Source: a virus | Taxonomy: Duplodnaviria; Heunggongvirae; Uroviricota; Caudoviricetes | Direction: 5' to 3' (one strand) | Length of the DNA: 64,000 nt | Virus record (IMG/VR): IMGVR_UViG_2565956713_000001 | In this document: positions 1 to 64,000 of the stretch, one piece after another | Layout of the letters: every line of letters starts with the position of its first letter | How positions within the stretch are numbered: the first letter of the stretch is position 1 | Position numbers and translations under genes: made by a program | The notes under the pieces: generated by a model | What the model saw: only the letters and a program-made list of their open reading frames with translations | Database searches by the model: none | Told to the model about the DNA's origin: nothing

Positions 1-811
1 CGCTACTGAGCTGAACTATCCCTTTTTGTGTCGTGGTTGCATCCTGGGCTGTATACTTCCCGTTAGCCAGGTCATATGCAGCCTTGACAGCTTTCGGTGT
101 GGCGGCCAGCACTTCAGACGTACTGTTAGTGGCACTACTGAGCTGAACTAATCCCTTTTGCGTTGTGCTTGCATCCTGCGCCGTATACTTGCTTTTCGCC
201 AGATCGTAGGCTTTTTTAACTGCCAGCGAACTCGCAGCAACATCACTTCTGGTACTGGTTACAGAGTCTGAAATATCAATGCCGATCGTGCGGTTGATAC
301 GCTCGGATGTATCAATCATCTCTTGAGTAATGGTAGATACGCCAGCAGGGATATTCACCGTACAAACCAGCAGTTCCCCATCACCTAACTGATATGAATC
401 GGTATAGGTTCTGGCAACAAATTCAGCTGCATGAATATGTGACGCGGTATTCACCTGATAGGTATCTTCTCCAAGAAGGTATCTTCCCTTCAGCACAATT
501 GCATATTTCTTGCCTGCGTTAAGTGCAAGAGAGATATCCTTACGATGCTGAATAGTTACCTGGTAGAATTCACCAATATCCACTGACGCCGCGCCAGCGG
601 TTTTATCTCCATCCACTGAGGTGATTAACAGGTTCATTCCACCGCCAGGCTTAGGCAAGAAACCAGCATAAAATCCTGGGTCAACAATTCCCCTGAATTT
701 TCGGTTTAGAGCGGCTGACAGATATGGTTCGTGGTATTGCACATCAGCCACCAGAGCCAACGACTCGGGTGATGGGTAAGTAACCGATGTAACAACTGTA
801 ACGTCATTCAT
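1..811 (-). CDS. tail fibre protein, N-terminal ~270 codons (rest of gene lies beyond the window start)
   Basis: Minus-strand reading frame open from ATG at 811 to the window edge (MNDVTVVTSVTYPSPESLALVADVQYHEPYL...), ending in two copies of the phage tail-fibre repeat (TQKGxVQLSSATNSTSE..AATPKAVKAAYDLA). Absent from the ORF track, presumably because it has no in-window stop. Confidence 0.75.
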   Translation of the reverse strand, partial: MNDVTVVTSVTYPSPESLALVADVQYHEPYLSAALNRKFRGIVDPGFYAGFLPKPGGGMNLLITSVDGDKTAGAASVDIGEFYQVTIQHRKDISLALNAGKKYAIVLKGRYLLGEDTYQVNTASHIHAAEFVARTYTDSYQLGDGELLVCTVNIPAGVSTITQEMIDTSERINRTIGIDISDSVTSTRSDVAASSLAVKKAYDLAKSKYTAQDASTTQKGLVQLSSATNSTSEVLAATPKAVKAAYDLANGKYTAQDATTTQKGIVQLSS

Positions 812-822
812 CAAGCATATCC

Positions 823-1257
823 TTATGCTGTAGTCGAGTTTATGGCCATAACTGCGGTATATGTTTTGCCCACATACAGCGAGTCTTCTTGGACACAAAT
901 AATGGCGATTGGCTTATTCTCGTTATCCAGAACAACCAGAGTGTTGAATGGGTAGTTTTTCCCTTCCTGCAACTGACTTTGATCAAGGTCCATTCGGACA
1001 GTAATTATCCCGCCTGAGTAGGTTGGAACGAGGTTGATGGTGCAAAATTGACTGGTCAGTTCTGCCAGATCGAAAGCCTTTGGCAGTTCTCCAATCTCAT
1101 AAGTGCCATCTCCTTTCTTAGTAACCAGTGAACTGGTACCGAAAACGGCCTTGCTGATTAAAAATCGAGAGCCTTTGTTAATGGACGATTCAGCGCGCCG
1201 CTGATAGTAATAGTCCAACAACTGACTCTTATAGAGGTTTGTTGAGACGTCAGACAT
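823..1257 (-). CDS. tail-fibre-associated structural protein (position of P1 gene R)
   Basis: 144-aa ORF immediately upstream of the tail-fibre gene on the same strand, stop 12 nt before its start; function inferred from position only. Confidence 0.35.
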   Translation of the reverse strand: MSDVSTNLYKSQLLDYYYQRRAESSINKGSRFLISKAVFGTSSLVTKKGDGTYEIGELPKAFDLAELTSQFCTINLVPTYSGGIITVRMDLDQSQLQEGKNYPFNTLVVLDNENKPIAIICVQEDSLYVGKTYTAVMAINSTTA

Positions 1258-1335
1258 GATTTTCCCTAATCAATGTTGTGAAGCCTCATTGTAAGATAAG
1301 TAACTTGTCACCCCGCCCTGCGGACGGGGTGATTG

Positions 1336-2175
1336 TCACGCATCGCTATCCAACAGCAAATCATCTGCGCGGGTGCGATCAAACGTAGGCGTTGCTTTCA
1401 CAATAGTGCCGCCCGGCGTTGCAGTGATCGGGGCGTTAATCGACGTAACTTCAGTAAGCGAAGTTGTATCCGAAGTTTCAAACCAGCAGAATGCTTTTTC
1501 GGTATCAGAAATCTCATTCAAAGTGATCATGTCGGCCTGTTCATTTACAACAACCGACAAATAGAGCGTAAGCCCATCAAACACTATATGCAGTGGCAGT
1601 AGAGGCTTTACGAACTGATTAAACTTTCTGAGAATTTCTTCTGTAATTGCGGACTGATCTATCGTTCCAGTAATACCCATTGTCCGGGCCAGGTCGTTTA
1701 TGGGAATACTGATCATTCCTCTGGAAGTCAGAAACATCTCACCGAATGTGCCGCCGGTGGTTTCCAGTGTGCTTTCTGGAATCAGGACCGTGCCATAGGG
1801 ATGACGTTCAAAGTCCACCGGAGCATATATGGGATCCCATAAAACCGATATACCGTTAAATTCGCGATAAATTGTCTGGTTTATAGGGCGTTCAGTACCC
1901 TTAAAATGGATCTCATCAAACCGCTGTTGTAACAACATCGGAACGGAAGATGAATTCGACGTTCTGATAGTAAAAAACTGGCCAAGTTCATTTGTCCTGG
2001 TCTCCAGATCCTCCTTGCTCATGGAGAAAATAGACTTCCGGTTGGTAATTCGCTCCAACCATGGGTCAACAAAGGTGTCCATCATTGACTGAACCAAATC
2101 AGCCAATGATTTATAGAGCAATGACTTTTGCTTAGCTGATGTAAGCCGGTTATTAAACCAGGAACGTTGCATCAC
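1336..2175 (-). CDS. baseplate protein (putative)
   Basis: 279-aa ORF inside the tail/baseplate operon, with a 4-nt overlap with the upstream J-like gene. Confidence 0.35.
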   Translation of the reverse strand: MMQRSWFNNRLTSAKQKSLLYKSLADLVQSMMDTFVDPWLERITNRKSIFSMSKEDLETRTNELGQFFTIRTSNSSSVPMLLQQRFDEIHFKGTERPINQTIYREFNGISVLWDPIYAPVDFERHPYGTVLIPESTLETTGGTFGEMFLTSRGMISIPINDLARTMGITGTIDQSAITEEILRKFNQFVKPLLPLHIVFDGLTLYLSVVVNEQADMITLNEISDTEKAFCWFETSDTTSLTEVTSINAPITATPGGTIVKATPTFDRTRADDLLLDSDA

Positions 2176-3605
2176 TCCTCCTCATACGAAATATTGAAGG
2201 TGGAGTTTCCTGTATCCAGATAAACGAAATCGTAAAAGCCGTTGGACTCATTCCACTCGACAAACTCCAGATAAAAGTCGCGGAAATAGCCCAACGTTTC
2301 GATAAACGCCCAAACGTCTTTTTTCTTAATCAGGATGTACTTTCCGACGCGGTTCGGATCAAAGAAAGTTGAGTCGCGCCCAAATTTTGTTTCCAGTGCC
2401 GACTTCAGCTCATCGGTCACGTTCTCAATGGTCAGGCTTGCCGATATCCGTCCGGTGATGGTTATCTTAAATGGTAGTTTTCTGACCTCTTTATAAGAGA
2501 ATTTCTTGTTCAGTTCATTCGGTACCTTCTTAAAGGCAGTCAGGATCATTTCTTCAAGCTCTGACTGGCTTTTATTTGGATGCCATCCTGAAATAAATAT
2601 CTTATTGATATTCTGAACATTATAAGCACCATCTAATTTCTCTTGCTGGCCTTCGCCCCATGCCTTTACCCAGGACAGCCCCGGGATGTTACGAACCAGA
2701 AAATACGTATAGTCCCCGCCCCATACAACCTGATCATCATAGGCAAGGTAATATTGTGCACGGTTACGTGTGATCTCCGTTGTTTCAGCATCGGTACCTG
2801 CGGTTATAGGTGTCGTTGTCTTAACTGAAATCAAATTAGCTAAATTAGCCGCAGAATCGACAGGCGTCAGGTTTTGGCCAGCAACCAGGGTTATATCGCC
2901 GTTGGTGCACCATACCTTAAGCGTAATTGTCGAGCCTTCTGGCGGTATTTGCCCAATTAGCCCATCGCCGAATCGAACACCCAACTGTTCGGATGGTTTA
3001 TAAAACTCAACGTAGACCTGGCTTTTACTACCAGCTAACCGGAACATTGTGCTGGAAGACCACTGCGTGGTCTTACCATCGGTCGTCACGAATACTTCCA
3101 GCTTATAGCAGACAGCAGTGAGAGCCTTTGATAACACGACTTCCAGAAATTCTTTGGCTGCCGTAACGGTATATGTCACCTCCTGGATTTCCAACTGTGC
3201 CACTTCTACCGTACCGGTGCCGTCAACCAACCTGCATACATCCATAGTCATGTAAGGGTACTGGTCGTCAGATATTAAAGGCGTGTTTTTGGGGATTACC
3301 GCTGGAGCATCTTCACTTGTGGCTGTGATCTCAACCATCCCGGATGACGGTGTTGGCTTGGTACCAACGTAACTATTCGTTTCTGCCGCTGCCAGGATAG
3401 AGGAACGCCGCGTCGCGGTCGATATAAAGCCTTCAGCCAGTGCCGCATCGGCATACTGAAAGCACCTGTAGACAATCTGGGTAATAAACAATGTCAGCAT
3501 CGAGACAAATTGAGAGCCGACAAACTTCGACCAGAATGAATCTTTCTCGACAAGCTCTTCAAACTCTGCACGAATACTGTCTTTAGTCGGTGTTGTTTTA
3601 CTCAT
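2172..3605 (-). CDS. baseplate J-like protein (putative)
   Basis: 477-aa ORF following a gp25-like gene, the usual W-J-I baseplate order; overlapping stop/start codons. Confidence 0.4.
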   Translation of the reverse strand: MSKTTPTKDSIRAEFEELVEKDSFWSKFVGSQFVSMLTLFITQIVYRCFQYADAALAEGFISTATRRSSILAAAETNSYVGTKPTPSSGMVEITATSEDAPAVIPKNTPLISDDQYPYMTMDVCRLVDGTGTVEVAQLEIQEVTYTVTAAKEFLEVVLSKALTAVCYKLEVFVTTDGKTTQWSSSTMFRLAGSKSQVYVEFYKPSEQLGVRFGDGLIGQIPPEGSTITLKVWCTNGDITLVAGQNLTPVDSAANLANLISVKTTTPITAGTDAETTEITRNRAQYYLAYDDQVVWGGDYTYFLVRNIPGLSWVKAWGEGQQEKLDGAYNVQNINKIFISGWHPNKSQSELEEMILTAFKKVPNELNKKFSYKEVRKLPFKITITGRISASLTIENVTDELKSALETKFGRDSTFFDPNRVGKYILIKKKDVWAFIETLGYFRDFYLEFVEWNESNGFYDFVYLDTGNSTFNISYEEE

Positions 3606-3961
3606 AGCACCACGTCCTGTGTGATAGTTATATCCCTGATACGAATGGATATTTTCAACTTATCAAAAGCATCTCCCTCGGCTACTGACAAGCCAGAAAT
3701 CGGTATGTCAGGTAAATCTACCGTCAGTTTTTGCAACAGCATTGCCTCAACCGCAATTTGAACATGCGACAAGTTGGTCGGTTCGTGTTTAAACTGCGGT
3801 AAAACATTGCCCCATGACGGATCTCCGTATACCTCACCCTGATAAGTGTTTAGCCACTCATATAAACGAGCGCCCCAGGCCTCCTCCTGGGACTCATACG
3901 TTTTTACGCCGGATAACTCCAGCGTCAGCAAAGGATCAATTTCGTTATTGTTGGCCATCAA
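3602..3961 (-). CDS. baseplate wedge protein, gp25/GPW-like (putative)
   Basis: 119-aa ORF of typical GPW size, between the tape-measure gene and the J-like gene, translationally coupled. Confidence 0.35.
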   Translation of the reverse strand: MMANNNEIDPLLTLELSGVKTYESQEEAWGARLYEWLNTYQGEVYGDPSWGNVLPQFKHEPTNLSHVQIAVEAMLLQKLTVDLPDIPISGLSVAEGDAFDKLKISIRIRDITITQDVVL

Positions 3962-6900
3962 TCAACTCTCGCGTAGTCATTCATCAACGGATCATCAATT
4001 GACAGTGGTACCGTGCGCATAACGCCCGGCTGAGGCGTGCTGACCTTTACGACAGTTCCCTGGCCTTTCGCCGAGTCTTTGGTGTGCTCTTCAATCCTGG
4101 CAAGCAATGAGGTCATCTGCGCAAACAGCCGCTTCGTTTCACCATCAAGTGAAACGGTATTATCAGCCAACTGCATTGTCGGCTTGGCACCGGAACCGCC
4201 AAGGTCACTAATAACCTGCCCGTCTATCTGCATACGACCGGTTGGTTGCTGCAAATCGTTGGCGGCAGTCGTCACCTGGGACGTGGAGGCTGGTTCAGGC
4301 GCATTATTTTTCCGCATCCCCGGCGAGTTGCGGAGTTTATCGAATAGTCCATCAATCCCCATTTGTGCGCCGAGTTGGTCAAAGTAACTTGAGTTGCTGG
4401 CCACCGGACGCGCCTCTTCAACTGGCATCGGAGTATCAACATACACATTGCCAGCTGCTGTTGCGGTCCCCTTCCCTCGTGCACGTTCTTCGAGCGTTCC
4501 CTGAACGACTTCCCGACGCATACCCCGGCCATTCATGAATTTGTTGACCAGATCGTTAACGCCAACAGCATTGCCGATTTTGTCTACCAGACCGCCTTTC
4601 TCAAACGGGCTATCACCAGGGGTAAACGCCAGACCAGTAGACTGATCGATAACGGCGTTATCAGGCAGTTGTCCCCTCACTCCATATTGCGCCCCACCCT
4701 GTGCTCCTGCCCCAGGTGTATAGATTTCACCACCTAAATAGCGAGCACGATGAGTATTGACCTTGATCGCGTACTCACGGTTTTCCTTCGATAAGTCACC
4801 GGTGCCTTTTTTCCACTTATTAATAGTGCCAAACCCAGCGTTATATGCAGTGATGGCCTCGTTTAAGTCTCCATTGGCTTGCTTCAGATACTTGCTCATG
4901 AGAAGAGCCGCAGCTTCTGCCGATTTCACAGGATCAAACGATTCACCTTCAGCTAAGCCAGTCTCTTCACGAGCAATGCCCGTGAACTGAAACATTCCTA
5001 GAGCACCAGTTTGGGATTTTGCGTATGGATTACCACCAGATTCAGTTGCAGCAATCGCGTAAAGAGTGCCTTCAGGAAGACCATATTTATTCTCTAGTTC
5101 AGCAAAATACGGAGCTAACTTATCGAGATTTGCCTTACCTTCAGCGCCAAGGCTTCCGACTTTTACATCTAAGTTGCCATTATTGTAGGTATCAGCAGCT
5201 TTCTGAATGTCATTCCCAGTGCCGGTGGTATTACGCGACGATGATGACGAGCTATTTTGTCCAATAGCTGAATCAATTTTCCGCACCGCGCTATTGCCCG
5301 TTTCTACGGCATTTGCATTGATAATCTGATTGGCAGTTTCTTTAACTGTTTTATTGCTATCTTTCGCCGTGTCCAGTGCCGCATTTATCACGCGGGTAGC
5401 AATATTAGTCTGTTTAGCATCGGATTCAGTTTTAGAATCAGATGTCTCCTGGTGGCTATTAACCGGAGCTTTTAACTCTGGAGTGATTTCTTTTGCATTA
5501 GCCTCGCCGATCGGATTGGGTATTTTTGATACAATCATTGCCGCAGGGGTATTTTTAACGGCATCAACCGCTGCATCTAATGCTTTACCGGGTAAATTTT
5601 TAACCCCATCCCAAATATTACCAGCCGCCTCTTTAATGTGTTTCCCTGGGTTCTTAATGAAGTCAATTGCACTATCAATTGCATCACTGAAAACCTGTTT
5701 CAGGTTATCGACAGTAAAGAAGTCTTTTATGGCATCCAGCTTTTCAAGCAACTTATTAGATGTATCGCTAAACCATGCTGAAACAGCATCACCAATCTTT
5801 GCTGTGTAATCATCGAACTTGGTAGAAATGGTGTCGCCAAGGTTAGAAATATATGTTTCTAAGTTGGTAACCCCGCTATCAATGGCCTGGGCAATACTTT
5901 CCGTCGAAAATGATTGCAACATATTGCCGATATCCTCAAATCCAAGTGATTTGAGAACATCACCAATAGCACTGCTAATACCAGATACCAGTCCCCCCAA
6001 ATCAAGAACATTGGCTAACGTATAAGCGGCTTTTTGCTGGAATGATGGATCTTGTCCTGATTTAAGCCCAAACGCTCGACGTTGCGCTTCTGTATCATTC
6101 CAACCGGTTACCGCATCATAAATACCTCCAGCCACTGTGCCGACTAGGGGAATTGCGCGTAACGCCCCTTTACCAACTGCCTTTAATCCAAGTTTACCTG
6201 CTGCCCGGGCAGCCAAATCTCCGCCTTCATGAGCGAGAGTCTTCTTGCCACCACCGCGTAGCATTCCTACAAGTTTCTTTGCCCCCAGAGCGCCAAAAGC
6301 GAGTGCTCCAGCTTTTTTCAGCATGCCACGCCCCATTAACAACGACGCGACGCCACCGGCCCCCTTCCCTAACAGGCTAAATAGTTTGGACAGCAAGCCG
6401 CCCTTCTTTTTACCGGTGTTTTTGGCTATCTGATCAAGGGCGCGGAGAATCTTGTCATTGCCCTCTTTAATTTCGCTGGTCTGCTCCTGAAGTTCCTGAA
6501 CCGTCCGTTTTTGGGTGTTAACCTGAACGACATCGGCACTATTTTGCGATTTACGCCTAAAAAAACCTTTTCTACGGCTGTTATCGTCATTGCCACGAAT
6601 CACATCGGCAATAGACTTTCTGGCACCATTAAGCGATCCACCAACTTCTTTTGATATCCCGCCAAGCTCCTTCCCTGCTGCCCACAATGGACCAGCAACG
6701 GCATAACCTAACGCATCGACGGCACGAGTCTCTGAAGGGTTACCTATGCCTTCAGCTACTTTTGACAGTTTTTTTAATAAACCTGATTCAGCATTTAGAC
6801 GCTCATCATCCTCTTTGCGCCTAGCCTTTTCAGCACGTTCAGCACGGGCATCTTCCGCTGCGGCCTTACTCCCTGACTTTCCAATAAAACGACCACGCGC

Positions 6901-7350
6901 ATCGCGTTGGTTTTGGCTTTTTTGCGCACCGCCTTTTTGACCGAACATTTCGTGAGCGTGTTCGGCTGCTTCGGTCCGTTGCGCCTTTACATCTTCTGTT
7001 ATAGCCTTCTTGCGTCGTTTTTTACCCTTTCGCGTAGTTGATTTGGCCTGCGGTTCCTGTAGAGCAACATCCTCCTGAACTACACGAGAAACGTCCCCTA
7101 AATTAAGCCGTTTCATTGCCTCAACAATAGGGTCCACTGATGGCGCATTGGCCACAAAGTCTGGCCGGGAATTTTCGATTGTGCGATTTAATGCCGACAC
7201 ACTGCGAGAGACAGGATCAACTGTAGCAACTCGCCCCCCTTTCAAATCTTCAACGGCTTCCCGAATACCTGCAAGCTCTTCCAGCTCTTTTGCGCTGGCG
7301 GTTTCAACCGTCCTTATCACATCGTCAATGTTGGCGTTTTTTCTTTCCAT
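3958..7350 (-). CDS. sit: tail tape-measure protein with soluble lytic transglycosylase domain (P1 Sit-like)
   Basis: 1130 aa with long Ala/Lys/Gly-rich helical segments and an SLT domain (GLPEGTLYAIAATESGGNPYAKSQTGALGMFQF...ITAYNAGFG). Confidence 0.8.
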   Translation of the reverse strand: MERKNANIDDVIRTVETASAKELEELAGIREAVEDLKGGRVATVDPVSRSVSALNRTIENSRPDFVANAPSVDPIVEAMKRLNLGDVSRVVQEDVALQEPQAKSTTRKGKKRRKKAITEDVKAQRTEAAEHAHEMFGQKGGAQKSQNQRDARGRFIGKSGSKAAAEDARAERAEKARRKEDDERLNAESGLLKKLSKVAEGIGNPSETRAVDALGYAVAGPLWAAGKELGGISKEVGGSLNGARKSIADVIRGNDDNSRRKGFFRRKSQNSADVVQVNTQKRTVQELQEQTSEIKEGNDKILRALDQIAKNTGKKKGGLLSKLFSLLGKGAGGVASLLMGRGMLKKAGALAFGALGAKKLVGMLRGGGKKTLAHEGGDLAARAAGKLGLKAVGKGALRAIPLVGTVAGGIYDAVTGWNDTEAQRRAFGLKSGQDPSFQQKAAYTLANVLDLGGLVSGISSAIGDVLKSLGFEDIGNMLQSFSTESIAQAIDSGVTNLETYISNLGDTISTKFDDYTAKIGDAVSAWFSDTSNKLLEKLDAIKDFFTVDNLKQVFSDAIDSAIDFIKNPGKHIKEAAGNIWDGVKNLPGKALDAAVDAVKNTPAAMIVSKIPNPIGEANAKEITPELKAPVNSHQETSDSKTESDAKQTNIATRVINAALDTAKDSNKTVKETANQIINANAVETGNSAVRKIDSAIGQNSSSSSSRNTTGTGNDIQKAADTYNNGNLDVKVGSLGAEGKANLDKLAPYFAELENKYGLPEGTLYAIAATESGGNPYAKSQTGALGMFQFTGIAREETGLAEGESFDPVKSAEAAALLMSKYLKQANGDLNEAITAYNAGFGTINKWKKGTGDLSKENREYAIKVNTHRARYLGGEIYTPGAGAQGGAQYGVRGQLPDNAVIDQSTGLAFTPGDSPFEKGGLVDKIGNAVGVNDLVNKFMNGRGMRREVVQGTLEERARGKGTATAAGNVYVDTPMPVEEARPVASNSSYFDQLGAQMGIDGLFDKLRNSPGMRKNNAPEPASTSQVTTAANDLQQPTGRMQIDGQVISDLGGSGAKPTMQLADNTVSLDGETKRLFAQMTSLLARIEEHTKDSAKGQGTVVKVSTPQPGVMRTVPLSIDDPLMNDYARVD

Positions 7351-7431
7351 GATCTTATCGCCTACCGCTTCGGTTTAAGTTTTTCTTCCAGTTTCTCCAA
7401 CAGGAAAAACGCATAGGATTCAGTGAGCCTT

Positions 7432-8313
7432 TCAGCGTCCTGAATCGGTATACCCCCATACAAAACCAGGTTGGACACTAAGGTCTGATAGCTTTTCAAT
7501 CCCCACCTGTGGAATGAAGTCGGTAGCCCGAAAGGGCACCCACAGACGGGTATACGCACCCTCTGTGGACTCCTTTGTATCCTGGTTTGGGCATTTGTGC
7601 GGCGGGAGACGAAGACGCATTTCGCCTTTATCGATGTAGCACGGTAAACCATGTTCGAGCTTTTCATGAGCCAGCCGGATGTGTGCCGCCAGCTTCATAA
7701 ATTCAGTATCAATGGCCATCCGTTTGATCGTTTCATAACGACGCTCAGCCTGCTCTTCACGAGTACCGCTAACATCGTTATAAAGTTCACACTGATAAGC
7801 GAATTCCCAAAAACGCAAATCAACGATCGCTTCTTTGAATTCCGCGTCGTCTTCAGGTGGCAATGCTGCACGGCGCATCTCCAGCATTTCCATTGCCCAA
7901 CCATCAAGCGGCACGATACGCCATTGATAAGGCACGCCCTCTACAGACACCTCAATATCGTCAATGAACGGTTCCACTTCCAGGACCTGGATATCTTCAG
8001 CCAGAGCATTCATATCGCAATCGTAATAATGCTCTTTACCGCAATGTTTACAGGTGTAGGTGAATGTCTCGACCGGTGTTTCACGGGAGCCAGTAAATAT
8101 CCACCATAACGCGGTAATCCGGTCCTGCGCCGTCCATGTCAGGGGATCATATTTCGCGGGTTCAGCCAGCAAGACTTTTAAATACGCCGTTGTCTGTTGT
8201 TCTTGTTCCTCCGGTGTTATCGAGTTGAAACGCATCGCATCAGCAATATTTGGCTGACGGAACTGGATCAATTCAGTTGGCCGCGATGGTAGCGGGAAAA
8301 GAGGTAAAAGCAT
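7432..8313 (-). CDS. tail morphogenesis protein (putative)
   Basis: 293-aa ORF directly upstream of sit on the same strand; contains a Cys cluster (CKHCGKEHYYDC). Confidence 0.35.
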   Translation of the reverse strand: MLLPLFPLPSRPTELIQFRQPNIADAMRFNSITPEEQEQQTTAYLKVLLAEPAKYDPLTWTAQDRITALWWIFTGSRETPVETFTYTCKHCGKEHYYDCDMNALAEDIQVLEVEPFIDDIEVSVEGVPYQWRIVPLDGWAMEMLEMRRAALPPEDDAEFKEAIVDLRFWEFAYQCELYNDVSGTREEQAERRYETIKRMAIDTEFMKLAAHIRLAHEKLEHGLPCYIDKGEMRLRLPPHKCPNQDTKESTEGAYTRLWVPFRATDFIPQVGIEKLSDLSVQPGFVWGYTDSGR

Positions 8314-8327
8314 CCTTGCTCCTTAAT

Positions 8328-8939
8328 TCAAAGAGAAAAACTAAAGCCCAGAAGGGAAGCTAAAGAACTTGAGGATTGGTTAAACGTGCTGTGCAATGCG
8401 AAGGTCATTGGGAATGACTTAAATTCCGTAACCTGATCCCGCGCATAGGTGACATCGCCGGTAGTGACCGGGAATACCGTCATCTCATTTTCCAGTTTGG
8501 TTAAACCGGAGGACAGCAACCGATAAATACGCACATTGAGCAAATATTTAGACGGTATATTCCCGGTACCGTCCGGATTGATAACCCGACCTTTTGCCGT
8601 CTTAAACCAGTCCAAAACGAGGCCATCAACGGTATCCCTGACCATCATTGTTATCTGCCCAGGCGAACGCTCCGTTGGCTGAAGGATATTCCCTCCGCCG
8701 ATTTTAATCGTTTCATATTCGATGCTGTAATCGTGGTAGGTAATGTCTTTAGCAAAGAAGTCTGCCCCCTCCAGACCATCAACTTCGACAGAGAACTGCC
8801 ATCCTTGCGCGAACAGCATTTTGTTCATGATGATTGACGTCAGCTTACCAACTTCCCGCTCACCAACGCCGGAGCCAAATAATGTCGTCGTTAATGCCGA
8901 AGATACATAAGACTTTACTGAAGCAACATTAAGCCCCAT
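8328..8939 (-). CDS. tail tube protein (putative)
   Basis: 203-aa ORF upstream of the tape-measure region; call from size and synteny only. Confidence 0.3.
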   Translation of the reverse strand: MGLNVASVKSYVSSALTTTLFGSGVGEREVGKLTSIIMNKMLFAQGWQFSVEVDGLEGADFFAKDITYHDYSIEYETIKIGGGNILQPTERSPGQITMMVRDTVDGLVLDWFKTAKGRVINPDGTGNIPSKYLLNVRIYRLLSSGLTKLENEMTVFPVTTGDVTYARDQVTEFKSFPMTFALHSTFNQSSSSLASLLGFSFSL

Positions 8940-8949
8940 ATCAGCCCCC

Positions 8950-9540
<591 letters not shown>

Positions 9541-9574
9541 TTAACCGATTCTACGAGTAGTCATTTGTGACAGG

Positions 9575-10078
9575 TCATTTTGCGCGCTTCAGGCAGCCAT
9601 CTTCAGGTGCCGCGTTGAAAAGCTCTGCGGCCTTACGTAGCGTAAATGTTGCGATTTTTTTTCCGTCTACGTATGCATCGAATGTTTTAACTTCCATATC
9701 AGGGGTATCTGACCAAAAACCATACCAGTAACTATCACCCACAGAGGAACCGATAGAACTGATAGGATATTCATCATCACCAACTTTCAGCGTTATTTGT
9801 TCTTTTTTAGCATCAAATGACTCACCGCCAGGTTCTGTTTTCATGAGAGTGAGTAGTCGTGTTCCTACTTGATTGGGATCCGTATTATTAAATCCAACAT
9901 CGCACTCAAATGTAAGCGTATAATTATCTTTGCTGGAAACAGCATAAGAACGAACACCATGAGTCTCGCCGGTTGACCATTTGCTTACATTTGCCATTGA
10001 CGAAAAAGGAGTAAGCAAAGCAAGAATTAGAAAAAATCGTTTGATGCGCATTAATTTATCTCCTTTGGATATTAACAA
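9575..10078 (-). CDS. secreted protein with signal peptide (sim-region gene)
   Basis: N-terminal signal peptide (MRIKRFFLILALLTPFSSMA) after the first in-frame Met; sits between the tail operon and the immunity-I module. Confidence 0.4.
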   Translation of the reverse strand: MLISKGDKLMRIKRFFLILALLTPFSSMANVSKWSTGETHGVRSYAVSSKDNYTLTFECDVGFNNTDPNQVGTRLLTLMKTEPGGESFDAKKEQITLKVGDDEYPISSIGSSVGDSYWYGFWSDTPDMEVKTFDAYVDGKKIATFTLRKAAELFNAAPEDGCLKRAK

Positions 10079-10115
10079 TTATTATCAATATTTTAATTAA
10101 TTACCCATCATATAT

Positions 10116-10790
10116 TTACCATTCATAGGGTAAATTAAGCGCTTTTAAACCTTGCTGGAAGGTATTAAGTGAGCCGTTCTTTTGTTGTTCCATTTTTTCG
10201 CGCGCCGCTTTCTCATACTGCTCCATCCGTTGGTTATACTCTTGCAATTCTTCTGGAGAGAGGTTTCCCATTGGGGAGTTTGTACCCGGCCCCCTGGCCC
10301 GCTCTTCAAGCGTACCCTGAACGTTTTGATGGCGCATTCCTGGGGCATTTCTGATTGAGTCAATGCCATTTCTTCCAACATCTTCTTTATTAACGGCATT
10401 GCTCGCCACCAGCACCCCCCAGCTAGGGATAGCAAAATCAGGAGCGGTTTCGCATGCCTTTACCATATAATCGAAAGAGCTTCGATTGATCTCGTTTGCG
10501 TCGGGATTTAATAGGCGAGAATATTGATATTTAGCATTTTCGTTGGTTGCGACTTTATACAGTTCTTGCTGCACCATCGCTTCAGAAAGTTTAAGGCGTT
10601 TCATATCTGACAGTAACTTCTTGCGCATGGATTCGTCTTGACTGACAGCAAAGCCGTAAACGTGCCCAAGGTATTTCGTATAATCGGTACAAATCTCCTT
10701 TACGCTTGATGCTGCATTAACAGTCCCAGCCATAAATAATAACGGTAGTAATAGTTTTCTCATTATAACCTCACCTGCCTTATAACTCAT
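10116..10790 (-). CDS. Sim-like periplasmic superinfection-exclusion protein (putative)
   Basis: Signal peptide (MRKLLLPLLFMAGTVNA); ~25 kDa; position matches the P1 sim locus next to immI; C-terminal motif shared with Sit (see findings). Confidence 0.45.
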   Translation of the reverse strand: MSYKAGEVIMRKLLLPLLFMAGTVNAASSVKEICTDYTKYLGHVYGFAVSQDESMRKKLLSDMKRLKLSEAMVQQELYKVATNENAKYQYSRLLNPDANEINRSSFDYMVKACETAPDFAIPSWGVLVASNAVNKEDVGRNGIDSIRNAPGMRHQNVQGTLEERARGPGTNSPMGNLSPEELQEYNQRMEQYEKAAREKMEQQKNGSLNTFQQGLKALNLPYEW

Positions 10791-10859
10791 TTAGGGTACA
10801 TATTTTCGCCTTTAAAAAAAAGAGGTTATTAGATCCAATTGTGTATTTATTAAGCACAC

Positions 10860-10876
10860 AATGCTCTAATAAATTT
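10860..10876 (+). promoter_or_regulatory. C1 repressor operator (AATGCTCTAATAAATTT), Op51-like
   Basis: 16/17 match to the asymmetric C1 operator consensus ATTGCTCTAATAAATTT, upstream of the c4-icd-ant module. Confidence 0.7.
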
Positions 10877-11059
10877 GTATTTTTAAGTCGCGAATGCTAT
10901 CTTTTCGCATCATATTGACCTTTTAATCGTTCAGGCTTATAGTTCCGCCGTCGTAGCAAATTCTGCGACCGGGTTTAGCAGCCTGAATGATTGTGCGGAC
11001 AGCCGCAGATATCCGATATTGCGGTATTTTTGTGTCCGTAAAACCGCGTTACGCCCAAA

Positions 11060-11140
11060 TTATGGTGGGGCGTGATGGGGAGGCTTCGGCCTGCTGGTTT
11101 CACAATCGCCAGTCTGCTAACCCCGTCACGTCCTGCCACC
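11060..11140 (+). ncRNA. c4-like antisense repressor RNA (approximate boundaries)
   Basis: ORF-free leader between operator and icd. Short elements (CACAATC, CTGCTAA) are complementary to GTTTAGCAGC / TGATTGTG, which occur twice, the second copy overlapping the icd ribosome-binding site. Confidence 0.3.
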
Positions 11141-11190
11141 TGTTTAGCAGCGGGTAGCAGGTTGTTAAACCTGATTGTGAGGCCGTAACT

Positions 11191-11412
11191 ATGGTTAATG
11201 CCAATCCTTGCGCACGCCCAGAATTCATCTGGCGTTTCTATTCCTGTAAAAAACACCACTATCACTTCGTTATCGCAGCAACTGAAGACGAAGCACGCTC
11301 TCAATTGCCTGATGGCCCCTGCATTTTTACTGCCCGTTTTTCAACTAACTCGCGCAATTCACTTAGTTACTGGAGCCTCCCCTTCTCTGCCGACGTTCAG
11401 GGGGGTTTATGA
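11191..11412 (+). CDS. icd: Icd-like protein (73 aa)
   Basis: 73-aa ORF with GAGG ribosome-binding site; stop overlaps the ant start (ATGA); paralog of the 73-aa ORF at 62488. Confidence 0.6.
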   Translation: MVNANPCARPEFIWRFYSCKKHHYHFVIAATEDEARSQLPDGPCIFTARFSTNSRNSLSYWSLPFSADVQGGL

Positions 11413-12452
11413 AAAAACCTCTCGTCACCCGTAATGACATAGCCGAAGCGATCGCCCTGCATACTGCCTGTATACCGACACGGGAGATCCCCGGCGCAAT
11501 TGCCAACTATTTCATGATAACCAGGCGTTTTTATACCCGAACAGATAAGGCTGTGATCAACAGGCTACTGATAGCCGAGATCAGGGATTATTTGATTGAA
11601 CAAGGACGTCTACGTTACGCAACGGTGGCAGCAGAAATGAGAAAGGAGGCACATAGAATGACCAGTAATAATTTGAATGTTAAAAAACCAGCACCTGTTG
11701 CTTCAGCAACGCCAGCACCAGCCGTGAATGTCATCCCCACCACCGGAGACACAATCGACAGCCTGACACTGTTAAAGATGGTCAATGAAGCGCGTAAGTT
11801 ATGTGGGGAACCAGAGGTTCGGAACAACAAATTCATCGAAAAAATACTCGACGAATTAGAAGGTGAGGACGGTTACACAAAAAGTGCAACCGTGCCGCCA
11901 GGTGGCGGTACGCCTATGGTTGTCATAACCATGACCTACAAACAAGCCCTGCGAGTCGCCGCGCGCGAGTCAAAAGCGGTCCGCCGTTCGCTGATCGACA
12001 AACTGGAAGAATTACAGCAGGCAAACTCCCCTACCCCATCGATCCCCCAAACATTACCAGAAGCCCTACGCCTGGCTGCCGAGTTGGCAGAACAGAAAAT
12101 GCATCTGGAACAACAGCTGGTGGCCGCAGCACCTAAAGTCGATTTTGCCGACCGGGTATCAGTGGCTAAAGGGATCCTGATTGGGAATTTTGCAAAGGTC
12201 GTTGGACTTAAGCAAAACGCCCTTTTCTCATGGTTGCGCCAGAACGGCATTCTCATGGCTTTTGGTGCGCGCAAAAACGTACCGCGCCAGCAGTACATTA
12301 ACGCCGGGTATTTCACGGTGAAAGAAGTGGTGCTGGATGATGAAAATGGCTATCAGATACGGCTGACGCCACAATTAACGGGTAAAGGCCAGCAGTGGTT
12401 AACTCGCAAGCTACTTGATGCTGGTTTGTTAAAACCAGTAGCAATAGGTTAA
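11409..12452 (+). CDS. ant: antirepressor Ant
   Basis: 347 aa; C-terminal KilAC antirepressor domain (DFADRVSVAKGILIGNFAKVVGL...GKGQQWL). Confidence 0.7.
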   Translation: MKKPLVTRNDIAEAIALHTACIPTREIPGAIANYFMITRRFYTRTDKAVINRLLIAEIRDYLIEQGRLRYATVAAEMRKEAHRMTSNNLNVKKPAPVASATPAPAVNVIPTTGDTIDSLTLLKMVNEARKLCGEPEVRNNKFIEKILDELEGEDGYTKSATVPPGGGTPMVVITMTYKQALRVAARESKAVRRSLIDKLEELQQANSPTPSIPQTLPEALRLAAELAEQKMHLEQQLVAAAPKVDFADRVSVAKGILIGNFAKVVGLKQNALFSWLRQNGILMAFGARKNVPRQQYINAGYFTVKEVVLDDENGYQIRLTPQLTGKGQQWLTRKLLDAGLLKPVAIG

Positions 12453-12464
12453 CAAAAGAAAAAA

Positions 12465-12490
12465 ACCTGCCAGCAAACTGGCAGGTTTCT
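12465..12490 (+). terminator. intrinsic terminator after ant
   Basis: Hairpin CCTGCCAGCAAACTGGCAGG followed by TTTCT. Confidence 0.55.
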
Positions 12491-12530
12491 GAGCAGATCG
12501 TCCAACCCGATCTGGATCGAGTCAGAAAAA

Positions 12531-12547
12531 TTTGCTCTAATAAATTT
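12531..12547 (+). promoter_or_regulatory. C1 repressor operator (TTTGCTCTAATAAATTT), Op53-like
   Basis: 16/17 consensus match just upstream of kilA. Confidence 0.75.
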
Positions 12548-12616
12548 CGTTTTCTAAGTGCAAAGAATCACCATTTCGAGCTGGTGATTGAAGGTTGATG
12601 CAAATTTGGAGAAAAA

Positions 12617-13417
12617 ATGCAACAAACATTCAATGCGGATATGAATATATCAAACCTTCATCAAAATGTCGATCCTTCAACCACTCTGCCCGTTATTTGT
12701 GGTGTTGAAATTACGACCGACCGCGCTGGCCGTTACAACCTTAATGCTCTACACAGAGCGAGCGGACTCGGTGCCCATAAAGCGCCAGCTCAATGGCTAA
12801 GAACGCTGTCAGCCAAACAGCTCATCGAAGAGCTTGAAAAAGAAACTATGCAGAATTGCATAGTTTCGTTCGAAGGCCGTGGCGGCGGCACTTTTGCCCA
12901 TGAATTGCTCGCAGTGGAGTACGCAGGCTGGATTTCTCCCGCGTTTCGGCTGAAGGTAAACCAGACATTTATCGACTATCGAGCCGGAAGATTACAACCT
13001 GCTATTCCGAAGAGCCTCCCAGAAGCTCTCCGTTTGGCTGCTGACCTGGCAGAGCAAAAGCAACGGCTGGAGCAAAAAATGCTGATGGATGCACCTAAAG
13101 TCGAATTCGCCGAACGCGTTGCTACCGCCAGCGGGGTTCTAATCGGCAACTATGCCAAAGTGCTCGGCCTGGGCCAAAACTATCTCTTCACCTGGTTGCG
13201 TGATAACGGAATTCTGATCGCAACCGGTGAACGCAGGAACGTCCCCAAACAAGAATACATATCCCGTGGGTATTTCACCCTTAAAGAAACCGTGATCGAT
13301 ACAAGCAATGGAAGCAGGATTTCTTTCACGACTCGTATAACCGGCAAAGGTCAGCAGTGGCTGATGAAGCGATTGCTTGATGCTGGTGTGCTGGTACCTG
13401 TCGCGGCAACGCGCTAA
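12617..13417 (+). CDS. kilA: KilA (KilA-N domain plus KilAC domain)
   Basis: 266 aa, the length of P1 KilA; C-terminus homologous to both Ant proteins; directly upstream of repL. Confidence 0.75.
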   Translation: MQQTFNADMNISNLHQNVDPSTTLPVICGVEITTDRAGRYNLNALHRASGLGAHKAPAQWLRTLSAKQLIEELEKETMQNCIVSFEGRGGGTFAHELLAVEYAGWISPAFRLKVNQTFIDYRAGRLQPAIPKSLPEALRLAADLAEQKQRLEQKMLMDAPKVEFAERVATASGVLIGNYAKVLGLGQNYLFTWLRDNGILIATGERRNVPKQEYISRGYFTLKETVIDTSNGSRISFTTRITGKGQQWLMKRLLDAGVLVPVAATR

Positions 13418-13446
13418 CAGACGTAGTAAGAACCACCAGCATTGTA

Positions 13447-14292
13447 ATGCTGGCTAAAGTCACTTTCCTGAGCTGTATAACGATGAGCGATTTTACTTTT
13501 TCTGGCTATGAATTGGCCTTCTTTGTAACACACTCCGGTCTATCCCGTAGCGCCGGGCATATCCTGTCGCAATGTGCAAATCTCGCGGCAACAACCAGTG
13601 AATACTTCATTCACAAGCCCCACCGCCTGATCGCGGCAGAAACTGGTTATAGCCAATCAACCGTCGTTCGTGCATTCCGTGAAGCTGTAAACAAAGGAAT
13701 TCTATCTGTAGAGATTGTTATCGGCGATCACCGTGAACGTCGCGCTAACCTGTACCGGTTTACACCATCCTTTTTGGCCTTCGCACAACAAGCCAAAAAT
13801 GCGCTGATTGAAAGCAAATTAAAGATCTCTTCAGCGGCAACCAAGGTTAAAGCTGTTCTCGCTAAGACATTGGCTTTATTTAATTTTTTATCCACACCCC
13901 CATGTCAAAATGATACCCCCTCCCCATGTCAGGATGACGTGGCAATAAAGAATAAGAAGTCACAAGTTAAAAAAACAAAAAGATCAGTTTCCGGCGGTGC
14001 CGGAACGATCAGACTCAAAAAATTGACTTCATGGATCGCTGAGACAAAAGCAAAGGCTGACAATCTGCGGTTATCCAAAAAACGCGCACAAAAACATGAG
14101 TTCAAGCAGAAAGTAGAGGCGGCAGCGCGGAAATATGCTTACCTGAAGAACAAGCGTTCTCCTGATATTGGCGGGGTATCAAACTTCGATAATCTGCCGC
14201 ATTGCATGACGGTAAACGAAGCTCTTAATGCGGTTTTAGCCAAAAATAAAGATAACGAACAATGGGGTATACCGGCAGGATTCAGAGGGTGA
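13447..14292 (+). CDS. repL: lytic replication protein RepL
   Basis: 281 aa, the length of P1 RepL, following kilA under the Op53-like operator; an alternative start at 13483 is possible. Confidence 0.6.
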   Translation: MLAKVTFLSCITMSDFTFSGYELAFFVTHSGLSRSAGHILSQCANLAATTSEYFIHKPHRLIAAETGYSQSTVVRAFREAVNKGILSVEIVIGDHRERRANLYRFTPSFLAFAQQAKNALIESKLKISSAATKVKAVLAKTLALFNFLSTPPCQNDTPSPCQDDVAIKNKKSQVKKTKRSVSGGAGTIRLKKLTSWIAETKAKADNLRLSKKRAQKHEFKQKVEAAARKYAYLKNKRSPDIGGVSNFDNLPHCMTVNEALNAVLAKNKDNEQWGIPAGFRG

Positions 14293-14588
14293 TAGATTGC
14301 TCTAATCTGGAGTCACCTGGCGTTTTCAGTTTGAGGTCGGAGATGCAATCTGATTTTTTACAGTTAGCGATCGCTTTTGCAGGATATGTTTGTATTGGCT
14401 TCTGTGTATACATGATCAGCCGAAAAATGCTTGTCGATATCGACCGCAAAGAACAAGCAGAGGAGATCTTAGTATGGATTTTCTTTGGCGCGGTCTGGCC
14501 ATTAGGGATCATGTTTGCTGCAACATTTCTTCTGATGTGGATATTCACCCTTCCTGGTGATTTCTATAGAAAAAAAGCCAGACATTGA
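14262..14588 (+). CDS. small membrane protein (putative; likely start near 14343)
   Basis: Two predicted transmembrane helices. Confidence 0.3.
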   Translation: MGYTGRIQRVIDCSNLESPGVFSLRSEMQSDFLQLAIAFAGYVCIGFCVYMISRKMLVDIDRKEQAEEILVWIFFGAVWPLGIMFAATFLLMWIFTLPGDFYRKKARH

Positions 14589-14711
14589 TACAATCGTTGC
14601 GGGTGCTTGAGGCTATCTGCTTCAGGCATTACCCGAAAAGCAGATAGAAGAAAGCCCCAGATAACATCACGCGTCCTGCAAGACGCTTAACATTAATCTG
14701 AGGCCATATCT

Positions 14712-14918
14712 ATGCTTAGCATACGTAGATTAGCCTCTTACCGACCAAAAGGTCAAGGAGAAGCAGGCTATGAAGCAGCAAAAAGCGATGTTAATCGCTC
14801 TGATCGTCATCTGTTTAACCGTCATTGTGACGGCACTGGTAACGAGGAAAGACCTCTGCGAGGTACGAATCCGAACCGGCCAGACGGAGGTCACTGTCTT
14901 CACAGCCTACGAATCTGA
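14712..14918 (+). CDS. mok: Mok-like overlapping reading frame of the hok locus
   Basis: 68-aa ORF that overlaps the hok frame out of phase and starts 58 nt upstream, as in hok/mok/sok loci. Confidence 0.4.
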   Translation: MLSIRRLASYRPKGQGEAGYEAAKSDVNRSDRHLFNRHCDGTGNEERPLRGTNPNRPDGGHCLHSLRI

Positions 14919-14925
14919 AAGGTAA
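14770..14925 (+). CDS. hok: Hok/Gef-family membrane toxin (type I toxin-antitoxin)
   Basis: 51-aa ORF MKQQKAMLIALIVICLTVIVTALVTRKDLCEVRIRTGQTEVTVFTAYESER, near-identical to HokD/HokC as I recall them; below the ORF-track size cutoff. Confidence 0.8.
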   Translation: MKQQKAMLIALIVICLTVIVTALVTRKDLCEVRIRTGQTEVTVFTAYESER

Positions 14926-15004
14926 GAGACCTGGCGGGGAGAGATCTCCGCCACTCTTCGTGTGTCAGGTATCCTCAATGCACCCTTTCCTCTCCAAATA
15001 AAAA

Positions 15005-15024
15005 AGCTCCCGAAGGAGCTTTAA
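15005..15024. terminator. bidirectional intrinsic terminator
   Basis: Hairpin AGCTCCCGAAGGAGCT flanked by A-run and T-run, between hok (+) and the convergent structural operon (-). Confidence 0.5.
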
Positions 15025-15041
15025 AATACAAGGGATGACTC

Positions 15042-15551
15042 TTAATCCCACTCAATCCAGTTGTAGACGATACGAAGTGACGGGCGCACAGCGGCAGTCA
15101 CATCTTCGGTACTAAAGTCGATTGCATCACTGTAGATTTTGCAGTCCAACATTTCAATTGTTGTAGCAGCTTTTGTCACAGCGTTAACCCCGGAAGATTT
15201 GGATTCAGGGGTCGCAGCCATCGTGATATCAACATAGTCCTTCGCCGCAATGCGATCCTTGATGAACTGAAGAATATCGCCTTCGATAGTCTCCACGCAC
15301 TGGACCTGGATTTCCCCAGAGTTTCGAATTGGTCCGTGCTGGTTGAACTTCACACCATTCGGACCATAGTCCTCCACATCCTCGCGGGTCATTTCAGGAA
15401 TTTGCGACGTGCGAACCAGTACGCTGATATCTTCATGGCCTGCAAAAGTGAGCTGGAATTCAGAAGATACCAGTCGTTCGCCTTTGGCCGCGTTGGCAGT
15501 ATAGCGGCCCTTAATAAATTTACGGTTTCCCTTAGTGTTATTGTGCCCCAT
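15042..15551 (-). CDS. phage structural protein (tail-tube-sized)
   Basis: 169-aa ORF, last gene of the minus-strand capsid/sheath operon. Confidence 0.3.
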   Translation of the reverse strand: MGHNNTKGNRKFIKGRYTANAAKGERLVSSEFQLTFAGHEDISVLVRTSQIPEMTREDVEDYGPNGVKFNQHGPIRNSGEIQVQCVETIEGDILQFIKDRIAAKDYVDITMAATPESKSSGVNAVTKAATTIEMLDCKIYSDAIDFSTEDVTAAVRPSLRIVYNWIEWD

Positions 15552-15562
15552 ATAAAATCCTT

Positions 15563-16144
15563 TTACTGGAACGCCCGAACAATATCGGAGCTGTTATATA
15601 TCGAAGAACCGGTCAACTGGAGGTTGACGGTGTTTTTCAGGAAATGCCCATTGCTGTCCCTGGGCGCATCGAGATCGAAACTTATGTCCTGGATAGCGAC
15701 ATCAATGATGTTGATCCGGCGACCAATGTTTAGCGTCACACGCTCCGGGATTCGACCACCAATACTGGCATCTTTAAGTTCCGGGCTAATCATCGCTGAC
15801 AATGCGGCGATAGCTCCTGAAACCTCCGTGAATGGGTCAAACAAAGCGATGAAAGTTACTGGCAGCGTGAAAGTCGGCGGTGTTCCCCCCTCCCAAACCA
15901 TTAAGCTGTTCCAACGGGCCACCGACGTTGTTTCAGTACCAACCTGCGCAAAACCACTGAAAGCACCAGCAACAGATCCCATGGACATACCGGTAAACGG
16001 CGCTTCCCAATTCTGGGCCATGTTCATTGCCGCCCCCTGGCTGATATATCCGGTAACCTGGTACTGAGAGTTCGTTAAAGTAACTTTCAGAAATGGCGAT
16101 ACACCGTCAGCCTGGCTGTAAACCCCATAAGGTATAGGTGCCAT
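15563..16144 (-). CDS. phage structural/morphogenesis protein
   Basis: 193-aa ORF in the structural operon. Confidence 0.3.
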   Translation of the reverse strand: MAPIPYGVYSQADGVSPFLKVTLTNSQYQVTGYISQGAAMNMAQNWEAPFTGMSMGSVAGAFSGFAQVGTETTSVARWNSLMVWEGGTPPTFTLPVTFIALFDPFTEVSGAIAALSAMISPELKDASIGGRIPERVTLNIGRRINIIDVAIQDISFDLDAPRDSNGHFLKNTVNLQLTGSSIYNSSDIVRAFQ

Positions 16145-16179
16145 TCAAGTTAAAGGCCGGAGTTCTCCGGCCTCCTCCT

Positions 16180-16995
16180 TTAGCCAAGGCGCTTACGGCG
16201 CAGTTTCATTGACTTTTTGCGGGCAAGTTTTGCCGCGCCGGTCTGGGCTTTTCGACGCGCTTTTTTCAGCGCCGATTTTTGAGCCGCAGTCAGACGTTTT
16301 TTACGCAGGCGTTTACGGATGAGTTTGATCTCACCGTTACGAACAACCTTCTTAAATGCTTCAGTCAGCATTTCATCAGAAGTGCCAGCAACAACAAACG
16401 CCGCTTCCAGTTCGTCACGGTCGTCGCTATCTAAACCAGCGATAGAGGCACCAACATCAGCAGCTGCGTCGTCGTCTTCATCATCAGCCAGTGCTTCGAT
16501 CAGGTCATCATCTACACCGCATGCTGCGAGGAAGTCAGCAACATTTGCCCATGCTTCGTTATAGGCATCGTCCTGTTCTTCTGTAACTTCGGAGTCGTCG
16601 TCATCAGAGATACCAGCGATAGCCTGAACGAAACCATCAAGGGAGTCGAAAGTCAGATCACCGCTATCAGCCCAGGCGAAAACGGCGTCGGCCGCATCAC
16701 TCAACGCATTCTGCATAGCACTTCGATTTGCAGCTTCCAGAATCATCTGGTGCGCCTGTTCGACGGTCCATTCTTTACCGTCTTTCCCTTCCAGGATTTG
16801 CTCAGGAGCCGTGGCAGATGGAACGTTATCGTTAGTCTGTGCCGCCGGTTTCGGATTATTATTAATAACCGGATCTGTTGTCGGTTCGGCGCTTGCTCGG
16901 GCAGACTCCATCAACTGCACAGGATCAGAGTTCAAAGCGAAACGAGACAGTCCATTCCCCAAAAATGCCCCGGATTGAAAAAAGTTTTTGCTCAT
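16180..16995 (-). CDS. acidic protein with strongly basic C-terminal tail (scaffold or internal protein?)
   Basis: 271 aa; Asp/Glu-rich core and Lys/Arg-rich C-terminus (KLIRKRLRKKRL...RRKRLG). Confidence 0.3.
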   Translation of the reverse strand: MSKNFFQSGAFLGNGLSRFALNSDPVQLMESARASAEPTTDPVINNNPKPAAQTNDNVPSATAPEQILEGKDGKEWTVEQAHQMILEAANRSAMQNALSDAADAVFAWADSGDLTFDSLDGFVQAIAGISDDDDSEVTEEQDDAYNEAWANVADFLAACGVDDDLIEALADDEDDDAAADVGASIAGLDSDDRDELEAAFVVAGTSDEMLTEAFKKVVRNGEIKLIRKRLRKKRLTAAQKSALKKARRKAQTGAAKLARKKSMKLRRKRLG

Positions 16996-17004
16996 TGTAT
17001 TTCC

Positions 17005-18594
17005 TTACTTAATAAGCAGCGGTACGCCCTGGATACGACGGGCTACGCCAGTCGGGCAGCAGGCCCAGACTACTTCCCATTTATCGAATTCCGCCTGCGT
17101 AACTTTCAGCACATACGGTTCTGTACCGTCAGCATCAGGATCACGAGGAGCCACCAGAGCGCCGGAGGCGACAAAGCGATCCAAAAGTTTGGTCATCCCT
17201 TTAGTCAGGCCAGACTCAGTAATGCCGTCCGGGTTATGCTTCATCTGTCGGGCTAACTGGACAAAGAAACGGCTGATTGCGTTCATCAGGGATGGGACGT
17301 GCTGGAAATGCAGATAGTTGTCCTGCGTGCAGCAAGTTAAAGCATCATCGATGATCATCTGGCCCGAAGTACCTACAGATACTTTATTGAGTCGGCCCTT
17401 GACCATAGCTTCTTCGTCCGGGGTGTCTTCAGGATACAGCGGCTGAAGTGATGCACGAGCTATGACGGCACGTTCTTCACCAGCCGGTGAGTAATGCCAA
17501 CCGCCGACATCGGAGTTTTTCTTGACGCCACGAGCTTTCGCCGCATACGCCGCGCCAGACAGACCGAAGACCACGCGGGATTGGGTCCATTTGTCTTTGC
17601 AGGAGAACGGGAAATGATAGACAGCACAGCTTACATAATCGGTACCAAGTAAACCGGTATCTTCAACAGCAGAGATCGCTTCCGTGTACGTCAATGTCGG
17701 TTTGACATCAAAGAAGCCATCAATCAGGCGATCAGAACAGATATTACCTAACGCAGTGATCGCCGCATTGTCATAGCACCCCAGGCCGAGAACAGCGGTG
17801 TACATGTACGGCGCATTGTTCAGCACTTTCACCGCACGCAGGTACGCAGCGGTTGAGATTTTCGACTGATCGCCGTTGGTACCGCCAGTGAACGCCAACG
17901 ATTTTTTGTTTGTTACTTTCGCTGTCGAAATCAGCTCTTCATTAACAACCGCGCGCAGATATTTAGAACGGGCTTCCAGAGCCGTAGGCAGATAACACAA
18001 GCGGCCCATGTCATCTTTCGCTTCTTCCGCCAAAGACACAGTGTGTGTCTCCAGGGTCGTTACCACGCCGAGCGAAGTCGTCTGGGTCAGTTTTAAGAGG
18101 AAGCGTTCATTACCCGCGCTGTCCGCTGTTGCCGTTTCGATGGTTAACTCACGGGTAGGTGAAATACACGGATCACCATCATCAACGTAGATAGCAAAGG
18201 CTTCGCCACTATCAAGTTCAATTTCAGAACCGTATGGCAACGCACTGTAAGCCGGTTCGCCTGATTCATCGAACATAATAATCGGGAACTTCGCATCATC
18301 CGGAACAGCGCGAACAACATAACCAGATGTTTGCTGAATAGCTTCGTATACATGGCGAATTGGTTCGAACTGTGAGCCGGAAGACGGCTTCAGCGGTTCG
18401 CCGAGAACATCTTCGTAATTGGACTCAGTAACCGCAAGAACAGTAAACGGCTTGCCACGCGCAAATACGCCAATACCAGCCCACAAGCTGCTATTTAATG
18501 CAACACCGGTAGATAACGTCGCATCGGCATTGATCGGGCTAACCGCGACGCCGGATGCATTACCTAATGACTGTTGAATTGAATATTGAGACAT
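17005..18594 (-). CDS. tail sheath protein (putative)
   Basis: 529-aa ORF between the capsid-like gene and tube-sized genes; size and position fit a contractile sheath. Confidence 0.4.
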   Translation of the reverse strand: MSQYSIQQSLGNASGVAVSPINADATLSTGVALNSSLWAGIGVFARGKPFTVLAVTESNYEDVLGEPLKPSSGSQFEPIRHVYEAIQQTSGYVVRAVPDDAKFPIIMFDESGEPAYSALPYGSEIELDSGEAFAIYVDDGDPCISPTRELTIETATADSAGNERFLLKLTQTTSLGVVTTLETHTVSLAEEAKDDMGRLCYLPTALEARSKYLRAVVNEELISTAKVTNKKSLAFTGGTNGDQSKISTAAYLRAVKVLNNAPYMYTAVLGLGCYDNAAITALGNICSDRLIDGFFDVKPTLTYTEAISAVEDTGLLGTDYVSCAVYHFPFSCKDKWTQSRVVFGLSGAAYAAKARGVKKNSDVGGWHYSPAGEERAVIARASLQPLYPEDTPDEEAMVKGRLNKVSVGTSGQMIIDDALTCCTQDNYLHFQHVPSLMNAISRFFVQLARQMKHNPDGITESGLTKGMTKLLDRFVASGALVAPRDPDADGTEPYVLKVTQAEFDKWEVVWACCPTGVARRIQGVPLLIK

Positions 18595-18654
18595 AACTTT
18601 CCCTGTTATGCGCCCCGCACGGGGGCGCTATGTTAAACGGAGAACTTCCCCTGA

Positions 18655-20382
18655 TTACTCAGAGTCACCGGCATCAATCGTGTCGCCGCTAATGAAGTTA
18701 AGCCCGCCTTTTTTGGCCATTGTCAGCGTTACACGAGTGAAGTAATCAGCGCCGTTGCGTGGGTGCATATCGTTGATAGCCGAACCCCACAGTGTGGTAC
18801 GGTTGACCAGCGCCGGAGTGGTCGGATGCTGGAACGGGATAGCCGGGACAGCATCACCAGTCACGAAGCCTGCTTTACCCGGATTTTCATCACGGACGTA
18901 GCACAGCACATCCATCGAGCTGAACTGAATGTTCTCTGTCGTTAAGTTCTTACAAATACCAGCAGGTACTTCGTACACTTTCACGTTACCGAACAGGGTA
19001 CCGATGTAGTGAACATACGGAGTCTGGATATAGTCTTCGGCTGGCTGGAAGAAATCCTTCGGCAACTGTTTGAAGAAAGATGCTGCATCAGCACCAGCAA
19101 ACATCCCCATCGCACCAGAAGATTTAACGCGCTCAATAATGTCGCGATATACAGTCTGGAATTTGCCACGAATGATGGTTGCCCATACATCAAAGGACTG
19201 GTTAACCGGCAGAGCGATGTCAAAGGTGTCGGTCGCAAGAGTACGCCAGATCATGATGCGAAGACGCAGCATATCCTGTTCATGAGACAGGTATTCCTTC
19301 AGGGTGCGGAACTGTAGGGAACCCAGGTCCAGACCAAATTCACGCTGTGCTTCATACGCCGCCTGTACCGTGTGCTCAGCCGCGATAACGAACTGGCTTG
19401 GGAACAGGGTGTATTTCTTCATTTCGTGGTTGATCAGCGGGATCAGCTCAGGAGCGGCTTCAATATTGATTTCCGTCTCAATTGCGATCTCAGTGCCTTT
19501 ATCCGGCGCTTTGGAGAACGACAGGGCAATCTGACCAATGTTGTAGTTCAGAGAGCAGGTAACAGTGATTTGCTCACCAGCAGCATTAGTAAACGAGTGA
19601 AGTAGGCTGCCGGAACCGTTATCAACAACAGACTTAATACGGTTAACGTAGATATTAGTGCGACCTTTTCGGATTGGTACATTCTGGCCTTCGAAGTCTT
19701 CCATCTTGAAGGTTGCGGTTTTGCTGGTGCCATCGGAGCTTGCCACCAGCACATAGCGGCGGCGTAACTGGCTGTACACACCGACGGATTGCATGTCCAG
19801 AACATCACCAGCAGCATAAGAACCAAAAGAGGAACCTGCCACGTTAAAGACTTCATAGATGTCGGACTGGTCACGCGTAACCGGAATGAAGGTACACGCA
19901 TCAGCGGTAGCTGCCCCCAACTGAACAGGCAGGATCATCGCGAGGAATAAAGGCAGACGCATAACACCGTCAGAAACGCTCATCATCTCTGCTGCGACGG
20001 ATTCCAGCATCGCTTTATTAGTGGCATCCATGCTATTGCGGGTGGACTCAATCAGGCAGTTTTCCAGCGTCTGGTGGCAGGAGGCCAGAATTTCCGGACG
20101 CGGCATAGATTTATGTGCTGCGGCGTAGTCAGCCAGTGCACTTGCCCACGCTGTAGCGATTTGAGCGGTGGCATTATCAGAGATACCCGCAAAAACCGGG
20201 TCTTTACGTGCAGCTTCAAGGATAGATGCGGCACGCGCGGCATCATCTTTAATGAATTGGTTATCAGTACCGAACTGCGCAGTGCTTGCCCAGCCAAGCA
20301 CAGCTTTAGAGCGTTTTGCGATATCTGCAATACGATTCTGGTATTCGCGTAAGTTACTCAATTTACTCTTCCTTAAACACAA
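18655..20382 (-). CDS. major capsid protein precursor (putative)
   Basis: 575-aa ORF adjacent to parS, with a helical N-terminal region resembling a cleaved delta/scaffold domain. Confidence 0.4.
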   Translation of the reverse strand: MCLRKSKLSNLREYQNRIADIAKRSKAVLGWASTAQFGTDNQFIKDDAARAASILEAARKDPVFAGISDNATAQIATAWASALADYAAAHKSMPRPEILASCHQTLENCLIESTRNSMDATNKAMLESVAAEMMSVSDGVMRLPLFLAMILPVQLGAATADACTFIPVTRDQSDIYEVFNVAGSSFGSYAAGDVLDMQSVGVYSQLRRRYVLVASSDGTSKTATFKMEDFEGQNVPIRKGRTNIYVNRIKSVVDNGSGSLLHSFTNAAGEQITVTCSLNYNIGQIALSFSKAPDKGTEIAIETEINIEAAPELIPLINHEMKKYTLFPSQFVIAAEHTVQAAYEAQREFGLDLGSLQFRTLKEYLSHEQDMLRLRIMIWRTLATDTFDIALPVNQSFDVWATIIRGKFQTVYRDIIERVKSSGAMGMFAGADAASFFKQLPKDFFQPAEDYIQTPYVHYIGTLFGNVKVYEVPAGICKNLTTENIQFSSMDVLCYVRDENPGKAGFVTGDAVPAIPFQHPTTPALVNRTTLWGSAINDMHPRNGADYFTRVTLTMAKKGGLNFISGDTIDAGDSE

Positions 20383-20498
20383 GGCACTTGTGTGAATCCC
20401 TTTTCGGAAGAGATTTTATTGAAAGTCACTTGTTGACTTTCTCGTGACAAGCAATTTTTTTATTTTTTTCGGGAGTAGGGGAGGAAGGTAAAATCCAA

Positions 20499-20586
20499 GG
20501 TGAAATCGTGGCGATTTCACCTTGAAATTTTAGATGGATTTACTTTAAAAACAGTTGGTTAATAGTGAAATTTGAATGGCGAAAGT
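20499..20586. promoter_or_regulatory. parS: parS partition site (ParB heptamer/hexamer boxes)
   Basis: GTGAAATCGTGGCGATTTCAC inverted heptamers (ATTTCAC) flanking TCGCCA, plus a second GTGAAAT...TGGCGA ~55 bp away across an AT-rich core, immediately downstream of parB. Confidence 0.7.
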
Positions 20587-43447: not shown

Positions 43448-44121
43448 TGGCACCCACAATTTATCACCGTATCGACGGTACCAAATACAGGAATGTCTGG
43501 GTTGTTGGTGATCTGCATGGTTGCTACACCAGACTGATGTCCGAACTCCATCGTGTGGATTTTGACCCGGCGCAGGATTTACTGATATCGGTCGGCGACC
43601 TTATCGATCGCGGTACTGAAAATGTCGAATGTCTGGAACTATTGCAGATGCCCTGGTTCAGGGCAGTGATGGGGAACCATGAGCGGCTGATGATTGATGC
43701 GTTAAGTCCAGATGGCAACGTGAATAACTGGCTAATGAATGGCGGACAATGGTTCTTCATGCTGGACACTGATCAGGAAATATTAGCCTGGACGCTGGTG
43801 GAGCTGGTAAAGCGTCTGCCCTATATCATTGAGTTGAACACCGGGCAAGAAACTATCGTTATAGCCCATGCCGACTATCCGGATAATGAATACCAATTCG
43901 GTAAGGAGGTACCGCTTTTCAACGTTGTCTGGGCGCGCGAGCGTATCAGTGATTCGATGGATGATATTGGTGGCGAAATTTCGGGCGCAGATCGTTTTAT
44001 CTTTGGTCACACTCCGGTGAAAAGCCCGAAGACATTCTGGAATCAGCAGTATATCGACACTGGTGCCGTATTTTGCGGAAACCTGACATTGATGAAAGTG
44101 AAAGGTGATGGTGCAGCATGA
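43429..44121 (+). CDS. Ser/Thr protein phosphatase (lambda-PP-type metallophosphatase)
   Basis: GDLHGC, GDLIDRG and GNHE metallophosphoesterase motifs; 230 aa. Confidence 0.8.
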
Positions 44122-44819
44122 AGATTGCTTTAGTTCTTCGCTCTGGTGGTGACTATAACGCTTCCGATGTGCAGTGGCTGGTTAATCAACTGCCAAAAGA
44201 CTATGAAATTATTTGCCTGACAGACCTGAAGTGTTTACATGTACCTGGCGTCAAAGTTATCCCATTGATCAACCAGTGGCAAAAGTGCCGTGGCTGGTGG
44301 GCGAAAATCGAGTTGTTCCGACCGGATATAACCGATGATCTGTTCTATCTGGATTTGGACACGGTTATTGCCGGTGATATACGCCCAATCCTAGAGCATC
44401 CACCAACCAGCTTCACCATGCTTAGGGATTTTTACCATCCACAATATCGTGGCAGCGGTGCCCTGTGGATACCAAATAGTGTTAAAGCGCATATCTGGAG
44501 TTCATTCTGGCAAGATCCGGAAGGTTGGATTTCTCGTTGTGTCACTACTGAGTGCTGGGGTGACCAGGGGTTCTTACGAAAGGTTATGGGCGATGATACA
44601 CCAGCATTTCAGGATCTGTATCCAGGATGGTTTGTAAGTTACAAGGCCGATGTTGTGGAACCTGGTTCAAAATATGCGAGCGCGCGTTACTCCAGGGGGA
44701 ATGGGGCATTACCAAAAGACTGCCGAATAATCTTTTTCCACGGCAAACCGCGACCTCGCGAAGTGTCAGAGGATTGGCTTCCCCTTATCAGCTCATTTTT
44801 TGAGCGAGAATCAGAATAA
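44118..44819 (+). CDS. glycosyltransferase-like protein (GT-A DxD-type, tentative)
   Basis: 233 aa, translationally coupled to the phosphatase; [12 protein letters not shown] motif. Confidence 0.3.
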
Positions 44820-44820
44820 T

Positions 44821-44886
44821 ATTGCTCTAATAATTCCATATTTTTAAAACGTGATGTACACTCATCACGTTTTTTATTAGAGCAAT
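44821..44886. promoter_or_regulatory. bipartite C1 operator pair flanking a 10-bp perfect palindrome
   Basis: ATTGCTCTAATAATTCC (+) and ATTGCTCTAATAAAAAA (reverse, 44870-44886) flank AAAACGTGATG-tacactc-ATCACGTTTT. Confidence 0.65.
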
Positions 44887-44900
44887 CTACAAGGTGCACT

Positions 44901-45119
44901 ATGTGGCCATTCCGACGGAAATATCACTACTGGCTGATCGCCTTTGTTACGCCGACCGGCGGTATCAGGCATGTCATCACCAGGTATCGCAACAAGAGAC
45001 TCACCTTAGCCAGAATTTTACAGGCTGCCATAGGTGAGGGACTGGATACAAATTGCGTAGTCCTTCCTCCTTCATACTTAGGAAAAATGACCGAAGCACA
45101 AGCTAATACGGAACTTTGA
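44901..45119 (+). CDS. hypothetical small protein (C1-controlled operon)
   Basis: 72-aa ORF just downstream of the bipartite operator. Confidence 0.3.
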   Translation: MWPFRRKYHYWLIAFVTPTGGIRHVITRYRNKRLTLARILQAAIGEGLDTNCVVLPPSYLGKMTEAQANTEL

Positions 45120-45120
45120 A

Positions 45121-46383
45121 ATGATCACTTCAGCACAAAACCAATCAATCGAAAATGTATCTATCCCTGACGTCCTGAATGCCGGTATCCCGGCCATTAT
45201 CCAGAACATCCGGGCCGCGCAACGCCGCGTTAGTTGTGATGACCTCACAGCGCGTTTTTTTGATAATGCGGTTCAGTCAGCGGAGATGCTTCACGCACAG
45301 CTTATTGATGTTTATAACGCAGAAGCTGATAGCCATAACTCCCTGGTAGATGCAGCTGAAAATATGCAGTTGGATCTCGGTCTGAAGGGTAAAGAAATTG
45401 AAGAGCTTCAGCTACAAATTGAACATTTGAAACGCCAGCAACAGGACGCGATCGACGATGCGACGCATGACGCCAACCAGCGTGCTGATAATGCCGAACG
45501 TATAAGCATTGAGCTGGAAACAAAACTCAATGAAATGACCGCGATGGTTGAACTGCGGAACTCACAGATTTCAACGCTAAAATCTCAATATAAAGAGATC
45601 ATGAAACTTGATCCTTTTAACCTTGAGAAACGCTATAACAAAGCTAAAAGCGAGCGACAGGAACTGCGTAAGCAGGTCGCCGACCTTAACCAACAGCTCA
45701 AAAAAACTATTAAAGATGCAAGCGAAGCGCGCGTGGCATTTGCTAATAAAAAAGCAGAGGTTACCGCGCTGGTTAATGAGAATGCCAAATTTGCGACGCT
45801 CAAGAAGGAAATGTATGGCATTACTGAGCGCCGTTTCCCTGCAAGCAAACTTCATCCGACGTTAGGGCAAATCTCCTTCTTCCCGCGCCTCCTGGCTTAT
45901 GGGATCTCATCGCCTAAAGAGTTCAATAACGAGCGTCCTTATATCGTTTCTAAGCTGGACTTTGCTTATCAGTTCTGCTGCGACATGGGCTATGCCATTG
46001 ATATCCGGATCAACGAATGGTTGATGCCAAACTTCCAGCCGTTGGCCATTTTCCGCGAGTTCCAGCCGGAAGGTTGGGTAGAGTTCTTCCATGAATTGAT
46101 CTGTAAAGAGATGGAAAGCCGCCGCCCGGAACTGGTCCGTCGAGTTGAGTGGGCGCAAGAGGTTATGTTGGCAGAGGCAGAGCTGCCGTTCGAACCGGAA
46201 TTTATTGATGATCTGGCAGCTAAAGGGCTGCATACCCTGTTTGATGTGGTTACCCGCCGTCATGAGCAGTTGGTTGTCGAATTGGGTTTAGAGGAAACAG
46301 CGGCAAGAAGACTTCTCGATGTTTGCTATGCACGTAGCGATGCATGGGAAAAAGAGAACGGCGGCACTATTTACGTTCGCTGA
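45121..46383 (+). CDS. coiled-coil protein of unknown function
   Basis: 420 aa with clean start; ~230-aa N-terminal coiled coil and a globular C-terminal domain. Confidence 0.4.
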   Translation: MITSAQNQSIENVSIPDVLNAGIPAIIQNIRAAQRRVSCDDLTARFFDNAVQSAEMLHAQLIDVYNAEADSHNSLVDAAENMQLDLGLKGKEIEELQLQIEHLKRQQQDAIDDATHDANQRADNAERISIELETKLNEMTAMVELRNSQISTLKSQYKEIMKLDPFNLEKRYNKAKSERQELRKQVADLNQQLKKTIKDASEARVAFANKKAEVTALVNENAKFATLKKEMYGITERRFPASKLHPTLGQISFFPRLLAYGISSPKEFNNERPYIVSKLDFAYQFCCDMGYAIDIRINEWLMPNFQPLAIFREFQPEGWVEFFHELICKEMESRRPELVRRVEWAQEVMLAEAELPFEPEFIDDLAAKGLHTLFDVVTRRHEQLVVELGLEETAARRLLDVCYARSDAWEKENGGTIYVR

Positions 46384-46456
46384 TAGTTACAGTGTCACTT
46401 TTAATGCTGGTGGAGTGCGTCCCACCAGCATTTTTTTCGTCCAATGAGGAGGGCAT

Positions 46457-46963
46457 TTGAGTATTTTCAATAAACACGCACACCAGGAACGTCCGTATAT
46501 CGTCATAGTAGATATTGATGGGACGATATCGGAGGCAACGGAAGACAGACTGCATTTGCTTCCGCCACCAGGTAAAGGTGCATTAACAAAGGACTGGAAC
46601 GAGTTTAATCTCGCCTGTGACACCGATACTCCCATCACTCCAGTTATTGATATGGTGCGCCAGTTATTTAACGTTTACACGGTCTGGTTTGTAACCGGGC
46701 GCTGTGAGATCGCAAGGGATAAAACACGAGCTTGGCTGCGGAAGTACGTAACAAACGGGGCTGAGCCTTTGCTATCTATGCGTCCTGCCACCGATGACAG
46801 AAATGACGGCCCAGCAAAGATTGATCTCCTGAAGAAAATTGGTCTAAATAAAATTGCGTTCGCGCTGGAAGATAAGATTGAAGTGGCGCGTGTTTTCAGG
46901 AGTCACGGCGTACTTACGTTAATGGTCAGGGAGTATGAAAACGCGCTTCTCCATCAACAATAA
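46457..46963 (+). CDS. HAD-superfamily phosphatase-like protein
   Basis: 168 aa; N-terminal DIDGT motif. Confidence 0.45.
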   Translation: MSIFNKHAHQERPYIVIVDIDGTISEATEDRLHLLPPPGKGALTKDWNEFNLACDTDTPITPVIDMVRQLFNVYTVWFVTGRCEIARDKTRAWLRKYVTNGAEPLLSMRPATDDRNDGPAKIDLLKKIGLNKIAFALEDKIEVARVFRSHGVLTLMVREYENALLHQQ

Positions 46964-46979
46964 TTGCTCTAATAAATCT
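46963..46979 (+). promoter_or_regulatory. C1 repressor operator (ATTGCTCTAATAAATCT)
   Basis: 16/17 consensus match overlapping the stop codon of the HAD-like gene; followed by TTTTTAAAAC. Confidence 0.7.
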
Positions 46980-47157
46980 TGATTTTTAAAACAGAGAAAG
47001 TGAAAATAAAAACATGCCGTAAGGCGCGGCATGTATCCAATCAATCACAGGAGCTGAAAATATGAACACGGCATTCAAAATCATTATGGCCGCGATCTAT
47101 TTCTGGCTGTTCTCTATCACTTTTGGCGGCATCGTCGCGCATGGGTAAGGGGGATGC

Positions 47158-47883
47158 ATGAAAGGCGAAGTGAAAGAGCGCGGCATGATTTTCAACGATG
47201 AGATGGTCCGAGCCATCCTCGAAGGAAGGAAAACGCAGACGCGGCGGATAATGAAAAATCAGCCTGCGGAAGTTGGTCCAGAAGCACCAGTGATGGTTAG
47301 GGAAATTGGTGCAGGTTTTCAGTGGTACGGGGCTGATGGTGTAAGCAGTGTTTTCAATTGCCCCTTTGGTATCGTCGGCGATCGAATTTGGGTTCGTGAA
47401 ACATGGGCGATATTAGGCAATGAAGATGGTTGCAGTGTGGACTGGAACGACAACCTTTGTCGTGGCGATGAGAAGAACGCAGCAAGGATTTATCGGGCCA
47501 GTTGTGAGCAAAAGCCTGGTGATTACGGTTTATGGTCGATACCCGATGATGCCGACTGGAAACCTCACACTGTGAATGAAAAGTTTGATGGTGGGTGGCG
47601 TCCATCAATTCACATGCCGCGATGGGCATCACGCATCCTGTTGGAAATTACCAACGTGCGCGTTGAGCGGTTGAACGATATCAGCGAATGCGATGCAAGG
47701 GATGAGGGCGTTCCGCCTGCTGGAAGTTTGCTTCCTGATCACCCGGGAACATTCCTTACTCCCAAGGGGGATTTCGCAATGGCCAAGGTTGCGTTCCAGC
47801 GCCTGTGGGAATCCATCTACGGCGAAGAAAGCTGGAGTGCTAATCCCTGGGTTTGGGTAATCGAGTTTGAGCGTATTCAGTAG
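47158..47883 (+). CDS. ASCH-like domain protein (tentative)
   Basis: 241 aa; N-terminal MVRAILEGRKTQTRR resembles the ASCH motif. Confidence 0.35.
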   Translation: MKGEVKERGMIFNDEMVRAILEGRKTQTRRIMKNQPAEVGPEAPVMVREIGAGFQWYGADGVSSVFNCPFGIVGDRIWVRETWAILGNEDGCSVDWNDNLCRGDEKNAARIYRASCEQKPGDYGLWSIPDDADWKPHTVNEKFDGGWRPSIHMPRWASRILLEITNVRVERLNDISECDARDEGVPPAGSLLPDHPGTFLTPKGDFAMAKVAFQRLWESIYGEESWSANPWVWVIEFERIQ

Positions 47884-47892
47884 GGCGAGCGT

Positions 47893-48114
47893 ATGCAATC
47901 AGTTATTTGTGAGGAAGTCGGCCTGAATAAAGCATCCCCAGCAGAGTTAAGAGCAAGTCTCGAAATGGCGCATAGCCTTGCTCAAATTGGTGTCAGGTTT
48001 GTACCAATTCCAGTTGAAACAGATGAAGAATTTCACAGGTTAGCGGCATCGGCAGCACAAAAGCTGGAAATCATGGCAGCGAAAGTAGAGAAAGCTGAAG
48101 GAGCGACAAAATGA
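47893..48114 (+). CDS. hypothetical small protein
   Basis: 73-aa ORF, tightly packed with neighbours. Confidence 0.3.
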   Translation: MQSVICEEVGLNKASPAELRASLEMAHSLAQIGVRFVPIPVETDEEFHRLAASAAQKLEIMAAKVEKAEGATK

Positions 48115-48326
48115 GCAAGCCAACCGACGAAGAAATAGTTCGGGTGTTGGAAGAACACGGGCGCTGTATGACTTACGTCGTGACCAACTGGCTTAGGGAT
48201 AAATATCGCACACTCAAAACGGCATACGTTTTGCGTCGTCTAAAGAAACTGGAGTTCGACGGGAAAGTAAAGCGCGTTAACAGTTCTTATATAAGACAAA
48301 TTTGCTGGGAGGCATCCAGTGAGTAA
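48111..48326 (+). CDS. hypothetical small protein
   Basis: 71-aa ORF overlapping the previous stop. Confidence 0.3.
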   Translation: MSKPTDEEIVRVLEEHGRCMTYVVTNWLRDKYRTLKTAYVLRRLKKLEFDGKVKRVNSSYIRQICWEASSE

Positions 48327-48963
48327 CCGTTTTTACATGATGTGCTTGCGTGAAACTGTGGGTAATAACGCCTCATTCCATTGCCATAACGGCAATGGTT
48401 ACAGTTCTGATATCGATCGCGCTCATGTTTACACGCAGGAAGAAGCCCAAAAAGCCTGGAATTGTGGTCGAGATATCGATCAGCCTGTTTGCGCTGATAG
48501 CGTGGATGCAATGGCTGTGTGGCACGTTGATTGCCAGTACATCCCTACAGAAAGCCTGATTGAGTCAGATTGCACTGCGTATGTGGCCTACAAAAAAGGT
48601 AGCTGGAACGGCAACGATGTTTACTGGCTTCAACACGGTGGATTGCCAACAGATGACTTCAGTAAAGCGACCATCTTTAGCGTCGCCAACAAAAACGAAC
48701 CAGGAATAGTTTGGTTGCCATTTTCCATTGCTGATGCAGCAAAGCGTCGGACGTTCAATATCAATAACTTTAACCGCAGAACAATGGTTCAGGGCGCAGG
48801 TTTGGTCATGCCTGACTGGTTGGAAGAGCAGAACAGAAGAAAGAAGTCGCGAAGCGGGAAGGTGCGTTGGAATTGTCCGCATTGCGGAAAAATAACCTGG
48901 CAGTACAGCCCATATGATTTTGAAGGCTGTAGTGATTACAACTGTGAAGGATGGCGAGAATGA
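48319..48963 (+). CDS. Cys-rich hypothetical protein
   Basis: 214 aa; C-terminal CPHCG...C..YNCEGW cluster. Confidence 0.35.
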   Translation: MSNRFYMMCLRETVGNNASFHCHNGNGYSSDIDRAHVYTQEEAQKAWNCGRDIDQPVCADSVDAMAVWHVDCQYIPTESLIESDCTAYVAYKKGSWNGNDVYWLQHGGLPTDDFSKATIFSVANKNEPGIVWLPFSIADAAKRRTFNINNFNRRTMVQGAGLVMPDWLEEQNRRKKSRSGKVRWNCPHCGKITWQYSPYDFEGCSDYNCEGWRE

Positions 48964-49658
48964 CAATTAACTATCAGGTACTGCGTGAGGCGGCAGAAAA
49001 GGCAACACCAGACGAATGGGTCGCATTTATTTCGACGGATACTGGTACTTATGCGGTGCACACGCCCGGTGATGAACGATGTGAAGACGTTATCAAATGG
49101 ACCGGCTTTGATGGACAGAAAAATGCAGAGAACAACGCTCGTCATGTTGCCGCGTTCAACCCAAAGGTTGCACTGGAGCTGCTTGGTGAAATTAAGTGCC
49201 TGGAGGACACAAAAATTGATGCTATGTGTCGAATTGCAGAGCTTGAGACTAATCTCGCGGCGCTGGTGGCAGAGAACGCCGGGCTGAAACACGCAATGGC
49301 CGTAACTCTTGAGCATGTGTCGGTCACGGATGCAGGGCAGACCGGAGTTGCTGCAATGATTATCAACGATGCCCTGCACCACAGCGAAACTCCAGCTACC
49401 GATGCTTTTCTGGCTGAAATTCGTGCGGAAGCACGCAACGAGGGGATTAACTATACCGCCAGCCGTCTTGCTGCTGCGTTCAATCACGGATTTATCAATA
49501 AGTCTTTGCGTGAAGTTTTCGACGTTACACGCATGATTTTGTCAGCGAAAGAAGAGTTGGCTAATGAAGCGCATCCGATTGATGGCCTGTCTGGTGAATA
49601 TGCGGAGAAATCCCTTGAAGAATGGGCGGAACAGATTCGCAAAGGAAGCAGCCAGTGA
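48951..49658 (+). CDS. Ea22-like protein
   Basis: 235 aa; N-terminal INYQVLREAAEKATP and a coiled coil; paralogous to 49942 and 50652. Confidence 0.45.
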   Translation: MARMTINYQVLREAAEKATPDEWVAFISTDTGTYAVHTPGDERCEDVIKWTGFDGQKNAENNARHVAAFNPKVALELLGEIKCLEDTKIDAMCRIAELETNLAALVAENAGLKHAMAVTLEHVSVTDAGQTGVAAMIINDALHHSETPATDAFLAEIRAEARNEGINYTASRLAAAFNHGFINKSLREVFDVTRMILSAKEELANEAHPIDGLSGEYAEKSLEEWAEQIRKGSSQ

Positions 49659-49945
49659 ATATCGACACGACAATAACGATCGATACGCTCCTAAATACCG
49701 GTCTGGCACTTCTCGGTTGGCTTTACATCATGTCCCGTACATGGCGATGGCTGGGTTCCATTTTCCTAAAACAGTGGAAAAAACGGCGCAAACAGGAACT
49801 ACGCCAGAAGGCATTAGAAGCGTTCTATGACGCATTTGAGCTTAGCCGCATTGAACCAGGTACAACAGCCAGGATAGCGACAAAAGGCGACCTGATGATA
49901 GTGATGTTCCGACAGGAGAGAGCAGAGAAAGGGGAATCAGCATGA
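49655..49945 (+). CDS. small membrane protein
   Basis: GTG start overlapping the upstream stop; one transmembrane helix. Confidence 0.3.
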   Translation: MNIDTTITIDTLLNTGLALLGWLYIMSRTWRWLGSIFLKQWKKRRKQELRQKALEAFYDAFELSRIEPGTTARIATKGDLMIVMFRQERAEKGESA

Positions 49946-50655
49946 AATTTTCCAAATTTTCTGAGTTGGTGAATCGTATTTTGTCCAACAACCACAGCCA
50001 TCGTCGCGATATGGATGTAACAATCGTTGTTCATTCGCCTGGCAGCATTGGTTCAACACCTTCAGTTGAGGTTCAGTCAATTCACGCTGGTTTTGATTGG
50101 GATTCCGGGAAAGTGCTTATTTTCCCATCACAGCCACTGACCACGCTAACACCAGAACAGATTACTGATATCACTGATAGTGTGCGCAAAGGTCAGTCTT
50201 GGCACGCATATCAGGAATACAAGAAGCATCAAGAGCAGTTGGAAAAATTGTCGATTGAACTGGAGGCCGCAAAACAGCGCATTGCAGAGCTGGATGGTAA
50301 TCGCACGGCGCTGGCAGTGGAGAATGCCTCAATGAAGCTGTTTATCAGGGGCTGTTGCTACGTGTTTGATGGCCAGCAGGATGAAATATCTGATGCGTAT
50401 ATCTGCGCAACAGACGGAGGGATGCCGCAAATTCCAGCCACCGACGCTTTCCTGGCTGAAGTTCGGGCGCAGGGGGTGGATGCTGCTATAGAAGCTGCAA
50501 AAAATCTGGTGGCCCAAGAATATGAGTATAAGGATTTCAAAGCGGCGCAGAGTGATTGCTGTATGCACCCTGGTTCAGACCTGGTAGGGAAGGTTGAAAT
50601 GACTGAGTGGTTAGTTGACTTTGCTGCCCAGCTTCGCAAAGGAGGCAACCAGTGA
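49942..50655 (+). CDS. Ea22-like protein (paralog)
   Basis: 237 aa; shares the coiled-coil core and PATDAFLAEVRA segment with 48951. Confidence 0.4.
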   Translation: MKFSKFSELVNRILSNNHSHRRDMDVTIVVHSPGSIGSTPSVEVQSIHAGFDWDSGKVLIFPSQPLTTLTPEQITDITDSVRKGQSWHAYQEYKKHQEQLEKLSIELEAAKQRIAELDGNRTALAVENASMKLFIRGCCYVFDGQQDEISDAYICATDGGMPQIPATDAFLAEVRAQGVDAAIEAAKNLVAQEYEYKDFKAAQSDCCMHPGSDLVGKVEMTEWLVDFAAQLRKGGNQ

Positions 50656-51140
50656 GCGAAATTAATTACCAGGCACTGCGTGAGGCGGCGGAACGTGCAA
50701 TTCCAGCAATGGAACGCCTGTTAATGTTGCCAGTTGATGATGATTTGTTAAGTGAACAGGAACTTAAAGATTACGGTGTGGATATTGATGCGCTCAACGC
50801 CTTCAAATTTCTGGCCGGACCAGAAACCGTGCTGGCACTACTGGATGAACGGGAAAGAAACCAGCAATACATCAAATCCCGCGACCAGGAGAACGAGGAT
50901 ATTGCGCTAACGGTAGGGAAGTTGCGCGTTGAGCTTGAGGCAGAAAAACAGCGGGCAAAGGATCTGTTTATGGAAAATGCTCGGCTTAAGTCAGGTATAG
51001 CCGGTCTGATACACCTCGGTATTCGATATGCAGATGTTGATGTCATGAAAATTGCTGGAGATGCCCAGCTTTCTACCCCATGCACTGACAGCATCATAAA
51101 CAGCATTGCAACAGGCATTCGCATCAACGGAGGTGAGTAG
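50652..51140 (+). CDS. Ea22-like protein (short paralog)
   Basis: GTG start; N-terminal EINYQALREAAERA. Confidence 0.4.
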   Translation: MSEINYQALREAAERAIPAMERLLMLPVDDDLLSEQELKDYGVDIDALNAFKFLAGPETVLALLDERERNQQYIKSRDQENEDIALTVGKLRVELEAEKQRAKDLFMENARLKSGIAGLIHLGIRYADVDVMKIAGDAQLSTPCTDSIINSIATGIRINGGE

Positions 51141-51312
51141 TGCGTGTGGCATGTATTGGCTTGTTACCGTACCCGACTCGTTTTTGGGCTTCTGCGCTAA
51201 TTGCAAAGCCACAGGTCCTGATGGCTGACAACATCACCCCAGCACCAAAGCGCCGCCATACCGGTATTGCAGCGGCACGACGAGCAGCAAAGAGACGCAG
51301 GAGAGCAAAGCG

Positions 51313-51489
51313 ATGAAAAACCGTAAGGCAAAACGACTTTTTTTACAGCGACCTGTGCGTGTGGTGGAGCTGGTTATTAGCAACCATAAGATAGCGGTAC
51401 TCCATCCATTTGGTCAGGTGGCTTTTGCCGCAAAGCGTAAGCCTACTGCGTCACAGAACAGGCGGAAGAAAGGGTACGCAGTAAGATGA
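51313..51489 (+). CDS. small basic protein (tandem duplicate 1)
   Basis: 58-aa ORF starting MKNRKAK, below the ORF-track cutoff; stop overlaps the next start. Confidence 0.25.
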   Translation: MKNRKAKRLFLQRPVRVVELVISNHKIAVLHPFGQVAFAAKRKPTASQNRRKKGYAVR

Positions 51490-51674
51490 AAAACCGTAAA
51501 GCAAAGATTCTGTTAGTTCGTAGAAACGCTCCTGGCGTCTGGCAGTGGGTGAGACTCAGCAACCGACGGATGGGGTTGATGAAATATTACGGGATGATGG
51601 ATTGTGTTTTTTGCAAAAAGCCCAGCGCGGCGCAAAACCGCTGGAAAAACCACTTGCGCACTAAAGGAGAGTGA
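51486..51674 (+). CDS. small basic protein (tandem duplicate 2)
   Basis: 62-aa ORF also starting MKNRKAK. Confidence 0.3.
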   Translation: MKNRKAKILLVRRNAPGVWQWVRLSNRRMGLMKYYGMMDCVFCKKPSAAQNRWKNHLRTKGE

Positions 51675-51675
51675 T

Positions 51676-51897
51676 ATGGCTAACTCATTACTTGAAACCT
51701 GTAACAACTGGCAGATTCAGAGGGCGGAGATTTTATCTCGAAATCCAGATATGGCAATGACAATTGATAACCTGGATACGCTAATTGAACGAACCGTGCG
51801 TTCTGCAATTGATATCGCACATCGAGTGGATTGGGATTTCAGAGAAGCGGAGCGACTTGCTAAAGAGCAGGCGAAAGCTGCGGGCAAAGGAGAGTGA
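51676..51897 (+). CDS. hypothetical small protein
   Basis: Internal Met with strong AAAGGAGAG ribosome-binding site within ORF 51604..51897. Confidence 0.35.
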   Translation: MANSLLETCNNWQIQRAEILSRNPDMAMTIDNLDTLIERTVRSAIDIAHRVDWDFREAERLAKEQAKAAGKGE

Positions 51898-52118
51898 TGT
51901 GCCAACATTATTCAGAAAAGAATATCCGCGAAGAAGCCGAATAACAGAATTTCTGTTTCTCATTCTGTTTATCGTGTTGATGATACCGATATCCCCGTTA
52001 ATTCTGGTATGGGGAATCGGGAAAATAATTGAGCCAGTTATTGAATTGTATAACGACGTGGTATGGGCGTCGTTCAACACATTGCACAACAAAATCAACC
52101 CATATAAGGAAAGCTGAT

Positions 52119-52355
52119 ATGGCAACTTTGACAAAAGAAGAGCGTTTTACCAAAAAACAAATCGCCGAGGCAAAAATCCTCGATAACAACGGAACCTACT
52201 TTATCAACGGCTCCATCCTTCCTGTTTATATCAATGAAGATGGAGACACTTACCTTATTGAAGAGTACGAAAAAGGCGAGCCGAGCGAACACCTCATTAA
52301 AGATTTGTTCGCGGATGGCGTTCTTGTTGCGGTTAATCCAATCGGATACAACTGA
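52119..52355 (+). CDS. hypothetical small protein
   Basis: Internal Met with AAGGAAA ribosome-binding site within ORF 52029..52355. Confidence 0.35.
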   Translation: MATLTKEERFTKKQIAEAKILDNNGTYFINGSILPVYINEDGDTYLIEEYEKGEPSEHLIKDLFADGVLVAVNPIGYN

Positions 52356-52365
52356 GGCATAATTT

Positions 52366-53046
52366 ATGACCACTTTAACCGACAAAGAACTGATTAAAGA
52401 AATCAAAGAGCGTATCAGCAGCCTGGACGTGCGAGACAATATTGAGCGACGGTCGTATGAAATTGCTCTGGCATCGCTGGAAGCAGAACCAATTGCTTAT
52501 ATTTTCAAACATCCGGCCGGGAAATTATTCTGGGCTTTAACGGATGAAAGCAATAAAGAGCAAGTGGACGTTATTCCTGTTTATGCTGCCGCGCTTGCGT
52601 CGGTTGTGCCGGATAATGCATCAGAGCCTCTTGCTTATGCTTACAAAGAGCTTACGCCTGAGATTATGCGCAACCATTTAGCTGTATTCGAGCGATATGG
52701 AATAGCCCCAAACGATAGCTCTACCACAATTCAGGCACTGCGAATCGCGCTGGATGGCATAGAGCGGAGCGACGCCATGCTTCATGGTGCCAAACCTGTA
52801 AGCCAGACTTACAAGTTGAACAAGCTGTCGGGCAACTATCCGGTAATTCCGGATAGTTGGATAAGCTGTAGTGAGCGAATGCCCCCTCAAGATGATTGGA
52901 TTTTAATTTATTCAAAGCACGGCGAGTATATGGCAGGACAGGTACAAGGGGAATACGTGGAGTTGAGCGACGGCACTTTATCGTGGTTAGGGAACGCCTT
53001 GTTCTGGATGCCGCTACCGGAACCGCCGCAGGAGGTGAATCAATGA
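52366..53046 (+). CDS. DUF551-like prophage protein
   Basis: 226 aa; C-terminal WISCSERMPP...WMPLPEPP; shares GNYP.IPDS motif with ORF 54197. Confidence 0.4.
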   Translation: MTTLTDKELIKEIKERISSLDVRDNIERRSYEIALASLEAEPIAYIFKHPAGKLFWALTDESNKEQVDVIPVYAAALASVVPDNASEPLAYAYKELTPEIMRNHLAVFERYGIAPNDSSTTIQALRIALDGIERSDAMLHGAKPVSQTYKLNKLSGNYPVIPDSWISCSERMPPQDDWILIYSKHGEYMAGQVQGEYVELSDGTLSWLGNALFWMPLPEPPQEVNQ

Positions 53047-53110
53047 GCTGGCCTGAAGCATTCACCACGGTAGGAATTGTGATGGCGGCAGCACTGGGTT
53101 TGTATTCAAT

Positions 53111-53362
53111 TTGTCGCTGGTGGTAACGATGGGAAAAATAACTTTTGTAGTCGAATTTGAGGATGGCAAAGAGCCACCTGTTAGCGCCAATCTTGATGTT
53201 GCTGGTGGCAGGCTTGTTTCGGTTCTATTTGGTGACTACCGAGATGACTTCTTCCAACCAGAAGAAGTTGATGTAGTGCGAGAGGCATTAAACGAGTTAA
53301 GTGTTGATAACGATGATGCTCATGCGGAAATCATCCAAAAAATGGAACTGCTAACTCACTAA
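53111..53362 (+). CDS. hypothetical small protein
   Basis: 83-aa acidic ORF. Confidence 0.3.
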   Translation: MSLVVTMGKITFVVEFEDGKEPPVSANLDVAGGRLVSVLFGDYRDDFFQPEEVDVVREALNELSVDNDDAHAEIIQKMELLTH

Positions 53363-53540
53363 ATTATCAATTATGGTGCTATCACCTACGACACCGAGAG
53401 AAAATTTATAATGTCAAAAGTAAATGTTTTGATTTTTTCAGCAATTGTTGGCTTTGGTTTTACTGCCGGAGTGCAGATTTATATTACGTGGGAAAAAATC
53501 ATCAACTACGCATGGAGTTGTTTTATTAAGTGAGGTAAGT

Positions 53541-53834
53541 ATGTGGAGAGGTAATAGTCATGGCAAAAGCCAGATGATACTTACCGAATATCAGTTTGAC
53601 CATAAAACCAATAAATCACGTTCAGTATATTTGCTTCGGCACAATAGCCGCGTAAGGAATACCGTGCTGGAGCAAAATCTGACTGTTGAAATAGATAATT
53701 ACGGGGGCTTCAAGCCAACAATTTCGCTTGATGATTTTCCTCGTGGTTTAAGCGAAAGAGAAGCAATGCTGAAATTAGCAGAATGGCTACAAAGATTAAG
53801 CATTGCTATTGAAGATAACTGGTCTGAACCTTAA
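53541..53834 (+). CDS. hypothetical protein
   Basis: Internal Met with GAGGT ribosome-binding site within ORF 53445..53834. Confidence 0.3.
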   Translation: MWRGNSHGKSQMILTEYQFDHKTNKSRSVYLLRHNSRVRNTVLEQNLTVEIDNYGGFKPTISLDDFPRGLSEREAMLKLAEWLQRLSIAIEDNWSEP

Positions 53835-53840
53835 ATTTAT

Positions 53841-54215
53841 ATGATGACACTAAAACATTTTCTTGACCGCCCATTATGGGCGGCAGCCGCAGGCTATGAC
53901 TTTAATTATATGGATTGCATGTCTTATACCGCCAATGCATACGACTATTCCTTCAGTCTGCTGCTTAATTCTTTAAGAATATTGCCGCAAACAGAAGTTG
54001 GAGAGCTTCATTTATGGCTATTGGGCTTTATCGCGGCTGGAGTTGGTATTGCTGTATGGCCTTTTATTTTCTGGCTGGTGGCTGTTGTAGTGTGGTTTAA
54101 GTGCAAGACGTACCGGAGAAAGTATTTCTTAGGTGATGGAATGACTGATATTGCCAAAATGAACATTGAAAAATGGACTAAGGAATGTGAAAAGAAATGG
54201 CGCAAAAAGAAATGA
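53841..54215 (+). CDS. membrane protein
   Basis: 124 aa with a long hydrophobic segment. Confidence 0.3.
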   Translation: MMTLKHFLDRPLWAAAAGYDFNYMDCMSYTANAYDYSFSLLLNSLRILPQTEVGELHLWLLGFIAAGVGIAVWPFIFWLVAVVVWFKCKTYRRKYFLGDGMTDIAKMNIEKWTKECEKKWRKKK

Positions 54216-55129
54216 CCAGAATCACTGAAGAGCGTATATCAGAGATTATTTCCCGTATCGAAATGTATGGTCACGGTGCTGGATATACGGCAGATGAAGT
54301 ATTGGCACTTGCCCAAATGGCTTTGGCGGCTTGCAAAGATGATAAAAAAATGAAGTTTATCGACTTGTTAGTGAAGGAACTGCCTAAGTGCGGCGGGTGG
54401 CCTGATGGAATGAGTTATTGTTACCTACCCAGTGTCAATTTAATGGCACCATGCGCGACTTTTGCTTTTGGCTCAGACCACAAAAAAGACACTTTCTTTG
54501 GGCGCAATTTTTGTTGTGAGATTGAGCTTCCAATTGGTGACCTTGATAGCGATGAATACCAGTCAGTTGTCACTCGCGAACAATACGAATCAGCTCTCAT
54601 AGCGTCGCAGAAAGTCGAGTTCAATGGTGATGAACTTGAAAGTAAGACTTACAGGTTGGATTTTGGGCAATGGCTGGAACAGCAACGCGGGAAAATCGAT
54701 GTGGACTGTGGTTGTGTGTCCACTGAAACATTCATGCACTGGCTGCGGGTAGCTTACGAGGCTGGCAACTATCCGGATATTCCGGATAGTTCGGTGCCAG
54801 CACCAGGAAAGGGCGTCACCGGTGAACGTATCCGAATTAAGCCGCATGTTTATCGCGAACTGGTTAACCGTCTCCACGATACAGCGATCAAGTGTGCTGG
54901 CACCCAGCAATTACGAGAAAGAATTAGCCGTGTTTTGGGCGACGTTATTACACCAGATCATCATAAACAAGCCGAGAAAAGTGGCCTGGAAAGGTGTCAC
55001 CTTGAGGCGGCATTAAACATTAAGCCGGGGCATACGCTTGGCATTATTGATGCACTATTGGTTCATAAGATGGCCAGGGCTTTATTGCCGCTGGTGGATG
55101 CTGGCGATACAAGCGAGGGTGAAGTATGA
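54197..55129 (+). CDS. hypothetical protein with GNYPDIPDS motif
   Basis: 310-aa ORF. Confidence 0.35.
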   Translation: MAQKEMTRITEERISEIISRIEMYGHGAGYTADEVLALAQMALAACKDDKKMKFIDLLVKELPKCGGWPDGMSYCYLPSVNLMAPCATFAFGSDHKKDTFFGRNFCCEIELPIGDLDSDEYQSVVTREQYESALIASQKVEFNGDELESKTYRLDFGQWLEQQRGKIDVDCGCVSTETFMHWLRVAYEAGNYPDIPDSSVPAPGKGVTGERIRIKPHVYRELVNRLHDTAIKCAGTQQLRERISRVLGDVITPDHHKQAEKSGLERCHLEAALNIKPGHTLGIIDALLVHKMARALLPLVDAGDTSEGEV

Positions 55130-55488
55130 GAGTTGCAGATCACATCAAACACCTTGAAAGAATTATCGAAAACGGTGAACTCTTAAGAGATCAGATGAGA
55201 CGCACGGCAGAAGTCAGAGAGGCGATAATCCGCAGTCAGGCTGGTAAATTAAAGCAATTATCAGAGATTAACGCGCTATACAAGAACAGACGTAACCGGG
55301 CGGCGCTGCGGCTTCAGAAAGCACGTAATGAAATTAAATTGGTGGAGGCAAAACTGAAAAAACAGATTCAGCGTTACGATCAGCAAGATGCTTTTTATGC
55401 CGCCATCAAGGCGGCTGCTAATGAAATAGGCATCTGGAAGTTGCTGGTGGAGAAAGCAAAGACGAAGTTAAATGCCAACGAAAGCTGA
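55126..55488 (+). CDS. coiled-coil protein
   Basis: 120-aa basic helical ORF overlapping the previous stop. Confidence 0.3.
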   Translation: MRVADHIKHLERIIENGELLRDQMRRTAEVREAIIRSQAGKLKQLSEINALYKNRRNRAALRLQKARNEIKLVEAKLKKQIQRYDQQDAFYAAIKAAANEIGIWKLLVEKAKTKLNANES

Positions 55489-56149
55489 ACTACAGGTACC
55501 CACCAGCACATACAGAAAATGATTGTTTCCACATCAAGGAGATTTTAATGTTTCACTGAACATTAAGTAAGCCAGTGCATAATTCCATTTTTTACTGACC
55601 TTAAAAGCAAAATCAAAACGATGATGAGGATGATCGCCAGAATCTGGCTAATAACAGGCGCATCTAAAAATGCACTCAGGAACTGAAAAAAAGCAGTCAT
55701 TAAGGTGGTTCCTTGTCAAATGTAAAGGAGCACTTGCTCACGTTGACGTAGAAACCCAACCCCTATATAGTTGGATTCGGTGAAAGAAAGTCGTTAACGT
55801 GAGCTTACGGCACATGTTTTCGGAACAACATCAGGGAACGGCTAATTCCTTGATGCGGATGGGGTCTGTAATGCAGACCCTATCTATTAACGTCATGATT
55901 GCATCTCAAATTTTCTCCTTATCTTCATTAATCAAAATTCATTTCATTTGTGAAACATCACAATATTTAGAAAATGGCCCTCTTGCAAGTGCATAACTTT
56001 GTGGATAAATCAGGAAGAAAAAAGTTGATTCTGCGCACGGCAAGGCAGATAAGCTGTGCACAAAAATCAATGGGAAAAGAAAAAAAATTAAAAGTTACTT
56101 TGCTGGTTAAATAATAGTCGTTACGCAATTGTTCTGGATGGGATTTGAT

Positions 56150-56401
56150 ATGCACGATTGGAATATTGCAGCTAAAAGTCAGGAAGAACGGGATAAGGTT
56201 AACGTTGATCTGGCTGCCAGCGGTGTGGCGTACAAAGAGCGATTGAACATACCTGTCATAGCTGAACAGGTAGCCCGCGAGCAACCAGAGAATCTGCGCA
56301 CCTATTTCATGGAACGGTTACGGCACTATCGGCAGTTAAGCCTCCAGTTGCCAAAAGGGAGCGATCCGGTGTATCAGAACGAGGATGCACCAAAAAAATA
56401 A
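56150..56401 (+). CDS. hot: homolog of DNA polymerase III theta subunit (Hot)
   Basis: [36 protein letters not shown] aligns with E. coli HolE as I recall it; start chosen at the Met best matching theta's length. Confidence 0.6.
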
Positions 56402-56486
56402 CGGCAAGATGGGGGAGAAATGTGATTAGCCCCCAGCGTGGCGCGCCTACAAACCCCGCTTTCACAAACTATGCCTTTTCAATGTA

Positions 56487-56506
56487 TACTGTATGAATAA
56501 ACAGTA
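56487..56506 (+). promoter_or_regulatory. LexA box (SOS operator)
   Basis: TACTGTATGAATAAACAGTA fits CTGT-N8-ACAG, ~20 bp upstream of humD. Confidence 0.7.
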
Positions 56507-56524
56507 TCATTGAGGTAAAACGCT

Positions 56525-56914
56525 ATGGGCTTCCCTTCTCCTGCGGCGGATTATGTTGAAAGCCGAATTTCTCTTGATCAGCAGATAATTAGACATCCTT
56601 CAGCGACCTACTTCATGCGGGCAGCTGATAGCCATCACCGTGAGGGAATATTGCAGGGTGCTTTGCTGGTGGTTGATTCCTCGCTTACTCCGGTTGATGG
56701 TTCTCTGCTTGTGTGCGCTATGGAGGGTGAATATCGCATAAAGAGATACAGGAAGTATCCGCGCCAGCACCTGGAGGATTTAAGCACCGGGAAGAAAGAG
56801 GCGTTACCAGTAGATGACGATGGATACACGGGCAGTAATGCTGTTTTTGGTGTGATCACTCATGTCATCAATGATGCCCGAAGTGGGGAATTTGATGATT
56901 GTCCGGTTATTTAA
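56525..56914 (+). CDS. humD: UmuD'-like protein (HumD)
   Basis: 129 aa; GFPSPAADYVE...HPSATYF...KRYRKYP, a UmuD homolog lacking the N-terminal arm. Confidence 0.85.
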   Translation: MGFPSPAADYVESRISLDQQIIRHPSATYFMRAADSHHREGILQGALLVVDSSLTPVDGSLLVCAMEGEYRIKRYRKYPRQHLEDLSTGKKEALPVDDDGYTGSNAVFGVITHVINDARSGEFDDCPVI

Positions 56915-56986
56915 GCTGCAAAGTGCTGGTGCTTTATGCCTGTGAAGTTTATAATTGTGTACACATAACGAGTACACGAGGTGTTT

Positions 56987-57208
56987 ATGCAATCCATTAA
57001 CTTCCGTACCGCGCGTGGCAACCTTTCTGAAGTGCTCAACAATGTTGAAGCCGGGGAAGAGGTTGAAATCACCCGCAGAGGCCGTGAGCCAGCAGTAATT
57101 GTCAGCAAGGCTACTTTCGAAGCCTACAAAAAAGCGGCGCTGGATGCTGAATTTGCATCCCTGTTTGACACCCTGGACTCCACCAACAAGGAACTGGTTA
57201 ACCGATAA
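56987..57208 (+). CDS. phd: antitoxin Phd
   Basis: 73 aa from ATG at 56987 (ORF track begins 2 codons earlier at a GTG); palindromic GTGTACAC operator half-sites upstream; stop overlaps doc start. Confidence 0.9.
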
Positions 57209-57588
57209 TGAGGCATATATCACCGGAAGAACTTATTGCGCTTCATGATGCGAATATAAGCCGCTACGGCGGCCTGCCGGGAATGTCTGATCCGGGTAGG
57301 GCAGAGGCCATTATCGGGAGAGTTCAGGCCAGAGTTGCCTACGAAGAGATCACCGACCTTTTCGAAGTCTCCGCCACCTACCTGGTGGCTACAGCGAGAG
57401 GGCATATATTCAATGATGCCAATAAGCGTACCGCGCTAAACAGTGCGCTGCTATTTCTACGCCGTAACGGGGTGCAGGTATTTGATTCACCTGAACTGGC
57501 AGACCTTACTGTAGGCGCTGCGACTGGCGAGATATCTGTATCTTCTGTCGCCGACACGTTACGTAGATTGTATGGTTCTGCGGAGTAG
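57208..57588 (+). CDS. doc: toxin Doc (Fic-fold kinase)
   Basis: 126 aa immediately after phd, the classic phd-doc operon. Confidence 0.9.
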
Positions 57589-57592
57589 ATTA

Positions 57593-57772
57593 ATGGCACG
57601 CAAATACAACAAATTGTCCCGTGAAGCGTTAAAGATGCTTCTTGATGGCGTGAGTCGCCGCAAGGTAAAGCAATACCTGGTTGGTAAGCAAATTGGAGTC
57701 AGGACCGCTATTGCTGTGTTATGCCGTCAGGAAATGGTTGTGCTTAAACAGAGAATGCCGGGCAGCAGATAA
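57593..57772 (+). CDS. small basic protein downstream of doc
   Basis: ATG with GGAG ribosome-binding site (MARKYNKLSREALK...), 59 aa; the ORF track gives a longer out-of-context start. Confidence 0.35.
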   Translation: MARKYNKLSREALKMLLDGVSRRKVKQYLVGKQIGVRTAIAVLCRQEMVVLKQRMPGSR

Positions 57773-57799
57773 AGCCCAATCAGTGATTAAAGGTGTGAT

Positions 57800-58843
57800 G
57801 TGAAAGCCGTAATTACTCCCTTTGTACAGAAAGAGCTTGGCCTCGCCACGTTCAAAGTGGATCAGGAGGTCAGAAAGCTGGTGGAGGCTGGCCGTAAATT
57901 TATTATGGAGCCGGTGCCGCGTGAGTTAATCGAGCACATGGAAGACGGCCTCGTTGTTACCGAGCAAACCATGGCAACAAATGAGGCGTTGCAGCCGTTT
58001 TTTAACAGCGATGAACTGTTTCGCCGTATTGGTGGAATTGACGCGCTGGTGGCGTGGTTGCGTAGGAAAGAGGGTCAATGCCAGGCCGCAGATCGTAGTT
58101 GGTGTGACAACCATATTGTCCACGCTGAACGAGACAATAGCGCGGTGTTGTTGTGCTGGCATCACGATAACCATTACCGGATGCGTGGTTTTAATGAGCT
58201 GAAAGAAACGCTGCACAATAATCGCGTTAACTGGATACTGGATGTCGCCCGTCAGGAAATGGGCCTTTCAAATAGCCATGATTTAAGTATTCAGGAGCTG
58301 TGCTGGTGGGCTTTCATGCGCAACATGATGCACCTGATGCCGGAAGAAGTCTGCCGCATATCAATAAATAAGATGAAGGCTACTCCGCAGGATAGCGGAC
58401 CTCTGAAAGAGGCGGATATTCGCCCGTATGACGATCGCGCTACAGCATATGTTCAGATGATGGAAGAACGCGCCGCGCCGATGCGTGCAAAAGTATGCCC
58501 TGTGGATGTTGACGCCGACCCTGGCATGGCGCATTTCAAAATACCAAAACTTCAATCGCTAAAATTGCCCGAGTACATGGATTTTGTGGCTTCCCGTCCA
58601 TGCTGTGGCTGTGGAGCTGCGGGAGCTGGCGCTCACATTACGCCTTATATCGTTCGTCATAGTCGATTATGCGCGCATGACATTTATGCTGTTCCTCTGT
58701 GCCAGTCATGCCAGCGTGATATTGAGCGTGACCGCGATAATTGGGAGAAGACGCACGGTAGGCTGGCGATGCATCAACGATTGTTCTTTGATTACGCGCT
58801 TGGAGTCGGCGCTATCACAAGTCATTCGTCGAGCGTTAGATAA
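57800..58843 (+). CDS. post-doc Cys-rich protein (PdcB-like)
   Basis: 347-aa ORF between doc and lpa; CCGCG and CQSCQ clusters. Confidence 0.5.
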
Positions 58844-58844
58844 A

Positions 58845-58861
58845 ATTGCTCTAATGTATTG
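58845..58861 (+). promoter_or_regulatory. C1-operator-like site (ATTGCTCTAATGTATTG)
   Basis: 12/17 match, with the first 11 bp exact, directly upstream of lpa. Confidence 0.5.
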
Positions 58862-58931
58862 CTATTTCTTTAATCGAGGGTATTATATTCGACGTTGATT
58901 AGTTGACATGGGCTAATCAGTAGGTGACAGG

Positions 58932-59384
58932 ATGTTACTTAACTGGCAGGGACGCCACTTCATGGAAATAAATCACTCACGAATAACATCGTACGAGATT
59001 GCGGATTACATGATCCGCACTAAATCTCTTCTATCAGCGAAAGATCTCGCAGCAATTCTTGAAAAGGAATACCCGCATCTGGATGTCGATAAGCGCGATG
59101 TTTATCTGCGCTTAAAGGCTATCGCTGTGTCTAAGTATTCGTCTGTTTTGATTGATGACAGTACACGCCCACGTAGATTTCAGATCCACTCTCTGAATCC
59201 TGAATTCTTTCGCCGCAGCCGCGCTCCGCGCCGGTTTGATGAAAAACTCCAGAACGAACTCTATATGACGCAGGACGAAAAGGAACGCCGGGAGCACCAG
59301 CCTTGGGTGATGGCGCGTCAACTTTTCAATAAGGTGGTCCGTCAGCACCGTCATTACGGTAATGCCACATCCGCACGTATCTGA
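58932..59384 (+). CDS. lpa: late promoter activator Lpa-like
   Basis: 150-aa ORF immediately upstream of pacA, as in P1; assignment is by synteny. Confidence 0.5.
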   Translation: MLLNWQGRHFMEINHSRITSYEIADYMIRTKSLLSAKDLAAILEKEYPHLDVDKRDVYLRLKAIAVSKYSSVLIDDSTRPRRFQIHSLNPEFFRRSRAPRRFDEKLQNELYMTQDEKERREHQPWVMARQLFNKVVRQHRHYGNATSARI

Positions 59385-59470
59385 TTGATTGCTTGCCCGT
59401 TCCGGGCCTTTTGACATGTGACTTTCGTTACCCTCGCGTCAAAAAGAGTTTTATACGAAAGGAAGCATAA

Positions 59471-60664
59471 GTGACCTGGGACGATCACAAGAAGAATTTT
59501 GCTCGCCTGGCGCGAGATGGTGGTTACACCATCGCACAATATGCCGCCGAGTTTAATCTCAACCCAAACACCGCACGTCGTTATCTCCGTGCATTCAAAG
59601 AAGACACCGGAACAGCGGACAGCCGTAAGCCAAATAAGCCTGTCAGAAAACCACTAAAAAGCATGATCATTGATCACGCTAATGATCAACGTGCAGGTGA
59701 TCACATTGTGGCTGAAATGGCTGAAAAACAAAGAGTTAATGCTGTTGTCAGTGCCGCAGTCGAGAACGCGAAGCGCCAGAATAAGCGCATAAATGATCGT
59801 TCTGATGATCATGACGTGATCACCCGCGCCCACCGGACCTTACGTGATCGCCTGGAACGCGACACCCTGGATGATGATGGTGAACGCTTTGAATTCGAAG
59901 CTGGCGATTACCTGATAGATAACGTTGAAGCGCGGAAGGCCGCGCGCGCTATGTTGCGTCGGTCCGGGGCCGATGTTCTGGAAACCACTCTTCTGGAAAA
60001 GTCTCTTTCTCATCTCCTTATGCTGGAGAACGCCAGGGATACGTGTATTCGCCTGGTGCAGGAAATGCGCGATCAGCAAAAAGACGATGATGAAGGTACT
60101 CCGCCTGAATACCGTATCGCGAGCATGCTAAACAGCTGTTCCGCGCAGATAAGCAGCCTGATCAACACCATTTACAGCATCCGGAATAACTATCGAAAAG
60201 AAAGCCGGGAGGCGGAAAAGCACGCTTTGTCTATGGGGCAAGCTGGCATTGTTAAGCTGGCATACGAACGAAAGCGTGAAAATAACTGGTCAGTGCTGGA
60301 AGCAGCTGAATTCATCGAGGCGCATGGCGGGAAAGTGCCGCCCCTGATGCTGGAGCAAATCAAAGCCGATCTGCGTGCTCCTAAGACCAATACCGATGAT
60401 GAGGAAAGGCAAACAGCCGTCGGTGGCCCTTCTCTTGAAGATCTGGACAAAGTTGCGCGAGAACGGGCCGCCAACCGCCGCGCCGATGCCGCATTGTGGA
60501 TTGAGCAGCGTAGGGAAGAAATCGCCGATATCGTTGATACAGGCGGTTATGGAGATGTTGATACTGAAGGTGTATCAAACGACCCATGGCTGGAACAAGA
60601 CCTGGACGAAGACGAGGAGGAAGACGAAGAAGTTACCCGCAAGCTATACGGGGATGATGATTAA
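59471..60664 (+). CDS. pacA: terminase small (pac-recognition) subunit PacA
   Basis: 397 aa, GTG start; contains the pac hexamer clusters in its 5' region; acidic C-terminus; stop overlaps the pacB start. Confidence 0.85.
59664..59822. promoter_or_regulatory. pac: pac packaging site (TGATCA hexamer clusters)
   Basis: Four TGATCA at 59664, 59671, 59683, 59698 and three TGATC(A/G) at 59794, 59806, 59817, the 4+3 arrangement of the P1 pac site; each contains a Dam GATC. Confidence 0.85.
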
Positions 60665-62148
60665 TGGCCAGAAGTTGCGTAACGGATCCACGTTGGCGCG
60701 AGCTGGTGGCGCTATATCGTTATGACTGGATTGCGGCCGCTGATGTTTTGTTCGGCAAAACACCTACCTGGCAGCAGGATCTGATTATTGAGTCTGTGCA
60801 GGAACAGGGTAGCAAGACATCTGTTTCGTCTGGTCACGGTACCGGGAAATCAGACATGACTTCTATCATGATCATGTTGTTCATAATCATGTATCCAGGT
60901 GCCCGTGCCATTATCGTTGCGAACAAAATTCAGCAGGTAATGACCGGTATATTCAAGTACATCAAGATAAACTGGGCTACTGCCACCAGCCGTTTCCCAT
61001 GGCTTGCTGATTATTTTGTTCTGACAGAAACCGCTTTCTATGAGGTTACTGGTAAAGGTGTATGGACTGTAGTACCGAAGGGCTTTCGTCTGGGAAGTGA
61101 AGAAGCTCTCGCCGGTGAACACGCAGATCATCTTCTGTATATTATCGATGAAGCCTCCGGTGTCAGTGATAGAGCTTTCGGTATCATCACCGGTGCTCTT
61201 ACCGGACAGGATAACCGCATCTTATTACTGTCACAGCCTACACGCCCAAGCGGCTATTTCTACGATACTCACCATAAACTGGCCAAGCGTCCTGGTAACC
61301 CTGATGGCGTTTATACGGCGATCACGCTTAACAGTGAGGAATCACCGCTGGTAACGCCAGCATTTATCAAAATGAAGCTGGCGGAGTACGGCGGGCGTGA
61401 TAACCCTATGTACATGATTAAGGTACGCGGACTATTCCCTAAATCACAGGATGGCTTCCTTCTTGGACGTGATGAGGTTGAACGTGCGACGCGGCGGAAA
61501 GTCAAGATTGCCAAAGGATGGGGCTGGCTTGCATGTGTGGACGTTGCTGGTGGTACGGGACGGGATAAGTCCGTTATCAATATCATGATGGTGTCCGGCC
61601 AGAGAAATAAACGCCGTGTAATCAACTATCGAATGCTGGAATACACAGACGTTACAGAAACGCAGCTTGCCGCCAAAATTTTCGCAGAATGTAATCCTGA
61701 GCGATTCCCAAATATCACCATAGCGATAGACGGCGATGGGCTGGGTAAAGCAACGGCGGATCTGATGTACGAGTATTATGGTATTACCGTACAGCGTATA
61801 CGCTGGGGTAAAAAGATGCATAGCCGTGAAGATAAGAGCCTGTACTTTGATAAACGTGCTTATGCCAACGTTCAAGCCGCAGAGGCCGTAAAATCTGGTC
61901 GTATGAGACTGGATAAGGGTAATGAAACTATTGAGGAAGCGTCGAAAATCCCTGTAGGGATTAACTCCGCAGGTCAATGGAAGGTGATGAGTAAGGAGGA
62001 TATGAAGAAAAAACTCAACCTGCATTCACCAGACCATTGGGATACATATTGTTTCGCTATGCTGGCGGATTATGTTCCCCAGGATGAAGTGCTTAGCGTC
62101 GAAGACGAAGCGCAGGTTGATGAAGCTCTGGCATGGCTTAATGAGTAA
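60664..62148 (+). CDS. pacB: terminase large subunit PacB
   Basis: 494 aa; Walker A-like SGHGTGKS and Walker [11 protein letters not shown]; follows pacA. Confidence 0.85.
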
Positions 62149-62151
62149 AAT

Positions 62152-62168
62152 CTTGCTCTAATAAATTG
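62152..62168 (+). promoter_or_regulatory. C1 repressor operator (CTTGCTCTAATAAATTG)
   Basis: 15/17 consensus match 4 bp after the pacB stop, heading the second immI-like module. Confidence 0.65.
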
Positions 62169-62487
62169 TGTTTTTTGACTGCCGATGTTACATTGAACCT
62201 GACCTCTTGCGCCTTGAGGCATTTTCGGTTTATGCTTATCAGGCACCTCATTAAAACGGGTGCCGGGATTGGCCTCCCGCTTAAGTCTAAGGCGATACAG
62301 ACGCCGCTCGCGTCTTTTTTTTGTATCGGCGTACACGCACACCTCTACAATGGTGGGCTGTATGGGGCTACCTTCGGGTAGGCTGGTTACCTTGGACGCC
62401 AGTAAGGCCAACTCCGTACAGTCCACCGCCAGCAAGATTGGTCTCTTCTGCGGTGGTTACATACCAACGTCTAAGGAGGCTGCCAAT

Positions 62488-62709
62488 ATGGCTACTATCC
62501 CTACCCCAACTCATCCTGTATTTATCTGGCGCTTTTACTCCTGCCAAAAACGTCACTATCACTTCGTTATTGCACCGACAGAAGATGAGGCCCGCTCTCA
62601 GCTTCCTGACGCCCCATGTATTTTCTCTGCCCGTTTTTCCACTGATTCACGCAATTCTCTCAGTTACTGGTGCCTCCCTGTTAACGCTTCTGCTCAGGAG
62701 GGACTATGA
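62488..62709 (+). CDS. Icd-like protein, second copy (73 aa)
   Basis: Internal Met with AAGGAGG ribosome-binding site inside ORF 62260..62709; ~70% identical to the 11191 Icd-like protein; stop overlaps the ant-like start. Confidence 0.55.
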   Translation: MATIPTPTHPVFIWRFYSCQKRHYHFVIAPTEDEARSQLPDAPCIFSARFSTDSRNSLSYWCLPVNASAQEGL

Positions 62710-63821
62710 GAACATCGTTAGTTACCCGTGAAGAGATGATCGAGGCAATTGAACAGCACACTGCCTGTATCAGTACCAGGGATATACCAGGCGTTATTGC
62801 CAACTACTTCATGATCACCAAACAACTTTACCGGAGAAAGGACAAGAACGCTGTTCACCGTATCCTGCTGTCTGATATCCGTGAATACCTGCTCGAACAG
62901 GGGCATCTGAATTACGCAACCGTCGCAGCCGAAACACGCAAGGAGGCACACAGAATGAAAGCTACTAACGTTAAATCTGAAAAAATTAATACACCTTTAG
63001 TTCAGGAATCAGAACTGGTGGTTGTTCAAAGTCAGCCGGATGAAATTCCCGTTCTAGAGTGGCAGGGAGTGCGTGTAGTGACAACTAAGATCCTTGCTAA
63101 GGGGTATGGGACAGATGCGGATAACATCAAGAAGAACTTTTCCCGTAATGCTGAACGTTTTTGTGAAGGTAAGCATTTCTATAAAGTTATTGGAGATGAT
63201 TTGAACAATTTGCGGGTGACTTTAAGTAACTCACAAAATCCTATCTCTCCTAAAGCCCGCTCACTCATCCTCTGGACGGAACGCGGCGCAGCCCGCCACG
63301 CTAAAATGCTCGAAACCGATCAGGCATGGGCATTCTTTGAAAAACTGGAAGACAGCTACTTCCGGCAAAAAGAACAGCAACCGGTTGCAATCCCCCAGAC
63401 GCTTCCAGAAGCTCTGCGCCTGGCTGCCGAACTGGCTGAACAAAAGCAGCTTCTGGAACAGAAAGCCCACCAGCTAAATCAGCAGCTGGTGGCCGCCGCT
63501 CCTAAAGTCGATTTTGCCGACCGGGTATCAGTAGCTAAAGGGATCCTGATTGGGAATTTTGCAAAGGTCGTTGGACTTAAACAAAATGCGCTGTTTGCCT
63601 GGTTACGGGAGAACGGCATCCTGATAGCGTCCGGTGGACGTAAAAATGTGCCGTTCCAGCAGTACATCAACGCGGGGTATTTCACGGTGAAAGAAGTGGT
63701 GCTGGATGATGAAGATGGCTACCAGATACGGTTGACGCCTCAATTAACGGGTAAAGGCCAGCAGTGGTTGACGCGTAAACTGCTCGATGCTGGCTTGTTA
63801 AAACCGGTGGCGGCTGAATAA
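62706..63821 (+). CDS. antirepressor Ant-like protein, second copy
   Basis: 371 aa; N-terminal ~90 aa and C-terminal KilAC domain homologous to the 11409 Ant; central domain differs. Confidence 0.65.
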   Translation: MRTSLVTREEMIEAIEQHTACISTRDIPGVIANYFMITKQLYRRKDKNAVHRILLSDIREYLLEQGHLNYATVAAETRKEAHRMKATNVKSEKINTPLVQESELVVVQSQPDEIPVLEWQGVRVVTTKILAKGYGTDADNIKKNFSRNAERFCEGKHFYKVIGDDLNNLRVTLSNSQNPISPKARSLILWTERGAARHAKMLETDQAWAFFEKLEDSYFRQKEQQPVAIPQTLPEALRLAAELAEQKQLLEQKAHQLNQQLVAAAPKVDFADRVSVAKGILIGNFAKVVGLKQNALFAWLRENGILIASGGRKNVPFQQYINAGYFTVKEVVLDDEDGYQIRLTPQLTGKGQQWLTRKLLDAGLLKPVAAE

Positions 63822-63829
63822 TGGAAGAA

Positions 63830-63852
63830 TGCCCGGTTGATGCCGGGCATAA
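63830..63852. terminator. bidirectional intrinsic terminator
   Basis: Hairpin TGCCCGG-ttgatg-CCGGGCA with T-rich flanks on both strands, between the ant-like gene and convergent c1. Confidence 0.55.
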
Positions 63853-63853
63853 T

Positions 63854-64000
63854 TTATTGCGCGCTTTCGGGGTTGTCGTTTACTGGCTGCCCCTTCTTGG
63901 TTTTACGGCTGCGCGTAACTGATGCGGCTGACTTAACCTTTTTCTCTTCGCGAGTGATGGCAATTTGTTTTTTTACATTTTCAATATCTGCCAGGCGATA
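63854..64000 (-). CDS. c1: C1 repressor, C-terminal 48 codons (gene continues beyond window end)
   Basis: Minus-strand frame open to the window edge, ending ...YRLADIENVKKQIAITREEKKVKSAASVTRSRKTKKGQPVNDNPESAQ*; matches my recollection of the P1 C1 C-terminus and fits the C1 operators across the window. Confidence 0.6.
   Translation of the reverse strand, partial: YRLADIENVKKQIAITREEKKVKSAASVTRSRKTKKGQPVNDNPESAQ

Follow-up and report, generated by a model that had tools for sequence, protein, structure and literature searches.

Two questions are raised by the sim locus of the P1-like phage-plasmid (Punavirus) examined here. Namely, which gene occupies the site where P1 carries simC and simB, and why does its product share a stretch of sequence with Sit, the tape-measure protein of the same element? 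The DNA analysed, hereafter the window, is a 64,000-nucleotide stretch of the IMG/VR virus record IMGVR_UViG_2565956713_000001 and comprises the tail/baseplate and immunity-I part of the element. Along its minus strand, in order of decreasing coordinates, lie the c4/icd/ant region, two small genes, pmgC, tub, pmgB, sit, pmgA, and bplA. The gene in question, ORF224, is located in the sim locus, between pmgC and the c4/icd/ant immunity region (Table 1).

In the part of PMC8546580 that cites Devlin (1982) and Kliem & Dreiseikelmann (1989), the sim region of P1 is reported to prevent DNA injection by superinfecting phage. It is the position of ORF224 in this locus, together with the predicted export of its product, that suggests an exclusion function.

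ORF224 and the cassettes of the sim locus

The best phage match to window positions 9500-11400 was Escherichia phage vB_EcoM-Ro157c2YLVW (97.4%, full length); P1 and P7 match this interval at its flanks only. P1 DNA matches positions 10624-11600 (96% identity) and 9000-9568, and the 1055 bp between these stretches are the place of simC and simB in P1. The site flanked by the late promoter LPsit and the c4 C1 operator was found to hold three alternative cassettes: SimA plus a YfjT-like gene (window); simB plus simC (P1); and upf50.0 plus upf50.5 (P7). Their left breakpoint is common to within 5 bp. The GC content of the window cassette is 0.42 vs 0.477 for the whole window. The proteins encoded by the window and P7 cassettes possess signal-peptide-like N-termini and, in our own reading, the products of P1 simB and simC appear to start with similar hydrophobic stretches.

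Table 1. Features of the window discussed in the text (window coordinates unless a locus is named).
Feature	Position	Strand	Remarks
sit, tape-measure protein with lytic transglycosylase domain (1130 aa)	3958..7350	-	phrog_2533, 1-1130 of 1130; PF01464, E 4.6e-27
Sit SLT domain (residues 748-857)	4780-5109	-	PF01464
Sit motif 1 segment (residues 927-969), NAVGVNDLVNKFMNGRGMRREVVQGTLEERARGKGTATAAGNV	4444..4572	-	BLASTP; low pLDDT
Sit motif 2, GIDGLFDKLRNSPGMR	4312..4359	-	Shorter second copy of the upstream half of the motif
Replaceable sim-locus cassette	9569..10623	-	P1: simC and simB instead, simA stub remains
P7 replacement	9574-10861		upf50.0/upf50.5 instead
YfjT-family gene	9575..10078	-	PF27224, phrog_3429; directly downstream of ORF224; likely start 10051
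ORF224, full-length SimA-family gene	10116..10790	-	phrog_3933 ('simA domain protein'), E 4.8e-137
P1 simA, 5' remnant of the 215/224-aa gene	10624-10790; L001 2853-3011	-	
Sit-homologous segment of ORF224 (residues 131-177), NAVNKEDVGRNGIDSIRNAPGMRHQNVQGTLEERARGPGTNSPMGNL	10260..10400	-	pLDDT <50 across residues 139-175
Core of the ORF224 segment, NAPGMRHQNVQGTLEERARGPG	10284-10349	-	

The match of ORF224 to phrog_3933 covers the full profile, and homologues of this protein are named 'simA domain protein' in some sources. Translation probably starts at the second ATG, located at 10763 (MRKLLL..., 215 aa), with GGTGAGG ahead of it. The encoded protein consists of a signal-peptide-like N-terminus, a helical N-domain (approximately residues 30-130), the motif shared with Sit, and a C-terminal helix. 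Its N-terminus, MRKLLLPLLFMAGTVNA followed by ASS, looks like a Sec signal peptide when read from the sequence rather than by a dedicated predictor. Also, two cysteines, C34 and C113, are invariant in the SimA family, which fits a periplasmic disulfide. These features are in line with the periplasmic location proposed in a preliminary description of this DNA, and SimA may be regarded as an accessory protein of P1-like phage-plasmids that is exported and probably resides in the periplasm.

The SimA protein of P1 has 52 aa, of which residues 1-45 are identical to residues 1-45 of ORF224. The rest of the gene is replaced in P1 by simC/simB, so that P1 simA is a remnant, whose product possesses neither the N-domain nor the motif. 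ORF224 represents the full-length gene, of which P1 retains the 52-codon stub annotated as simA. The intact gene was found in the window and in about 80 complete E. coli plasmids. This calls for a correction of annotations: P1 simA is to be described as a gene remnant, and the 'hypothetical protein' entries of the plasmids as its intact form. With P1 simA being a 5' remnant, the P1 annotation 'putative superimmunity accessory function' describes a truncated gene.

The exclusion phenotype of P1 is said to have been mapped to SimC by Maillou & Dreiseikelmann in 1990. Homology of ORF224 to SimC, the experimentally defined exclusion protein, was rejected (BLASTP against the 264-aa P1 SimC, best E 29), which leaves the earlier label 'Sim-like' without a basis in detectable similarity. 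A relationship of residues 34-118 to PTP-like phytase (PF14566) was rejected as well. The score was 26.4 bits vs a gathering cut-off of 27, the catalytic HCxxGxxR loop (CX5R) is absent, C113 is followed by ETAPDF, and the AlphaFold2 model is all-helical. Searches with PADLOC and NCBIfam gave no matches for ORF224 or its YfjT-like partner.

An alternative frame of 96 codons is open in window 10145-10435 on the minus strand and overlaps the 3' half of ORF224. Several 205-aa database 'homologues' from read-archive assemblies shift into this frame at different points; they were discarded as not being real variants and are most likely assembly errors.

The sequence AATGCTCTAATAAATTT (window 10860-10876) lies where the P1 record has the C1 operator Oc4. 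This position is just upstream of ORF224 and adjoins the equivalent of the predicted P1 PsimA promoter, so the prophage repressor might influence SimA expression. A promoter scan upstream of ORF224 revealed no strong sigma-70 match.

The YfjT-family partner protein has a signal-peptide-like N-terminus similar to that of ORF224. A SimA-family gene is followed by a YfjT-family gene in all six long loci with called genes (6/6), and the two products may work together. The partner is related to yfjT of the E. coli K-12 prophage CP4-57.

The segment in common with Sit

Since Sit supplies the cell-wall-cutting activity of the P1 tail (PMC9024508), the part of the protein around its SLT domain has to enter the periplasm. 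The C-terminal third of the protein was not resolved in the cryo-EM/virion structures of P1 (PMC12810830). The first copy of the motif starts 70 residues past the end of the SLT domain. Both the SLT domain and the motif, to its end, are covered by the alignment of phrog_13449, a phage transglycosylase profile of 269 positions, to Sit residues 746-970.

The minus strand of the window translates to GIDSIRNAPGMRHQNVQGTLEERARGPGT at positions 10281-10367 and to MNGRGMRREVVQGTLEERARGKGT at positions 4465-4536; ORF224 contains NGIDSIRNAPGMRHQNVQGTLEERARGPGT. The identity of 16 of 20 residues between GMRHQNVQGTLEERARGPGT and GMRREVVQGTLEERARGKGT, on which the preliminary description was built, was reproduced for the core. 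Pairwise alignment extended the similarity beyond what had been described, to a 47-residue segment in which ORF224 residues 131-177 and Sit residues 927-969 share 23/47 positions (BLASTP E 7e-9). The Smith-Waterman score was 101 vs 40.1 ± 5.6 (maximum 74) in 2000 shuffles (Gumbel P ~6e-7). Among the 283 window ORFs of at least 70 aa, Sit was the sole non-self match of ORF224 (E 1.9e-7). PHROG profiles cross-match at the same positions both ways: ORF224 with the Sit family phrog_2533 (E 9e-8); and Sit with phrog_3933 (E 8e-6). ORF224 matches only positions 929-972 of phrog_2533, and therefore has a segment in common with Sit without being a member of the Sit family. The similarity between the two segments is well above chance.

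The second copy of the motif in Sit was also confirmed, but it begins 36 residues after the end of the first one and not about 45, as had been stated. Taken alone, it shares 8 of 14 residues with ORF224 (E 0.35). The internal duplication of Sit involves the helix-N-x-x-G-M-R half of the motif, with the copies 68 residues apart. Among the loci examined, motif 2 was seen in Sit of the E. coli P1 group. Two copies, separated by about 75 residues, also exist in P0047, a very distant Sit of 1367 aa; a single copy is present in D6-like Sit proteins.

The reading of this similarity that we favour, tentatively, is that SimA is a periplasmic mimic of a linear motif of Sit, which would interfere with the entry of P1-like genomes.

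The specificity of the motif was assessed with a 49-position profile built from six SimA and Sit segments, which was compared with 1.84 billion representative proteins (E <=0.001). Only 11 matches were obtained, of which seven were clusters (four of Sit and three of SimA), three were fragments of such clusters, and one was a repeat protein unrelated to them. The motif is thus essentially restricted to the Sit and SimA families. No match was found in Pfam or among PDB sequences at E values up to 10. We take the QGTLEERA part to resemble the peptidoglycan-binding helix of OmpA-like proteins (NxxLSxxRA), but no OmpA-family match to the motif was detected.

The motif is conserved in homologues of both proteins, contrary to the outcome that the preliminary description had named as refuting its proposal. 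The Sit segment is invariant across the E. coli P1 group, whichever sim cassette is present, and reads KF[ML]N[SA][RP]GMRH[EQ].VQGTLA[ED]RAYG.GT in D6-like Sit proteins of Salmonella and Klebsiella. In Sit relatives of 33-44% identity (P0043, P0047), G-M-R, G, R-A, and G are invariant, and G, M, R, G, R, and G are so across 12 Sit relatives. All members of the SimA family keep N-[AS]-[PR]-G-[MV]-R-[HQT]-Q. The window type also possesses the second half of the motif, QG[TS][LM].[ES]RA.G.G, as do P0017/L054, P0018/L004, P0041/L087, and the distant P0045/L089.

In other SimA lineages this second half is missing and the core runs straight into a two-cysteine tail; many SimA alleles possess the N-x-x-G-M-R-H/Q-Q core only, without the QGTLEERARG half. 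The SimA proteins P0017 and P0041 combine the full motif with the cysteine tail, so this is probably the ancestral layout. A common 172-aa allele ends four residues past the motif. As judged from these alignments, the constant unit of SimA is the N-domain plus the motif, and the C-terminal tails vary. In some Salmonella relatives of SimA (P0020; L006, 10001-10741), two tandem two-cysteine C-terminal modules replace the QGTLEERARG half.

This layout is compatible with another view, according to which the segment serves as an address label that targets both proteins to one envelope site, such as peptidoglycan or an inner-membrane complex. The activity of SimA would then reside in its N-domain and would perhaps not be directed against Sit; it might provide some other lysogenic-conversion function. 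The N-domain, which a pure decoy could do without, exceeds the other parts of SimA in both length and conservation (about 60 invariant positions); the tails past the motif are swapped freely; and some Sit proteins carry two copies of the motif, a frequent trait of repeated binding modules. However, the motif profile matches no known binding domain or solved structure, and the confinement of the motif to two phage families is unusual for a general envelope-binding module. We consider this view unlikely.

The structure models place the motif in regions of low confidence. The AlphaFold2 model of SimA (mean pLDDT 55.9) has a helical N-domain at residues 30-130 (pLDDT about 60-79), followed by the motif (residues 139-175, pLDDT <50) and a C-terminal helix. 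In the model of Sit residues 740-1130 (mean pLDDT 52.0), the SLT domain reaches 80-93, while nearly everything past residue 873, both motifs included, stays below 50 (motif about 30). In both proteins the motif probably lies in a flexible region, where a short linear motif would be expected, although both models are of low confidence overall and therefore point to disorder only weakly. Accordingly worded, SimA probably consists of a helical, probably disulfide-bonded N-domain and a flexible Sit-homologous segment. Packing of the motif onto the SLT domain was considered and was not seen in the Sit model. A Foldseek search of the SimA model against PDB gave no match at E <=0.001 and yielded generic helical bundles only.

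A flexible segment located exactly where the SimA tails diverge could also be a processing site, with the G-M-R segment cleaved by one protease that matures or trims both proteins. There is precedent for this, since the tape-measure proteins of other phages, gpH of lambda and pb2 of T5, are cleaved near the C-terminus. Nevertheless, the approximately 25 conserved residues far exceed a typical cleavage site. With Sit being assembled in the cytoplasm and SimA being exported, a protease common to both would have to act on ejected Sit in the periplasm. Moreover, the P1 virion proteome paper reports no processing of Sit (PMC9024508). We regard common processing as highly improbable.

The age of the segment was examined at the codon level. 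In the window, 17 of 26 aligned residues are identical; 10 of these 17 are encoded by different codons, and only 52 of 78 nucleotides agree. The earlier statement that the DNA is similar too thus does not hold beyond the level that the identical residues dictate. The same codon pattern was found in four other lineages. The use of different codons at identical residues marks the segment as old and as preserved by selection acting at the protein level. The synonymous differences in most identical codons of all five lineages rule out both a recent copying of DNA and a gene conversion between the two genes. The wording 'copied from Sit' goes beyond the data, which show neither the direction nor a recent date of transfer; it is not supported because the segment is present in the most divergent members of both families and synonymous sites look saturated.

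An old transfer may, in principle, account for the similarity by itself. The segment would then be a relic of illegitimate recombination from sit to simA or the reverse, each copy being kept for reasons of its own protein. This would suit the mosaic nature of P1-like genomes and the sim locus as a recombination hot spot, as well as the loss of half of the motif in several SimA lineages. It accords poorly with residues that stay identical while synonymous sites look saturated, which implies purifying selection on the same residues in both copies. Also, the same positions are invariant in both families over a deep divergence, which is hard to explain without a common constraint. A mere relic is thus quite improbable.

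Distribution and co-variation of SimA and Sit

Relatives of SimA occur on 85-128-kb non-mobilizable plasmids or phage contigs (P1/D6-like), which also encode a motif-bearing Sit. Among 5426 complete E. coli genomes, 251 match the ORF224 gene, 81 of them over at least 80% of its length, and 248 of the 252 matching places are on plasmids. In D6-like loci the SimA gene is located between pmgC and the immunity region, as in the window. One 94.4-kb contig carries a distant SimA (L089) and a distant Sit (L093; ~41% identical to P1 Sit) about 16 kb apart. The SimA gene of this element is not at the pmgC-c4 position, so the association of the two genes survives a change in gene order. No relatives of the distant SimA turned up in a metagenome scan.

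The survey of 78 Sit-anchored viral loci revealed 19 with full simA, 10 with the short allele, and 12 with the P1-type stub; the rest had none within the flank. SimA is an accessory gene, and many elements with a motif-bearing Sit, including P1 and P7, do not possess the full form. This speaks against the proposed mimicry, as does the restriction of many SimA alleles to the core of the motif. Two short contigs with this E. coli phage gene (L013, L014) have been assigned to metagenome-assembled genomes labelled Paenibacillus and Bacillota, and a Sit fragment (P0034) to Bacillus altitudinis; these assignments are probably binning or contamination errors.

A direct interaction of SimA with Sit would predict co-variation of their motifs within the same genome. 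Some apparent lineage matches were recognized, with NAPGMRHQ being common to SimA and Sit of L087, L006, and L089/93, GSMA to those of L089/93, and ERARG to those of the P1 group. In permutations of same-genome pairs, co-variation was not significant for the core (eight lineages, P = 0.26 and 0.12) or for the extended motif (five lineages, P = 0.05 and 0.09). Same-genome matching is suggestive at most.

These data bear on the view that SimA is a direct trans-inhibitor, which would bind incoming Sit either at the SLT domain or at the docking site of the motif in or between Sit molecules, much as T4 Spackle inhibits the gp5 tail lysozyme. The position of the Sit motif 70 residues past the SLT domain and their joint coverage by phrog_13449 would suit such an action, as would the hint of lineage matching in GSMA (distant element) and ERARG (P1 group), with P = 0.05. 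Against this stand the Sit model, in which the motif is not packed on the SLT domain and differs from it strongly in confidence (pLDDT about 30 vs 80-93), and the non-significant co-variation of the core. Direct inhibition of Sit is, in our opinion, quite unlikely.

Proposed role of SimA and comparison with known exclusion systems

The mimicry of the Sit motif by SimA, which we tentatively prefer, can be pictured as follows. The transglycosylase of Sit acts on the cell wall and, consequently, the region of Sit just after the SLT domain would also be periplasmic during infection. There, the motif would engage a partner, which might be a host envelope component, another copy of Sit, or another tail-tip protein. 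SimA, if resident in the periplasm of the lysogen, would present the same motif and would either occupy this partner or co-assemble with incoming Sit. As an outcome, the genome entry of superinfecting P1-like phages would be blocked. The decoy or competition mechanism suggested in the preliminary description is thus a reasonable hypothesis. The more specific form of this proposal, in which SimA mimics an essential motif of Sit, competes for its partner, and excludes all phages whose Sit depends on this motif, is doubtful.

Should mimicry prove true, the C-terminal region of Sit would make a specific motif-mediated contact in the course of P1 genome entry, and SimA could be used as a bait for the partner. 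Such a block would add to the means by which prophages are known to prevent entry, and the target phage would have difficulty in evading it. Mimicry might, in addition, contribute to the patterns of incompatibility among P1-like phage-plasmids. We found these elements in about 4.6% of complete E. coli genomes. They are known to carry resistance genes (PMC9603915). Irrespective of the mechanism, a motif common only to Sit and a protein of an exclusion locus singles out ~25 specific residues, which can be addressed by mutagenesis, pull-downs, or the prediction of complexes. Neither the shared segment nor the truncation of simA was found to be described in the searchable literature.

Several exclusion proteins of other phages resemble SimA in one respect or another. 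Spackle (Sp) of phage T4 is a periplasmic inhibitor of the gp5 tail lysozyme and binds the enzyme domain. Like the proposed SimA, it is a small exported protein with periplasmic action on the cell-wall-degrading component of an incoming tail. The two proteins, however, are not homologous, and the corresponding contact of SimA with the SLT domain was not seen in the AlphaFold2 model. Gp15 of HK97 is an exclusion protein that acts on the tape-measure protein. The same mode of action was described for Ltp of Streptococcus phage TP-J34 (PMC3952083). Both are envelope proteins of prophages that block DNA entry after adsorption, as proposed here for SimA, with a specificity set by the tape-measure protein of the incoming phage. 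They differ from SimA in being a membrane protein and a lipoprotein, respectively, of siphophages, with no reported mimicry of the tape-measure sequence. We know of no sequence shared with the target in T4 Imm, Spackle, HK97 gp15, or TP-J34 Ltp.

The simABC region of P1 (GenBank AF234172) occupies the same locus as ORF224, between pmgC and c4. Nevertheless, exclusion by P1 is attributed to SimC, which is dissimilar to ORF224, and the place of simB and simC is taken by a YfjT-like gene in the window. Imm of phage T4, a superinfection exclusion protein, binds the tape-measure protein gp29 (bioRxiv 10.64898/2026.03.06.709160), and may serve as a precedent for the role proposed here. Imm and the proposed SimA would thus both be phage-encoded envelope proteins that stop genome entry via the tape-measure protein. 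Imm, however, is a multi-helix inner-membrane protein that is not reported to share sequence with its target, while SimA, which bears no sequence relation to Imm, is apparently soluble and exported and has a segment in common with its presumed target. If mimicry is true, a prophage carrying simA would block entry by presenting a copy of the target's own motif instead of binding the target.

Follow-up and report, generated by a model that had tools for sequence, protein, structure and literature searches.

Two antirepressor (ant) genes of a single phage genome, lying far apart, resemble each other at their 3' ends; what is the segment that they share, how did it come to be shared, and what does it mean for the element that carries it? 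The window considered here, a stretch of 64,000 nucleotides, is that of a P1-like phage-plasmid whose best matches are RCS47, 673R5 and JL22.

Extent and identity of the direct repeat

Self-comparison of the window confirmed that the two ant genes, ~51 kb apart, carry a direct repeat at their 3' ends, as the original prediction had stated. The copies lie 51,369 bp apart, and their main tract (12113-12440 versus 63482-63809) can be aligned without gaps over 328 nt at 87.2% identity. The similar segments are the following:

12042-12449 (+ strand): repeat copy 1, KilAC (ANT) 3' part of the canonical ant1/ant2 (repeat search, base-by-base comparison, Pfam PF03374 E=1e-30)
63390-63818 (+ strand): repeat copy 2, KilAC 3' part of the second-locus ant (repeat search, base comparison, Pfam PF03374 E=1.4e-31)
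13004-13414 (+ strand): third KilAC copy, in kilA, far more diverged (60-63% nucleotide and 64-66% amino acid identity to either ant)
11218-11381 (+ strand): upstream repeat inside icd, 80% identical to 62515-62678 (repeat search)

Throughout, ‘ant2’ or ‘Ant2’ standing alone denotes the second-locus gene or protein, and ‘ant1/ant2’ the two in-frame starts of the canonical gene.

The main tract extends upstream over 71 nt that are 80% identical (12042-12112 versus 63390-63460), the two parts being split by a 21-nt (7-codon) insertion in copy 2 relative to copy 1. This similarity is well past chance (P1 ant 3' end against the segment, blastn E about 1e-95), and it is patchy. Indeed, the high-identity core of copy 1 (12114-12400) is composed of a first patch at 96-97% (12114-12211), a second at 69-74% (12212-12286) and a third at 92-95% (12287-12400), beyond which identity is about 69%. 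Runs of more than 80 nt with one to three differences had been announced and do occur (80 nt with 1 mismatch at 12132-12211; 98 nt with 3 mismatches at 12114-12211). Near-identity over ~400 bp had been announced as well and does not hold: in a single register, 12060-12450 reaches only 78.5%, and exact runs do not exceed 47 nt, the next ones being 39, 32 and 29 nt.

At the protein level, the KilAC domains of Ant1 and Ant2 are 92% identical, and both proteins belong over their full length to the same PHROG (phrog_63); PF03374 (ANT) scores are 106.7 bits for Ant1, 109.5 for Ant2 and 112.2 for KilA (cut-off 25.3). The C-terminus of kilA is, as expected from the original prediction, much more distant from either ant than these are from each other. 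Regarding the N-terminal two-thirds of the ant genes, their supposed divergence applies to the central domains, which are unrelated (22% amino acid identity), but not to the first 83 codons, which are homologous (64% amino acid and 67% nucleotide identity), nor to the icd genes located upstream (73-80% DNA identity). The icd repeat and the ant N-terminal region thus form a 5' flanking homology between two larger units, hereafter cassettes 1 and 2.

A second immI-type cassette between pacB and c1

Cassette 1 is the canonical immI locus; it sits upstream of kilA-repL, and its C4 specificity is of the P7 type:

10860-11190 (+ strand): canonical immI control region (Rfam, target/duplex and operator analysis)
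10860-10876: C1 operator (operator scan)
10937-10989: a1b1 leader (c4-a1b1 family, Rfam)
11058-11143: C4 RNA (Rfam C4 match; loops identical to those of P7)
11154-11162 and 11171-11184: C4 targets a2 and b2, respectively
11191-11412: canonical Icd
11409-12452 (+ strand): canonical ant1, 347 aa (96-98% identical to P1/P7 immI)

The canonical ant also displays an internal in-frame start (the ant2 start of ‘ant1/ant2’) at 11658, preceded by AAGGAGG.

The second ant gene is itself the final gene of a complete immI-type cassette, a point that the original prediction overlooked. Its components are as follows:

62149-63853 (+ strand): whole accessory immI-type cassette, 1,705 bp (junction alignment with P1, terminator scan)
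62152-62168 (+ strand): C1-operator-like site CTTGCTCTAATAAATTG, 2 mismatches, located just past the pacB stop, 194 nt before C4-2
62243-62320 (+ strand): isrK-like leader (Rfam RF01394, 60.8 bits versus a gathering score of 50)
62268-62276 and 62284-62297: a1 and b1 target copies, respectively, in the isrK-like leader (duplex prediction)
62299-62315: terminator-like hairpin of the leader, then T8 (terminator scan)
62346-62433 (+ strand): second C4 antisense RNA, C4-2 (Rfam RF01695, 75.9 bits versus a gathering score of 45, full-length model match; fold)
62437-62481 (+ strand): downstream C4 targets, a2 at 62437-62445 and b2 at 62467-62481
62488-62709 (+ strand): icd-like ORF, 73 aa (NCBIfam NF033153; 71% amino acid identity to canonical Icd)
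62706-63821 (+ strand): second-locus ant, 371 aa (phrog_63 ‘anti-repressor Ant’ over its full length)

This accessory cassette stands in place of the 24-bp spacer that, in P1, lies between the stop codons of the convergent genes pacB and c1, and a hairpin marks its 3' end (63829-63850, terminator scan); the insert is absent from P1, P7 and SJ46. The C1-operator-like site matches ATTGCTCTAATAAATTT at 15 of 17 positions, with the same spacing to C4 as in cassette 1, and the operator scan of the window returned 8 matches versus 0.02 expected. A sigma-70 promoter scan of cassette 2 did not find a strong consensus. The loops of C4-2 read UUACCUUGGACG (b') and AAGGCCAAC (a'), and b2 overlies TAAGGAGG, the Shine-Dalgarno sequence of the icd-like ORF, the stop of which overlaps the ant2 start (ATGA, 62706-62709). 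Ant2 consists of an 83-aa N-terminal segment, an ORF6N domain absent from Ant1 (PF10543, residues 116-201, 68 bits versus 27.8) and the KilAC domain; as in the canonical gene (start at 11658), AAGGAGG is found 7 nt before a second in-frame ATG, at 62955, and the predicted short form has 288 aa.

The organization of cassette 2 is that of P1/P7 immI: a C1-operator-like site, upstream a1/b1, a C4 RNA of family RF01695 and then a2/b2, b2 lying across the ribosome-binding site of a 73-aa icd, the ATGA overlap of icd with ant, the internal ant start with its AAGGAGG and a KilAC C-terminus. It differs from P1/P7 immI in its position, between pacB and c1 rather than, as in the canonical case, upstream of kilA, between the sim region and kilA-repL, in its leader, which belongs to the isrK family and has its own terminator hairpin instead of being of the c4-a1b1 type, in its loops and targets, which show no relationship to their P1 and P7 counterparts, and in the ORF6N central domain of its Ant; it is moreover a second copy within one genome.

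Two other systems invite comparison. P1 KilA combines an N-terminal KilA-N/ORF6N-like domain with a C-terminal KilAC, and accounts for the third KilAC copy of the genome; however, high-identity patches are absent from its DNA, and it belongs to the kilA-repL operon, whose expression is controlled by C1 and not by C4. In the isrK-orf45-anrP locus of Gifsy-1 (Salmonella), an isrK-family leader with a Rho-independent terminator is read through into a small ORF that is AUGA-coupled to an antirepressor-like gene; there, IsrK activates translation in trans by mRNA remodelling, and no C4 repressor RNA was described (PMC4825925). The leader, the hairpin followed by T8 and the ATGA coupling are all present in cassette 2, which differs by a bona fide C4 between leader and small ORF and by the C4 target copies borne by its leader.

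By analogy with P1 immI, whose mechanism is taken here from record annotations, from PMC6906374 and PMC8546580 and from general background on P1, the a' and b' loops of C4-2 would pair with a2/b2 on their own transcript. Such a pairing would occlude the icd ribosome-binding site, and the resulting block of icd would, via translational coupling, prevent the synthesis of Ant in the lysogen. Considering the full-length phrog_63 match and the identity of the KilAC domains, we infer that Ant2 binds and inactivates C1 and that C4-2 would set the specificity of immunity. An ant insertion between pacB and c1 is already in print, descriptively only (PMC6906374), and when we searched the literature for P1-like elements with two immI cassettes or with diverse C4 specificities, nothing but this descriptive note came up.

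Mosaicism of the shared tract

Synonymous divergence along the tract is uneven (permutation p about 0.001-0.002), with pS values of 0.15 and 0.25 in two patches and a saturated 0.84 in others, for a pN of 0-0.12. This very low non-synonymous divergence, together with the KilAC protein identity, could be expected from strong purifying selection acting on the domain in old paralogues, with no recombination involved. Yet protein constraint leaves such contrasted synonymous values unexplained, kilA, which is similarly constrained, stays flat at 51-67% identity over the same patches, and recombinant alleles change cleanly from one type to the other at 95 informative sites. Selection without exchange thus appears very unlikely to us.

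Exchange, for its part, can be traced in natural alleles. Crossovers within the tract were located at 12113/12128 in pFORC64.1 and at 12353/12363 in pO26_EH031_1, a conversion tract of 91-107 nt was delimited in pLH85-a-A, about 45 mosaic block patterns were counted in 72 tracts (one alignment), and swaps of the central domain are present at both loci. These breakpoints, along with the uneven pS, therefore support a shuffling of modules at the level of the population. In this form, as an older process, the idea of conversion or domain shuffling among antirepressors can be retained. Its qualification as recent, in this genome, is not supported, as P1-type ants, including those of P1, P7 and many plasmids devoid of cassette 2, match ant2 equally well (85.9-87.3%). 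Besides, many two-site ‘type-1’ patches may represent shared polymorphism instead of conversion, and the crossovers in immI-locus alleles could reflect exchange at one and the same locus during phage co-infection, with the second locus uninvolved.

Overall, we consider it probable that the shared segment corresponds to the KilAC-coding 3' modules of paralogous ant genes, each closing its own immI-type operon, and that its patchiness results from repeated homologous exchange. According to Botstein's modular theory, the regulatory genes of temperate phages are mosaic through recombination at conserved linker segments. Likewise, the conserved icd/ant N-terminus and KilAC flank variable modules here, with crossovers within them; the differences are that the exchange unit is found at two loci of one replicon and that it includes an RNA-RNA specificity determinant, the a' and b' halves of which reassort. 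Homology on either side, in the 3' KilAC module and the 5' icd/ant N-terminal region, would allow central domains, C4 specificity modules and whole cassettes to be exchanged, both among phages and from one locus to the other.

It had also been proposed that recombination between the direct repeats could split the plasmid, and the strongest form of this scenario holds that the tracts were recently homogenised by conversion in this genome and recombine to yield two circles. The orientation of the repeats is appropriate, crossovers within the tract have clearly occurred in nature, and P1 encodes Ref, an enhancer of RecA-dependent recombination; the four longest exact runs (47, 39, 32 and 29 nt) also exceed the minimum of roughly 25 nt that Shen and Huang reportedly established in 1986 for RecA-dependent recombination in E. 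coli. However, with 87% identity over 328 nt and no exact run above 47 nt, the repeats fall short of the near-identical, deletion-prone kind, pS is 0.15-0.25 even in the best patches, and a divergence of 13% strongly depresses recombination while mismatch repair is active. Ants from genomes that have no second cassette resemble ant2 just as closely, and the two tracts of four dual-cassette phages are still only 84-86% identical (maximal exact runs of 32-47 nt), neither of which agrees with a recent homogenization. Furthermore, the repeats enclose RepA, ParAB, repL and phd/doc but not c1, so that the predicted 51.4-kb circle would be without c1 and the other circle without a replicon.

Chimeric-junction queries against PLSDB returned 3 and 44 records, full-size or in a normal context and 92-96% identical; about 700 P1-like plasmids yielded neither exact hybrids nor deletion circles. 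Two candidates were rejected. The 35-kb pF16EC0211-4, with its junction of ant2-5', KilAC and kilA, has the normal immI neighbourhood upstream, and not pacB, as a predicted deletion circle would; phi456, which retains only the 3' part of ant2 (99%) and could pass for an ant1::ant2 hybrid, has instead lost the stretch from pdcB into ant2 through an IS1-associated deletion. Junction arrangements were found only in full-size plasmids with ordinary flanks. Rare events are possible, but we give the splitting scenario marginally less credence still than selection without exchange, and repeated exchange between modules in the population is the reading that we retain.

Prevalence and specificity of C4 cassettes

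At least 80% of the cassette is present in 281 of 814 matching PLSDB plasmids and in 264 of 5,426 E. coli genomes, and about 35-40% of P1-like plasmids carry cassette 2. Its type occupies the canonical immI position in other plasmids; indeed, pD72-mcr1 and pO26_EH031_1 share one Icd-like protein, WP_000201261.1, whose gene lies between pacB and c1 in the former and in the canonical immI in the latter. Between pD72-mcr1 and the window, cassette 2 is 99.9% identical, although a 9.75-kb slot differs and collinearity is incomplete.

Could this second cassette have lost its function and play no part in immunity, being a duplicate in decay or the remnant of a passenger? Frameshifts interrupt its ant in 673R5 and pTX376, IS1 truncates it in phi456, and P1, P7 and SJ46 manage without the cassette; the frameshifts indicate that some lineages, at least, can dispense with it. 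Against decay, ant2 is intact in 7 of 9 locus-2 cassettes and under purifying selection, the Shine-Dalgarno sequence is conserved, as are the ATGA coupling and the internal start, the C4 loops and the four target sites co-vary exactly over many variants, and the prevalence reported above also counts against it. A decaying passenger consequently seems unlikely.

The loops and targets of cassette 2 are unrelated to those of cassette 1, which would give this phage two independent immunity specificities, both presumably acting on C1. We surveyed specificities in 13 cassettes of reference elements (phages and plasmids) and in 73 cassettes taken from IMG/VR, taking loops by sequence pattern and comparing homologous target sites directly. 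This direct comparison replaced a cross-reactivity matrix of RNAduplex energies, dropped for poor discrimination: crude summed energies separated cognate from non-cognate pairs only modestly, because short loops meet spurious partners in 110-nt targets. At least 10 natural a'/b' combinations emerged, with targets co-varying exactly with loops; indeed, otherwise nearly identical leaders differ at a2/b2, each complementing its own loops. Five combinations were found at the pacB-c1 locus, and the two loci had different specificities in all four dual-cassette phages checked.

The heteroimmunity of P1 and P7, which depends on a few bases of c4 RNA, is a textbook example of RNA-encoded immunity. We tentatively extend it to a combinatorial, multi-locus immunity code, in which each genome would bear one or two C4/icd/ant cassettes, possibly three, and each cassette one of many orthogonal, reassorting a'/b' specificities; taken as a whole, with its immunity, arms-race and recombination-handle components, we rate this proposal slightly below an even chance. 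If it is true, a resident would be immune only to relatives whose every Ant cassette meets a silencing resident C4, an extra cassette beside c1 would be an upgrade both offensive and defensive in an arms race among related plasmid prophages, and the KilAC and icd segments would act as recombination handles carrying specificity modules between phages and loci.

The repeat by itself is ordinary, a common domain module bearing the marks of past recombination. The cassettes to which it belongs constitute a natural collection of orthogonal antisense-RNA/target pairs, and a large share of natural P1-like plasmids, including carriers of mcr-1 and ESBL genes, have a complete second cassette of unrelated specificity. 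If these cassettes work as their sequence suggests, they would help to set coexistence, exclusion and induction among P1-like elements, and would thereby affect the spread of resistance-carrying phage-plasmids.

A second C4/icd/ant cassette between pacB and c1

The window is a P1-like phage-plasmid (Punavirus). Its first ant gene (ant1, 11409-12452) lies in the canonical immI-kilA-repL region, with 96-98% identity to P1 and P7, and the second (ant2, 62706-63821) sits between pacB and c1. In an alignment with P1, the 24 bp that separate the convergent stop codons of pacB and c1 in that phage become 1,705 bp in the window (62149-63853). Across 60-64 kb, the window shares 96-98% identity with phages RCS47, vB_EcoM-673R5 (673R5) and JL22; in P1, P7 and SJ46 the match is confined to pacAB and c1, the intervening DNA being missing. 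This DNA constitutes a second complete, apparently orthogonal C4/icd/ant cassette beside c1 (cassette 2), whose function we infer from sequence.

Elements of the two cassettes (C4-1 and C4-2, C4 antisense RNAs of the canonical and second cassettes)
10860-10876: operator of the canonical cassette, 198 nt before C4-1
10937-10989: c4-a1b1 leader of the canonical cassette (Rfam)
11058-11143: C4-1 (Rfam)
62152-62168: C1-operator-like site, 15/17 consensus match, 194 nt before C4-2
62243-62320: isrK-family leader, upstream of C4-2 (Rfam, 60.8 bits versus 50)
62268-62276 and 62284-62297: upstream sites a1 and b1, complementary to C4-2 elements
62299-62315: terminator-like hairpin followed by T8, end of the leader
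62346-62433: C4-2, full-length (Rfam, 75.9 bits versus a gathering score of 45)
62437-62445 and 62467-62481: downstream sites a2 and b2, complementary to C4-2 elements
62488-62709: icd-like ORF (Icd2), 73 aa, its stop overlapping the ant ATG as ATGA
63829-63850: hairpin 3' of ant2

Both C4 RNAs share a predicted fold, a long outer stem with two inner hairpins. The exposed elements of C4-2 are b' UUACCUUGGACG and a' AAGGCCAAC, and the Shine-Dalgarno TAAGGAGG of the icd-like ORF lies under b2. Both Ants align along the whole protein with phrog_63 'anti-repressor Ant', and Icd2 falls under NCBIfam phage_ICD_like; the second-locus Ant has ORF6N and KilAC domains, KilAC being the sole recognisable domain of Ant1. 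An internal in-frame ATG with AAGGAGG occurs in ant2 at 62955, and its counterpart at 11658 defines Ant2 in P1. The C1 operator consensus has eight matches in the window, versus 0.02 expected; those at 27486, 30762/30773 (an overlapping inverted pair, 30762-30789), 41196 and 46963 are presumably known P1 operators.

The C4 RNA gene and its targets (62260-62709) are overlapped by an annotated ORF for an 'ash family protein' (Pfam Phage_ASH match), and short CDSs of that name also occur in related plasmids (e.g. L005, the pFORC64.1 locus, 1528-1647). What is translated there is probably a conserved RNA gene, which would make the protein call an artefact.

The immI mechanism has reportedly been worked out in detail by Citron, Heinrich and Schuster, as occlusion of the ribosome-binding site and coupling to ant. 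Bar its genomic position, cassette 2 has the sequence-level defining features of P1 immI, with a candidate C1 operator, and would be expected to work alike; its leader belongs to a different family. Leader and coupled small ORF resemble the isrK-orf45-anrP module of Gifsy-1, whose antirepressor-like protein is controlled by a terminator-bearing isrK leader together with a small ORF coupled by AUGA; the leader of that module activates translation in trans, and C4 is not described (PMC4825925).

The segment shared by the ant genes

Self-comparison of the window revealed a family of three direct repeats, at 12102-12401 (reference), 63471-63770 (87%) and 13064-13363 (63%), the KilAC part of kilA showing 60-63% DNA identity. 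In fixed register (offset 51,369 bp), 12113-12440 and 63482-63809 are 87.2% identical over 328 nt. The original prediction, which described the two ant segments as near-identical over approximately 400 bp, was right about long runs with few mismatches (3 in 98 nt at 12114-12211; 1 in an 80-nt run), but overstated their extent: identity is approximately 70% over the 75 nt of 12212-12286 and 92-95% over 12287-12400, then decays up to the stop codon, and the longest exact runs are 47, 39, 32 and 29 nt. Likewise, the divergence announced for the 5' portions holds for the central region alone, which is unrelated (22%), whereas the first 83 codons and the icd genes are 64% and 71% identical at the protein level. 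A second repeat, absent from that prediction, links 11218-11381 to 62515-62678 (80%).

Between the two tracts, synonymous divergence (pS) is 0.15 (12114-12211), 0.84 (12212-12286), 0.25 (12287-12400) and 0.84 (12401-12449), with pN at most 0.12 throughout; codon-column shuffling gave p values of 0.0009 (longest low-difference run) and 0.0024 (densest difference cluster). kilA lacks such a pattern. Protein constraint alone therefore leaves these patches unexplained. We then scored natural alleles at the 95 sites distinguishing the two window copies (type 1 and type 2). At the immI locus, pFORC64.1 is type 2 to 12113 and type 1 from 12128, and pO26_EH031_1 switches from type 2 (to 12353) to type 1 (from 12363) and then matches the window kilA flank at 100% identity; at the pacB-c1 locus, pLH85-a-A carries a type-1 tract (12128-12218) amid 86 type-2 sites. 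Approximately 45 block patterns were found in 72 IMG/VR tracts, some with large blocks (e.g. type 1 over 12083-12345, then type 2), while many two-site patches may be shared polymorphism.

Besides this tract mosaicism, whole modules move. In PLSDB, an ORF6N-type ant lies directly upstream of kilA in 44 plasmids, and an ant1-like central domain adjoins c1 in three. The Icd-like protein WP_000201261.1 is encoded at the immI locus in pO26_EH031_1 and at the pacB-c1 locus in pD72-mcr1, and the 469-aa Ant of pFORC64.1 (L005, 1884-3293), apparently a fusion made by recombination, combines the P1 Ant1 central region with an ORF6N domain before KilAC. These traces support, at the population level, the proposed shuffling of modules among antirepressors, and the mosaicism agrees with the classical picture of modular evolution in phages.

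Recent conversion, also proposed, finds no such support. The ant2 tract is 85.9-87.3% identical to the P1-type ants of P1 and of many plasmids without cassette 2, which is the within-window level; the ant1 tract is 97% identical to that of P1 without being any closer to type 2. Comparing the two tracts within each of four dual-cassette phages gave 84-86% identity and maximal exact runs of 32-47 nt. These values thus give no hint of homogenisation within a genome.

The repeats had further been thought capable of splitting the plasmid. We built the two predicted crossover junctions (ant1-central, ant2 KilAC and c1; ant2 5', ant1 KilAC and kilA) and searched them in PLSDB: every record that covered either junction to at least 80% proved to be a natural mosaic allele, 92-96% identical, on a plasmid of 90-250 kb. 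A single 35-kb record was ruled out as a deletion circle, its immI context being ordinary, and so was phi456 as a product of repeat recombination, its deletion being IS1-associated. When mapped onto pD72-mcr1, ParB/ParA (approx. 20.6-22.8 kb), RepA (approx. 24.1-25.0 kb), repL, a dnaB-like helicase and phd/doc lie between the repeats, and c1 outside them. A crossover would therefore part the C1 repressor from the replication functions: one circle, of 51.4 kb, would be a replicon lacking c1, and the other would carry c1 and no replicon. We would expect neither to persist, though rare events are possible. The recombination-hazard reading is not supported. The repeat itself is real but unremarkable, a paralogous domain module in which past exchange has left clear traces.

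Other features of the window

At 47153-56904, upstream of phd/doc, a 9.75-kb segment carries two Ead/Ea22-like genes, a DUF551 protein and a humD-type region. pD72-mcr1, the closest plasmid relative and otherwise 96-99% identical, fills this slot with a type I restriction-modification system (hsdRSM). The slot is apparently a variable site for accessory or defence genes in P1-like plasmids. The two Ead/Ea22-like genes are paralogues, as each begins with a copy of a 47-nt repeat (48965-49011 and 50660-50706, 81%). In pD72-mcr1 (12474-15269; locus L009, 1-2206), mcr-1.1 adjoins ISApl1 at a position just upstream of the window start; the window begins approximately 3.7 kb further on and does not cover the site. 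At its very start lies a 77-nt direct repeat (3-79 and 135-211, 81% identical, spacing 132 nt), the aligned region of pD72-mcr1 being inside an annotated phage tail protein gene. Downstream of repL, a sok antitoxin RNA (14601-14775; Rfam, 112 bits) accompanies a hokD-type toxin gene, a module common to P1-like relatives. There are, as in P1, three tRNA genes (31447-31519, 31525-31597 and 33601-33673), annotated Asn, Thr and Ile in a related plasmid.

Prevalence and C4 specificities

Among the 814 PLSDB plasmids matching the cassette, 281 hold at least 80% of it in one place; approximately 700 match flanking c1 or kilA sequence. It also occurs in 264 of 5,426 complete E. coli genomes, on plasmids in nearly every case. 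In the locus-2 cassettes examined, ant2 is intact at 371 aa in six of nine; it encodes 351 aa in pLH85-a-A and is frameshifted in 673R5 and pTX376. Venturini et al. mention the insert with reference to RCS47, and an icd-ant homologue elsewhere in pSvP1 (res-mod region), with no regulatory analysis; our literature search turned up neither a second C4 nor any diversity of specificities. On some viral contigs, two or three icd-like cassettes lie approximately 6-17 kb or less from one another (IMGVR_UViG_2698536372_000019, with loci L024, L091 and L095; also L029/L089, L065/L090 and L075/L092), outside both the immI and the pacB-c1 context. Together with the pSvP1 homologue, these clusters indicate that more insertion loci exist.

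The canonical C4 loops of the window are those of P7 (b' UUUCACAAU, a' UCUGCUAAC). P1 C4 differs from the P7 type at both loops, with targets changed to match, and small C4 differences of this kind set P1/P7 heteroimmunity (PMC6906374; P7 record annotation). The C4-2 loops are unrelated to either. Thirteen cassettes from reference phages and plasmids displayed six a'/b' combinations, and the immI of 673R5 has a seventh b', CAUUCGU, with a matching b2 ACGAAUG. As an independent set we used 79 IMG/VR loci retrieved through Icd2; their 73 C4 genes showed nine combinations from six b' and five a' variants. Eight IMG/VR loci of 'other' context carry b' UUUCAUGUA, with a P1-type or P7-type a'; neither this variant nor CAUUCGU was seen in P1 or P7 (see also L098, 359-492).

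Each of b' CCUUUGAC and CCUUUUGC was observed with each of a' GUCUCAA and GUUCCAA, giving four combinations. Their leaders are nearly identical except at b2 (GUCAAAGG or GCAAAAGG) and a2 (UUGAGAC or UUGGAAC), which exactly complement the loops of the same cassette. The changes are compensatory and preserve an intermolecular pairing, and they show that a' and b' reassort. Five combinations occur at the pacB-c1 locus alone, and each of the four dual-cassette phages examined (the window, RCS47, JL22 and 673R5) differs in specificity between its two loci. Cassette 2, which lay outside the coordinates of the original prediction, is of greater interest than the repeat: it is one of a diverse set of cassettes whose RNA specificities reassort in P1-like phage-plasmids.

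Follow-up and report, generated by a model that had tools for sequence, protein, structure and literature searches.

The mechanism of the hok family has been understood since the 1990s, and its archetype, the hok/sok (parB) locus of plasmid R1, kills plasmid-free cells after segregation. The locus described here lies in a P1-like plasmid prophage represented by a stretch of 64,000 nucleotides (the window; IMG/VR record IMGVR_UViG_2565956713_000001). Its closest experimentally studied homologue is hokW-mokW-sokW of the Stx2 phages (933W and Sakai prophage 5, Sp5), which shares ~88% nucleotide identity with the window over positions 14589-14985 and 92% protein identity in the toxin (47 of 51 residues). 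HokW has been found by experiment to be toxic and to be located in the inner membrane, and sokW has been established experimentally as its antitoxin, with a promoter that can be mutated (PMC8621323). The two loci agree in tac, fbi, the 3' hairpin, and the Sok hairpin as well as in promoter positions but differ in their setting, because hokW of 933W resides in an integrated lambdoid prophage with unrelated flanking genes, whereas the locus in the window belongs to a plasmid prophage.

Two other described loci are close in name or in architecture. RefSeq names the toxin ORF after hokD (relF), which is located in the Qin prophage of Escherichia coli K-12. The Hok of a chromosomal E. coli locus (L009), which we take to be HokD/RelF of K-12, is identical to that of the window in 48 of 51 residues (94%) but ends in AVFTAYEPEE instead of TVFTAYESER; the two loci also differ in the frame of mok, and hokD is part of a chromosomal defective prophage and not of a P1-like plasmid. 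An IncFII locus encoding the classic 52-aa Hok has the same architecture as the window, with a leader, a GAGG mok site, a hok ribosome-binding site, a GC-rich hairpin, and fbi, and the distance from +1 to the hok ATG is alike in both (~168-169 nt), although the Hok of R1/IncF plasmids has just 42% protein identity to that of the window and blastn yields no alignment of the nucleotide sequences.

Compared with these systems, the locus in the window is very probably (at a probability of roughly 0.85) an intact hok/mok/sok type I toxin-antitoxin cassette in both its identity and its molecular mechanism, the latter by homology to the hok family. An earlier note on this DNA had arrived at the same reading, and the toxin ORF, mok with a Shine-Dalgarno sequence of its own, a predicted sok gene, covariation between tac and fbi, and a 3' hairpin were all found (Table 1). 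The locus is real but ordinary, as RefSeq already gives the toxin ORF the name hokD in its identical plasmid records, which number in the hundreds.

Table 1. Features of the cassette and its immediate surroundings, with positions in the window and the basis of each assignment.
Feature	Position	Strand	Basis
Replacement segment with orf81 and the hok/mok/sok cassette	14307-14999	.	blastn against NC_005856; P1 annotation
orf81, small hydrophobic protein	14343-14588	+	PHROG 3772 (E = 3e-54); RefSeq WP_001369095.1, hypothetical
Predicted hok promoter: -35-like TAGAAA 14567-14572, 16-nt spacer, extended -10 TGaTACAAT 14586-14594	14567-14594	+	Promoter scan
Predicted full-length hok mRNA	14601-14990	+	5' end at position 1 of the RF01794 model
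tac element GGGTGCTTGAGG, 5'-terminal in the hok mRNA	14601-14612	+	Pairs with 14973-14985 in the fold
Predicted Sok antisense RNA, ~71 nt	14650-14720	-	Coordinates transferred from annotated sokW of 933W
ucb-like alternative tac partner AAAGCCCC	14651-14658	+	RF01794 consensus pairs GGGUGCUU with AAAGCCCC
mok: Shine-Dalgarno GAGG 14700-14703, 68-codon ORF 14712-14918	14700-14918	+	ORF list; PHROG 37205
Predicted sok promoter: -35 TTGACC 14756-14751, 18-nt spacer, -10 TAATCT 14732-14727	14727-14756	-	Homology to sokW
hok: Shine-Dalgarno GGAG 14757-14760, 51-codon ORF 14770-14925	14757-14925	+	PF01848; identity to RefSeq hokD
GC-rich hairpin GGCGGGGAGAGATCTCCGCC, in the interval from the hok stop codon to fbi	14933-14952	+	Paired in full-length and truncated folds
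fbi element CCTCAATGCACCC, matches tac in complement except for a bulged T	14973-14985	+	Fold, duplex, and covariation
P1-backbone hairpin AAAGCTCC-TTCG-GGAGCTTT, then TTTATTT	15003-15022	-	Terminator scan, minus strand only

The toxin, mok, and Sok

The product of the 51-aa ORF (MKQQKAMLIALIVICLTVIVTALVTRKDLCEVRIRTGQTEVTVFTAYESER) matches all 42 positions of the Pfam model PF01848 (HOK_GEF; E = 2.4e-22, 78.7 bits against a cut-off of 22) and also the 'MokW-like host killing' family PHROG 251 (E = 4.9e-32), in support of its previous identification, with exactly these coordinates, as a Hok/Gef toxin. Its scores for the NCBIfam models of a Hok subfamily (NF007279; 49.5 bits) and of the HokA equivalog (NF007290; 38.1 bits), which stand for other branches of Hok, are below the respective curated cut-offs of 73 and 89. 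In RefSeq records of plasmids with identical DNA, the ORF is labelled hokD by PGAP (WP_001313475.1), a label that presumably rests on near-identity and not on the NCBIfam HMMs. The description of the locus as unannotated in the earlier note is therefore correct for mok and sok, which are both missing from the RefSeq annotation of identical plasmids, but not for the toxin ORF. Annotated without mok and sok, the locus gives the impression of an orphan toxin.

The 68-aa ORF that had been placed in the position of mok, out of frame with hok, matches PHROG 37205 (E = 8e-21). It begins 58 nt 5' of the hok ATG and is read in the +1 frame compared with hok; the start corresponds by homology to that annotated for mokW, and both the start codon and the ribosome-binding site keep their position among the relatives. 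The frame of mok was compared over 33 aligned leaders, comprising the window and 32 others. The arrangement of the window recurs in L007, L008, L027, and L029, whereas hokW and 21 others have mok and hok in one frame, with the mok start 57 nt upstream of hok (48 nt in L043); in the remaining 6 of the 33 leaders, no mok ORF was called. The shift to the +1 frame is caused by an extra T (14753) relative to 933W, where mok starts in frame, 57 nt upstream of hok; the same T yields the sok -35 sequence TTGACC instead of the TTGCCT of 933W. The mok of R1, too, had been expected to be out of frame. A description of the frame in the window as 'R1-like' was nevertheless dropped, because mok is in frame in the IncFII locus with the 52-aa Hok.

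An antisense RNA resembling Sok had been expected opposite the mok start, and the alignment with sokW predicts one within the proposed range. The putative Sok starts with a short 5' tail that faces the mok start; a long hairpin (14654-14704) and a U-rich tail (UUUCUUCUAUCU) follow. Its predicted fold has a free energy of -34.5 kcal/mol (z = -5.4), and the base of the hairpin contains three compensatory pairs among the 33 aligned sequences. The sok promoter was placed via homology to sokW and via the primer (YO-421) used to mutate the -10 sequence of sokW (TAACCT) in a 'pro-less' construct, which aligns with the predicted -10 of the window. The consensus promoter scan called the promoter of hok and missed that of sok, because the -10 sequence TAATCT fits the consensus at just 3 of 6 positions.

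The leader (14601-14775) matches the Rfam family RF01794 'sok' with 112.2 bits (cut-off 59; E = 6e-26); like the matches of the toxin ORF, this one greatly exceeds what chance would give. The match is on the plus strand, which might seem in conflict with a Sok encoded on the minus strand, but this objection was dropped, as the matches in related loci (all of the 40+) are also on the sense strand of hok and end at the hok AUG. RF01794 therefore represents the leader of hok, and the complement of Sok is part of that leader.

Structure and 3' end of the hok mRNA

The predicted hok promoter has 9 of 12 consensus matches and a TG ahead of its -10 sequence, whose position is kept in 933W (TAGAAT). 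In the minimum-free-energy fold of the full-length RNA (-153.2 kcal/mol; z = -7.7), the closing helix is formed by the pairing of tac at the 5' end with fbi at the 3' end. The tac-fbi duplex has a free energy of -21.0 kcal/mol (RNAduplex), compared with a mean of -13.2 kcal/mol for shuffled sequences, and only 1 of 200 shuffles was equally good.

There is also comparative evidence for this pairing. Across the 33 aligned sequences, the tac-fbi helix shows a compensatory change from U-A to C-G, with 99% of cells paired; columns 4 and 408 of the alignment hold U-A in 20, C-G in 10, and U-G in 3 of the 33 homologous loci. In the formal count, 94% of cells were paired and ten pairs changed on both sides, a level reached by none of 500 shuffles, and sliding the partners against each other lowered the fraction of paired cells to 38-48%. 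The duplex is present 340-382 nt from +1 in the relatives tested, among which GGGT...ACCC switches to GGGC...GCCC, and the homology with other hok loci stops exactly at fbi (14985). An exception is L019, in which no fbi-like partner for tac was found and which has an insertion after the 3' hairpin. The alternative helix between tac and ucb of the RF01794 consensus was absent from the fold of a 3'-truncated hok RNA, which formed another 5' hairpin.

The GC-rich hairpin downstream of the hok stop codon is paired in 97% of the cells of the 33 aligned sequences, again with compensatory changes, and presumably serves as the stop for 3' trimming of the hok mRNA. It is also a recurrent hot spot for insertion of IS186/IS421 in related plasmids. 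In pUTME-8-1, IS421 is flanked by a 10-bp duplication at ~14937-14946, and an insertion of IS186B has been reported for pSvP1 (PMC6906374).

The hok mRNA is predicted to end directly past fbi, or possibly at the hairpin at 15003-15022. A terminator hairpin had been suggested at ~15005, and a hairpin is indeed present there, but it falls within the homology to P1 that starts at 15000, and only the minus strand has the T-run. This identifies it as a terminator of the P1 backbone that follows the convergent bplB operon and lies outside the cassette, and it was ruled out as a terminator of the cassette's own, although it may stop hok transcription as well. The terminator scan found no good intrinsic terminator on the plus strand 3' of fbi. 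By contrast, fbi of the IncFII locus is followed after 6 nt by a terminator hairpin that belongs to that locus, whereas the nearest hairpin in the window, that of the P1 backbone, lies 18 nt downstream.

The sequence data directly show membership of the family, the two ORFs, the covarying RNA elements, how the locus is embedded, and how common it is. Transcription and processing of the window's copy, its toxicity, and its biological role are what we infer, and the mechanism would follow that of the family. Transcription from a promoter that is weak and constitutive (extended -10 sequence at 14586-14594) would produce a stable hok mRNA of ~385-420 nt from G14601, which would be closed and not translatable as long as tac is paired with fbi. 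Slow trimming of the 3' end to the hairpin at 14933-14952 would free tac, and the freed leader would refold and expose the site at which ribosomes bind to mok (GAGG at 14700, ATG at 14712). Sok, which would be short-lived and transcribed from 14720 to 14650, would pair with the mok region and block the translation of mok, and with it that of hok, which would be coupled to it; the duplex would be marked for RNase III. Upon loss of the plasmid or of sok transcription, Sok would decay first, mok and hok would be translated, and the 51-aa Hok would enter the inner membrane and cause cell death.

A variable slot beside the lytic replicon

In a blastn comparison of the window with reference P1 (NC_005856), homology stops at 14306 and starts again at 15000. 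The intervening 693 bp stand where reference P1 has 1,826 bp with rlfA, rlfB, and pmgF; its annotation between repL and bplB lists Orlf and these three genes and has no hok, as the earlier note had supposed for P1. The cassette occupies a variable slot, with the kilA-repL lytic replicon on one side, as had been claimed, and the tail gene bplB on the other.

The hok layout of the repL-bplB slot is present in 262 of ~516 P1-type plasmids in PLSDB and is the commonest among those counted; the cassette was found in the same context also in 235 of 5,426 complete E. coli genomes, and many plasmids have copies that are 100% identical to the locus of the window. The cassette at this slot is thus a common layout of P1-like plasmids and not an oddity of one element. 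Reference P1 represents a minority type at the slot, whereas most P1-like plasmids counted have both hok/sok and phd-doc, a pairing that bears on how resistance-spreading P1-like plasmids persist. No study devoted to hok in P1-like phage-plasmids came up in a literature search, in which the only relevant items were a passing mention (PMC6906374) and a description of the variable region (PMC9603915). The presence of 'two ORFs including an antibacterial toxin' in place of rlfA-rlfB-pmgF has already been noted (Venturini et al. 2019).

The nucleotide homology to hok loci of lambdoid prophages and chromosomes spans exactly the transcription unit (14589-14985), which would agree with a selfish or decaying passenger that recombined into the slot from such a locus and is of no current benefit. 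Such a passenger would be heading to inactivation, as are the IS-flanked copies of hok in the chromosome of E. coli K-12. In many sister plasmids, IS421 or IS186 in the 14933-14952 hairpin splits fbi from hok; the same IS end adjoins a chromosomal hokC-like locus. Some sister plasmids have lost hok, and one variant retains just the first 147 bp, with the promoter, leader, and sok. Because the module is interrupted or lost in so many sister plasmids, it must be dispensable for the element. The copy in the window, however, shows neither an IS nor a frameshift: the two reading frames are unbroken, tac still matches fbi in complement, and sok has kept its promoter and hairpin. As this intact form is also the commonest layout counted, a passenger without benefit is very unlikely.

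Selected role of the cassette

In a low-copy plasmid prophage, the main selected role of the cassette would on balance be post-segregational killing, and the element would thus have one more addiction module in addition to phd-doc. The presence of phd-doc on the same element had been anticipated, and it lies within the window at 56987-57585. The two modules have the same presumed role in addiction to the plasmid prophage but are unrelated in sequence and differ in kind, since phd-doc is a type II system with a protein antitoxin and a toxin of the Fic family, whereas hok/sok combines an antisense RNA with a membrane peptide.

The main rival to post-segregational killing is a role of the same module in aiding or timing lysis when the plasmid prophage is induced, as in the case of HokW of Sp5: induction would remove Sok, and the Hok then made would damage the membrane early and let more progeny out. 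hokW-sokW, the only close homologue tested, has been tied to lysis on induction and not to plasmid stabilisation; sokW was gone after treatment with mitomycin C, HokW was seen ~1 h ahead of the endolysin, and deletion of hokW-sokW halved phage release (PMC8621323). The location of the cassette directly downstream of kilA-repL-orf81 and on the same strand also fits such a role, as read-through upon induction would meet sok transcription head-on. Nevertheless, a terminator-like hairpin (14545-14560) separates orf81 from the hok promoter, the two-fold effect of HokW is modest, P1 already has lysis control genes of its own, and not only reference P1 but also ~100 related plasmids do without hok. 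Selection for lysis is therefore unlikely, albeit a serious contender.

Abortive infection, a defence against phages that would serve the host and the plasmid together, has also to be considered. A lytic phage that stops host transcription would cause the decay of Sok, and Hok would kill the cell before the phage has finished. On a high-copy plasmid, hok/sok of R1 reduced the plating efficiency of T4 by 42% and its plaque size by ~85%, as cited by Takada et al. (PMC8621323). Defence as the selected role of the cassette is nonetheless highly doubtful, as the effect on T4 is weak and stems from a high copy number, and evidence of the present type does not separate defence from addiction.

The core of the C1 operator Orlf (ATTGCTCTAAT) is kept at 14296-14306, immediately ahead of the replacement segment, and argues in the same direction as the lysis data of Sp5. 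The cassette might even be wired to the lysis-lysogeny switch of P1-like phage-plasmids, instead of or besides serving in addiction: derepression of the kilA-repL-orf81 genes, which C1 represses, would drive transcription head-on into the sok promoter, and the interference would lower Sok and release Hok at a set time. Such wiring, which is improbable, would explain both the loss of sokW on induction of Sp5 and the frequent presence of hok in a slot beside the lytic replicon.

The small hydrophobic protein encoded by orf81 has tblastn matches confined to P1-like phages. Its gene accompanies the cassette in P1-like elements; hok loci elsewhere occur without it.

A probable type I toxin–antitoxin module downstream of repL

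A canonical hok/mok/sok module is the best-supported reading of the locus between repL and bplB, to judge from its sequence elements. The observation of the earlier note is confirmed, and its hok/mok/sok interpretation is supported. The 51-aa ORF that had been proposed as toxin gene is present at 14770–14925 (+); its product, MKQQKAMLIALIVICLTVIVTALVTRKDLCEVRIRTGQTEVTVFTAYESER, indeed belongs to the Hok/Gef family, matching the full Pfam model HOK_GEF (E = 2.4e-22; 78.7 bits, cut-off 22) and also PHROG 251 (“MokW-like host killing”, E = 4.9e-32). The 68-aa ORF described as overlapping it lies at 14712–14918 (+) in the +1 frame; its start precedes the ATG of hok by 58 nt. No second hok-like locus was found in the 64-kb window.

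Features of the cassette and its flanks
Feature	Position	Strand	Details
kilA, repL	13447–14292		Upstream of cassette
orf81	14343–14588		Small hydrophobic protein; PHROG 3772; RefSeq WP_001369095.1
hok promoter (predicted)	14567–14594	+	Scan: TAGAAA, 16-nt spacer, TACAAT preceded by TG
hok mRNA start (predicted)	G14601	+	6 nt downstream of −10; Rfam model position 1
tac	First 12 nt of hok mRNA	+	GGGTGCTTGAGG; complementary to fbi
mok	ATG 14712	+	Shine-Dalgarno GAGG 14700–14703
sok promoter (predicted)	14756–14727	−	TTGACC 14756–14751, 18-nt spacer, TAATCT 14732–14727; homology to sokW −10
hok	ATG 14770	+	Shine-Dalgarno GGAG 14757–14760
3′ GC hairpin	14933–14952	+	GGCGGGGAGAGATCTCCGCC; after hok stop codon
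fbi	14973–14985	+	CCTCAATGCACCC; complementary to tac, one bulged T
bplB	15042–15551	−	Downstream of cassette; followed by pmgG and gene 21

The fold of 14601–14990 reaches −153.2 kcal/mol, compared with −109 ± 5.7 kcal/mol for shuffled sequences (z = −7.7), and its closing helix is the 5′–3′ pairing of tac with fbi. The hairpin at ~15005 that had been taken for the terminator of the cassette is present (15003–15022), but it is part of the P1 backbone, has its T-run on the minus strand, and serves as the terminator of the convergent bplB gene. In the plus-strand direction, the sequence behind the hairpin is UUUAAAAU, so that it is a poor intrinsic terminator for that strand. The hok locus of an IncFII plasmid has a hairpin of its own 6 nt after fbi, suggesting that the P1 hairpin, 18 nt past fbi, may serve the same purpose.

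The expected antisense Sok RNA is predicted at 14650–14720 (−) by alignment to phage 933W, in which sokW, mokW, and hokW are annotated. Its predicted structure is a long hairpin (14654–14704) flanked by a UUUCUUCUAUCU tail and, at the 5′ end, by a short tail that faces the mok start (−34.5 kcal/mol, z = −5.4). The putative −10 element of sok is homologous to the TAACCT of sokW, which was mutated by Takada et al. (primer YO-421) to silence sokW (PMC8621323). A consensus promoter scan of the region did not call the sok promoter, which is weak by consensus alone.

The Rfam model RF01794 (“sok”) matches 14601–14775 (175 nt) with 112 bits (gathering score 59). Nearly all scanned loci gave a match, in each case on the sense strand of hok and with its end at the hok AUG. 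The model is therefore written on the strand of the hok leader, which explains why the match in the window seemed to be on the wrong strand. The “sok antitoxin” match at 14601–14775, like those in the comparison loci (L003, L007–L052), marks the hok leader and not the direction of Sok transcription, a convention that could mislead automated strand assignment.

Conservation of RNA elements and of the mok start

For comparison, 47 loci encoding Hok relatives were fetched from species-representative genomes of Escherichia, Shigella, Kluyvera, Citrobacter, Photorhabdus, Pantoea, Erwinia, and other genera. When +1 is set at model position 1 of RF01794, nucleotides 1–13 pair with sequence 340–382 nt downstream in the loci tested, except in the chromosomal hokC-like locus L019, which has an insertion after the 3′ hairpin and in which no fbi-like partner was found. 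In Photorhabdus and Pantoea, tac starts with GGGC instead of GGGT and fbi ends with GCCC instead of ACCC; in a MAFFT alignment of 33 sequences, the tac–fbi pair between alignment columns 4 and 408 is U-A (20), C-G (10), or U-G (3). Across the five helices counted on this alignment, 94% of the cells are paired, compared with 38–48% when partners are slid by 1–3 columns; 10 pairs changed on both sides, and covariation as high as in the real alignment was not seen in any of 500 shuffles. The window thus has the conserved RNA architecture of the family, beyond a mere toxin ORF. CRISPR-DR4 repeat matches lie just upstream of hok in two of the comparison loci (L048, 50–197; L050, 162–189; Erwinia sp., Kalamiella sp.), so that the hok/sok copy adjoins a CRISPR array in these genomes.

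The mok start is conserved in position, but the peptide is not. In 21 of the 32 other aligned leaders, including those of hokW and of a chromosomal locus that we take to be hokD (L009), mok is in frame with hok and begins 57 nt before it, as in the IncFII locus, which encodes the classic 52-aa Hok; in L043 it is also in frame, 48 nt upstream. The “Mok” of such loci is an N-terminally extended Hok. The window carries an extra base (T14753, within GGTCAAGG) that places mok in the +1 frame and turns the sok −35 element from TTGCCT into TTGACC. The same base is present in two loci with almost the same leader and a Hok 98% identical to that of the window (L007, L008). The mok of L027 and L029 is in the +1 frame as well (55–56 codons), and a mok-like ORF was not called in six loci of the aligned leaders. 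A conserved start without a conserved peptide agrees with the accepted idea that what counts is translation through the start of hok and not the Mok product.

Junctions with the P1 backbone

The window is a P1-like phage-plasmid, which also carries a C4 antisense RNA, three tRNAs, and phd-doc (56987–57585). In agreement with the earlier note, P1 has no hok at this position: homology with the reference (NC_005856) breaks off at 14306 and returns at 15000. The intervening 693 bp replace 1,826 bp of P1 that comprise rlfA, rlfB, pmgF, and the greater part of the C1 operator Orlf. The left junction lies inside Orlf (Op55, 14296–14312), whose core ATTGCTCTAAT (14296–14306) is kept and whose six 3′ bases differ (CTGGAG in the window, TATAAC in P1). 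The retained core suggests that orf81 may still be controlled by C1.

The replacement segment consists of two parts, orf81 and the hok cassette. The former was found only in P1-like elements, where it accompanies the cassette, and is absent from hok loci elsewhere; its homolog in SJ46 is 44% identical. The orf81 stop codon overlaps the TG of the extended −10 of hok. Nucleotide homology with the hok loci of lambdoid and Rac-type prophages (87–91%) is confined to the transcription unit (14589–14985), beginning at the −10 of hok and ending with fbi.

Elsewhere in the window, the stretch 62243–63821 between pacB and c1 holds a second pair of isrK and C4 antisense RNA (62243–62433), followed by icd/ant-like ORFs; RCS47, JL22, and vB_EcoM-673R5 show the same placement. 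Since 10937–11143 holds the immI C4 of the reference type with its a1/b1 targets, two immI-like modules for antirepressor control seem to be present in the element.

Distribution, putative role, and disrupted variants

Among the 516 PLSDB plasmids with a P1-type repL, 262 have the uninterrupted arrangement repL-orf81-hok-bplB (coverage of at least 80%; many 100% identical) and about 100 the reference arrangement rlfA-rlfB-pmgF, which belongs to the eight highly variable regions of P1-like phage-plasmids (Zhang et al. 2022; PMC9603915). The hok arrangement is also present in 235 of 5,426 complete E. coli genomes. In reference P1 (L002, 3296–3592), pmgF is annotated with a putative morphogenetic function; its absence from the window and from the 262 plasmids of the same layout suggests that it is dispensable.

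The claim that the locus is unannotated holds for mok and sok but not for the 51-aa ORF, which RefSeq lists as hokD, “type I toxin-antitoxin system toxin HokD” (WP_001313475.1); GenBank phage records label it “MokW”, “hypothetical protein”, or not at all. The finding is correct but ordinary: both the family and the variable slot are known, and the toxin is already annotated in identical public records. Venturini et al. (2019) had already noted that rlfA-rlfB-pmgF is substituted by two ORFs, one of them for an antibacterial toxin. What databases lack for this locus is mok and sok; a literature search retrieved no paper analyzing or testing hok/sok in a P1-like phage-plasmid.

From homology, we infer the entire mechanism: the hok mRNA would be stable and self-closed until activated by slow 3′ trimming, labile Sok would block translation of mok and thereby the coupled translation of hok, and when Sok is no longer replenished, the Hok membrane peptide would kill. 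For a low-copy plasmid prophage, the most likely role would be post-segregational killing alongside phd-doc. The main rival is a role like that of HokW, with loss of Sok on induction, early membrane damage, and the release of twice as many phage; this rival merits attention, since the C1-controlled lytic replicon lies directly upstream of the cassette. Phage exclusion ranks below both.

Another lesser alternative to post-segregational killing is that the cassette is a decaying selfish passenger; the copy in the window is uninterrupted. In a large group of sister plasmids, the match ends at 14946, where an IS186-like element or IS421 follows; 10 bp (~14937–14946) are duplicated, and the insertion lies inside the 14933–14952 hairpin between hok and fbi (comparison locus L005, 4358–5698). 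In many P1-like plasmids, this GC hairpin is a recurrent target of IS186/IS421, whose insertion separates fbi from hok. At the corresponding hairpin of the hokC-like locus L019, the adjoining sequence is the same IS end. In pF1140-3 (L006, NZ_OY754380.1, 2501–2647), only the initial 147 bp of the query cassette are kept (promoter, leader, and sok); homology with the window runs to 14738, and a 198-aa ORF on the opposite (minus) strand replaces hok, leaving an apparent orphan sok.

Follow-up and report, generated by a model that had tools for sequence, protein, structure and literature searches.

A probable intrinsic terminator overlaid on the C1-controlled pmgR–pmgS promoter of a P1/P7-type phage-plasmid

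What is the role of a palindrome lying between two inverted C1 operators, ahead of a small ORF and a long coiled-coil gene? The locus belongs to a 64,000-nucleotide (nt) stretch of viral DNA (hereafter, the window) from a P1/P7-type phage-plasmid, and sequence comparison shows this part of it to be 99.1% identical to P7 and 98.7% identical to P1. The operators, the two genes and a predicted promoter, PpmgR, are annotated at orthologous positions in the P1 (AF234172) and P7 (AF503408) records. The operator pair is the annotated Op86a/Op86b (OpmgRa/OpmgRb; Op(sht a/b) in AF503408). The 72- and 420-amino-acid ORFs noticed downstream when the letters alone were read (hereafter, the sequence-only reading) are pmgR (44901–45119, plus strand; P7 shtA, PHROG 3177) and pmgS (45121–46383, plus strand; P7 shtB), with 1 nt between the pmgR stop and the pmgS start and a ribosome-binding site for pmgR, AAGGTG, at 44891–44896. 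Annotation and sequence together establish these identities. The proposal that the sites are C1 operators likewise agrees with the depositors of both records, who annotate them as controlling expression of pmgR and pmgS. Because operators, genes and C1 control are already stated in GenBank, the finding has little discovery value in these respects; it is real, but largely ordinary.

The 13-nt motif ATTGCTCTAATAA occurs exactly at 44821–44833 on the plus strand and at 44874–44886 on the minus strand, as expected from the proposed inverted arrangement around the palindrome, and a repeat search of the window returns the pair as a 13-nt inverted repeat, 100% complementary, with its copies 40 nt apart. 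Allowing up to two mismatches, the window has 14 copies of the 13-mer where 1.75 are expected, a count reached by none of 100 shuffles. The full sites are Op86a (ATTGCTCTAATAATTCC, 44821–44837, plus strand), whose P1 and P7 orthologues are protein_bind features for ‘phage repressor C1’, and Op86b (ATTGCTCTAATAAAAAA, 44870–44886, minus strand), also annotated in both. Each agrees with the asymmetric 17-bp operator consensus ATTGCTCTAATAAATTT in 14 of its 17 positions and contains the 13-nt core exactly; the consensus, and the roles of the corepressor Lxc and of Coi, are from PMC8546580. Both sites are thus C1 operators, with C1 binding cited through annotation. A literature text search for Op86, Op88 and Op72 returned unrelated papers only.

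The sequence-only reading noted an element that also follows the operator at 46963. That operator is Op88 (OpmgT, 46963–46979, plus strand; annotated in P1), and ATTTTTAAAAC does follow both Op86a (44840–44850) and Op88 (46982–46992) in the same register, from operator position 20. The element is present but not special: at least six C1 operators in the window have a T-run followed by TA(A/T) at this register. TTTTTAAAAC belongs to the general make-up of C1-controlled promoters and does not link the sites at 44821 and 46963.

The palindrome itself has 11-bp arms, AAAACGTGATG (44846–44856) and CATCACGTTTT (44863–44873), around the loop TACACT (44857–44862). It is perfect, as the sequence-only reading had it, but the spacer is 6 nt, not the 7 nt given there with a C omitted. 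The 11-bp stem contains four G–C pairs and is followed by T6; its RNA fold has an energy of −15 kcal/mol (z = −5.7), equalled by none of 200 shuffles. The full fold adds an operator–operator helix only, and the A-rich 3′ end of Op86b complements the T-run of the hairpin. Folding, together with compensatory changes in relatives, marks 44846–44875 (plus strand) as a probable intrinsic terminator for transcripts from pmgQ, with a G+C core at 44850–44856/44863–44869 and the run TTTTTT at 44870–44875. The core stem alone is modest (7 bp, −8.5 kcal/mol), and 7 of the 8 nt that follow it are U.

Its position is that of an element closing a co-directional unit, with upstream genes and promoters on the same strand. 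LPpmgL, Op82, PpmgN and Op83 drive pmgL–pmgQ, and the last gene of this unit, pmgQ (44118–44819, plus strand; P7 hdmD, an ORF annotated in P1 and P7 and assigned to a glycosyltransferase PHROG), has its stop codon 27 nt before the hairpin. The palindrome is annotated in neither the P1 nor the P7 record, and Rfam gave no match at E ≤ 1 in 44000–47500. A consensus terminator scan of the window did not list it, although it listed the hairpin after pmgS, probably because the longest stem absorbs four Ts and leaves the tail below the scan’s T threshold. A consensus promoter scan with a 9/12 threshold listed no PpmgR. As neither scan listed its target, we used folding and comparative evidence instead. 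The hairpin after pmgS (46403–46437, plus strand; 11 bp, −18 kcal/mol, then TTTTT), found by terminator scan, repeat search and folding and likewise unannotated in both records, is the end of the pmgR–pmgS unit.

We compared five lineages, the other four having PmgS proteins 53–69% identical, with pair counts taken from a gapless alignment. The stems differ yet pair in all five, pairing being kept by double compensatory changes, by G·U pairs and, in one case, by a shifted register. P1 has CGTGATG/CATCACG; L136 and L061 have CATGGTG/CACCATG; JK004 has CATGGTG/CGCCATG, with a T·G pair; L134 has CGGCATG/CATGCCG in a shifted register, its symmetry centre moved by 1.5 nt; and L129 has GGTGTGGTG/CGCCACATC. 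Of the cells counted, 94% are paired, compared with 33–67% when the partner is slid. Four pairs differ in both of their bases, compared with 1.2 for shuffles (6 of 500 reached 4), a count drawn from the small sample of about five related lineages. Around these three to four unrelated stem sequences, the operators are identical or differ by one or two bases. The T6 run is kept in four of the five lineages, and three of its positions differ from the AAATTT of the operator consensus. The loop always reads TAnnnT (TACACT, TATCAT or TATTAT). A metagenome pattern scan yielded mostly chance matches in marine coding sequence, and no stem types beyond those already seen.

These data bear on whether the palindrome has a function at all. 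About a dozen perfect close inverted repeats of 11–12 nt occur in the 64-kb window, and among P1-type copies a single-site polymorphism is about as likely to break a pair as to turn it into G·U. Many pair-breaking single-copy variants are tolerated. These observations would fit a repeat of accidental or historical origin in the inter-operator spacer. However, the folding z-score against shuffles and the survival of pairing where the sequence has been replaced, in lineages with PmgS identity as low as 53%, make a functionless palindrome highly improbable. Among the single-site variants, G·U changes favour the plus strand (about 8 events versus 3), which is suggestive only and is not used as proof.

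The same comparison separates structure from sequence. The sequence-only reading had offered a second protein-binding site as one option, and a second dimeric regulator over the −10, perhaps the operon’s own helix–hairpin–helix (HhH) protein PmgS, can be imagined: the 11-bp inverted repeat is perfect and centred on the promoter, imperfect half-sites such as TGGTG/TGGCG in JK004 could suit a protein, the stem sequence is particular to each PmgS lineage, and PmgS carries a DNA-binding-type domain. Relatives, however, replace the stem sequence but keep its pairing, so that complementarity is conserved and base identity is not. With three to four unrelated stems between near-identical operators, a co-regulator would have needed repeated changes of specificity, and the shifted symmetry centre in L134 also counts against it. 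The contacts that (HhH)2 domains make are in general to the DNA backbone, with no sequence specificity, and no second regulator is annotated in P1. We therefore regard such a site as distinctly unlikely.

The other option named there, a terminator or attenuator hairpin, fares better, and the comparative data favour the terminator. One lineage gives some reason for caution: in L129 and L131 the stem is kept, even strengthened, and the T-run is lost (CTTGATT), so that pairing there is conserved without a canonical terminator tail. In every lineage, moreover, the arms flank the −10-like loop exactly. Both features would suit a non-terminating role of the hairpin in the upstream mRNA, whether as a 3′ stabiliser or as a processing site, or a DNA cruciform that exposes the −10. 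Against this stand the U6 directly after the G+C core in four of five lineages and the joint strengthening of stem and U-run in L134; the G·U (T·G) pairs of JK004, L129 and L103 would further weaken a cruciform. We rate these non-terminating roles as unlikely, and retain the terminator as the preferred reading.

Where, then, does pmgR transcription start? The P1 record places PpmgR, labelled ‘predicted’, at 44822–44850 on the plus strand, with a −35 of TTGCTC (44822–44827), a 17-bp spacer and a −10 of TAAAAC (44845–44850). This −10 lacks the final T and becomes TGAAGC in JK004 and TAAAGG in L129. An alternative candidate (44834–44862, plus strand) pairs a weak −35, TTCCAT or TCCATA (44834–44840), with the hairpin loop TACACT as −10, for a predicted start near 44869. 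Of the promoter candidates it alone occurs in all five lineages, at 7–9 of 12 positions: 7 in the window, with a poor −35 in P1 itself, and 8–9 in relatives. Within the window, both this candidate and that of the P1 record stay below 9 of 12. The loop occupies operator positions 37–42, the place of the −10 of Plpa/P94. The −10 predicted in the P1 record is thus not conserved, whereas the hairpin loop at the Plpa-type position is. Either candidate would start the pmgR mRNA within or after the hairpin.

A start upstream of the palindrome would make the hairpin a leader attenuator, its stem and U-run prematurely terminating its own operon unless prevented. A −10-like AATAAT does lie at operator position 9 in all lineages, predicting a start near position 21, before the hairpin, and the hairpin with U6 is terminator-shaped. 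But AATAAT falls within the operator, which forces its conservation, and the −35 hexamers paired with it (GAGAAT, GCGAAT, AAGAAT) are poor, none of them being TTG-like. Neither an alternative antiterminator fold nor a leader peptide is apparent, and both genes are well expressed at 10 min by RNA-seq. An attenuator of this kind is accordingly improbable. A late, Lpa-dependent promoter was rejected: the annotated −22 boxes of LP26 and LPpmgL (TAGTCATTT and AAATGACTA) are unlike the palindrome. Reiterative transcription at T6 just after a +1 near 44869 might be imagined by analogy with pyrBI/codBA-type control, but T6 is absent in L129.

Published RNA-seq data from P1vir (preprint supplement; values not length-normalised) give log2 fold changes at 10 min of 5.9 for pmgQ, 8.0 for pmgR, 8.2 for pmgS and 5.5 for pap. 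The step from pmgQ to pmgR indicates an early-active promoter between them, and the level falls from pmgS to pap. The unit is thus already induced at 10 min, in line with the early expression suggested from sequence. A literature search found no Term-seq or 3′-end data for P1.

Our preferred reading, to which we give somewhat better than even confidence, is that the palindrome before the pmgR–pmgS operon is an intrinsic terminator of the upstream unit, overlaid on a promoter clamped by C1; terminator function and a −10 within the loop are both inferred. In the prophage, C1, helped by its corepressor Lxc, would bind the two 17-bp asymmetric inverted operators on either side of the core promoter, and with Op86a over the −35 region and Op86b over about +1 to +18, RNA polymerase would be shut out. 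Once C1 is inactivated, the promoter would fire early. The RNA hairpin and U-run would form only in transcripts arriving from the upstream pmgN–pmgQ unit, itself driven by a late promoter and C1-controlled promoters, and most likely terminates them. The next promoter would be overlaid on this terminator, with the loop TACACT probably serving as its −10 and the pmgR mRNA starting at the 3′ edge of the stem. With a G+C core of just 7 bp (−8.5 kcal/mol), the hairpin would at most end a fraction of these transcripts. The sequence-only reading named, as one outcome that would refute it, a palindrome whose sole role is to terminate the upstream operon; this outcome is close to our best explanation and leaves C1 control of the promoter untouched.

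The suggestion of an anti-host function is not supported: pmgR is essential and acts in morphogenesis, its deletion leaving heads and tails unjoined (PMC9024508), and pmgS is dispensable for plaque formation (PMC10695390). PmgS comprises long helices (residues 15–231), a conserved central region (about 240–350) and a C-terminal region (about 350–412; nt 46168–46356) with fold similarity to solved (HhH)2 domains. This (HhH)2 domain resembles the N-terminal domain of RAD51 and the αCTD of RpoA. The window’s own PmgS has no Pfam match above threshold. Two distant family members do: the L007 protein matches RNA_pol_A_CTD (28.4 bits, cutoff 23.8) and P0029 matches HHH_5 (32.0 bits, cutoff 27). At E ≤ 0.01, HHH_5 is found in 16 of the 51 family members and RNA_pol_A_CTD in 11 of 51, and the family profile gives 4.7e-8 against the RAD51 N-terminal domain. 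Among genome contigs, relatives were 99%-identical copies only, and a BFVD structure search gave no significant full-length match. A bolder reading, which we consider improbable, is that PmgS is no head or sheath component but an early, C1-controlled coiled-coil protein that uses its RpoA-αCTD/NusA-AR/RAD51-N-like (HhH)2 domain to engage either DNA or the transcription machinery of the host. Its function would then be anti-host or transcription-modulating, roughly as first guessed, and among its targets might be the terminator–promoter hairpin ahead of pmgR, the stem of which varies from one PmgS lineage to another.

For annotators of P1 and related phage-plasmids, the locus offers three modest points, concerning the hairpin, the −10 and the PmgS label. 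An evolutionarily conserved hairpin with a U-run, so far unannotated, probably ends the pmgN–pmgQ unit exactly atop the next promoter. The −10 hexamer predicted in the P1 record is not conserved; the loop, at the Plpa-type −10 position, is. The label ‘PmgS-like head morphogenesis’ is without support; the protein so named is dispensable for plaques and carries an (HhH)2 domain.

Set against known systems, the region is orthologous to Op86a/b of P1 and Op(sht a/b) of P7 (98.7–99.1% identical), with equal positions, orientation, genes and role; nothing of substance differs, and the hairpin is absent from both records’ annotation. With the bivalent P1 operators (for example Oc1ab/Op99ab; an overlapping pair, window 30757–30794) it shares two inverted C1 sites at one promoter, but the bivalent sites overlap each other, whereas the Op86 17-mers are 32 bp apart, bracket the promoter and are annotated as two monovalent operators. 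At P1 Olpa/Plpa (Op94/P94), the promoter of the late activator gene lpa, which the P1 record lists without ‘predicted’, the operator just overlaps the −35 at positions 15–20, followed by a T-rich spacer and a −10 at 37–42, where the Op86a loop hexamer also falls. Plpa has one operator and no hairpin, and its hexamers, TTGCTA and TATTAT, are much better than the TCCATA and TACACT of the loop candidate in P1.

Compared with other (HhH)2 proteins, namely the N-terminal domain of RAD51/RadA, the C-terminal domain of the RNA polymerase alpha subunit and the acidic repeats of NusA, PmgS adds a coiled coil of about 220 residues and, unlike them, a central conserved region without recognisable relatives. 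Like intrinsic terminators of Escherichia coli and its phages, including the A-tract/U-tract ‘bidirectional’ types, the hairpin is a G+C-containing stem-loop preceded by an A-run and followed at once by a U-run. It differs from Rho-independent terminators in its short, weak core, in being overlaid on the next promoter and operator, and in the one lineage without a U-run; it resembles them in following the stop codon by 27 nt and in a stem that evolves by compensatory change.

The region ahead of pmgR and pmgS contains two inverted C1 operators, Op86a and Op86b, which share ATTGCTCTAATAA at 44821-44833 (+) and 44874-44886 (-); an inverted-repeat search recovers them as a perfect 13-nt repeat with arms 40 nt apart. 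The C1 operator motif is strongly enriched in the window, with 14 sites at ≤2 mismatches against 1.75 expected, a lower bound because the 13-mer search at this threshold overlooked the equivalent of Op83/Oppp (ATATGCACTAATTAATT at 42104-42120 (-)). Across window positions 44000-47200 the identity is 99.1% with phage P7 and 98.7% with phage P1, and hundreds of P1-like plasmids match here as well. The P1 record AF234172 annotates OpmgRa, the former Op86a, as a 'monovalent C1-controlled operator' that 'controls expression of pmgR and pmgS', and likewise annotates OpmgRb as Op86b; the counterparts in the P7 record AF503408 are Op(sht a/b), shtA and shtB. The C1 operators of P1, 22 in number, follow the asymmetric consensus ATTGCTCTAATAAATTT, and C1 binding is enhanced by Lxc and C1 itself inactivated by Coi (PMC8546580). 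The sequence-only reading had described two inverted C1 operators around a palindrome, controlling a small ORF and a coiled-coil gene. The sequence is as described and the control is so annotated in the P1 and P7 records, so that the observation and the core of its interpretation were already on record: the locus is the known Op86a/b-pmgR-pmgS region, the finding is real and its outline correct.

Between the operators lies the palindrome AAAACGTGATG-TACACT-CATCACGTTTT (44846-44873), followed by two further Ts, with 11-nt arms and a folding energy of -15 kcal/mol (z = -5.7); its loop has 6 nt, not the 7 first assigned to the spacer. IMG/VR, Logan, ENA and NCBI contigs and phage JK004 supplied operator-to-operator stretches for comparison. 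Among P1-type copies the differences are single substitutions at scattered sites. In four other lineages the stem is replaced, with operators identical or 1-2 bases off and a retained spacing of 65-66 nt: AAAACATGGTG-TATCAT-CACCATGTTTT in contigs L136 and L061 (PmgS 69% identical), GAAGCATGGTG-TATCAT-CGCCATGTTTT with T·G and G·T pairs in JK004 (69%), CGGCATG...CATGCCG, richer in G+C and shifted in register by 1.5 nt, in L134 (63%), and GGTGTGGTG-TATTAT-CGCCACATC with two wobble pairs in L129 and L131 (53%). The hairpin holds the same position in all lineages, at -13 to -20 kcal/mol. Aligned without gaps, 18 distinct variants have 94% of cells paired, compared with 33-67% when the partner is slid. 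Both sides have changed in 4 pairs, where shuffles give 1.2 and 6 in 500 of them attain 4; as the sample is small and its sequences related, this compensatory evidence is supportive but short of conclusive. Complementarity is kept while the sequence changes, T·G pairs occur and one register is shifted; a nucleic-acid hairpin is thereby better supported than a site for a sequence-specific dimer, and the earlier suggestion of a second protein-binding site is disfavoured.

The hairpin appears to overlie the pmgR promoter. AF234172 predicts a sigma-70 promoter, PpmgR, with its -35 (TTGCTC) within Op86a and TAAAAC as -10; this -10 has decayed in JK004 (TGAAGC) and in L129 (TAAAGG). A relaxed -35/-10 scan finds one candidate common to every lineage, in which the hairpin loop (TACACT, TATCAT or TATTAT) is the -10, at positions 37-42 or 38-43 counted from the first base of Op86a or its equivalent, and the -35 lies at positions 14-21. 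It scores 9/12 in JK004, L134 and L129 (TTGATT-16-TATTAT), 8/12 in L136 and 7/12 in the window, and it shares the geometry of Plpa (former P94, for which the P1 record omits 'predicted'), with -35 TTGCTA at positions 15-20 and -10 TATTAT at 37-42. The PpmgR -10 is likely to lie in the loop.

This placement bears on whether the hairpin could be a terminator or an attenuator, as had been proposed. Attenuation of pmgR would have transcription start from the operator's own AATAAT, before the hairpin, which is improbable: the -35 paired with AATAAT is poor, and either other candidate start, within the loop (~44857) or on the stem's 3′ margin (~44869), leaves the complete hairpin only in RNA arriving from upstream. 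Termination fares better. TTTTTT directly follows the G+C core, which ends at 44869, and the T-run is retained in four of five lineages, L134 keeping it with a stronger stem; because of the T-run, the last three positions of Op86b (ATTGCTCTAATAAAAAA) deviate from the operator consensus. The stop of pmgQ, the last gene of the upstream unit, is 27 nt before the hairpin, and same-strand transcription does come in from upstream, driven by LPpmgL, a late promoter, and by PpmgL/PpmgN, which are C1-controlled. The core stem is weak (-8.5 kcal/mol; the clear terminator 3′ of pmgS reaches -18.1), a consensus terminator scan did not call the palindrome hairpin, and the L129 lineage retains the stem with the U-run lost. 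We consider that this conserved, so far unannotated hairpin probably terminates the upstream unit and overlies the promoter; self-attenuation is the less probable reading.

The element TTTTTAAAAC, noted earlier as shared with the operator Op88 at 46963, is indeed present there: ATTTTTAAAAC begins at operator position 20 after both Op86a and Op88. It is not special to them, as a T-run then TA(A/T) follows in the same register after at least six window operators (10860, 12531, 27486, 44821, 46963 and 62152). T5-6 plus TA(A/T) at positions 20-29 is also listed for the operator at 58845. In the P1 record the element is the predicted -10 of PpmgR and P2pmgT, and in Plpa the equivalent TTTCTTTAA falls in the spacer. 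It is a generic part of C1-controlled promoters, and may serve as a promoter spacer element, or else as a bend or an extended contact for C1/Lxc. The scan calls a hairpin at 47012-47034 (ACATGCCGCGCCTTACGGCATGT), located after Op88 and before the next ORF, as a terminator on the minus strand; read on the + strand, it would belong to the leader of the unit that Op88 controls.

The 72-aa ORF pmgR (44901-45119) and the 420-aa ORF pmgS (45121-46383) are 1 nt apart, followed in the P1 record by pap and then Op88. Published P1vir RNA-seq (WT log2FC, values without length normalisation; preprint 10.64898/2025.12.28.696737, supplement) gives 5.9, 8.0, 8.2 and 5.5 for pmgQ, pmgR, pmgS and pap at 10 min, and 8.1, 9.4, 10.0 and 8.1 at 20 min; the table columns before pmgQ and after pap read 6.1 and 8.9 at 10 min and 8.0 and 10.8 at 20 min. 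The rise at pmgR indicates an early-active promoter there. Given the fall between pmgS and pap (~2.7 log2 units at 10 min), simple co-transcription of pap with pmgR-pmgS is improbable; the fall fits a hairpin at 46403-46437, directly 3′ of the pmgS stop and unannotated in the P1 and P7 records, which has a perfect, G+C-rich stem of 11 bp and is followed by TTTTT. In a P1 deletion survey pmgR was essential, its deletion leaving unjoined heads and tails (PMC9024508). Deletion and CRISPRi both place pmgS and pap among the nonessential genes (PMC10695390). AF503408 names shtA for sheath structure and shtB for sheath contraction, and PHROGs passes on the label 'PmgS-like head morphogenesis'. Given the unjoined heads and tails, and normal plaques on pmgS deletion, the 'sheath' names look doubtful and the 'head morphogenesis' label unsupported.

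Residues 15-231 form long helices in the AF2 model of PmgS (mean pLDDT 72); the central region is poorly modelled yet strongly conserved, and the C-terminal domain is helical and modelled with confidence. The window protein has no match passing Pfam thresholds, but distant members exceed the cutoffs for RNA_pol_A_CTD (28.4 bits; cutoff 23.8) and HHH_5 (32.0; cutoff 27), and at E ≤ 0.01 these are matched by 11 and 16 of 51 members, respectively. A family profile built on these 51 members matches the RAD51 NTD (4.7e-8) and the RpoA aCTD (8.9e-7); the family is small, with 119 clusters among 1.84 billion representatives. By these matches PmgS carries a predicted (HhH)2 domain, from which we infer that it may bind DNA or the transcription machinery.

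Distant phage-plasmids whose PmgS is only 25-27% identical (Citrobacter pRHBSTW-00697_3 and one Logan contig) have different C1-like inverted repeats ahead of the pmgR-like gene, CCATACTAATT...AATTAGTATGG and AAGATACTAATTTAT...ATAAATTAGTATCTT; these are spaced by 17-20 bp, enclose a -10-like hexamer and contain no inner hairpin. The inverted operators CCATACTAATT and AAGATACTAATTTAT lie ahead of this gene in L006 (3127-3172) and L137 (2674-2720). Judged from these relatives, the inverted-operator clamp on the pmgR promoter predates the hairpin, and the comparison implies that repressor specificities diverged with the promoter-clamp layout conserved. In the distant relative Citrobacter pCF5125-2 (L007), a G+C-rich hairpin and T-run (GGGCTGCAGTGCGGCCC TTTTTT) at 3330-3360 lies ahead of the pmgS homologue; no flanking operator pair was noticed there on inspection.

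The window also contains two overlapping inverted C1 operators at 30757-30794 (ATTGCTCTAATAAATTTATTAGTGTAAT), the 'bivalent' operator type, whereas the Op86 pair is separated. Relative to the known P1/P7 annotation, the increments are small and sequence-based: the conserved hairpin as a probable terminator, the proposed -10 reassignment and the predicted (HhH)2 domain of PmgS.

Follow-up and report, generated by a model that had tools for sequence, protein, structure and literature searches.

The pmgT–pmgV interval of P1-like plasmids has already been published as variable, under the names region 8 (pmgT–humD) and RD-5 (pap–lxr) (PMC9603915, PMC6906374), and the 'hea' operon of the P7 record occupies the same locus. 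Ea22 genes are mosaic with swappable C-terminal domains, and DUF551 has been termed a 'portable domain' (PMC10834534). Ead_Ea22, DUF1382, DUF4752 and DUF551 are families of the lambdoid exo–xis or ea early-left (pL) region and of P22 ead/eaa. In T4-type phages, promoter-early stem-loops (PeSLs) were reportedly proposed by Arbiol, Comeau and Krisch in 2010 to mediate shuffling by homologous recombination. Rickettsia palindromic elements of 100–150 bp lie in frame within coding genes and are present in multiple copies per genome.

The window analysed here is a stretch of 64,000 nucleotides, and the block at 47158–55488 within it is very probably the early operon of a P1-like plasmid prophage, a hypervariable stretch equivalent to pmgT–pmgV of P1 and to the P7-record 'hea' operon. 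Blastn against NC_005856 shows that the P1-type flanks are 98–99% identical to P1 on both sides, with pap and hot enclosing the block; phd/doc, humD and pmgS are also present in the window. The block consists of about 20 tightly packed ORFs that share the + strand and overlap at their stops and starts, downstream of the C1 repressor operator Op88/OpmgT (46963–46979, + strand), of which the 17-mer ATTGCTCTAATAAATCT is the same as the P1-annotated operator. The 65 bp around Op88 are identical to P1, and the promoter region P2pmgT/P1pmgT, which follows the operator on the + strand to about 47007, is also unchanged (46963–47007). A hydrophobic small ORF of 28 aa, MNTAFKIIMAAIYFWLFSITFGGIVAHG, was read directly at 47062–47148 (+ strand) and has no P1 annotation; a large deletion in locus L421 has its left end at this ORF. 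Promoter-like and terminator-like sites inside the block show no excess over shuffle expectation. Judging from the identical operator, the operon would be transcribed only when C1 is inactive, and so its products may target the host or competitors at an early stage of lytic growth.

The block has the locus, the flanks (pap, hot/humD), the C1 operator, and the Ead/Ea22-like and other replacement genes in common with region 8, RD-5 and P7 'hea'. It is one more arrangement of this published hot spot of P1-like phage-plasmids and changes little; what is new is the mosaic arrangement and the short palindromic linkers that join its pieces, the type of region itself being known. The exact gene order is absent from the collections searched, where the best records cover 81% of the block when all 8.3 kb are considered and 93% when the comparison is limited to the central 4.7 kb.

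Since P1 matches only the two ends of the block (47158–47853 and 54754–55488), the two are not collinear, and the mosaic nature of the block, put forward in a sequence-only reading of this DNA, stands. The same reading regarded the block as an insertion relative to P1, whereas the evidence points to a deletion in the P1 reference: blastn against NC_005856 and the junction sequences show that 6.9 kb (47854–54753, + strand) are absent from it. The junction in P1 is a point join with microhomology of at most 2 bp, and the deletion ends 13 bp upstream of copy 2 of palindrome B described below. The block is in a 'full' state here, and the P1 reference is a deletion derivative. PmgT is identical at 231 of 232 positions until the junction and out of frame beyond it, P1 PmgU is identical at 106 of 111 positions to the C-terminal 111 aa of ORF 54197, and PmgV has the same sequence in the window and in P1. 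Because the P1 reference lacks 47854–54753 at a point junction, P1 'pmgT' and 'pmgU' are chimeras, produced by deletion, of two genes that the window retains whole. Out-of-frame fusion of the ASCH-fold gene to the interior of a 310-aa gene produced 'pmgT' and left 'pmgU' as the 3' remnant. As annotated in the P1 reference, pmgT and pmgU are deletion artefacts, and comparisons that use P1 as the yardstick mis-describe the locus as a 'replacement of pmgT'. The published descriptions of region 8 and RD-5 mention neither the chimera origin of pmgT/pmgU nor the in-frame linker junctions (PMC9603915, PMC6906374).

All ORFs listed in the sequence-only reading were found where it had placed them. The first gene encodes an intact ASCH-fold protein of 241 aa (47158–47883), the full-length version of what the 5' 232 codons in P1 pmgT encode; this protein has an ASCH/PUA-like beta-barrel fold, with no Pfam or NCBIfam match to the ASCH domain (PF04266) and a best E of 0.87 in a PDB sequence search. 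It is followed by a DUF1382 protein of 73 aa (47893–48114; Pfam PF07131, E 5.7e-29), a 71-aa protein (48111–48326; phrog_9799, unknown function), a 214-aa protein with a Cys-rich C-terminus (48319–48963; phrog_2457), whose DNA is 97–98% identical to P7 upf87.6 and the Stx2c prophage, Ea22-like protein 1 (235 aa, 48951–49658), a DUF4752 protein of 96 aa (49655–49945; Pfam PF15944, E 2.4e-42), Ea22-related protein 2 (237 aa, 49942–50655), Ea22-like protein 3 (162 aa, 50652–51140), a basic protein of 58 aa (51140–51316; phrog_13831) and tandem phrog_1380 paralogs at 51313–51674 (51313–51489 and 51486–51674). The distal part encodes a 73-aa protein (51676–51897; phrog_10585), a 78-aa protein (52119–52355; phrog_8930), a modular DUF551 protein (52366–53046), a protein of about 77 aa (53129–53362; phrog_3876), a 97-aa protein (53541–53834; phrog_1258), a 124-aa protein with hydrophobic segments (53841–54215; phrog_2638), the intact 310-aa modular protein (54197–55129), whose phrog_21459 match is limited to residues 188–309, and PmgV (120 aa, 55126–55488; phrog_4403). 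None of the 19 block ORFs compared matches an informative NCBIfam model.

Four segments of the block are 96.6–98.2% identical, in the same order, to a Stx2c prophage region located between abc2 (anti-RecBCD) and integrase/att, which bears out the earlier assignment to lambdoid gene types. In the corresponding locus (L402), abc2 occupies 2788–3081, the homologous segments 4001–7589, and the integrase 10339–11517 next to att. The block genes are members of the pool of small early-left (exo–xis or ea-type) lambdoid accessory genes, among which Ea22 has a reported pro-lysogenic role. Unlike the lambdoid pL region, the block belongs to a plasmid prophage, with probable control by the P1 C1 repressor, and has no adjoining int/xis or recombination genes. 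Of 5426 complete E. coli genomes, 3473 (64%) contain pieces of the block, at 7183 chromosomal sites in all, so that the proposed recombination with resident prophages is well founded as an exchange, which may have run in either direction.

The 79 P1-like loci compared display 59 architectures. Among 23 loci, pap and hot are separated by as little as 2263 bp, the P1 state seen in 2 of them, and by as much as 9137 bp; at 9166 bp the window is the longest. Breakpoints occur at gene starts and stops and also within genes at short conserved islands, and gene boundaries, not linkers, hold most of them. The commonest cluster in the block, at the start codon of ORF 51676 (51663–51682), is seen in 37 of the 79 loci. 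A conserved coiled-coil island in Ea22-like protein 3 (50826–50950) has breakpoint clusters at its borders in 20 and 33 loci, a cluster at 54633–54639 in the degenerate linker A' region of ORF 54197 is present in 18 loci, and 30 of the 59 architectures have a breakpoint at palindrome B copy 1. A 41-bp repeat (49387–49427 and 50429–50469) is the crossover point in a Stx2c phage. Four linker windows contain 64 of 548 breakpoints compared with 12.2 expected, and since the loci behind these counts share ancestry, the strong p-value (1e-26) is inflated; a conservative test on distinct clusters gives 5 of 72 in the linker windows versus 1.6 expected (p = 0.02). These patterns lead to a plausible scheme in which reassortment would occur by homologous recombination between 25–65-bp conserved islands of co-resident prophages, and palindromic linker B may add hairpin-promoted slippage and deletion.

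Linker A, or hairpin A, AACCTGTAAGCCAGACTTACAAGTT (52793–52817), encodes PVSQTYKL. A palindrome search located palindrome B copy 1, AACTATCCGG-TAATT-CCGGATAGTT (52834–52858), which encodes NYPVIPDS, and copy 2, AACTATCCGG-ATATT-CCGGATAGTT (54767–54791), which can be extended by a CTGGCA/TGCCAG stem. The GNYP.IPDS motif, already noticed as common to the DUF551 protein and ORF 54197, is a 28-bp DNA repeat (52831–52858 and 54764–54791) of 93% identity. The perfect 10+5+10 palindrome AACTATCCGG-N5-CCGGATAGTT thus occurs twice in the window, where shuffles predict none. Both linkers are in frame, with the consensus EPVSQTYKL for A and GN[Y/S]PV[T/I]PD[S/G]W for B, and they join interchangeable N-terminal, middle and C-terminal modules. 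The DUF551 protein consists of an N-module, linker A, linker B and DUF551, with several partial PHROG matches; the earlier DUF551-like call is confirmed by a Pfam match (PF04448) to residues 164–222 with an E of 6.9e-10 and 40.1 bits against a cut-off of 22. ORF 54197 consists of an N-module, the degenerate linker A' (about 54635–54660), a middle module, linker B and a C-module. At least 120 loci in IMG/VR have linker A, which joins several modules on its N-side and several on its C-side, and linker B connects at least 12 unrelated N-modules, that of ORF 54197 among them, to one DUF551 domain. The block offers a concrete and testable grammar by which small phage accessory proteins are rebuilt, in the order N-module, linker A, middle module, linker B and portable C-domain.

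Like PeSLs, A and B are short conserved stem-loops at module borders in a hyperplastic accessory region. However, PeSLs are intergenic and promoter-bearing, whereas A and B lie within ORFs and are read in frame, and the promoter signal in the block is no higher than in shuffles, and so a PeSL-type cassette was rejected. Like Rickettsia palindromic elements, B is palindromic DNA that is translated within proteins and also found in non-coding DNA, but it is only 25 bp long, and the contigs examined have one copy of it per locus. Hairpins and quasipalindromes are known to promote slippage, deletion and template switching (Ripley; Sinden; Lovett). B copy 2 has one variant in which 9 nt are duplicated and another in which 9 nt are lost, and three independent deletions have an end point at this copy or next to it; this gain and loss of 9 nt inside B, the deletion ends at its base and the compensatory changes in RhuM genes described below resemble quasipalindrome mutagenesis, although the B arms are just 10 bp long.

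The sequence-only reading pointed to the block as a place for defence or anti-defence cargo, protecting the lysogen from other phages or disarming host defences during infection. Its position in a rapidly turning-over recombination hot spot is consistent with this, as is the presence at the same place in sister plasmids of a PAPS-reductase-family gene, an adenine methyltransferase, a dATP/dGTP pyrophosphohydrolase domain protein and an HNH endonuclease. DUF551 is also carried by MazZ, a reported inhibitor of host restriction (PMC10834534). However, PADLOC gave no match for any of 19 ORFs at E ≤ 0.01, so that defence cargo is not borne out, and every PHROG match is of 'unknown function', none falling in a structural category. 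The operon behind the C1 operator should, by analogy with P1, be silent in the lysogen, which makes lysogen-expressed defence unlikely; host take-over or anti-defence would fit this setting better. P1, moreover, is a fully functional phage in the absence of the 6.9 kb. The cargo-island reading is therefore possible but doubtful.

A second alternative is that palindrome B, and hairpin A, serve primarily as nucleic-acid elements, with the peptide linker secondary; they could be an RNase III-type stem, an mRNA processing or stability site, or a factor-binding site. In its favour, both B copies in the window are perfect 10+10 palindromes with folding z-scores of −3.3 to −5.0 whichever strand is taken. 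Exact matches to the 20 nt number at least 120 among viral loci and at least 120 among genome loci, whereas two shuffled-arm controls gave none. A and B are also neighbours in non-coding spacers that follow phage methylase genes, where one variant (L522) is compensated. The same 20 nt are also present within RhuM genes across bacterial phyla, where 96.6% of the cells are paired, 7 of 10 pairs are compensated and none of 500 shuffles equals the covariation; the compensatory changes in these 10-bp arms alter even amino acids, and the hairpin codons are atypical (CGG 70% and GTT 95%, compared with 19% and 27% elsewhere in the gene). On the other hand, the perfect form is a minority allele in DUF551 genes, where Y/S and G/S vary independently, and the commonest linker B in an unbiased DUF551 sample pairs at 8 of 10 arm positions with no compensatory pattern, suggesting that the palindrome may be a by-product of the linker peptide. 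Rfam has no match for the palindrome or hairpin, and the window contains no RhuM (PF13310) protein, its six-frame TIRxxRIV-type matches being the two B palindromes alone, so that the window and RhuM genes have only the 20-nt palindrome in common. The RhuM covariation could also stem from quasipalindrome template switching rather than selection. An element role is, on balance, rather unlikely. The wider proposal, that A and B are hairpin modules common to phage accessory genes, intergenic phage hairpin arrays and the restriction-modification-associated RhuM family, which spans almost every bacterial phylum, acting as dedicated domain-shuffling joints analogous to exon shuffling in a prokaryote and/or as conserved-factor sites, with both operon copies functional, is unlikely. 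The RhuM hairpin itself, reached by way of the linker-B palindrome, covaries strongly across phyla and is unreported; should it prove functional, the gene for a predicted toxin of restriction-modification islands would contain a conserved element of a new kind.

A head-morphogenesis role, implied by the 'pmg' (putative morphogenetic) names in the annotation text of P1 and P7 only, is most improbable, given that P1 lacks the 6.9 kb, two of the three 'pmg' genes here are deletion artefacts in P1, the content differs in nearly every relative, a lambdoid prophage has the homologs among its early-left accessory genes, ORF 47158 has an ASCH fold and PHROG assigns no structural category.

It is equally hard to credit that the paralogs reflect recent local duplication and ongoing turnover within the element, as the sequence-only reading proposed from the three Ea22-type and two phrog_1380 genes inside 3 kb. 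The paralogs themselves are real. The three Ea22-like proteins encoded by ORFs 48951, 49942 and 50652 all match phrog_368 (E 5e-72, 5e-76 and 2e-51), and Pfam Ead_Ea22 (PF13935) matches ORF 48951 (E 1e-23, 84.9 bits) and ORF 50652 (E 1.4e-32, 113.6 bits) above the cut-off of 27; ORF 49942 has no Pfam match, and its kinship, seen via phrog_368 and blastp only (E 5e-8 to ORF 48951), combines a distinct N-terminal module with a C-terminal part common to protein 1. Their pairwise identity is 28–31%, and the tandem ORFs 51313 and 51486, both starting with MKNRKAK, are 37% identical (E 4e-8). Self-BLAST of the block detects only repeats of 28–51 bp with 76–93% identity, which together with the low protein identity argues against recent duplication; the paralogs are old. 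Consistently, the same tandem pair and gene order are found in phiV10 and Stx2c phages, and in phiV10, which matches this region of the window at 75–78%, the pair is annotated as the adjacent paralogs p50/p51.

The P1-type sequences of phd/doc (56981-57588), humD, hot, pmgS and pap are present in the 64-kb window, a P1-like phage-plasmid. The left flank (window 44000-47853) aligns with 81331-85183 of P1 NC_005856 at 98.7% identity and the right flank (54754-56404) with 85182-86833 at 97.8% identity, and so the block at 47158-55488 corresponds exactly to the pmgT-pmgV interval of P1. Window 47854-54753 is missing from P1, where the flanks meet at a point junction with microhomology of no more than 2 bp. 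P1 PmgT shares 231 of 232 residues with the N-terminal part of the ASCH-fold protein encoded by ORF 47158 and then runs out of frame through the other gene of the junction, ORF 54197. PmgU of P1 (111 aa) corresponds to the C-terminal end of the 310-aa modular protein encoded by that ORF (106 of 111 residues identical), and PmgV is identical in the window and P1. In Klebsiella, Citrobacter and other genera most homologs of ORF 47158 have lengths of 213-259 aa, which makes the window form the intact one. Among 23 IMG/VR P1-like loci with both flanks, pap and hot lie between 2263 bp (the P1 state, two loci) and 9137 bp apart; in the window the distance is 9166 bp. Gene integrity and this length distribution together suggest a deletion in the P1 reference, not an insertion in the window. 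Reading pmgT and pmgU of P1 as putative deletion chimeras is an addition of the present analysis, and a literature search on pmgT gave nothing to the point. Further to the right, at window 56404-56472, hot is joined straight to the humD upstream region, and the window lacks the LexA-regulated lxr gene that takes up about 0.7 kb between hot and humD in P1. Window 55150-56150, with the upfM-upfO equivalents that follow pmgV as far as hot, also varies: at a threshold of 88% identity it is shared by only about 43% of those P1-like loci that have both flanks.

The sequence-only reading had described the block as a mosaic of lambdoid-type genes, and comparison bears out both points. The block is not collinear with P1, and 59 distinct breakpoint architectures were found among 79 P1-like viral loci. 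Of the roughly 1,200 plasmid and 500 phage records with matches, only two plasmids cover at least 80% of the block (best 81%) and no phage does. Four segments (window 48308-49427, 50429-50950, 51112-51680 and 52461-52837) are found in the same order, at 96.6-98.2% identity, in the Stx2c prophage LC645408, where they sit between the Abc2 anti-RecBCD gene and the integrase adjoining att, which places them in the early-left accessory region typical of lambdoid phages. Pieces of window 48308-53046 are held by 3473 of 5426 complete E. coli genomes, at 7183 chromosomal and 1135 plasmid places. Variability of the interval has been published as 'region 8' of 54 P1-like phage-plasmids (PMC9603915) and as RD-5, which lies between pap and lxr (PMC6906374); mosaicism of Ea22 genes has also been reported, and DUF551 has been called a portable domain (PMC10834534). 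As a block it is ordinary: a known hypervariable early operon in a new arrangement.

All the genes and motifs listed in that reading are present. ORFs 48951, 49942 and 50652 all have strong phrog_368 matches and are 28-31% identical to one another, with 48951 and 50652 passing Pfam Ead_Ea22 and 49942 failing it. ORF 52366 has a DUF551 domain at its C-terminus. The two ORFs starting with MKNRKAK are 37% identical and both match phrog_1380, and phiV10 has the same tandem pair, annotated as paralogs, with a 75-78% match. The GNYP.IPDS motif corresponds to a repeat of 28 bp at the DNA level. The paralogs behind the proposed local duplications are old ones, with no DNA repeat in the block longer than 51 bp and the tandem pair already found in phiV10. 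The observation as such is confirmed and its interpretation partly supported.

At 46963-47007 the window is identical to P1 in its C1 operator (Op88/OpmgT) and predicted PpmgT promoters, and the P7 record names the region the 'hea' operon with Op(hea). All block ORFs lie on the + strand with stops overlapping starts, and promoter-like or terminator-like sites inside the block show no excess over shuffle expectation. The block is probably expressed only once C1 repression is lost. An unannotated 28-aa hydrophobic ORF lies at window 47062-47148, downstream of the PpmgT promoter and upstream of the ASCH-fold gene. It is also conserved in P1, and in one outside locus (L421) a deletion of the whole block has its left end there. 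A search of the block against Rfam gave no match at E<=1, a tRNA/tmRNA scan found none, and composition shows no clear deviation (GC 0.41-0.50 against about 0.47 for the window). The suggestion of defence or anti-defence cargo found no support, since a PADLOC search of the block ORFs gave no match and their PHROG matches are all of 'unknown function'; NCBIfam yielded nothing informative for them. In sister plasmids the same site holds a PAPS-reductase family protein, an adenine methyltransferase, a dATP/dGTP pyrophosphohydrolase domain protein and an HNH endonuclease. The site accepts cargo, but nothing in the window is assignable to defence or anti-defence.

Breakpoint clusters lie at gene starts or stops (47147-47152, 47880, 48307, 51485, 53031-53039, 54216 and, in 37 loci, 51663-51682), and further clusters lie inside genes, among them four short conserved islands: linker A at 52793-52817 (EPVSQTYKL), linker B at 52834-52858 (copy 1) and 54767-54791 (copy 2), and a degenerate A' at about 54635-54660. 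Together they cover 2.2% of the block and hold 64 of 548 breakpoints against 12.2 expected, a figure inflated by the shared ancestry of the loci; when distinct clusters are counted instead, 5 of 72 lie in the islands, where 1.6 would be expected (p=0.02). In DUF551 genes sampled independently of the linker, at least 12 unrelated N-terminal modules, including that of ORF 54197, are fused to one DUF551 domain at linker B, and a scan with hairpin A found several modules on either side, including the Ea22 coiled-coil. This linker grammar of the block is a second addition made here. Linker B is a palindrome, AACTATCCGG-N5-CCGGATAGTT, perfect in both window copies against 0 expected, and the window copies may be fragile recombination joints. 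In P1-like relatives copy 2 shows a 9-nt duplication (NYPDIPDIPDSS) or a 9-nt deletion (NYPDSS), and three independent deletions, one of them that of the P1 reference, end at or beside the palindrome. A boundary at B in the Stx2c prophage EH1904 was rejected as a domain swap, because a 1.3-kb IS3-family element (rve transposase; L402 7590-8897) is inserted exactly at the 5' edge of B in its DUF551 gene; the prophage has another copy of the element 6 kb from there. In IMG/VR 2617270998_000006 (L341), a deletion from pap to linker B fuses the N-terminal part of Pap in frame with the DUF551 domain at ...TPDSW.

It is also possible that the window copies are codon by-products of the linker peptide, or that they are functional hairpins. 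B folds strongly on either strand, and exact-match scans found at least 120 loci in IMG/VR and at least 120 in GTDB genomes, with no IMG/VR match for two shuffled-arm palindromes of the same composition. Within the contigs examined B is single-copy and shows no multi-copy REP-like behavior. In DUF551 genes sampled without reference to the linker, the commonest linker is only 8/10 paired and Y/S and G/S vary independently, which rules out upkeep of a perfect palindrome there and counts against a function in phage genes.

Among the GTDB matches listed, about 100 of 120 fall within RhuM-family genes, which come from nearly every bacterial phylum (GC 0.28-0.70) and in which the palindrome is read as T-I-R-x-F-R-I-V codons. 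RhuM has been predicted to be a toxin of R-M islands (PMC3710099). RhuM genes with this palindrome or a compensated variant were seen on genome contigs (L123-L242) and viral contigs (L243-L321), and not in the window. Frame-0 genome matches reading NYPE[F/I]PDS were ruled out as a separate protein family, being the codon-aligned antisense of RhuM TIR[K/N]FRIV. In a RhuM sample picked by peptide pattern only, 96.6% of arm positions are paired and both-sided changes occur in 7 of 10 pairs (0 of 500 shuffles as good). The arms vary as ATT/CGA in place of ATC/CGG, whole-arm replacements alter the peptide (TCR..RQV, VVR..RTT) with pairing still 10/10, and codon use within the hairpin is sharply unlike that of the rest of the same genes. 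Template-switch mutagenesis could yield such arm covariation without selection. No report of this RhuM hairpin was found in the literature searched, and a search of published text for the palindrome arms returned unrelated primer pairs only. The palindrome common to the block and RhuM is the one really unexplained element.

In low-GC phage contigs, A and B adjoin in non-coding spacers after phage methylase genes. There, non-coding DNA holds tandem arrays of A, B and a third hairpin (GTTCGGAATAACCGAAC), either immediately downstream of a DNA methyltransferase gene or flanked by terminators (outside loci L007 about 832-910, L109 about 2560-2640 and L122 about 12410-12490; also L110, L114, L035, L028, L566 and L549), and a compensatory change keeps B paired in a variant, L522. 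Rfam gave nothing at gathering score for ten such hairpin-array loci. Elsewhere in the window, other perfect AAC-stem-loop-stem-GTT hairpins with arms of 10-11 bp lie at 12463-12488, 12842-12867 and 44846-44873; in the window as a whole, perfect hairpins with arms of at least 8 bp number 32, against about 6 in first-order Markov simulations.

Follow-up and report, generated by a model that had tools for sequence, protein, structure and literature searches.

A Probably Functional Second Immunity I-Type Operon Between pacB and c1 of a P1-like Phage-Plasmid

Introduction

Is the DNA between pacB and c1 of this P1-like prophage a second immunity I (immI) operon, and would it act independently of the first? 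P1 immunity is commonly presented as a system with three components, immC, immI and immT. The window analysed here (the whole stretch of 64,000 nucleotides) contains a canonical, P7-type immI module on the plus strand at 10860–12452, with 99.1% identity to P7 and 95.6% to P1. Its parts are Op51 (10860–10876), the a1/b1 leader (10937–11031), C4 (11058–11143), icd (11191–11412) and ant (11409–12452). A first-pass annotation, made from the letters of the sequence, placed this copy in its usual location and proposed another copy, composed of an operator, a c4-like leader, icd and ant, between pacB and c1. Both placements were confirmed, and all elements of the proposed architecture were found, with small corrections of their coordinates. 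Based on the results below, we suggest that the segment 62149–63853 is a complete and probably functional second immI operon of the C4/IsrK antisense-RNA class within the P1 C1 regulon, a reading to which we assign a probability of about three in four. The module is a further case of a known type of system and not a new system.

Results

Boundaries and Occurrence of the Segment

The left flank is pacB, encoding a terminase subunit (60664–62148, plus strand; a 494-aa ORF collinear with pacB of P1 and RCS47). The right flank is the 3′ end of c1 (63854–64000, minus strand), which is collinear with P1 c1, has its stop codon at 63854–63856 and is cut by the end of the window. Between them, a segment of 1705 bp (62149–63853, plus strand) stands in for the 24-bp spacer, the only sequence found between pacB and c1 in the P1 reference by junction comparison. 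In a BLAST comparison of P1 and P7 with the locus, the flanks alone were covered. The module is thus an insertion relative to P1 and P7, as had been suspected, but it is not unique to this element. RCS47, JL22 and vB_EcoM-673R5 (annotated with a shorter ant product) carry it at the same position, as do 281 of the 593 P1-like plasmid records, each of which retains at least 80% of the module. The first-pass annotation had expected reference genomes of the P1 family to lack it here; this held for P1 and P7 and failed for RCS47, a RefSeq exemplar.

The right junction was identical in five other P1-like elements. RCS47, JL22, pTZ20_1P and other P1-like phage-plasmids share the insertion site and this junction, and their icd and ant are 91–99% identical to those of the window. 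The window type is 99.9% identical to plasmid pD72-mcr1. Venturini et al. 2019 (PMC6906374) mentioned the insertion between pacB and c1 in passing, describing it as "two short hypothetical orfs and ant".

Operator and Promoters

A C1 repressor operator, CTTGCTCTAATAAATTG, follows pacB directly, as noted in the first inspection (62152–62168, plus strand). It agrees with the 17-bp consensus at 15 of 17 positions and occupies the place of Oc4/Op51 of P1. A search of the window for this consensus, allowing up to three mismatches, gave 11 matches against 0.26 expected by chance. The operator of the second module is conserved in the RCS47-type, JL22 and ETEC1706 variants.

Two putative promoters were placed on the plus strand by reading the sequence. 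The P51a-like promoter (62166–62194) overlaps the operator and has a −35 element TTGTGT (62166–62171) and an extended −10 element TGTTACATT (62186–62194). Its operator to −10 offset is 37 bp, compared with 38 bp for P2c4 of P1. The P51b-like promoter (62207–62236) has TTGCGC at −35 (62207–62212) and TATGCT at −10 (62231–62236), which lie 55 and 79 bp from the operator start; the corresponding values for P1c4/P51b of P1 are 55 and 78 bp. Transcription from it is predicted to begin at the base that opens the isrK match described below. The P1 features, including Oc4, P2c4 and P1c4, were taken from the GenBank annotation. Because a consensus promoter scan called neither leader promoter in the second module, both are regarded as predictions made from positional equivalence to the annotated promoters of P1. 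The operator and both promoters are kept among variants with differing a and b sequences. The module therefore shows the immI order of a C1 operator and then, ahead of c4, two predicted promoters in tandem, set at P1-equivalent offsets.

The icd and ant Genes

The 73-aa icd paralog reported by the first-pass annotation was verified at 62488–62709 (plus strand), and its stop overlaps the ant start in an ATGA at 62706–62709. The product matched NCBIfam phage_ICD_like and shares 80% identity over 64 aa with the canonical Icd of the window; Pfam has no model for either Icd. The ant-like gene (62706–63821, plus strand) encodes a putative antirepressor of 371 aa, which gave a full-length match to phrog_63 "anti-repressor Ant" and contains the Pfam domains ANT/KilAC (PF03374; 109.5 bits, cutoff 25.3) and ORF6N (68 bits, cutoff 27.8). 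An in-frame internal ATG of the Ant2 type lies at 62955 behind AAGGAGG (62940–62946), at +249 nt as in ant2 of P1. Hence, as in immI, ant follows icd with its start overlapping the icd stop, and the nested ant1/ant2 starts are present. Downstream, the expected terminator-like hairpin before the convergent c1 was found by a terminator scan at 63829–63850 (9-bp stem, no strand assigned) and may act as a two-way terminator.

Against RCS47 and JL22, dN/dS was 0.05–0.10 for icd and 0.06–0.09 for ant, and both genes are under purifying selection. These values bear on another view, in which the module came as a passenger from a lambdoid or P4-like element and is now inert and decaying, serving no function today. 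Its absence does not keep P1 and P7 from working, and the shorter ant product of vB_EcoM-673R5 would fit decay. We consider this view very improbable: the ORFs are intact with dN/dS of 0.05–0.10, the operator and promoters are conserved, the module persists in the plasmid records counted above, and complementarity of C4 to both of its target pairs is kept while the recognition sequences diversify.

The 371-aa protein is 55% identical to the canonical Ant. The two proteins align over the first 84 aa, which are specific to Ant1, and over the last ~145 aa, the C-terminal domain being near-identical. The central domain, ORF6N, differs from that of canonical Ant, so the target of the protein is putative. 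It is possible that regulation proceeds as proposed here but that the protein does not target P1 C1 and is instead directed at repressors of other resident prophages, or plays a different part, in which case the module would serve cross-talk between elements and not P1 immunity. ORF6N, which canonical Ant lacks, is a common domain among the antirepressors of lambdoid phages. Leaders of the same type precede Rha-like regulators in Stx phages and occur in P4-like chromosomal elements, and trans-acting antirepressors are known from Gifsy prophages (PMC3121763). However, both terminal parts align with canonical Ant, the nested Ant1/Ant2 starts are kept, and the operon has acquired a C1 operator and adjoins c1. 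We therefore regard such a redirected target as improbable, and the 371-aa Ant is expected, from its sequence, to inactivate C1.

Leader RNAs

The leader of the second module spans 62169–62487. Its length (~319 bp) agrees with the ~320 bp given earlier, but the description as free of ORFs does not hold, since mechanical ORFs exist in it, including a 149-aa ORF with a GTG start in frame with icd.

The first part of the leader is an IsrK-family RNA (62243–62323, plus strand), identified by Rfam, a terminator scan, its fold and covariation of a1 with a′ and of b1 with b′. The model for isrK, an Hfq-binding RNA (RF01394), matched 62243–62320 over its full length (1–77 of 77) with 60.8 bits, against a gathering score of 50. 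The RNA is closed by an intrinsic terminator (stem 62299–62315 plus a U run). It presents a1 (UUGGCCU, 62269–62275) in a hairpin loop and includes b1 (GUCUAAGG, 62285–62292).

The second part is a C4-family antisense RNA (62346–62433, plus strand), identified by Rfam, its minimum free energy (MFE) fold and covariation in its stems. The C4 model (RF01695) matched this interval completely (1–87 of 87) with 75.9 bits, against a gathering score of 45. Its hairpin-2 loop is b′ (CCUUGGACG, 62390–62398), and its single-stranded junction is a′ (AGGCCAA, 62405–62411); both are unpaired in the MFE fold. The a1/b1 sites of this leader sit in an isrK-type version of the scaffold, and the c4-a1b1 family (RF03163) gave only 20.5 bits at 62230–62283 (gathering score 46.7, E = 0.005).

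Pairing Between C4 and Its Targets

Two target sites lie on the plus strand downstream of C4. The a2 site, UUGGUCU (62438–62444), is complementary to a′ at seven positions with one G-U pair. The b2 site, CGUCUAAGG (62468–62476), overlaps the Shine-Dalgarno sequence of icd, AAGGAGG (62473–62479), the two together occupying 62468–62479, and forms nine contiguous pairs with b′ including one G-U. Thus, a′ and b′ are complementary both to the leader sites (a1, b1) and to the downstream sites (a2, b2). The repeat GTCTAAGG noticed in the first inspection was found at 62285 and 62469 (one base before the 62470 given), and its suspected partner CCTTGGAC at 62390 (given as 62392). Their pairing corresponds to the b1/b2/b′ interaction, in which the partner is the C4 hairpin-2 loop, and it covaries across relatives. 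The first inspection had overlooked the second recognition set (a1/a′/a2), as well as the terminator, whose presence makes the leader a small RNA of the IsrK type.

Among six relatives, three-way covariation was observed, b′ changing with b1 and b2, and a′ with a1 and a2. The 81 unique leaders comprised 28 b′ types and 14 a′ types in 35 combinations. In an alignment-free test of contiguous complementarity, limited to the unpaired loop and junction, at least seven contiguous pairs were formed with a leader's own targets in 97–100% of cases and with the targets of other leaders in 1–5%. The C4 arrangement is therefore present: a′ and b′ are unpaired and complementary to a pair of targets at the downstream ribosome-binding site, with own targets preferred over foreign ones.

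Column-based counts over 35 leader variants gave 99.6% paired for a1:a′ (five of seven pairs changed on both sides), 92.9% for b1:b′ (seven of eight) and 99.6–100% for the C4 stems, compared with 34–44% for slid controls. For a2 and b2 this count was only 77.6%, because MAFFT places one sequence class out of register; support for these sites thus comes from the alignment-free test. Two other approaches were discarded. Full-length C4–target duplex energies did not separate own from foreign targets, since the folding of the RNAs themselves is ignored, and queries that combined loop and stem nucleotides produced spurious pairings. Own and foreign targets were told apart by complementarity of the loop and junction only.

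The leaders of RCS47 and JL22 are 81–83% identical to that of the window. Their a and b sequences differ from it (b′ is CCUUGGAC in the window and CCUUUGAC in the RCS47 type), and different specificities are therefore predicted. The window, RCS47, JL22 and ETEC1706 types differ in a, in b or in both.

Comparison with the Canonical Module

The suggestion that the leaders of the two modules are unrelated in sequence had to be abandoned: they form one homologous scaffold, with operator and promoter spacing the same within 1 bp. Rfam confirmed a C4-family RNA in both. The canonical leader also matched the isrK model over its full length (43.7 bits), beginning at the predicted P51b transcription start, and the two modules thus share one scaffold. 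They differ in the balance of scores, c4-a1b1 giving 55.5 bits in the canonical module and 20.5 in the second leader, against 60.8 for isrK in the latter.

With immI of P1 and P7, the second module has in common the order of parts, the operator–promoter spacing, the ATGA coupling of icd to ant, the Ant2 start position, and a C4-family RNA whose a′ and b′ are complementary to two target pairs, with b2 on the icd ribosome-binding site. It differs in its central Ant domain, in its unrelated a/b recognition and in location. The P1/P7 immI lies between sim and kilA–repL, while the second module lies between pacB and c1 and is additional to the P7-type immI.

The part of the earlier claim that concerned specificity stood. 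Recognition in the canonical module uses a = UUUAGCAG and b = GAUUGUG; in the second module, a is UUGGCCU/UUGGUCU and b is the b1 sequence given above. Cross-pairing between the modules was limited to 3–5 contiguous pairs, compared with 6.5–10.5 with each module's own targets. As the recognition sequences are fully different, each C4 RNA should guard its own ant only, and the two modules are predicted not to cross-react.

Discussion

Proposed Mechanism

The mechanism of P1 immI provides the experimental precedent (PMC8198154). Based on homology and covariation, we suggest the following steps from C1 control to competition by the leader. In the lysogen, C1 bound at 62152–62168 would shut the upstream promoter, and the second promoter, ~55–79 bp downstream, would start transcription near 62243. 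Many transcripts would end at the terminator (62299–62323), giving an IsrK-type RNA of ~80 nt that shows a1 and b1. Read-through transcripts would contain the C4 RNA, which by analogy with P1 may be excised from the precursor, as expected of a C4 antisense RNA of ~77 nt that represses in trans. Its b′ loop and a′ junction would then pair with b2 and a2. Since b2 covers the ribosome-binding site of icd, icd would remain untranslated, and ant, being coupled to icd by the ATGA overlap, would not be made either. Since its a and b sequences are those of the mRNA target, the leader RNA could compete for C4, an activating role like that shown for IsrK in Gifsy-1. If repression failed, Icd and the Ant1/Ant2-like proteins would be made, and inactivation of C1 would be expected to follow. 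A superinfecting relative would be held in check only if its a/b combination matched.

Relation to IsrK of Gifsy-1

A close parallel to the leader, studied by experiment, is isrK-orf45-anrP of Gifsy-1 (PMC4825925). The two share an isrK-family leader whose intrinsic terminator lets part of the transcripts pass (read-through having been shown in Gifsy-1), a C4-like region after the leader that includes the "orf45" AUG, pairing of the leader with the a′ region, and a downstream antirepressor gene dependent on translational coupling. In contrast to Gifsy-1, the second module has a 73-aa icd between the C4 region and the antirepressor gene, a P1 C1 operator and a plasmid-prophage host. Residues G28 and G31 of Gifsy-1 IsrK form pairs with C162 and C159 in the long transcript, and the antirepressor encoded downstream is activated by IsrK (PMC4825925). 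Position 28 of the Rfam isrK consensus is the first G of the a1 loop; this placement of G28/G31 follows the numbering of the Rfam model and not the Gifsy-1 sequence.

In the view of the authors of the Gifsy-1 study, this scaffold forms a structural switch in the mRNA that IsrK activates; they described no processed trans-acting C4 repressor (PMC4825925). The leader of the second module could likewise be a positive switch only, in which a1/b1 of the mRNA pair in cis with a′/b′, a short leader RNA opens this structure in trans, and the C4-like region is mRNA structure and not a processed immunity repressor. The isrK score with its terminator agrees with this explanation, as do the a1:a′ and b1:b′ pairs, whose covariation is no weaker than that of the downstream pairs. 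An ATG at 62350 within the C4 region lies at the position of the orf45 start codon, and its frame runs on into icd. For Gifsy-1 it has been demonstrated that some transcripts pass the terminator, that activation of translation depends on IsrK, and that compensatory mutations support the leader/"orf45" pairing (PMC4825925). Nevertheless, we consider a switch alone rather unlikely. The a2 and b2 sites also follow a′ and b′ in 97–100% of leader types, and b2 lies on the Shine-Dalgarno sequence, neither of which an a1/b1 switch needs. The full match is to a C4 model built around the trans-acting P1/P7 repressor, and the Gifsy-1 study itself reports STnc1160, a short RNA processed from the orf45 region (PMC4825925). 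It should be noted that the repressor and IsrK-switch models are compatible and may describe one system.

Related Leaders and Wider Meaning

Stx-converting lambdoid phages, phage D6 and P4-like chromosomal elements have the same RNA scaffold (~79–89% identity, both Rfam families called). Some of these leaders share a′ of the window (AAGGCCAA). In contrast to the second module, they have other b′ sequences, are without a C1 operator and are followed by other genes. In Stx phages these are Rha-like regulators; in one P4-like element, an Icd-like gene comes first and then small hypothetical ORFs and a primase. A scan of genome contigs with an 18-mer found 33 loci, more than half in unrelated taxa and none being the Gifsy-1 locus; as ~17 chance matches were expected for a collection of that size, the scan gives no clean taxonomic picture.

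About half of sequenced P1-like phage-plasmids have a second immI-type module beside c1, and resistance genes (for example mcr-1, blaSHV-2 or blaCTX-M) are found on many of them. Should both modules be functional, the stability and induction of the prophage and its compatibility in superinfection would depend on two independent small-RNA addresses, which, if true, bears on coexistence, mutual exclusion and spread of the plasmids.

We tentatively propose, at somewhat less than even odds, a broader model for this system. P1-like phage-plasmids would commonly bear two non-cross-reacting antisense "locks", and a/b would be a hypervariable, independently reassorting address common to P1-like plasmids, Stx phages and P4-like elements that decides which co-resident or incoming elements induce one another. 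Salmonella IsrK would then be the a1/b1 leader RNA of a C4 system, competing for C4. The literature searched did not make this last link. A 2025 review has P1 c4 and IsrK as separate entries, and Rfam keeps isrK outside the C4 clan. The comparative data join P1 c4, with its a1/b1 sites, to Salmonella IsrK, which the sources checked treat separately.

Finally, in public annotation pipelines the C4 RNA region goes under the name "ash family protein", and this label probably needs correcting.

Insertion of a second immI-type operon between pacB and c1

In the window, which is a P1-like phage-plasmid, the 3′ end of pacB is located at 62148 and the c1 stop codon at 63854-63856 on the minus strand. 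A junction comparison with P1 placed 1705 bp (62149-63853) where P1 has a 24-bp pacB-c1 spacer. In a BLAST search against phage genomes, P1, P7, SJ46 and phiW39 matched the flanks only, while RCS47, JL22 and vB_EcoM-673R5 matched the whole segment. The first-pass annotation was right that the module looks like an insertion; this holds relative to P1 and P7, but the module is not unique to the window genome. The right-junction sequence did not differ among the five P1-like loci that were examined, suggesting one ancestral insertion event. The annotation of vB_EcoM-673R5 (locus L003, 2304-3077 and 3480-4303) gives the ant-like gene only 774 nt, as a shorter product named 'Roi', and breaks c1 into three small ORFs; these calls may reflect frameshifts or sequencing errors.

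The segment is a real, conserved second immI-type operon, probably functional, and each of its parts falls within a known family. The operator, C4, icd-like and ant-like elements described in the first-pass annotation were all found, and its interpretation largely held. Each mechanistic step proposed here for the module is drawn from homology and covariation. The icd-like gene (62488-62709) encodes a 73-aa protein that matches NCBIfam phage_ICD_like and shares 80% identity with the canonical Icd across 64 aa. As had been noted, the stop codon of this gene overlaps the start of the ant-like gene, whose 371-aa product contains ORF6N and ANT/KilAC domains and matches phrog_63 'anti-repressor Ant' over its full length; a terminator-like hairpin with a 9-bp stem (63829-63850) separates ant from c1. 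Compared with the canonical Ant, the N-terminal 84 aa align and the C-terminal ~145 aa are almost identical, whereas the central part differs. A further in-frame ATG (62955), preceded by AAGGAGG, follows the first ant-like start at +249 nt, precisely the distance that the P1 annotation gives for ant1 and ant2. As one sign of function, comparison of the window with RCS47, JL22 or an ETEC plasmid gave dN/dS values of 0.05-0.10 (icd) and 0.06-0.09 (ant).

Control region and leader RNAs

The C1 operator expected right after pacB is a 17-bp site (62152-62168) that agrees with the consensus at all but 2 positions (15/17). The window contains 11 operator matches in total against 0.26 expected by chance; those other than this site, with 0-3 mismatches, were found at 10860, 12531, 27486, 30762/30773, 41196, 44821/44870, 46963 and 58845. 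The sites 30762/30773 overlap on opposite strands and have the appearance of a bivalent operator. According to the P1 annotation, the −10 of P2c4 (P51a) lies 38 bp from the operator start, and the −35 and −10 of P1c4 (P51b) lie at 55 and 78 bp. The control region of the second module is collinear with it: a putative upstream promoter has an extended −10, TGTTACATT, with the hexamer at offset 37, and a putative downstream promoter has TTGCGC at 55 and TATGCT at 79. The consensus promoter scanner called neither of them in this leader, so both are kept as putative. The predicted start of the downstream promoter, 62243, is the first base of an isrK match. A further sign of function is that the operator and promoters are conserved across variants with different a/b sequences.

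Based on Rfam, the leader includes an isrK-family RNA (62243-62320, 60.8 bits) and, confirming the proposed c4-like leader, a C4 antisense RNA (62346-62433, 75.9 bits), both above the gathering score, as are c4-a1b1 (10937-10989) and C4 (11058-11143) in the canonical P7-type module. The terminator scan placed an intrinsic terminator at the end of the isrK match (stem 62299-62315, then a T run). The canonical leader matches the isrK model over its full length below the 50-bit cutoff (43.7 bits, E = 2e-8), starting at 10950, the expected P51b start, and within 10950-11031 its b1 is followed by a terminator-like hairpin and a U run. The second leader in turn matches c4-a1b1 weakly (20.5 bits). 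Judging from these reciprocal matches, both leaders are versions of one scaffold, and the isrK and c4-a1b1 families appear to model one homologous element; isrK is absent from the Rfam C4 clan. The leaders had been considered unrelated in sequence and, if both encode c4-type RNAs, of different specificity; their recognition sequences do differ, but the scaffold is common.

An ATG at 62350 within the C4 RNA opens a stop-free frame into icd, 46 codons upstream (62350-62487), and its position corresponds to that of the first 'orf45' AUG in the Salmonella prophage Gifsy-1. The same feature was seen at 1718-1837 of another comparison locus (L007) and in RefSeq E. coli plasmids. The NCBI pipeline labels this region 'ash family protein'; the label is probably a spurious gene prediction on a structured RNA.

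Recognition sequences and covariation

In the MFE fold of the second C4, the loop of hairpin 2 and the junction on its 3′ side are the two unpaired elements. The loop carries b′, CCUUGGACG, complementary to b1, GUCUAAGG (62285), and to b2, CGUCUAAGG (62468), which overlaps the Shine-Dalgarno AAGGAGG at 62473. The junction carries a′, AGGCCAA, complementary to a1, UUGGCCU (62269), which the leader RNA holds in a hairpin loop, as well as to a2, UUGGUCU (62438). The repeat and pairing partner noticed earlier in the leader correspond to b1, b2 and b′. In the canonical module, a is UUUAGCAG and b is GAUUGUG. Each C4 forms 6.5-10.5 weighted contiguous pairs with its own targets and only 3-5 with those of the other module; the second module is thus predicted not to cross-react with the resident P7-type one.

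When the leader was aligned with those of RCS47, JL22, the ETEC plasmid, phage D6 and an Stx phage, b′, b1 and b2 changed jointly, as did a′, a1 and a2, while the a and b elements reassorted independently. Scanning viral contigs with an 18-mer yielded 81 unique leaders, among which 28 b′ types and 14 a′ types occurred in 35 combinations; at least 7 contiguous pairs formed with own targets in 97-100% of types and with other leaders' targets in 1-5%. Formal counts were taken from a 35-sequence alignment. The paired cells amounted to 99.6% for a1:a′ (5/7 pairs changed on both sides), 92.9% for b1:b′ (7/8), 99.6-100% for the C4 stems (16/21) and 92.4% for C4 hairpin 2 (2/6, the loop-closing pair being unpaired in 16/35), against 34-44% in slid controls. 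The observed covariation score was reached by none of 500 shuffles. The a2/b2 columns were 77.6% paired because MAFFT placed one sequence class out of register.

Relation to published systems

The P1 immI mechanism is summarized in PMC8198154. In Gifsy-1, there is partial read-through at the isrK terminator, translation of the downstream antirepressor is activated by IsrK supplied in trans, G28/G31 of IsrK pair with C162/C159 of the long transcript, and the 'orf45' region gives rise to a short processed RNA (PMC4825925). In the Rfam isrK consensus, the a1 loop has its first G at position 28; by this model numbering, the pairing tested in Gifsy-1 is most likely a1:a′. A 2025 review gives IsrK and c4 as separate entries, and no paper linking them was found in the literature searched. 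Nor did that literature recognize in the pacB-c1 insertion a complete C4/IsrK module under C1 control, equate IsrK with the a1/b1 leader, or describe the extent of reassorting a/b variation; Venturini et al. (PMC6906374) mention the insertion for RCS47 without further analysis.

Distribution of the module

The pacB 3′ end was present in 593 plasmid records, and at least 80% of the insertion in 281 of them. A leader at least 99% identical occurred in 132 records from complete E. coli genomes; among the matches listed, these were plasmids of ~95-210 kb. pD72-mcr1 was 99.9% identical to the window in the insertion region. Related leaders (79-89% identical) precede Rha-like regulators in Stx phages. 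Phage D6 carries one at another site, and others lie in P4-like chromosomal elements, a subset of these having the a′ of the window and not its b′. This suggests that recombination shuffles both recognition elements between very different mobile elements. The P4-like elements at two E. coli chromosomal loci (L130/L131), with a primase or DUF5906 gene, carry an isrK/C4 leader with the window's a′ (AAGGCCAA) and another b′. Phage D6 (NC_050154) has two icd-containing modules (2544-3965 of comparison locus L006; 20806-21177 of D6), one P1-type and the other an isrK/C4-type icd-ant between a ref-like gene and pmgF, with the same a/b sequences as JL22.

In genome contigs, the 18-mer AAAACGGGTGCCGGGATT also matched contigs assigned to Ruminococcus, Rhodobacteraceae, Hymenobacter and others; by our own arithmetic, a collection of that size should give ~17 matches by chance, so most of the matches in unrelated taxa are probably chance, and some may reflect contamination.

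Elsewhere in the window, a sok antitoxin RNA (14601-14775, Rfam, 112 bits) just downstream of repL indicates a hok/sok-type addiction locus, and three tRNA genes are located at 31447-31519, 31525-31597 and 33601-33673 (Rfam tRNA, 65-75 bits).
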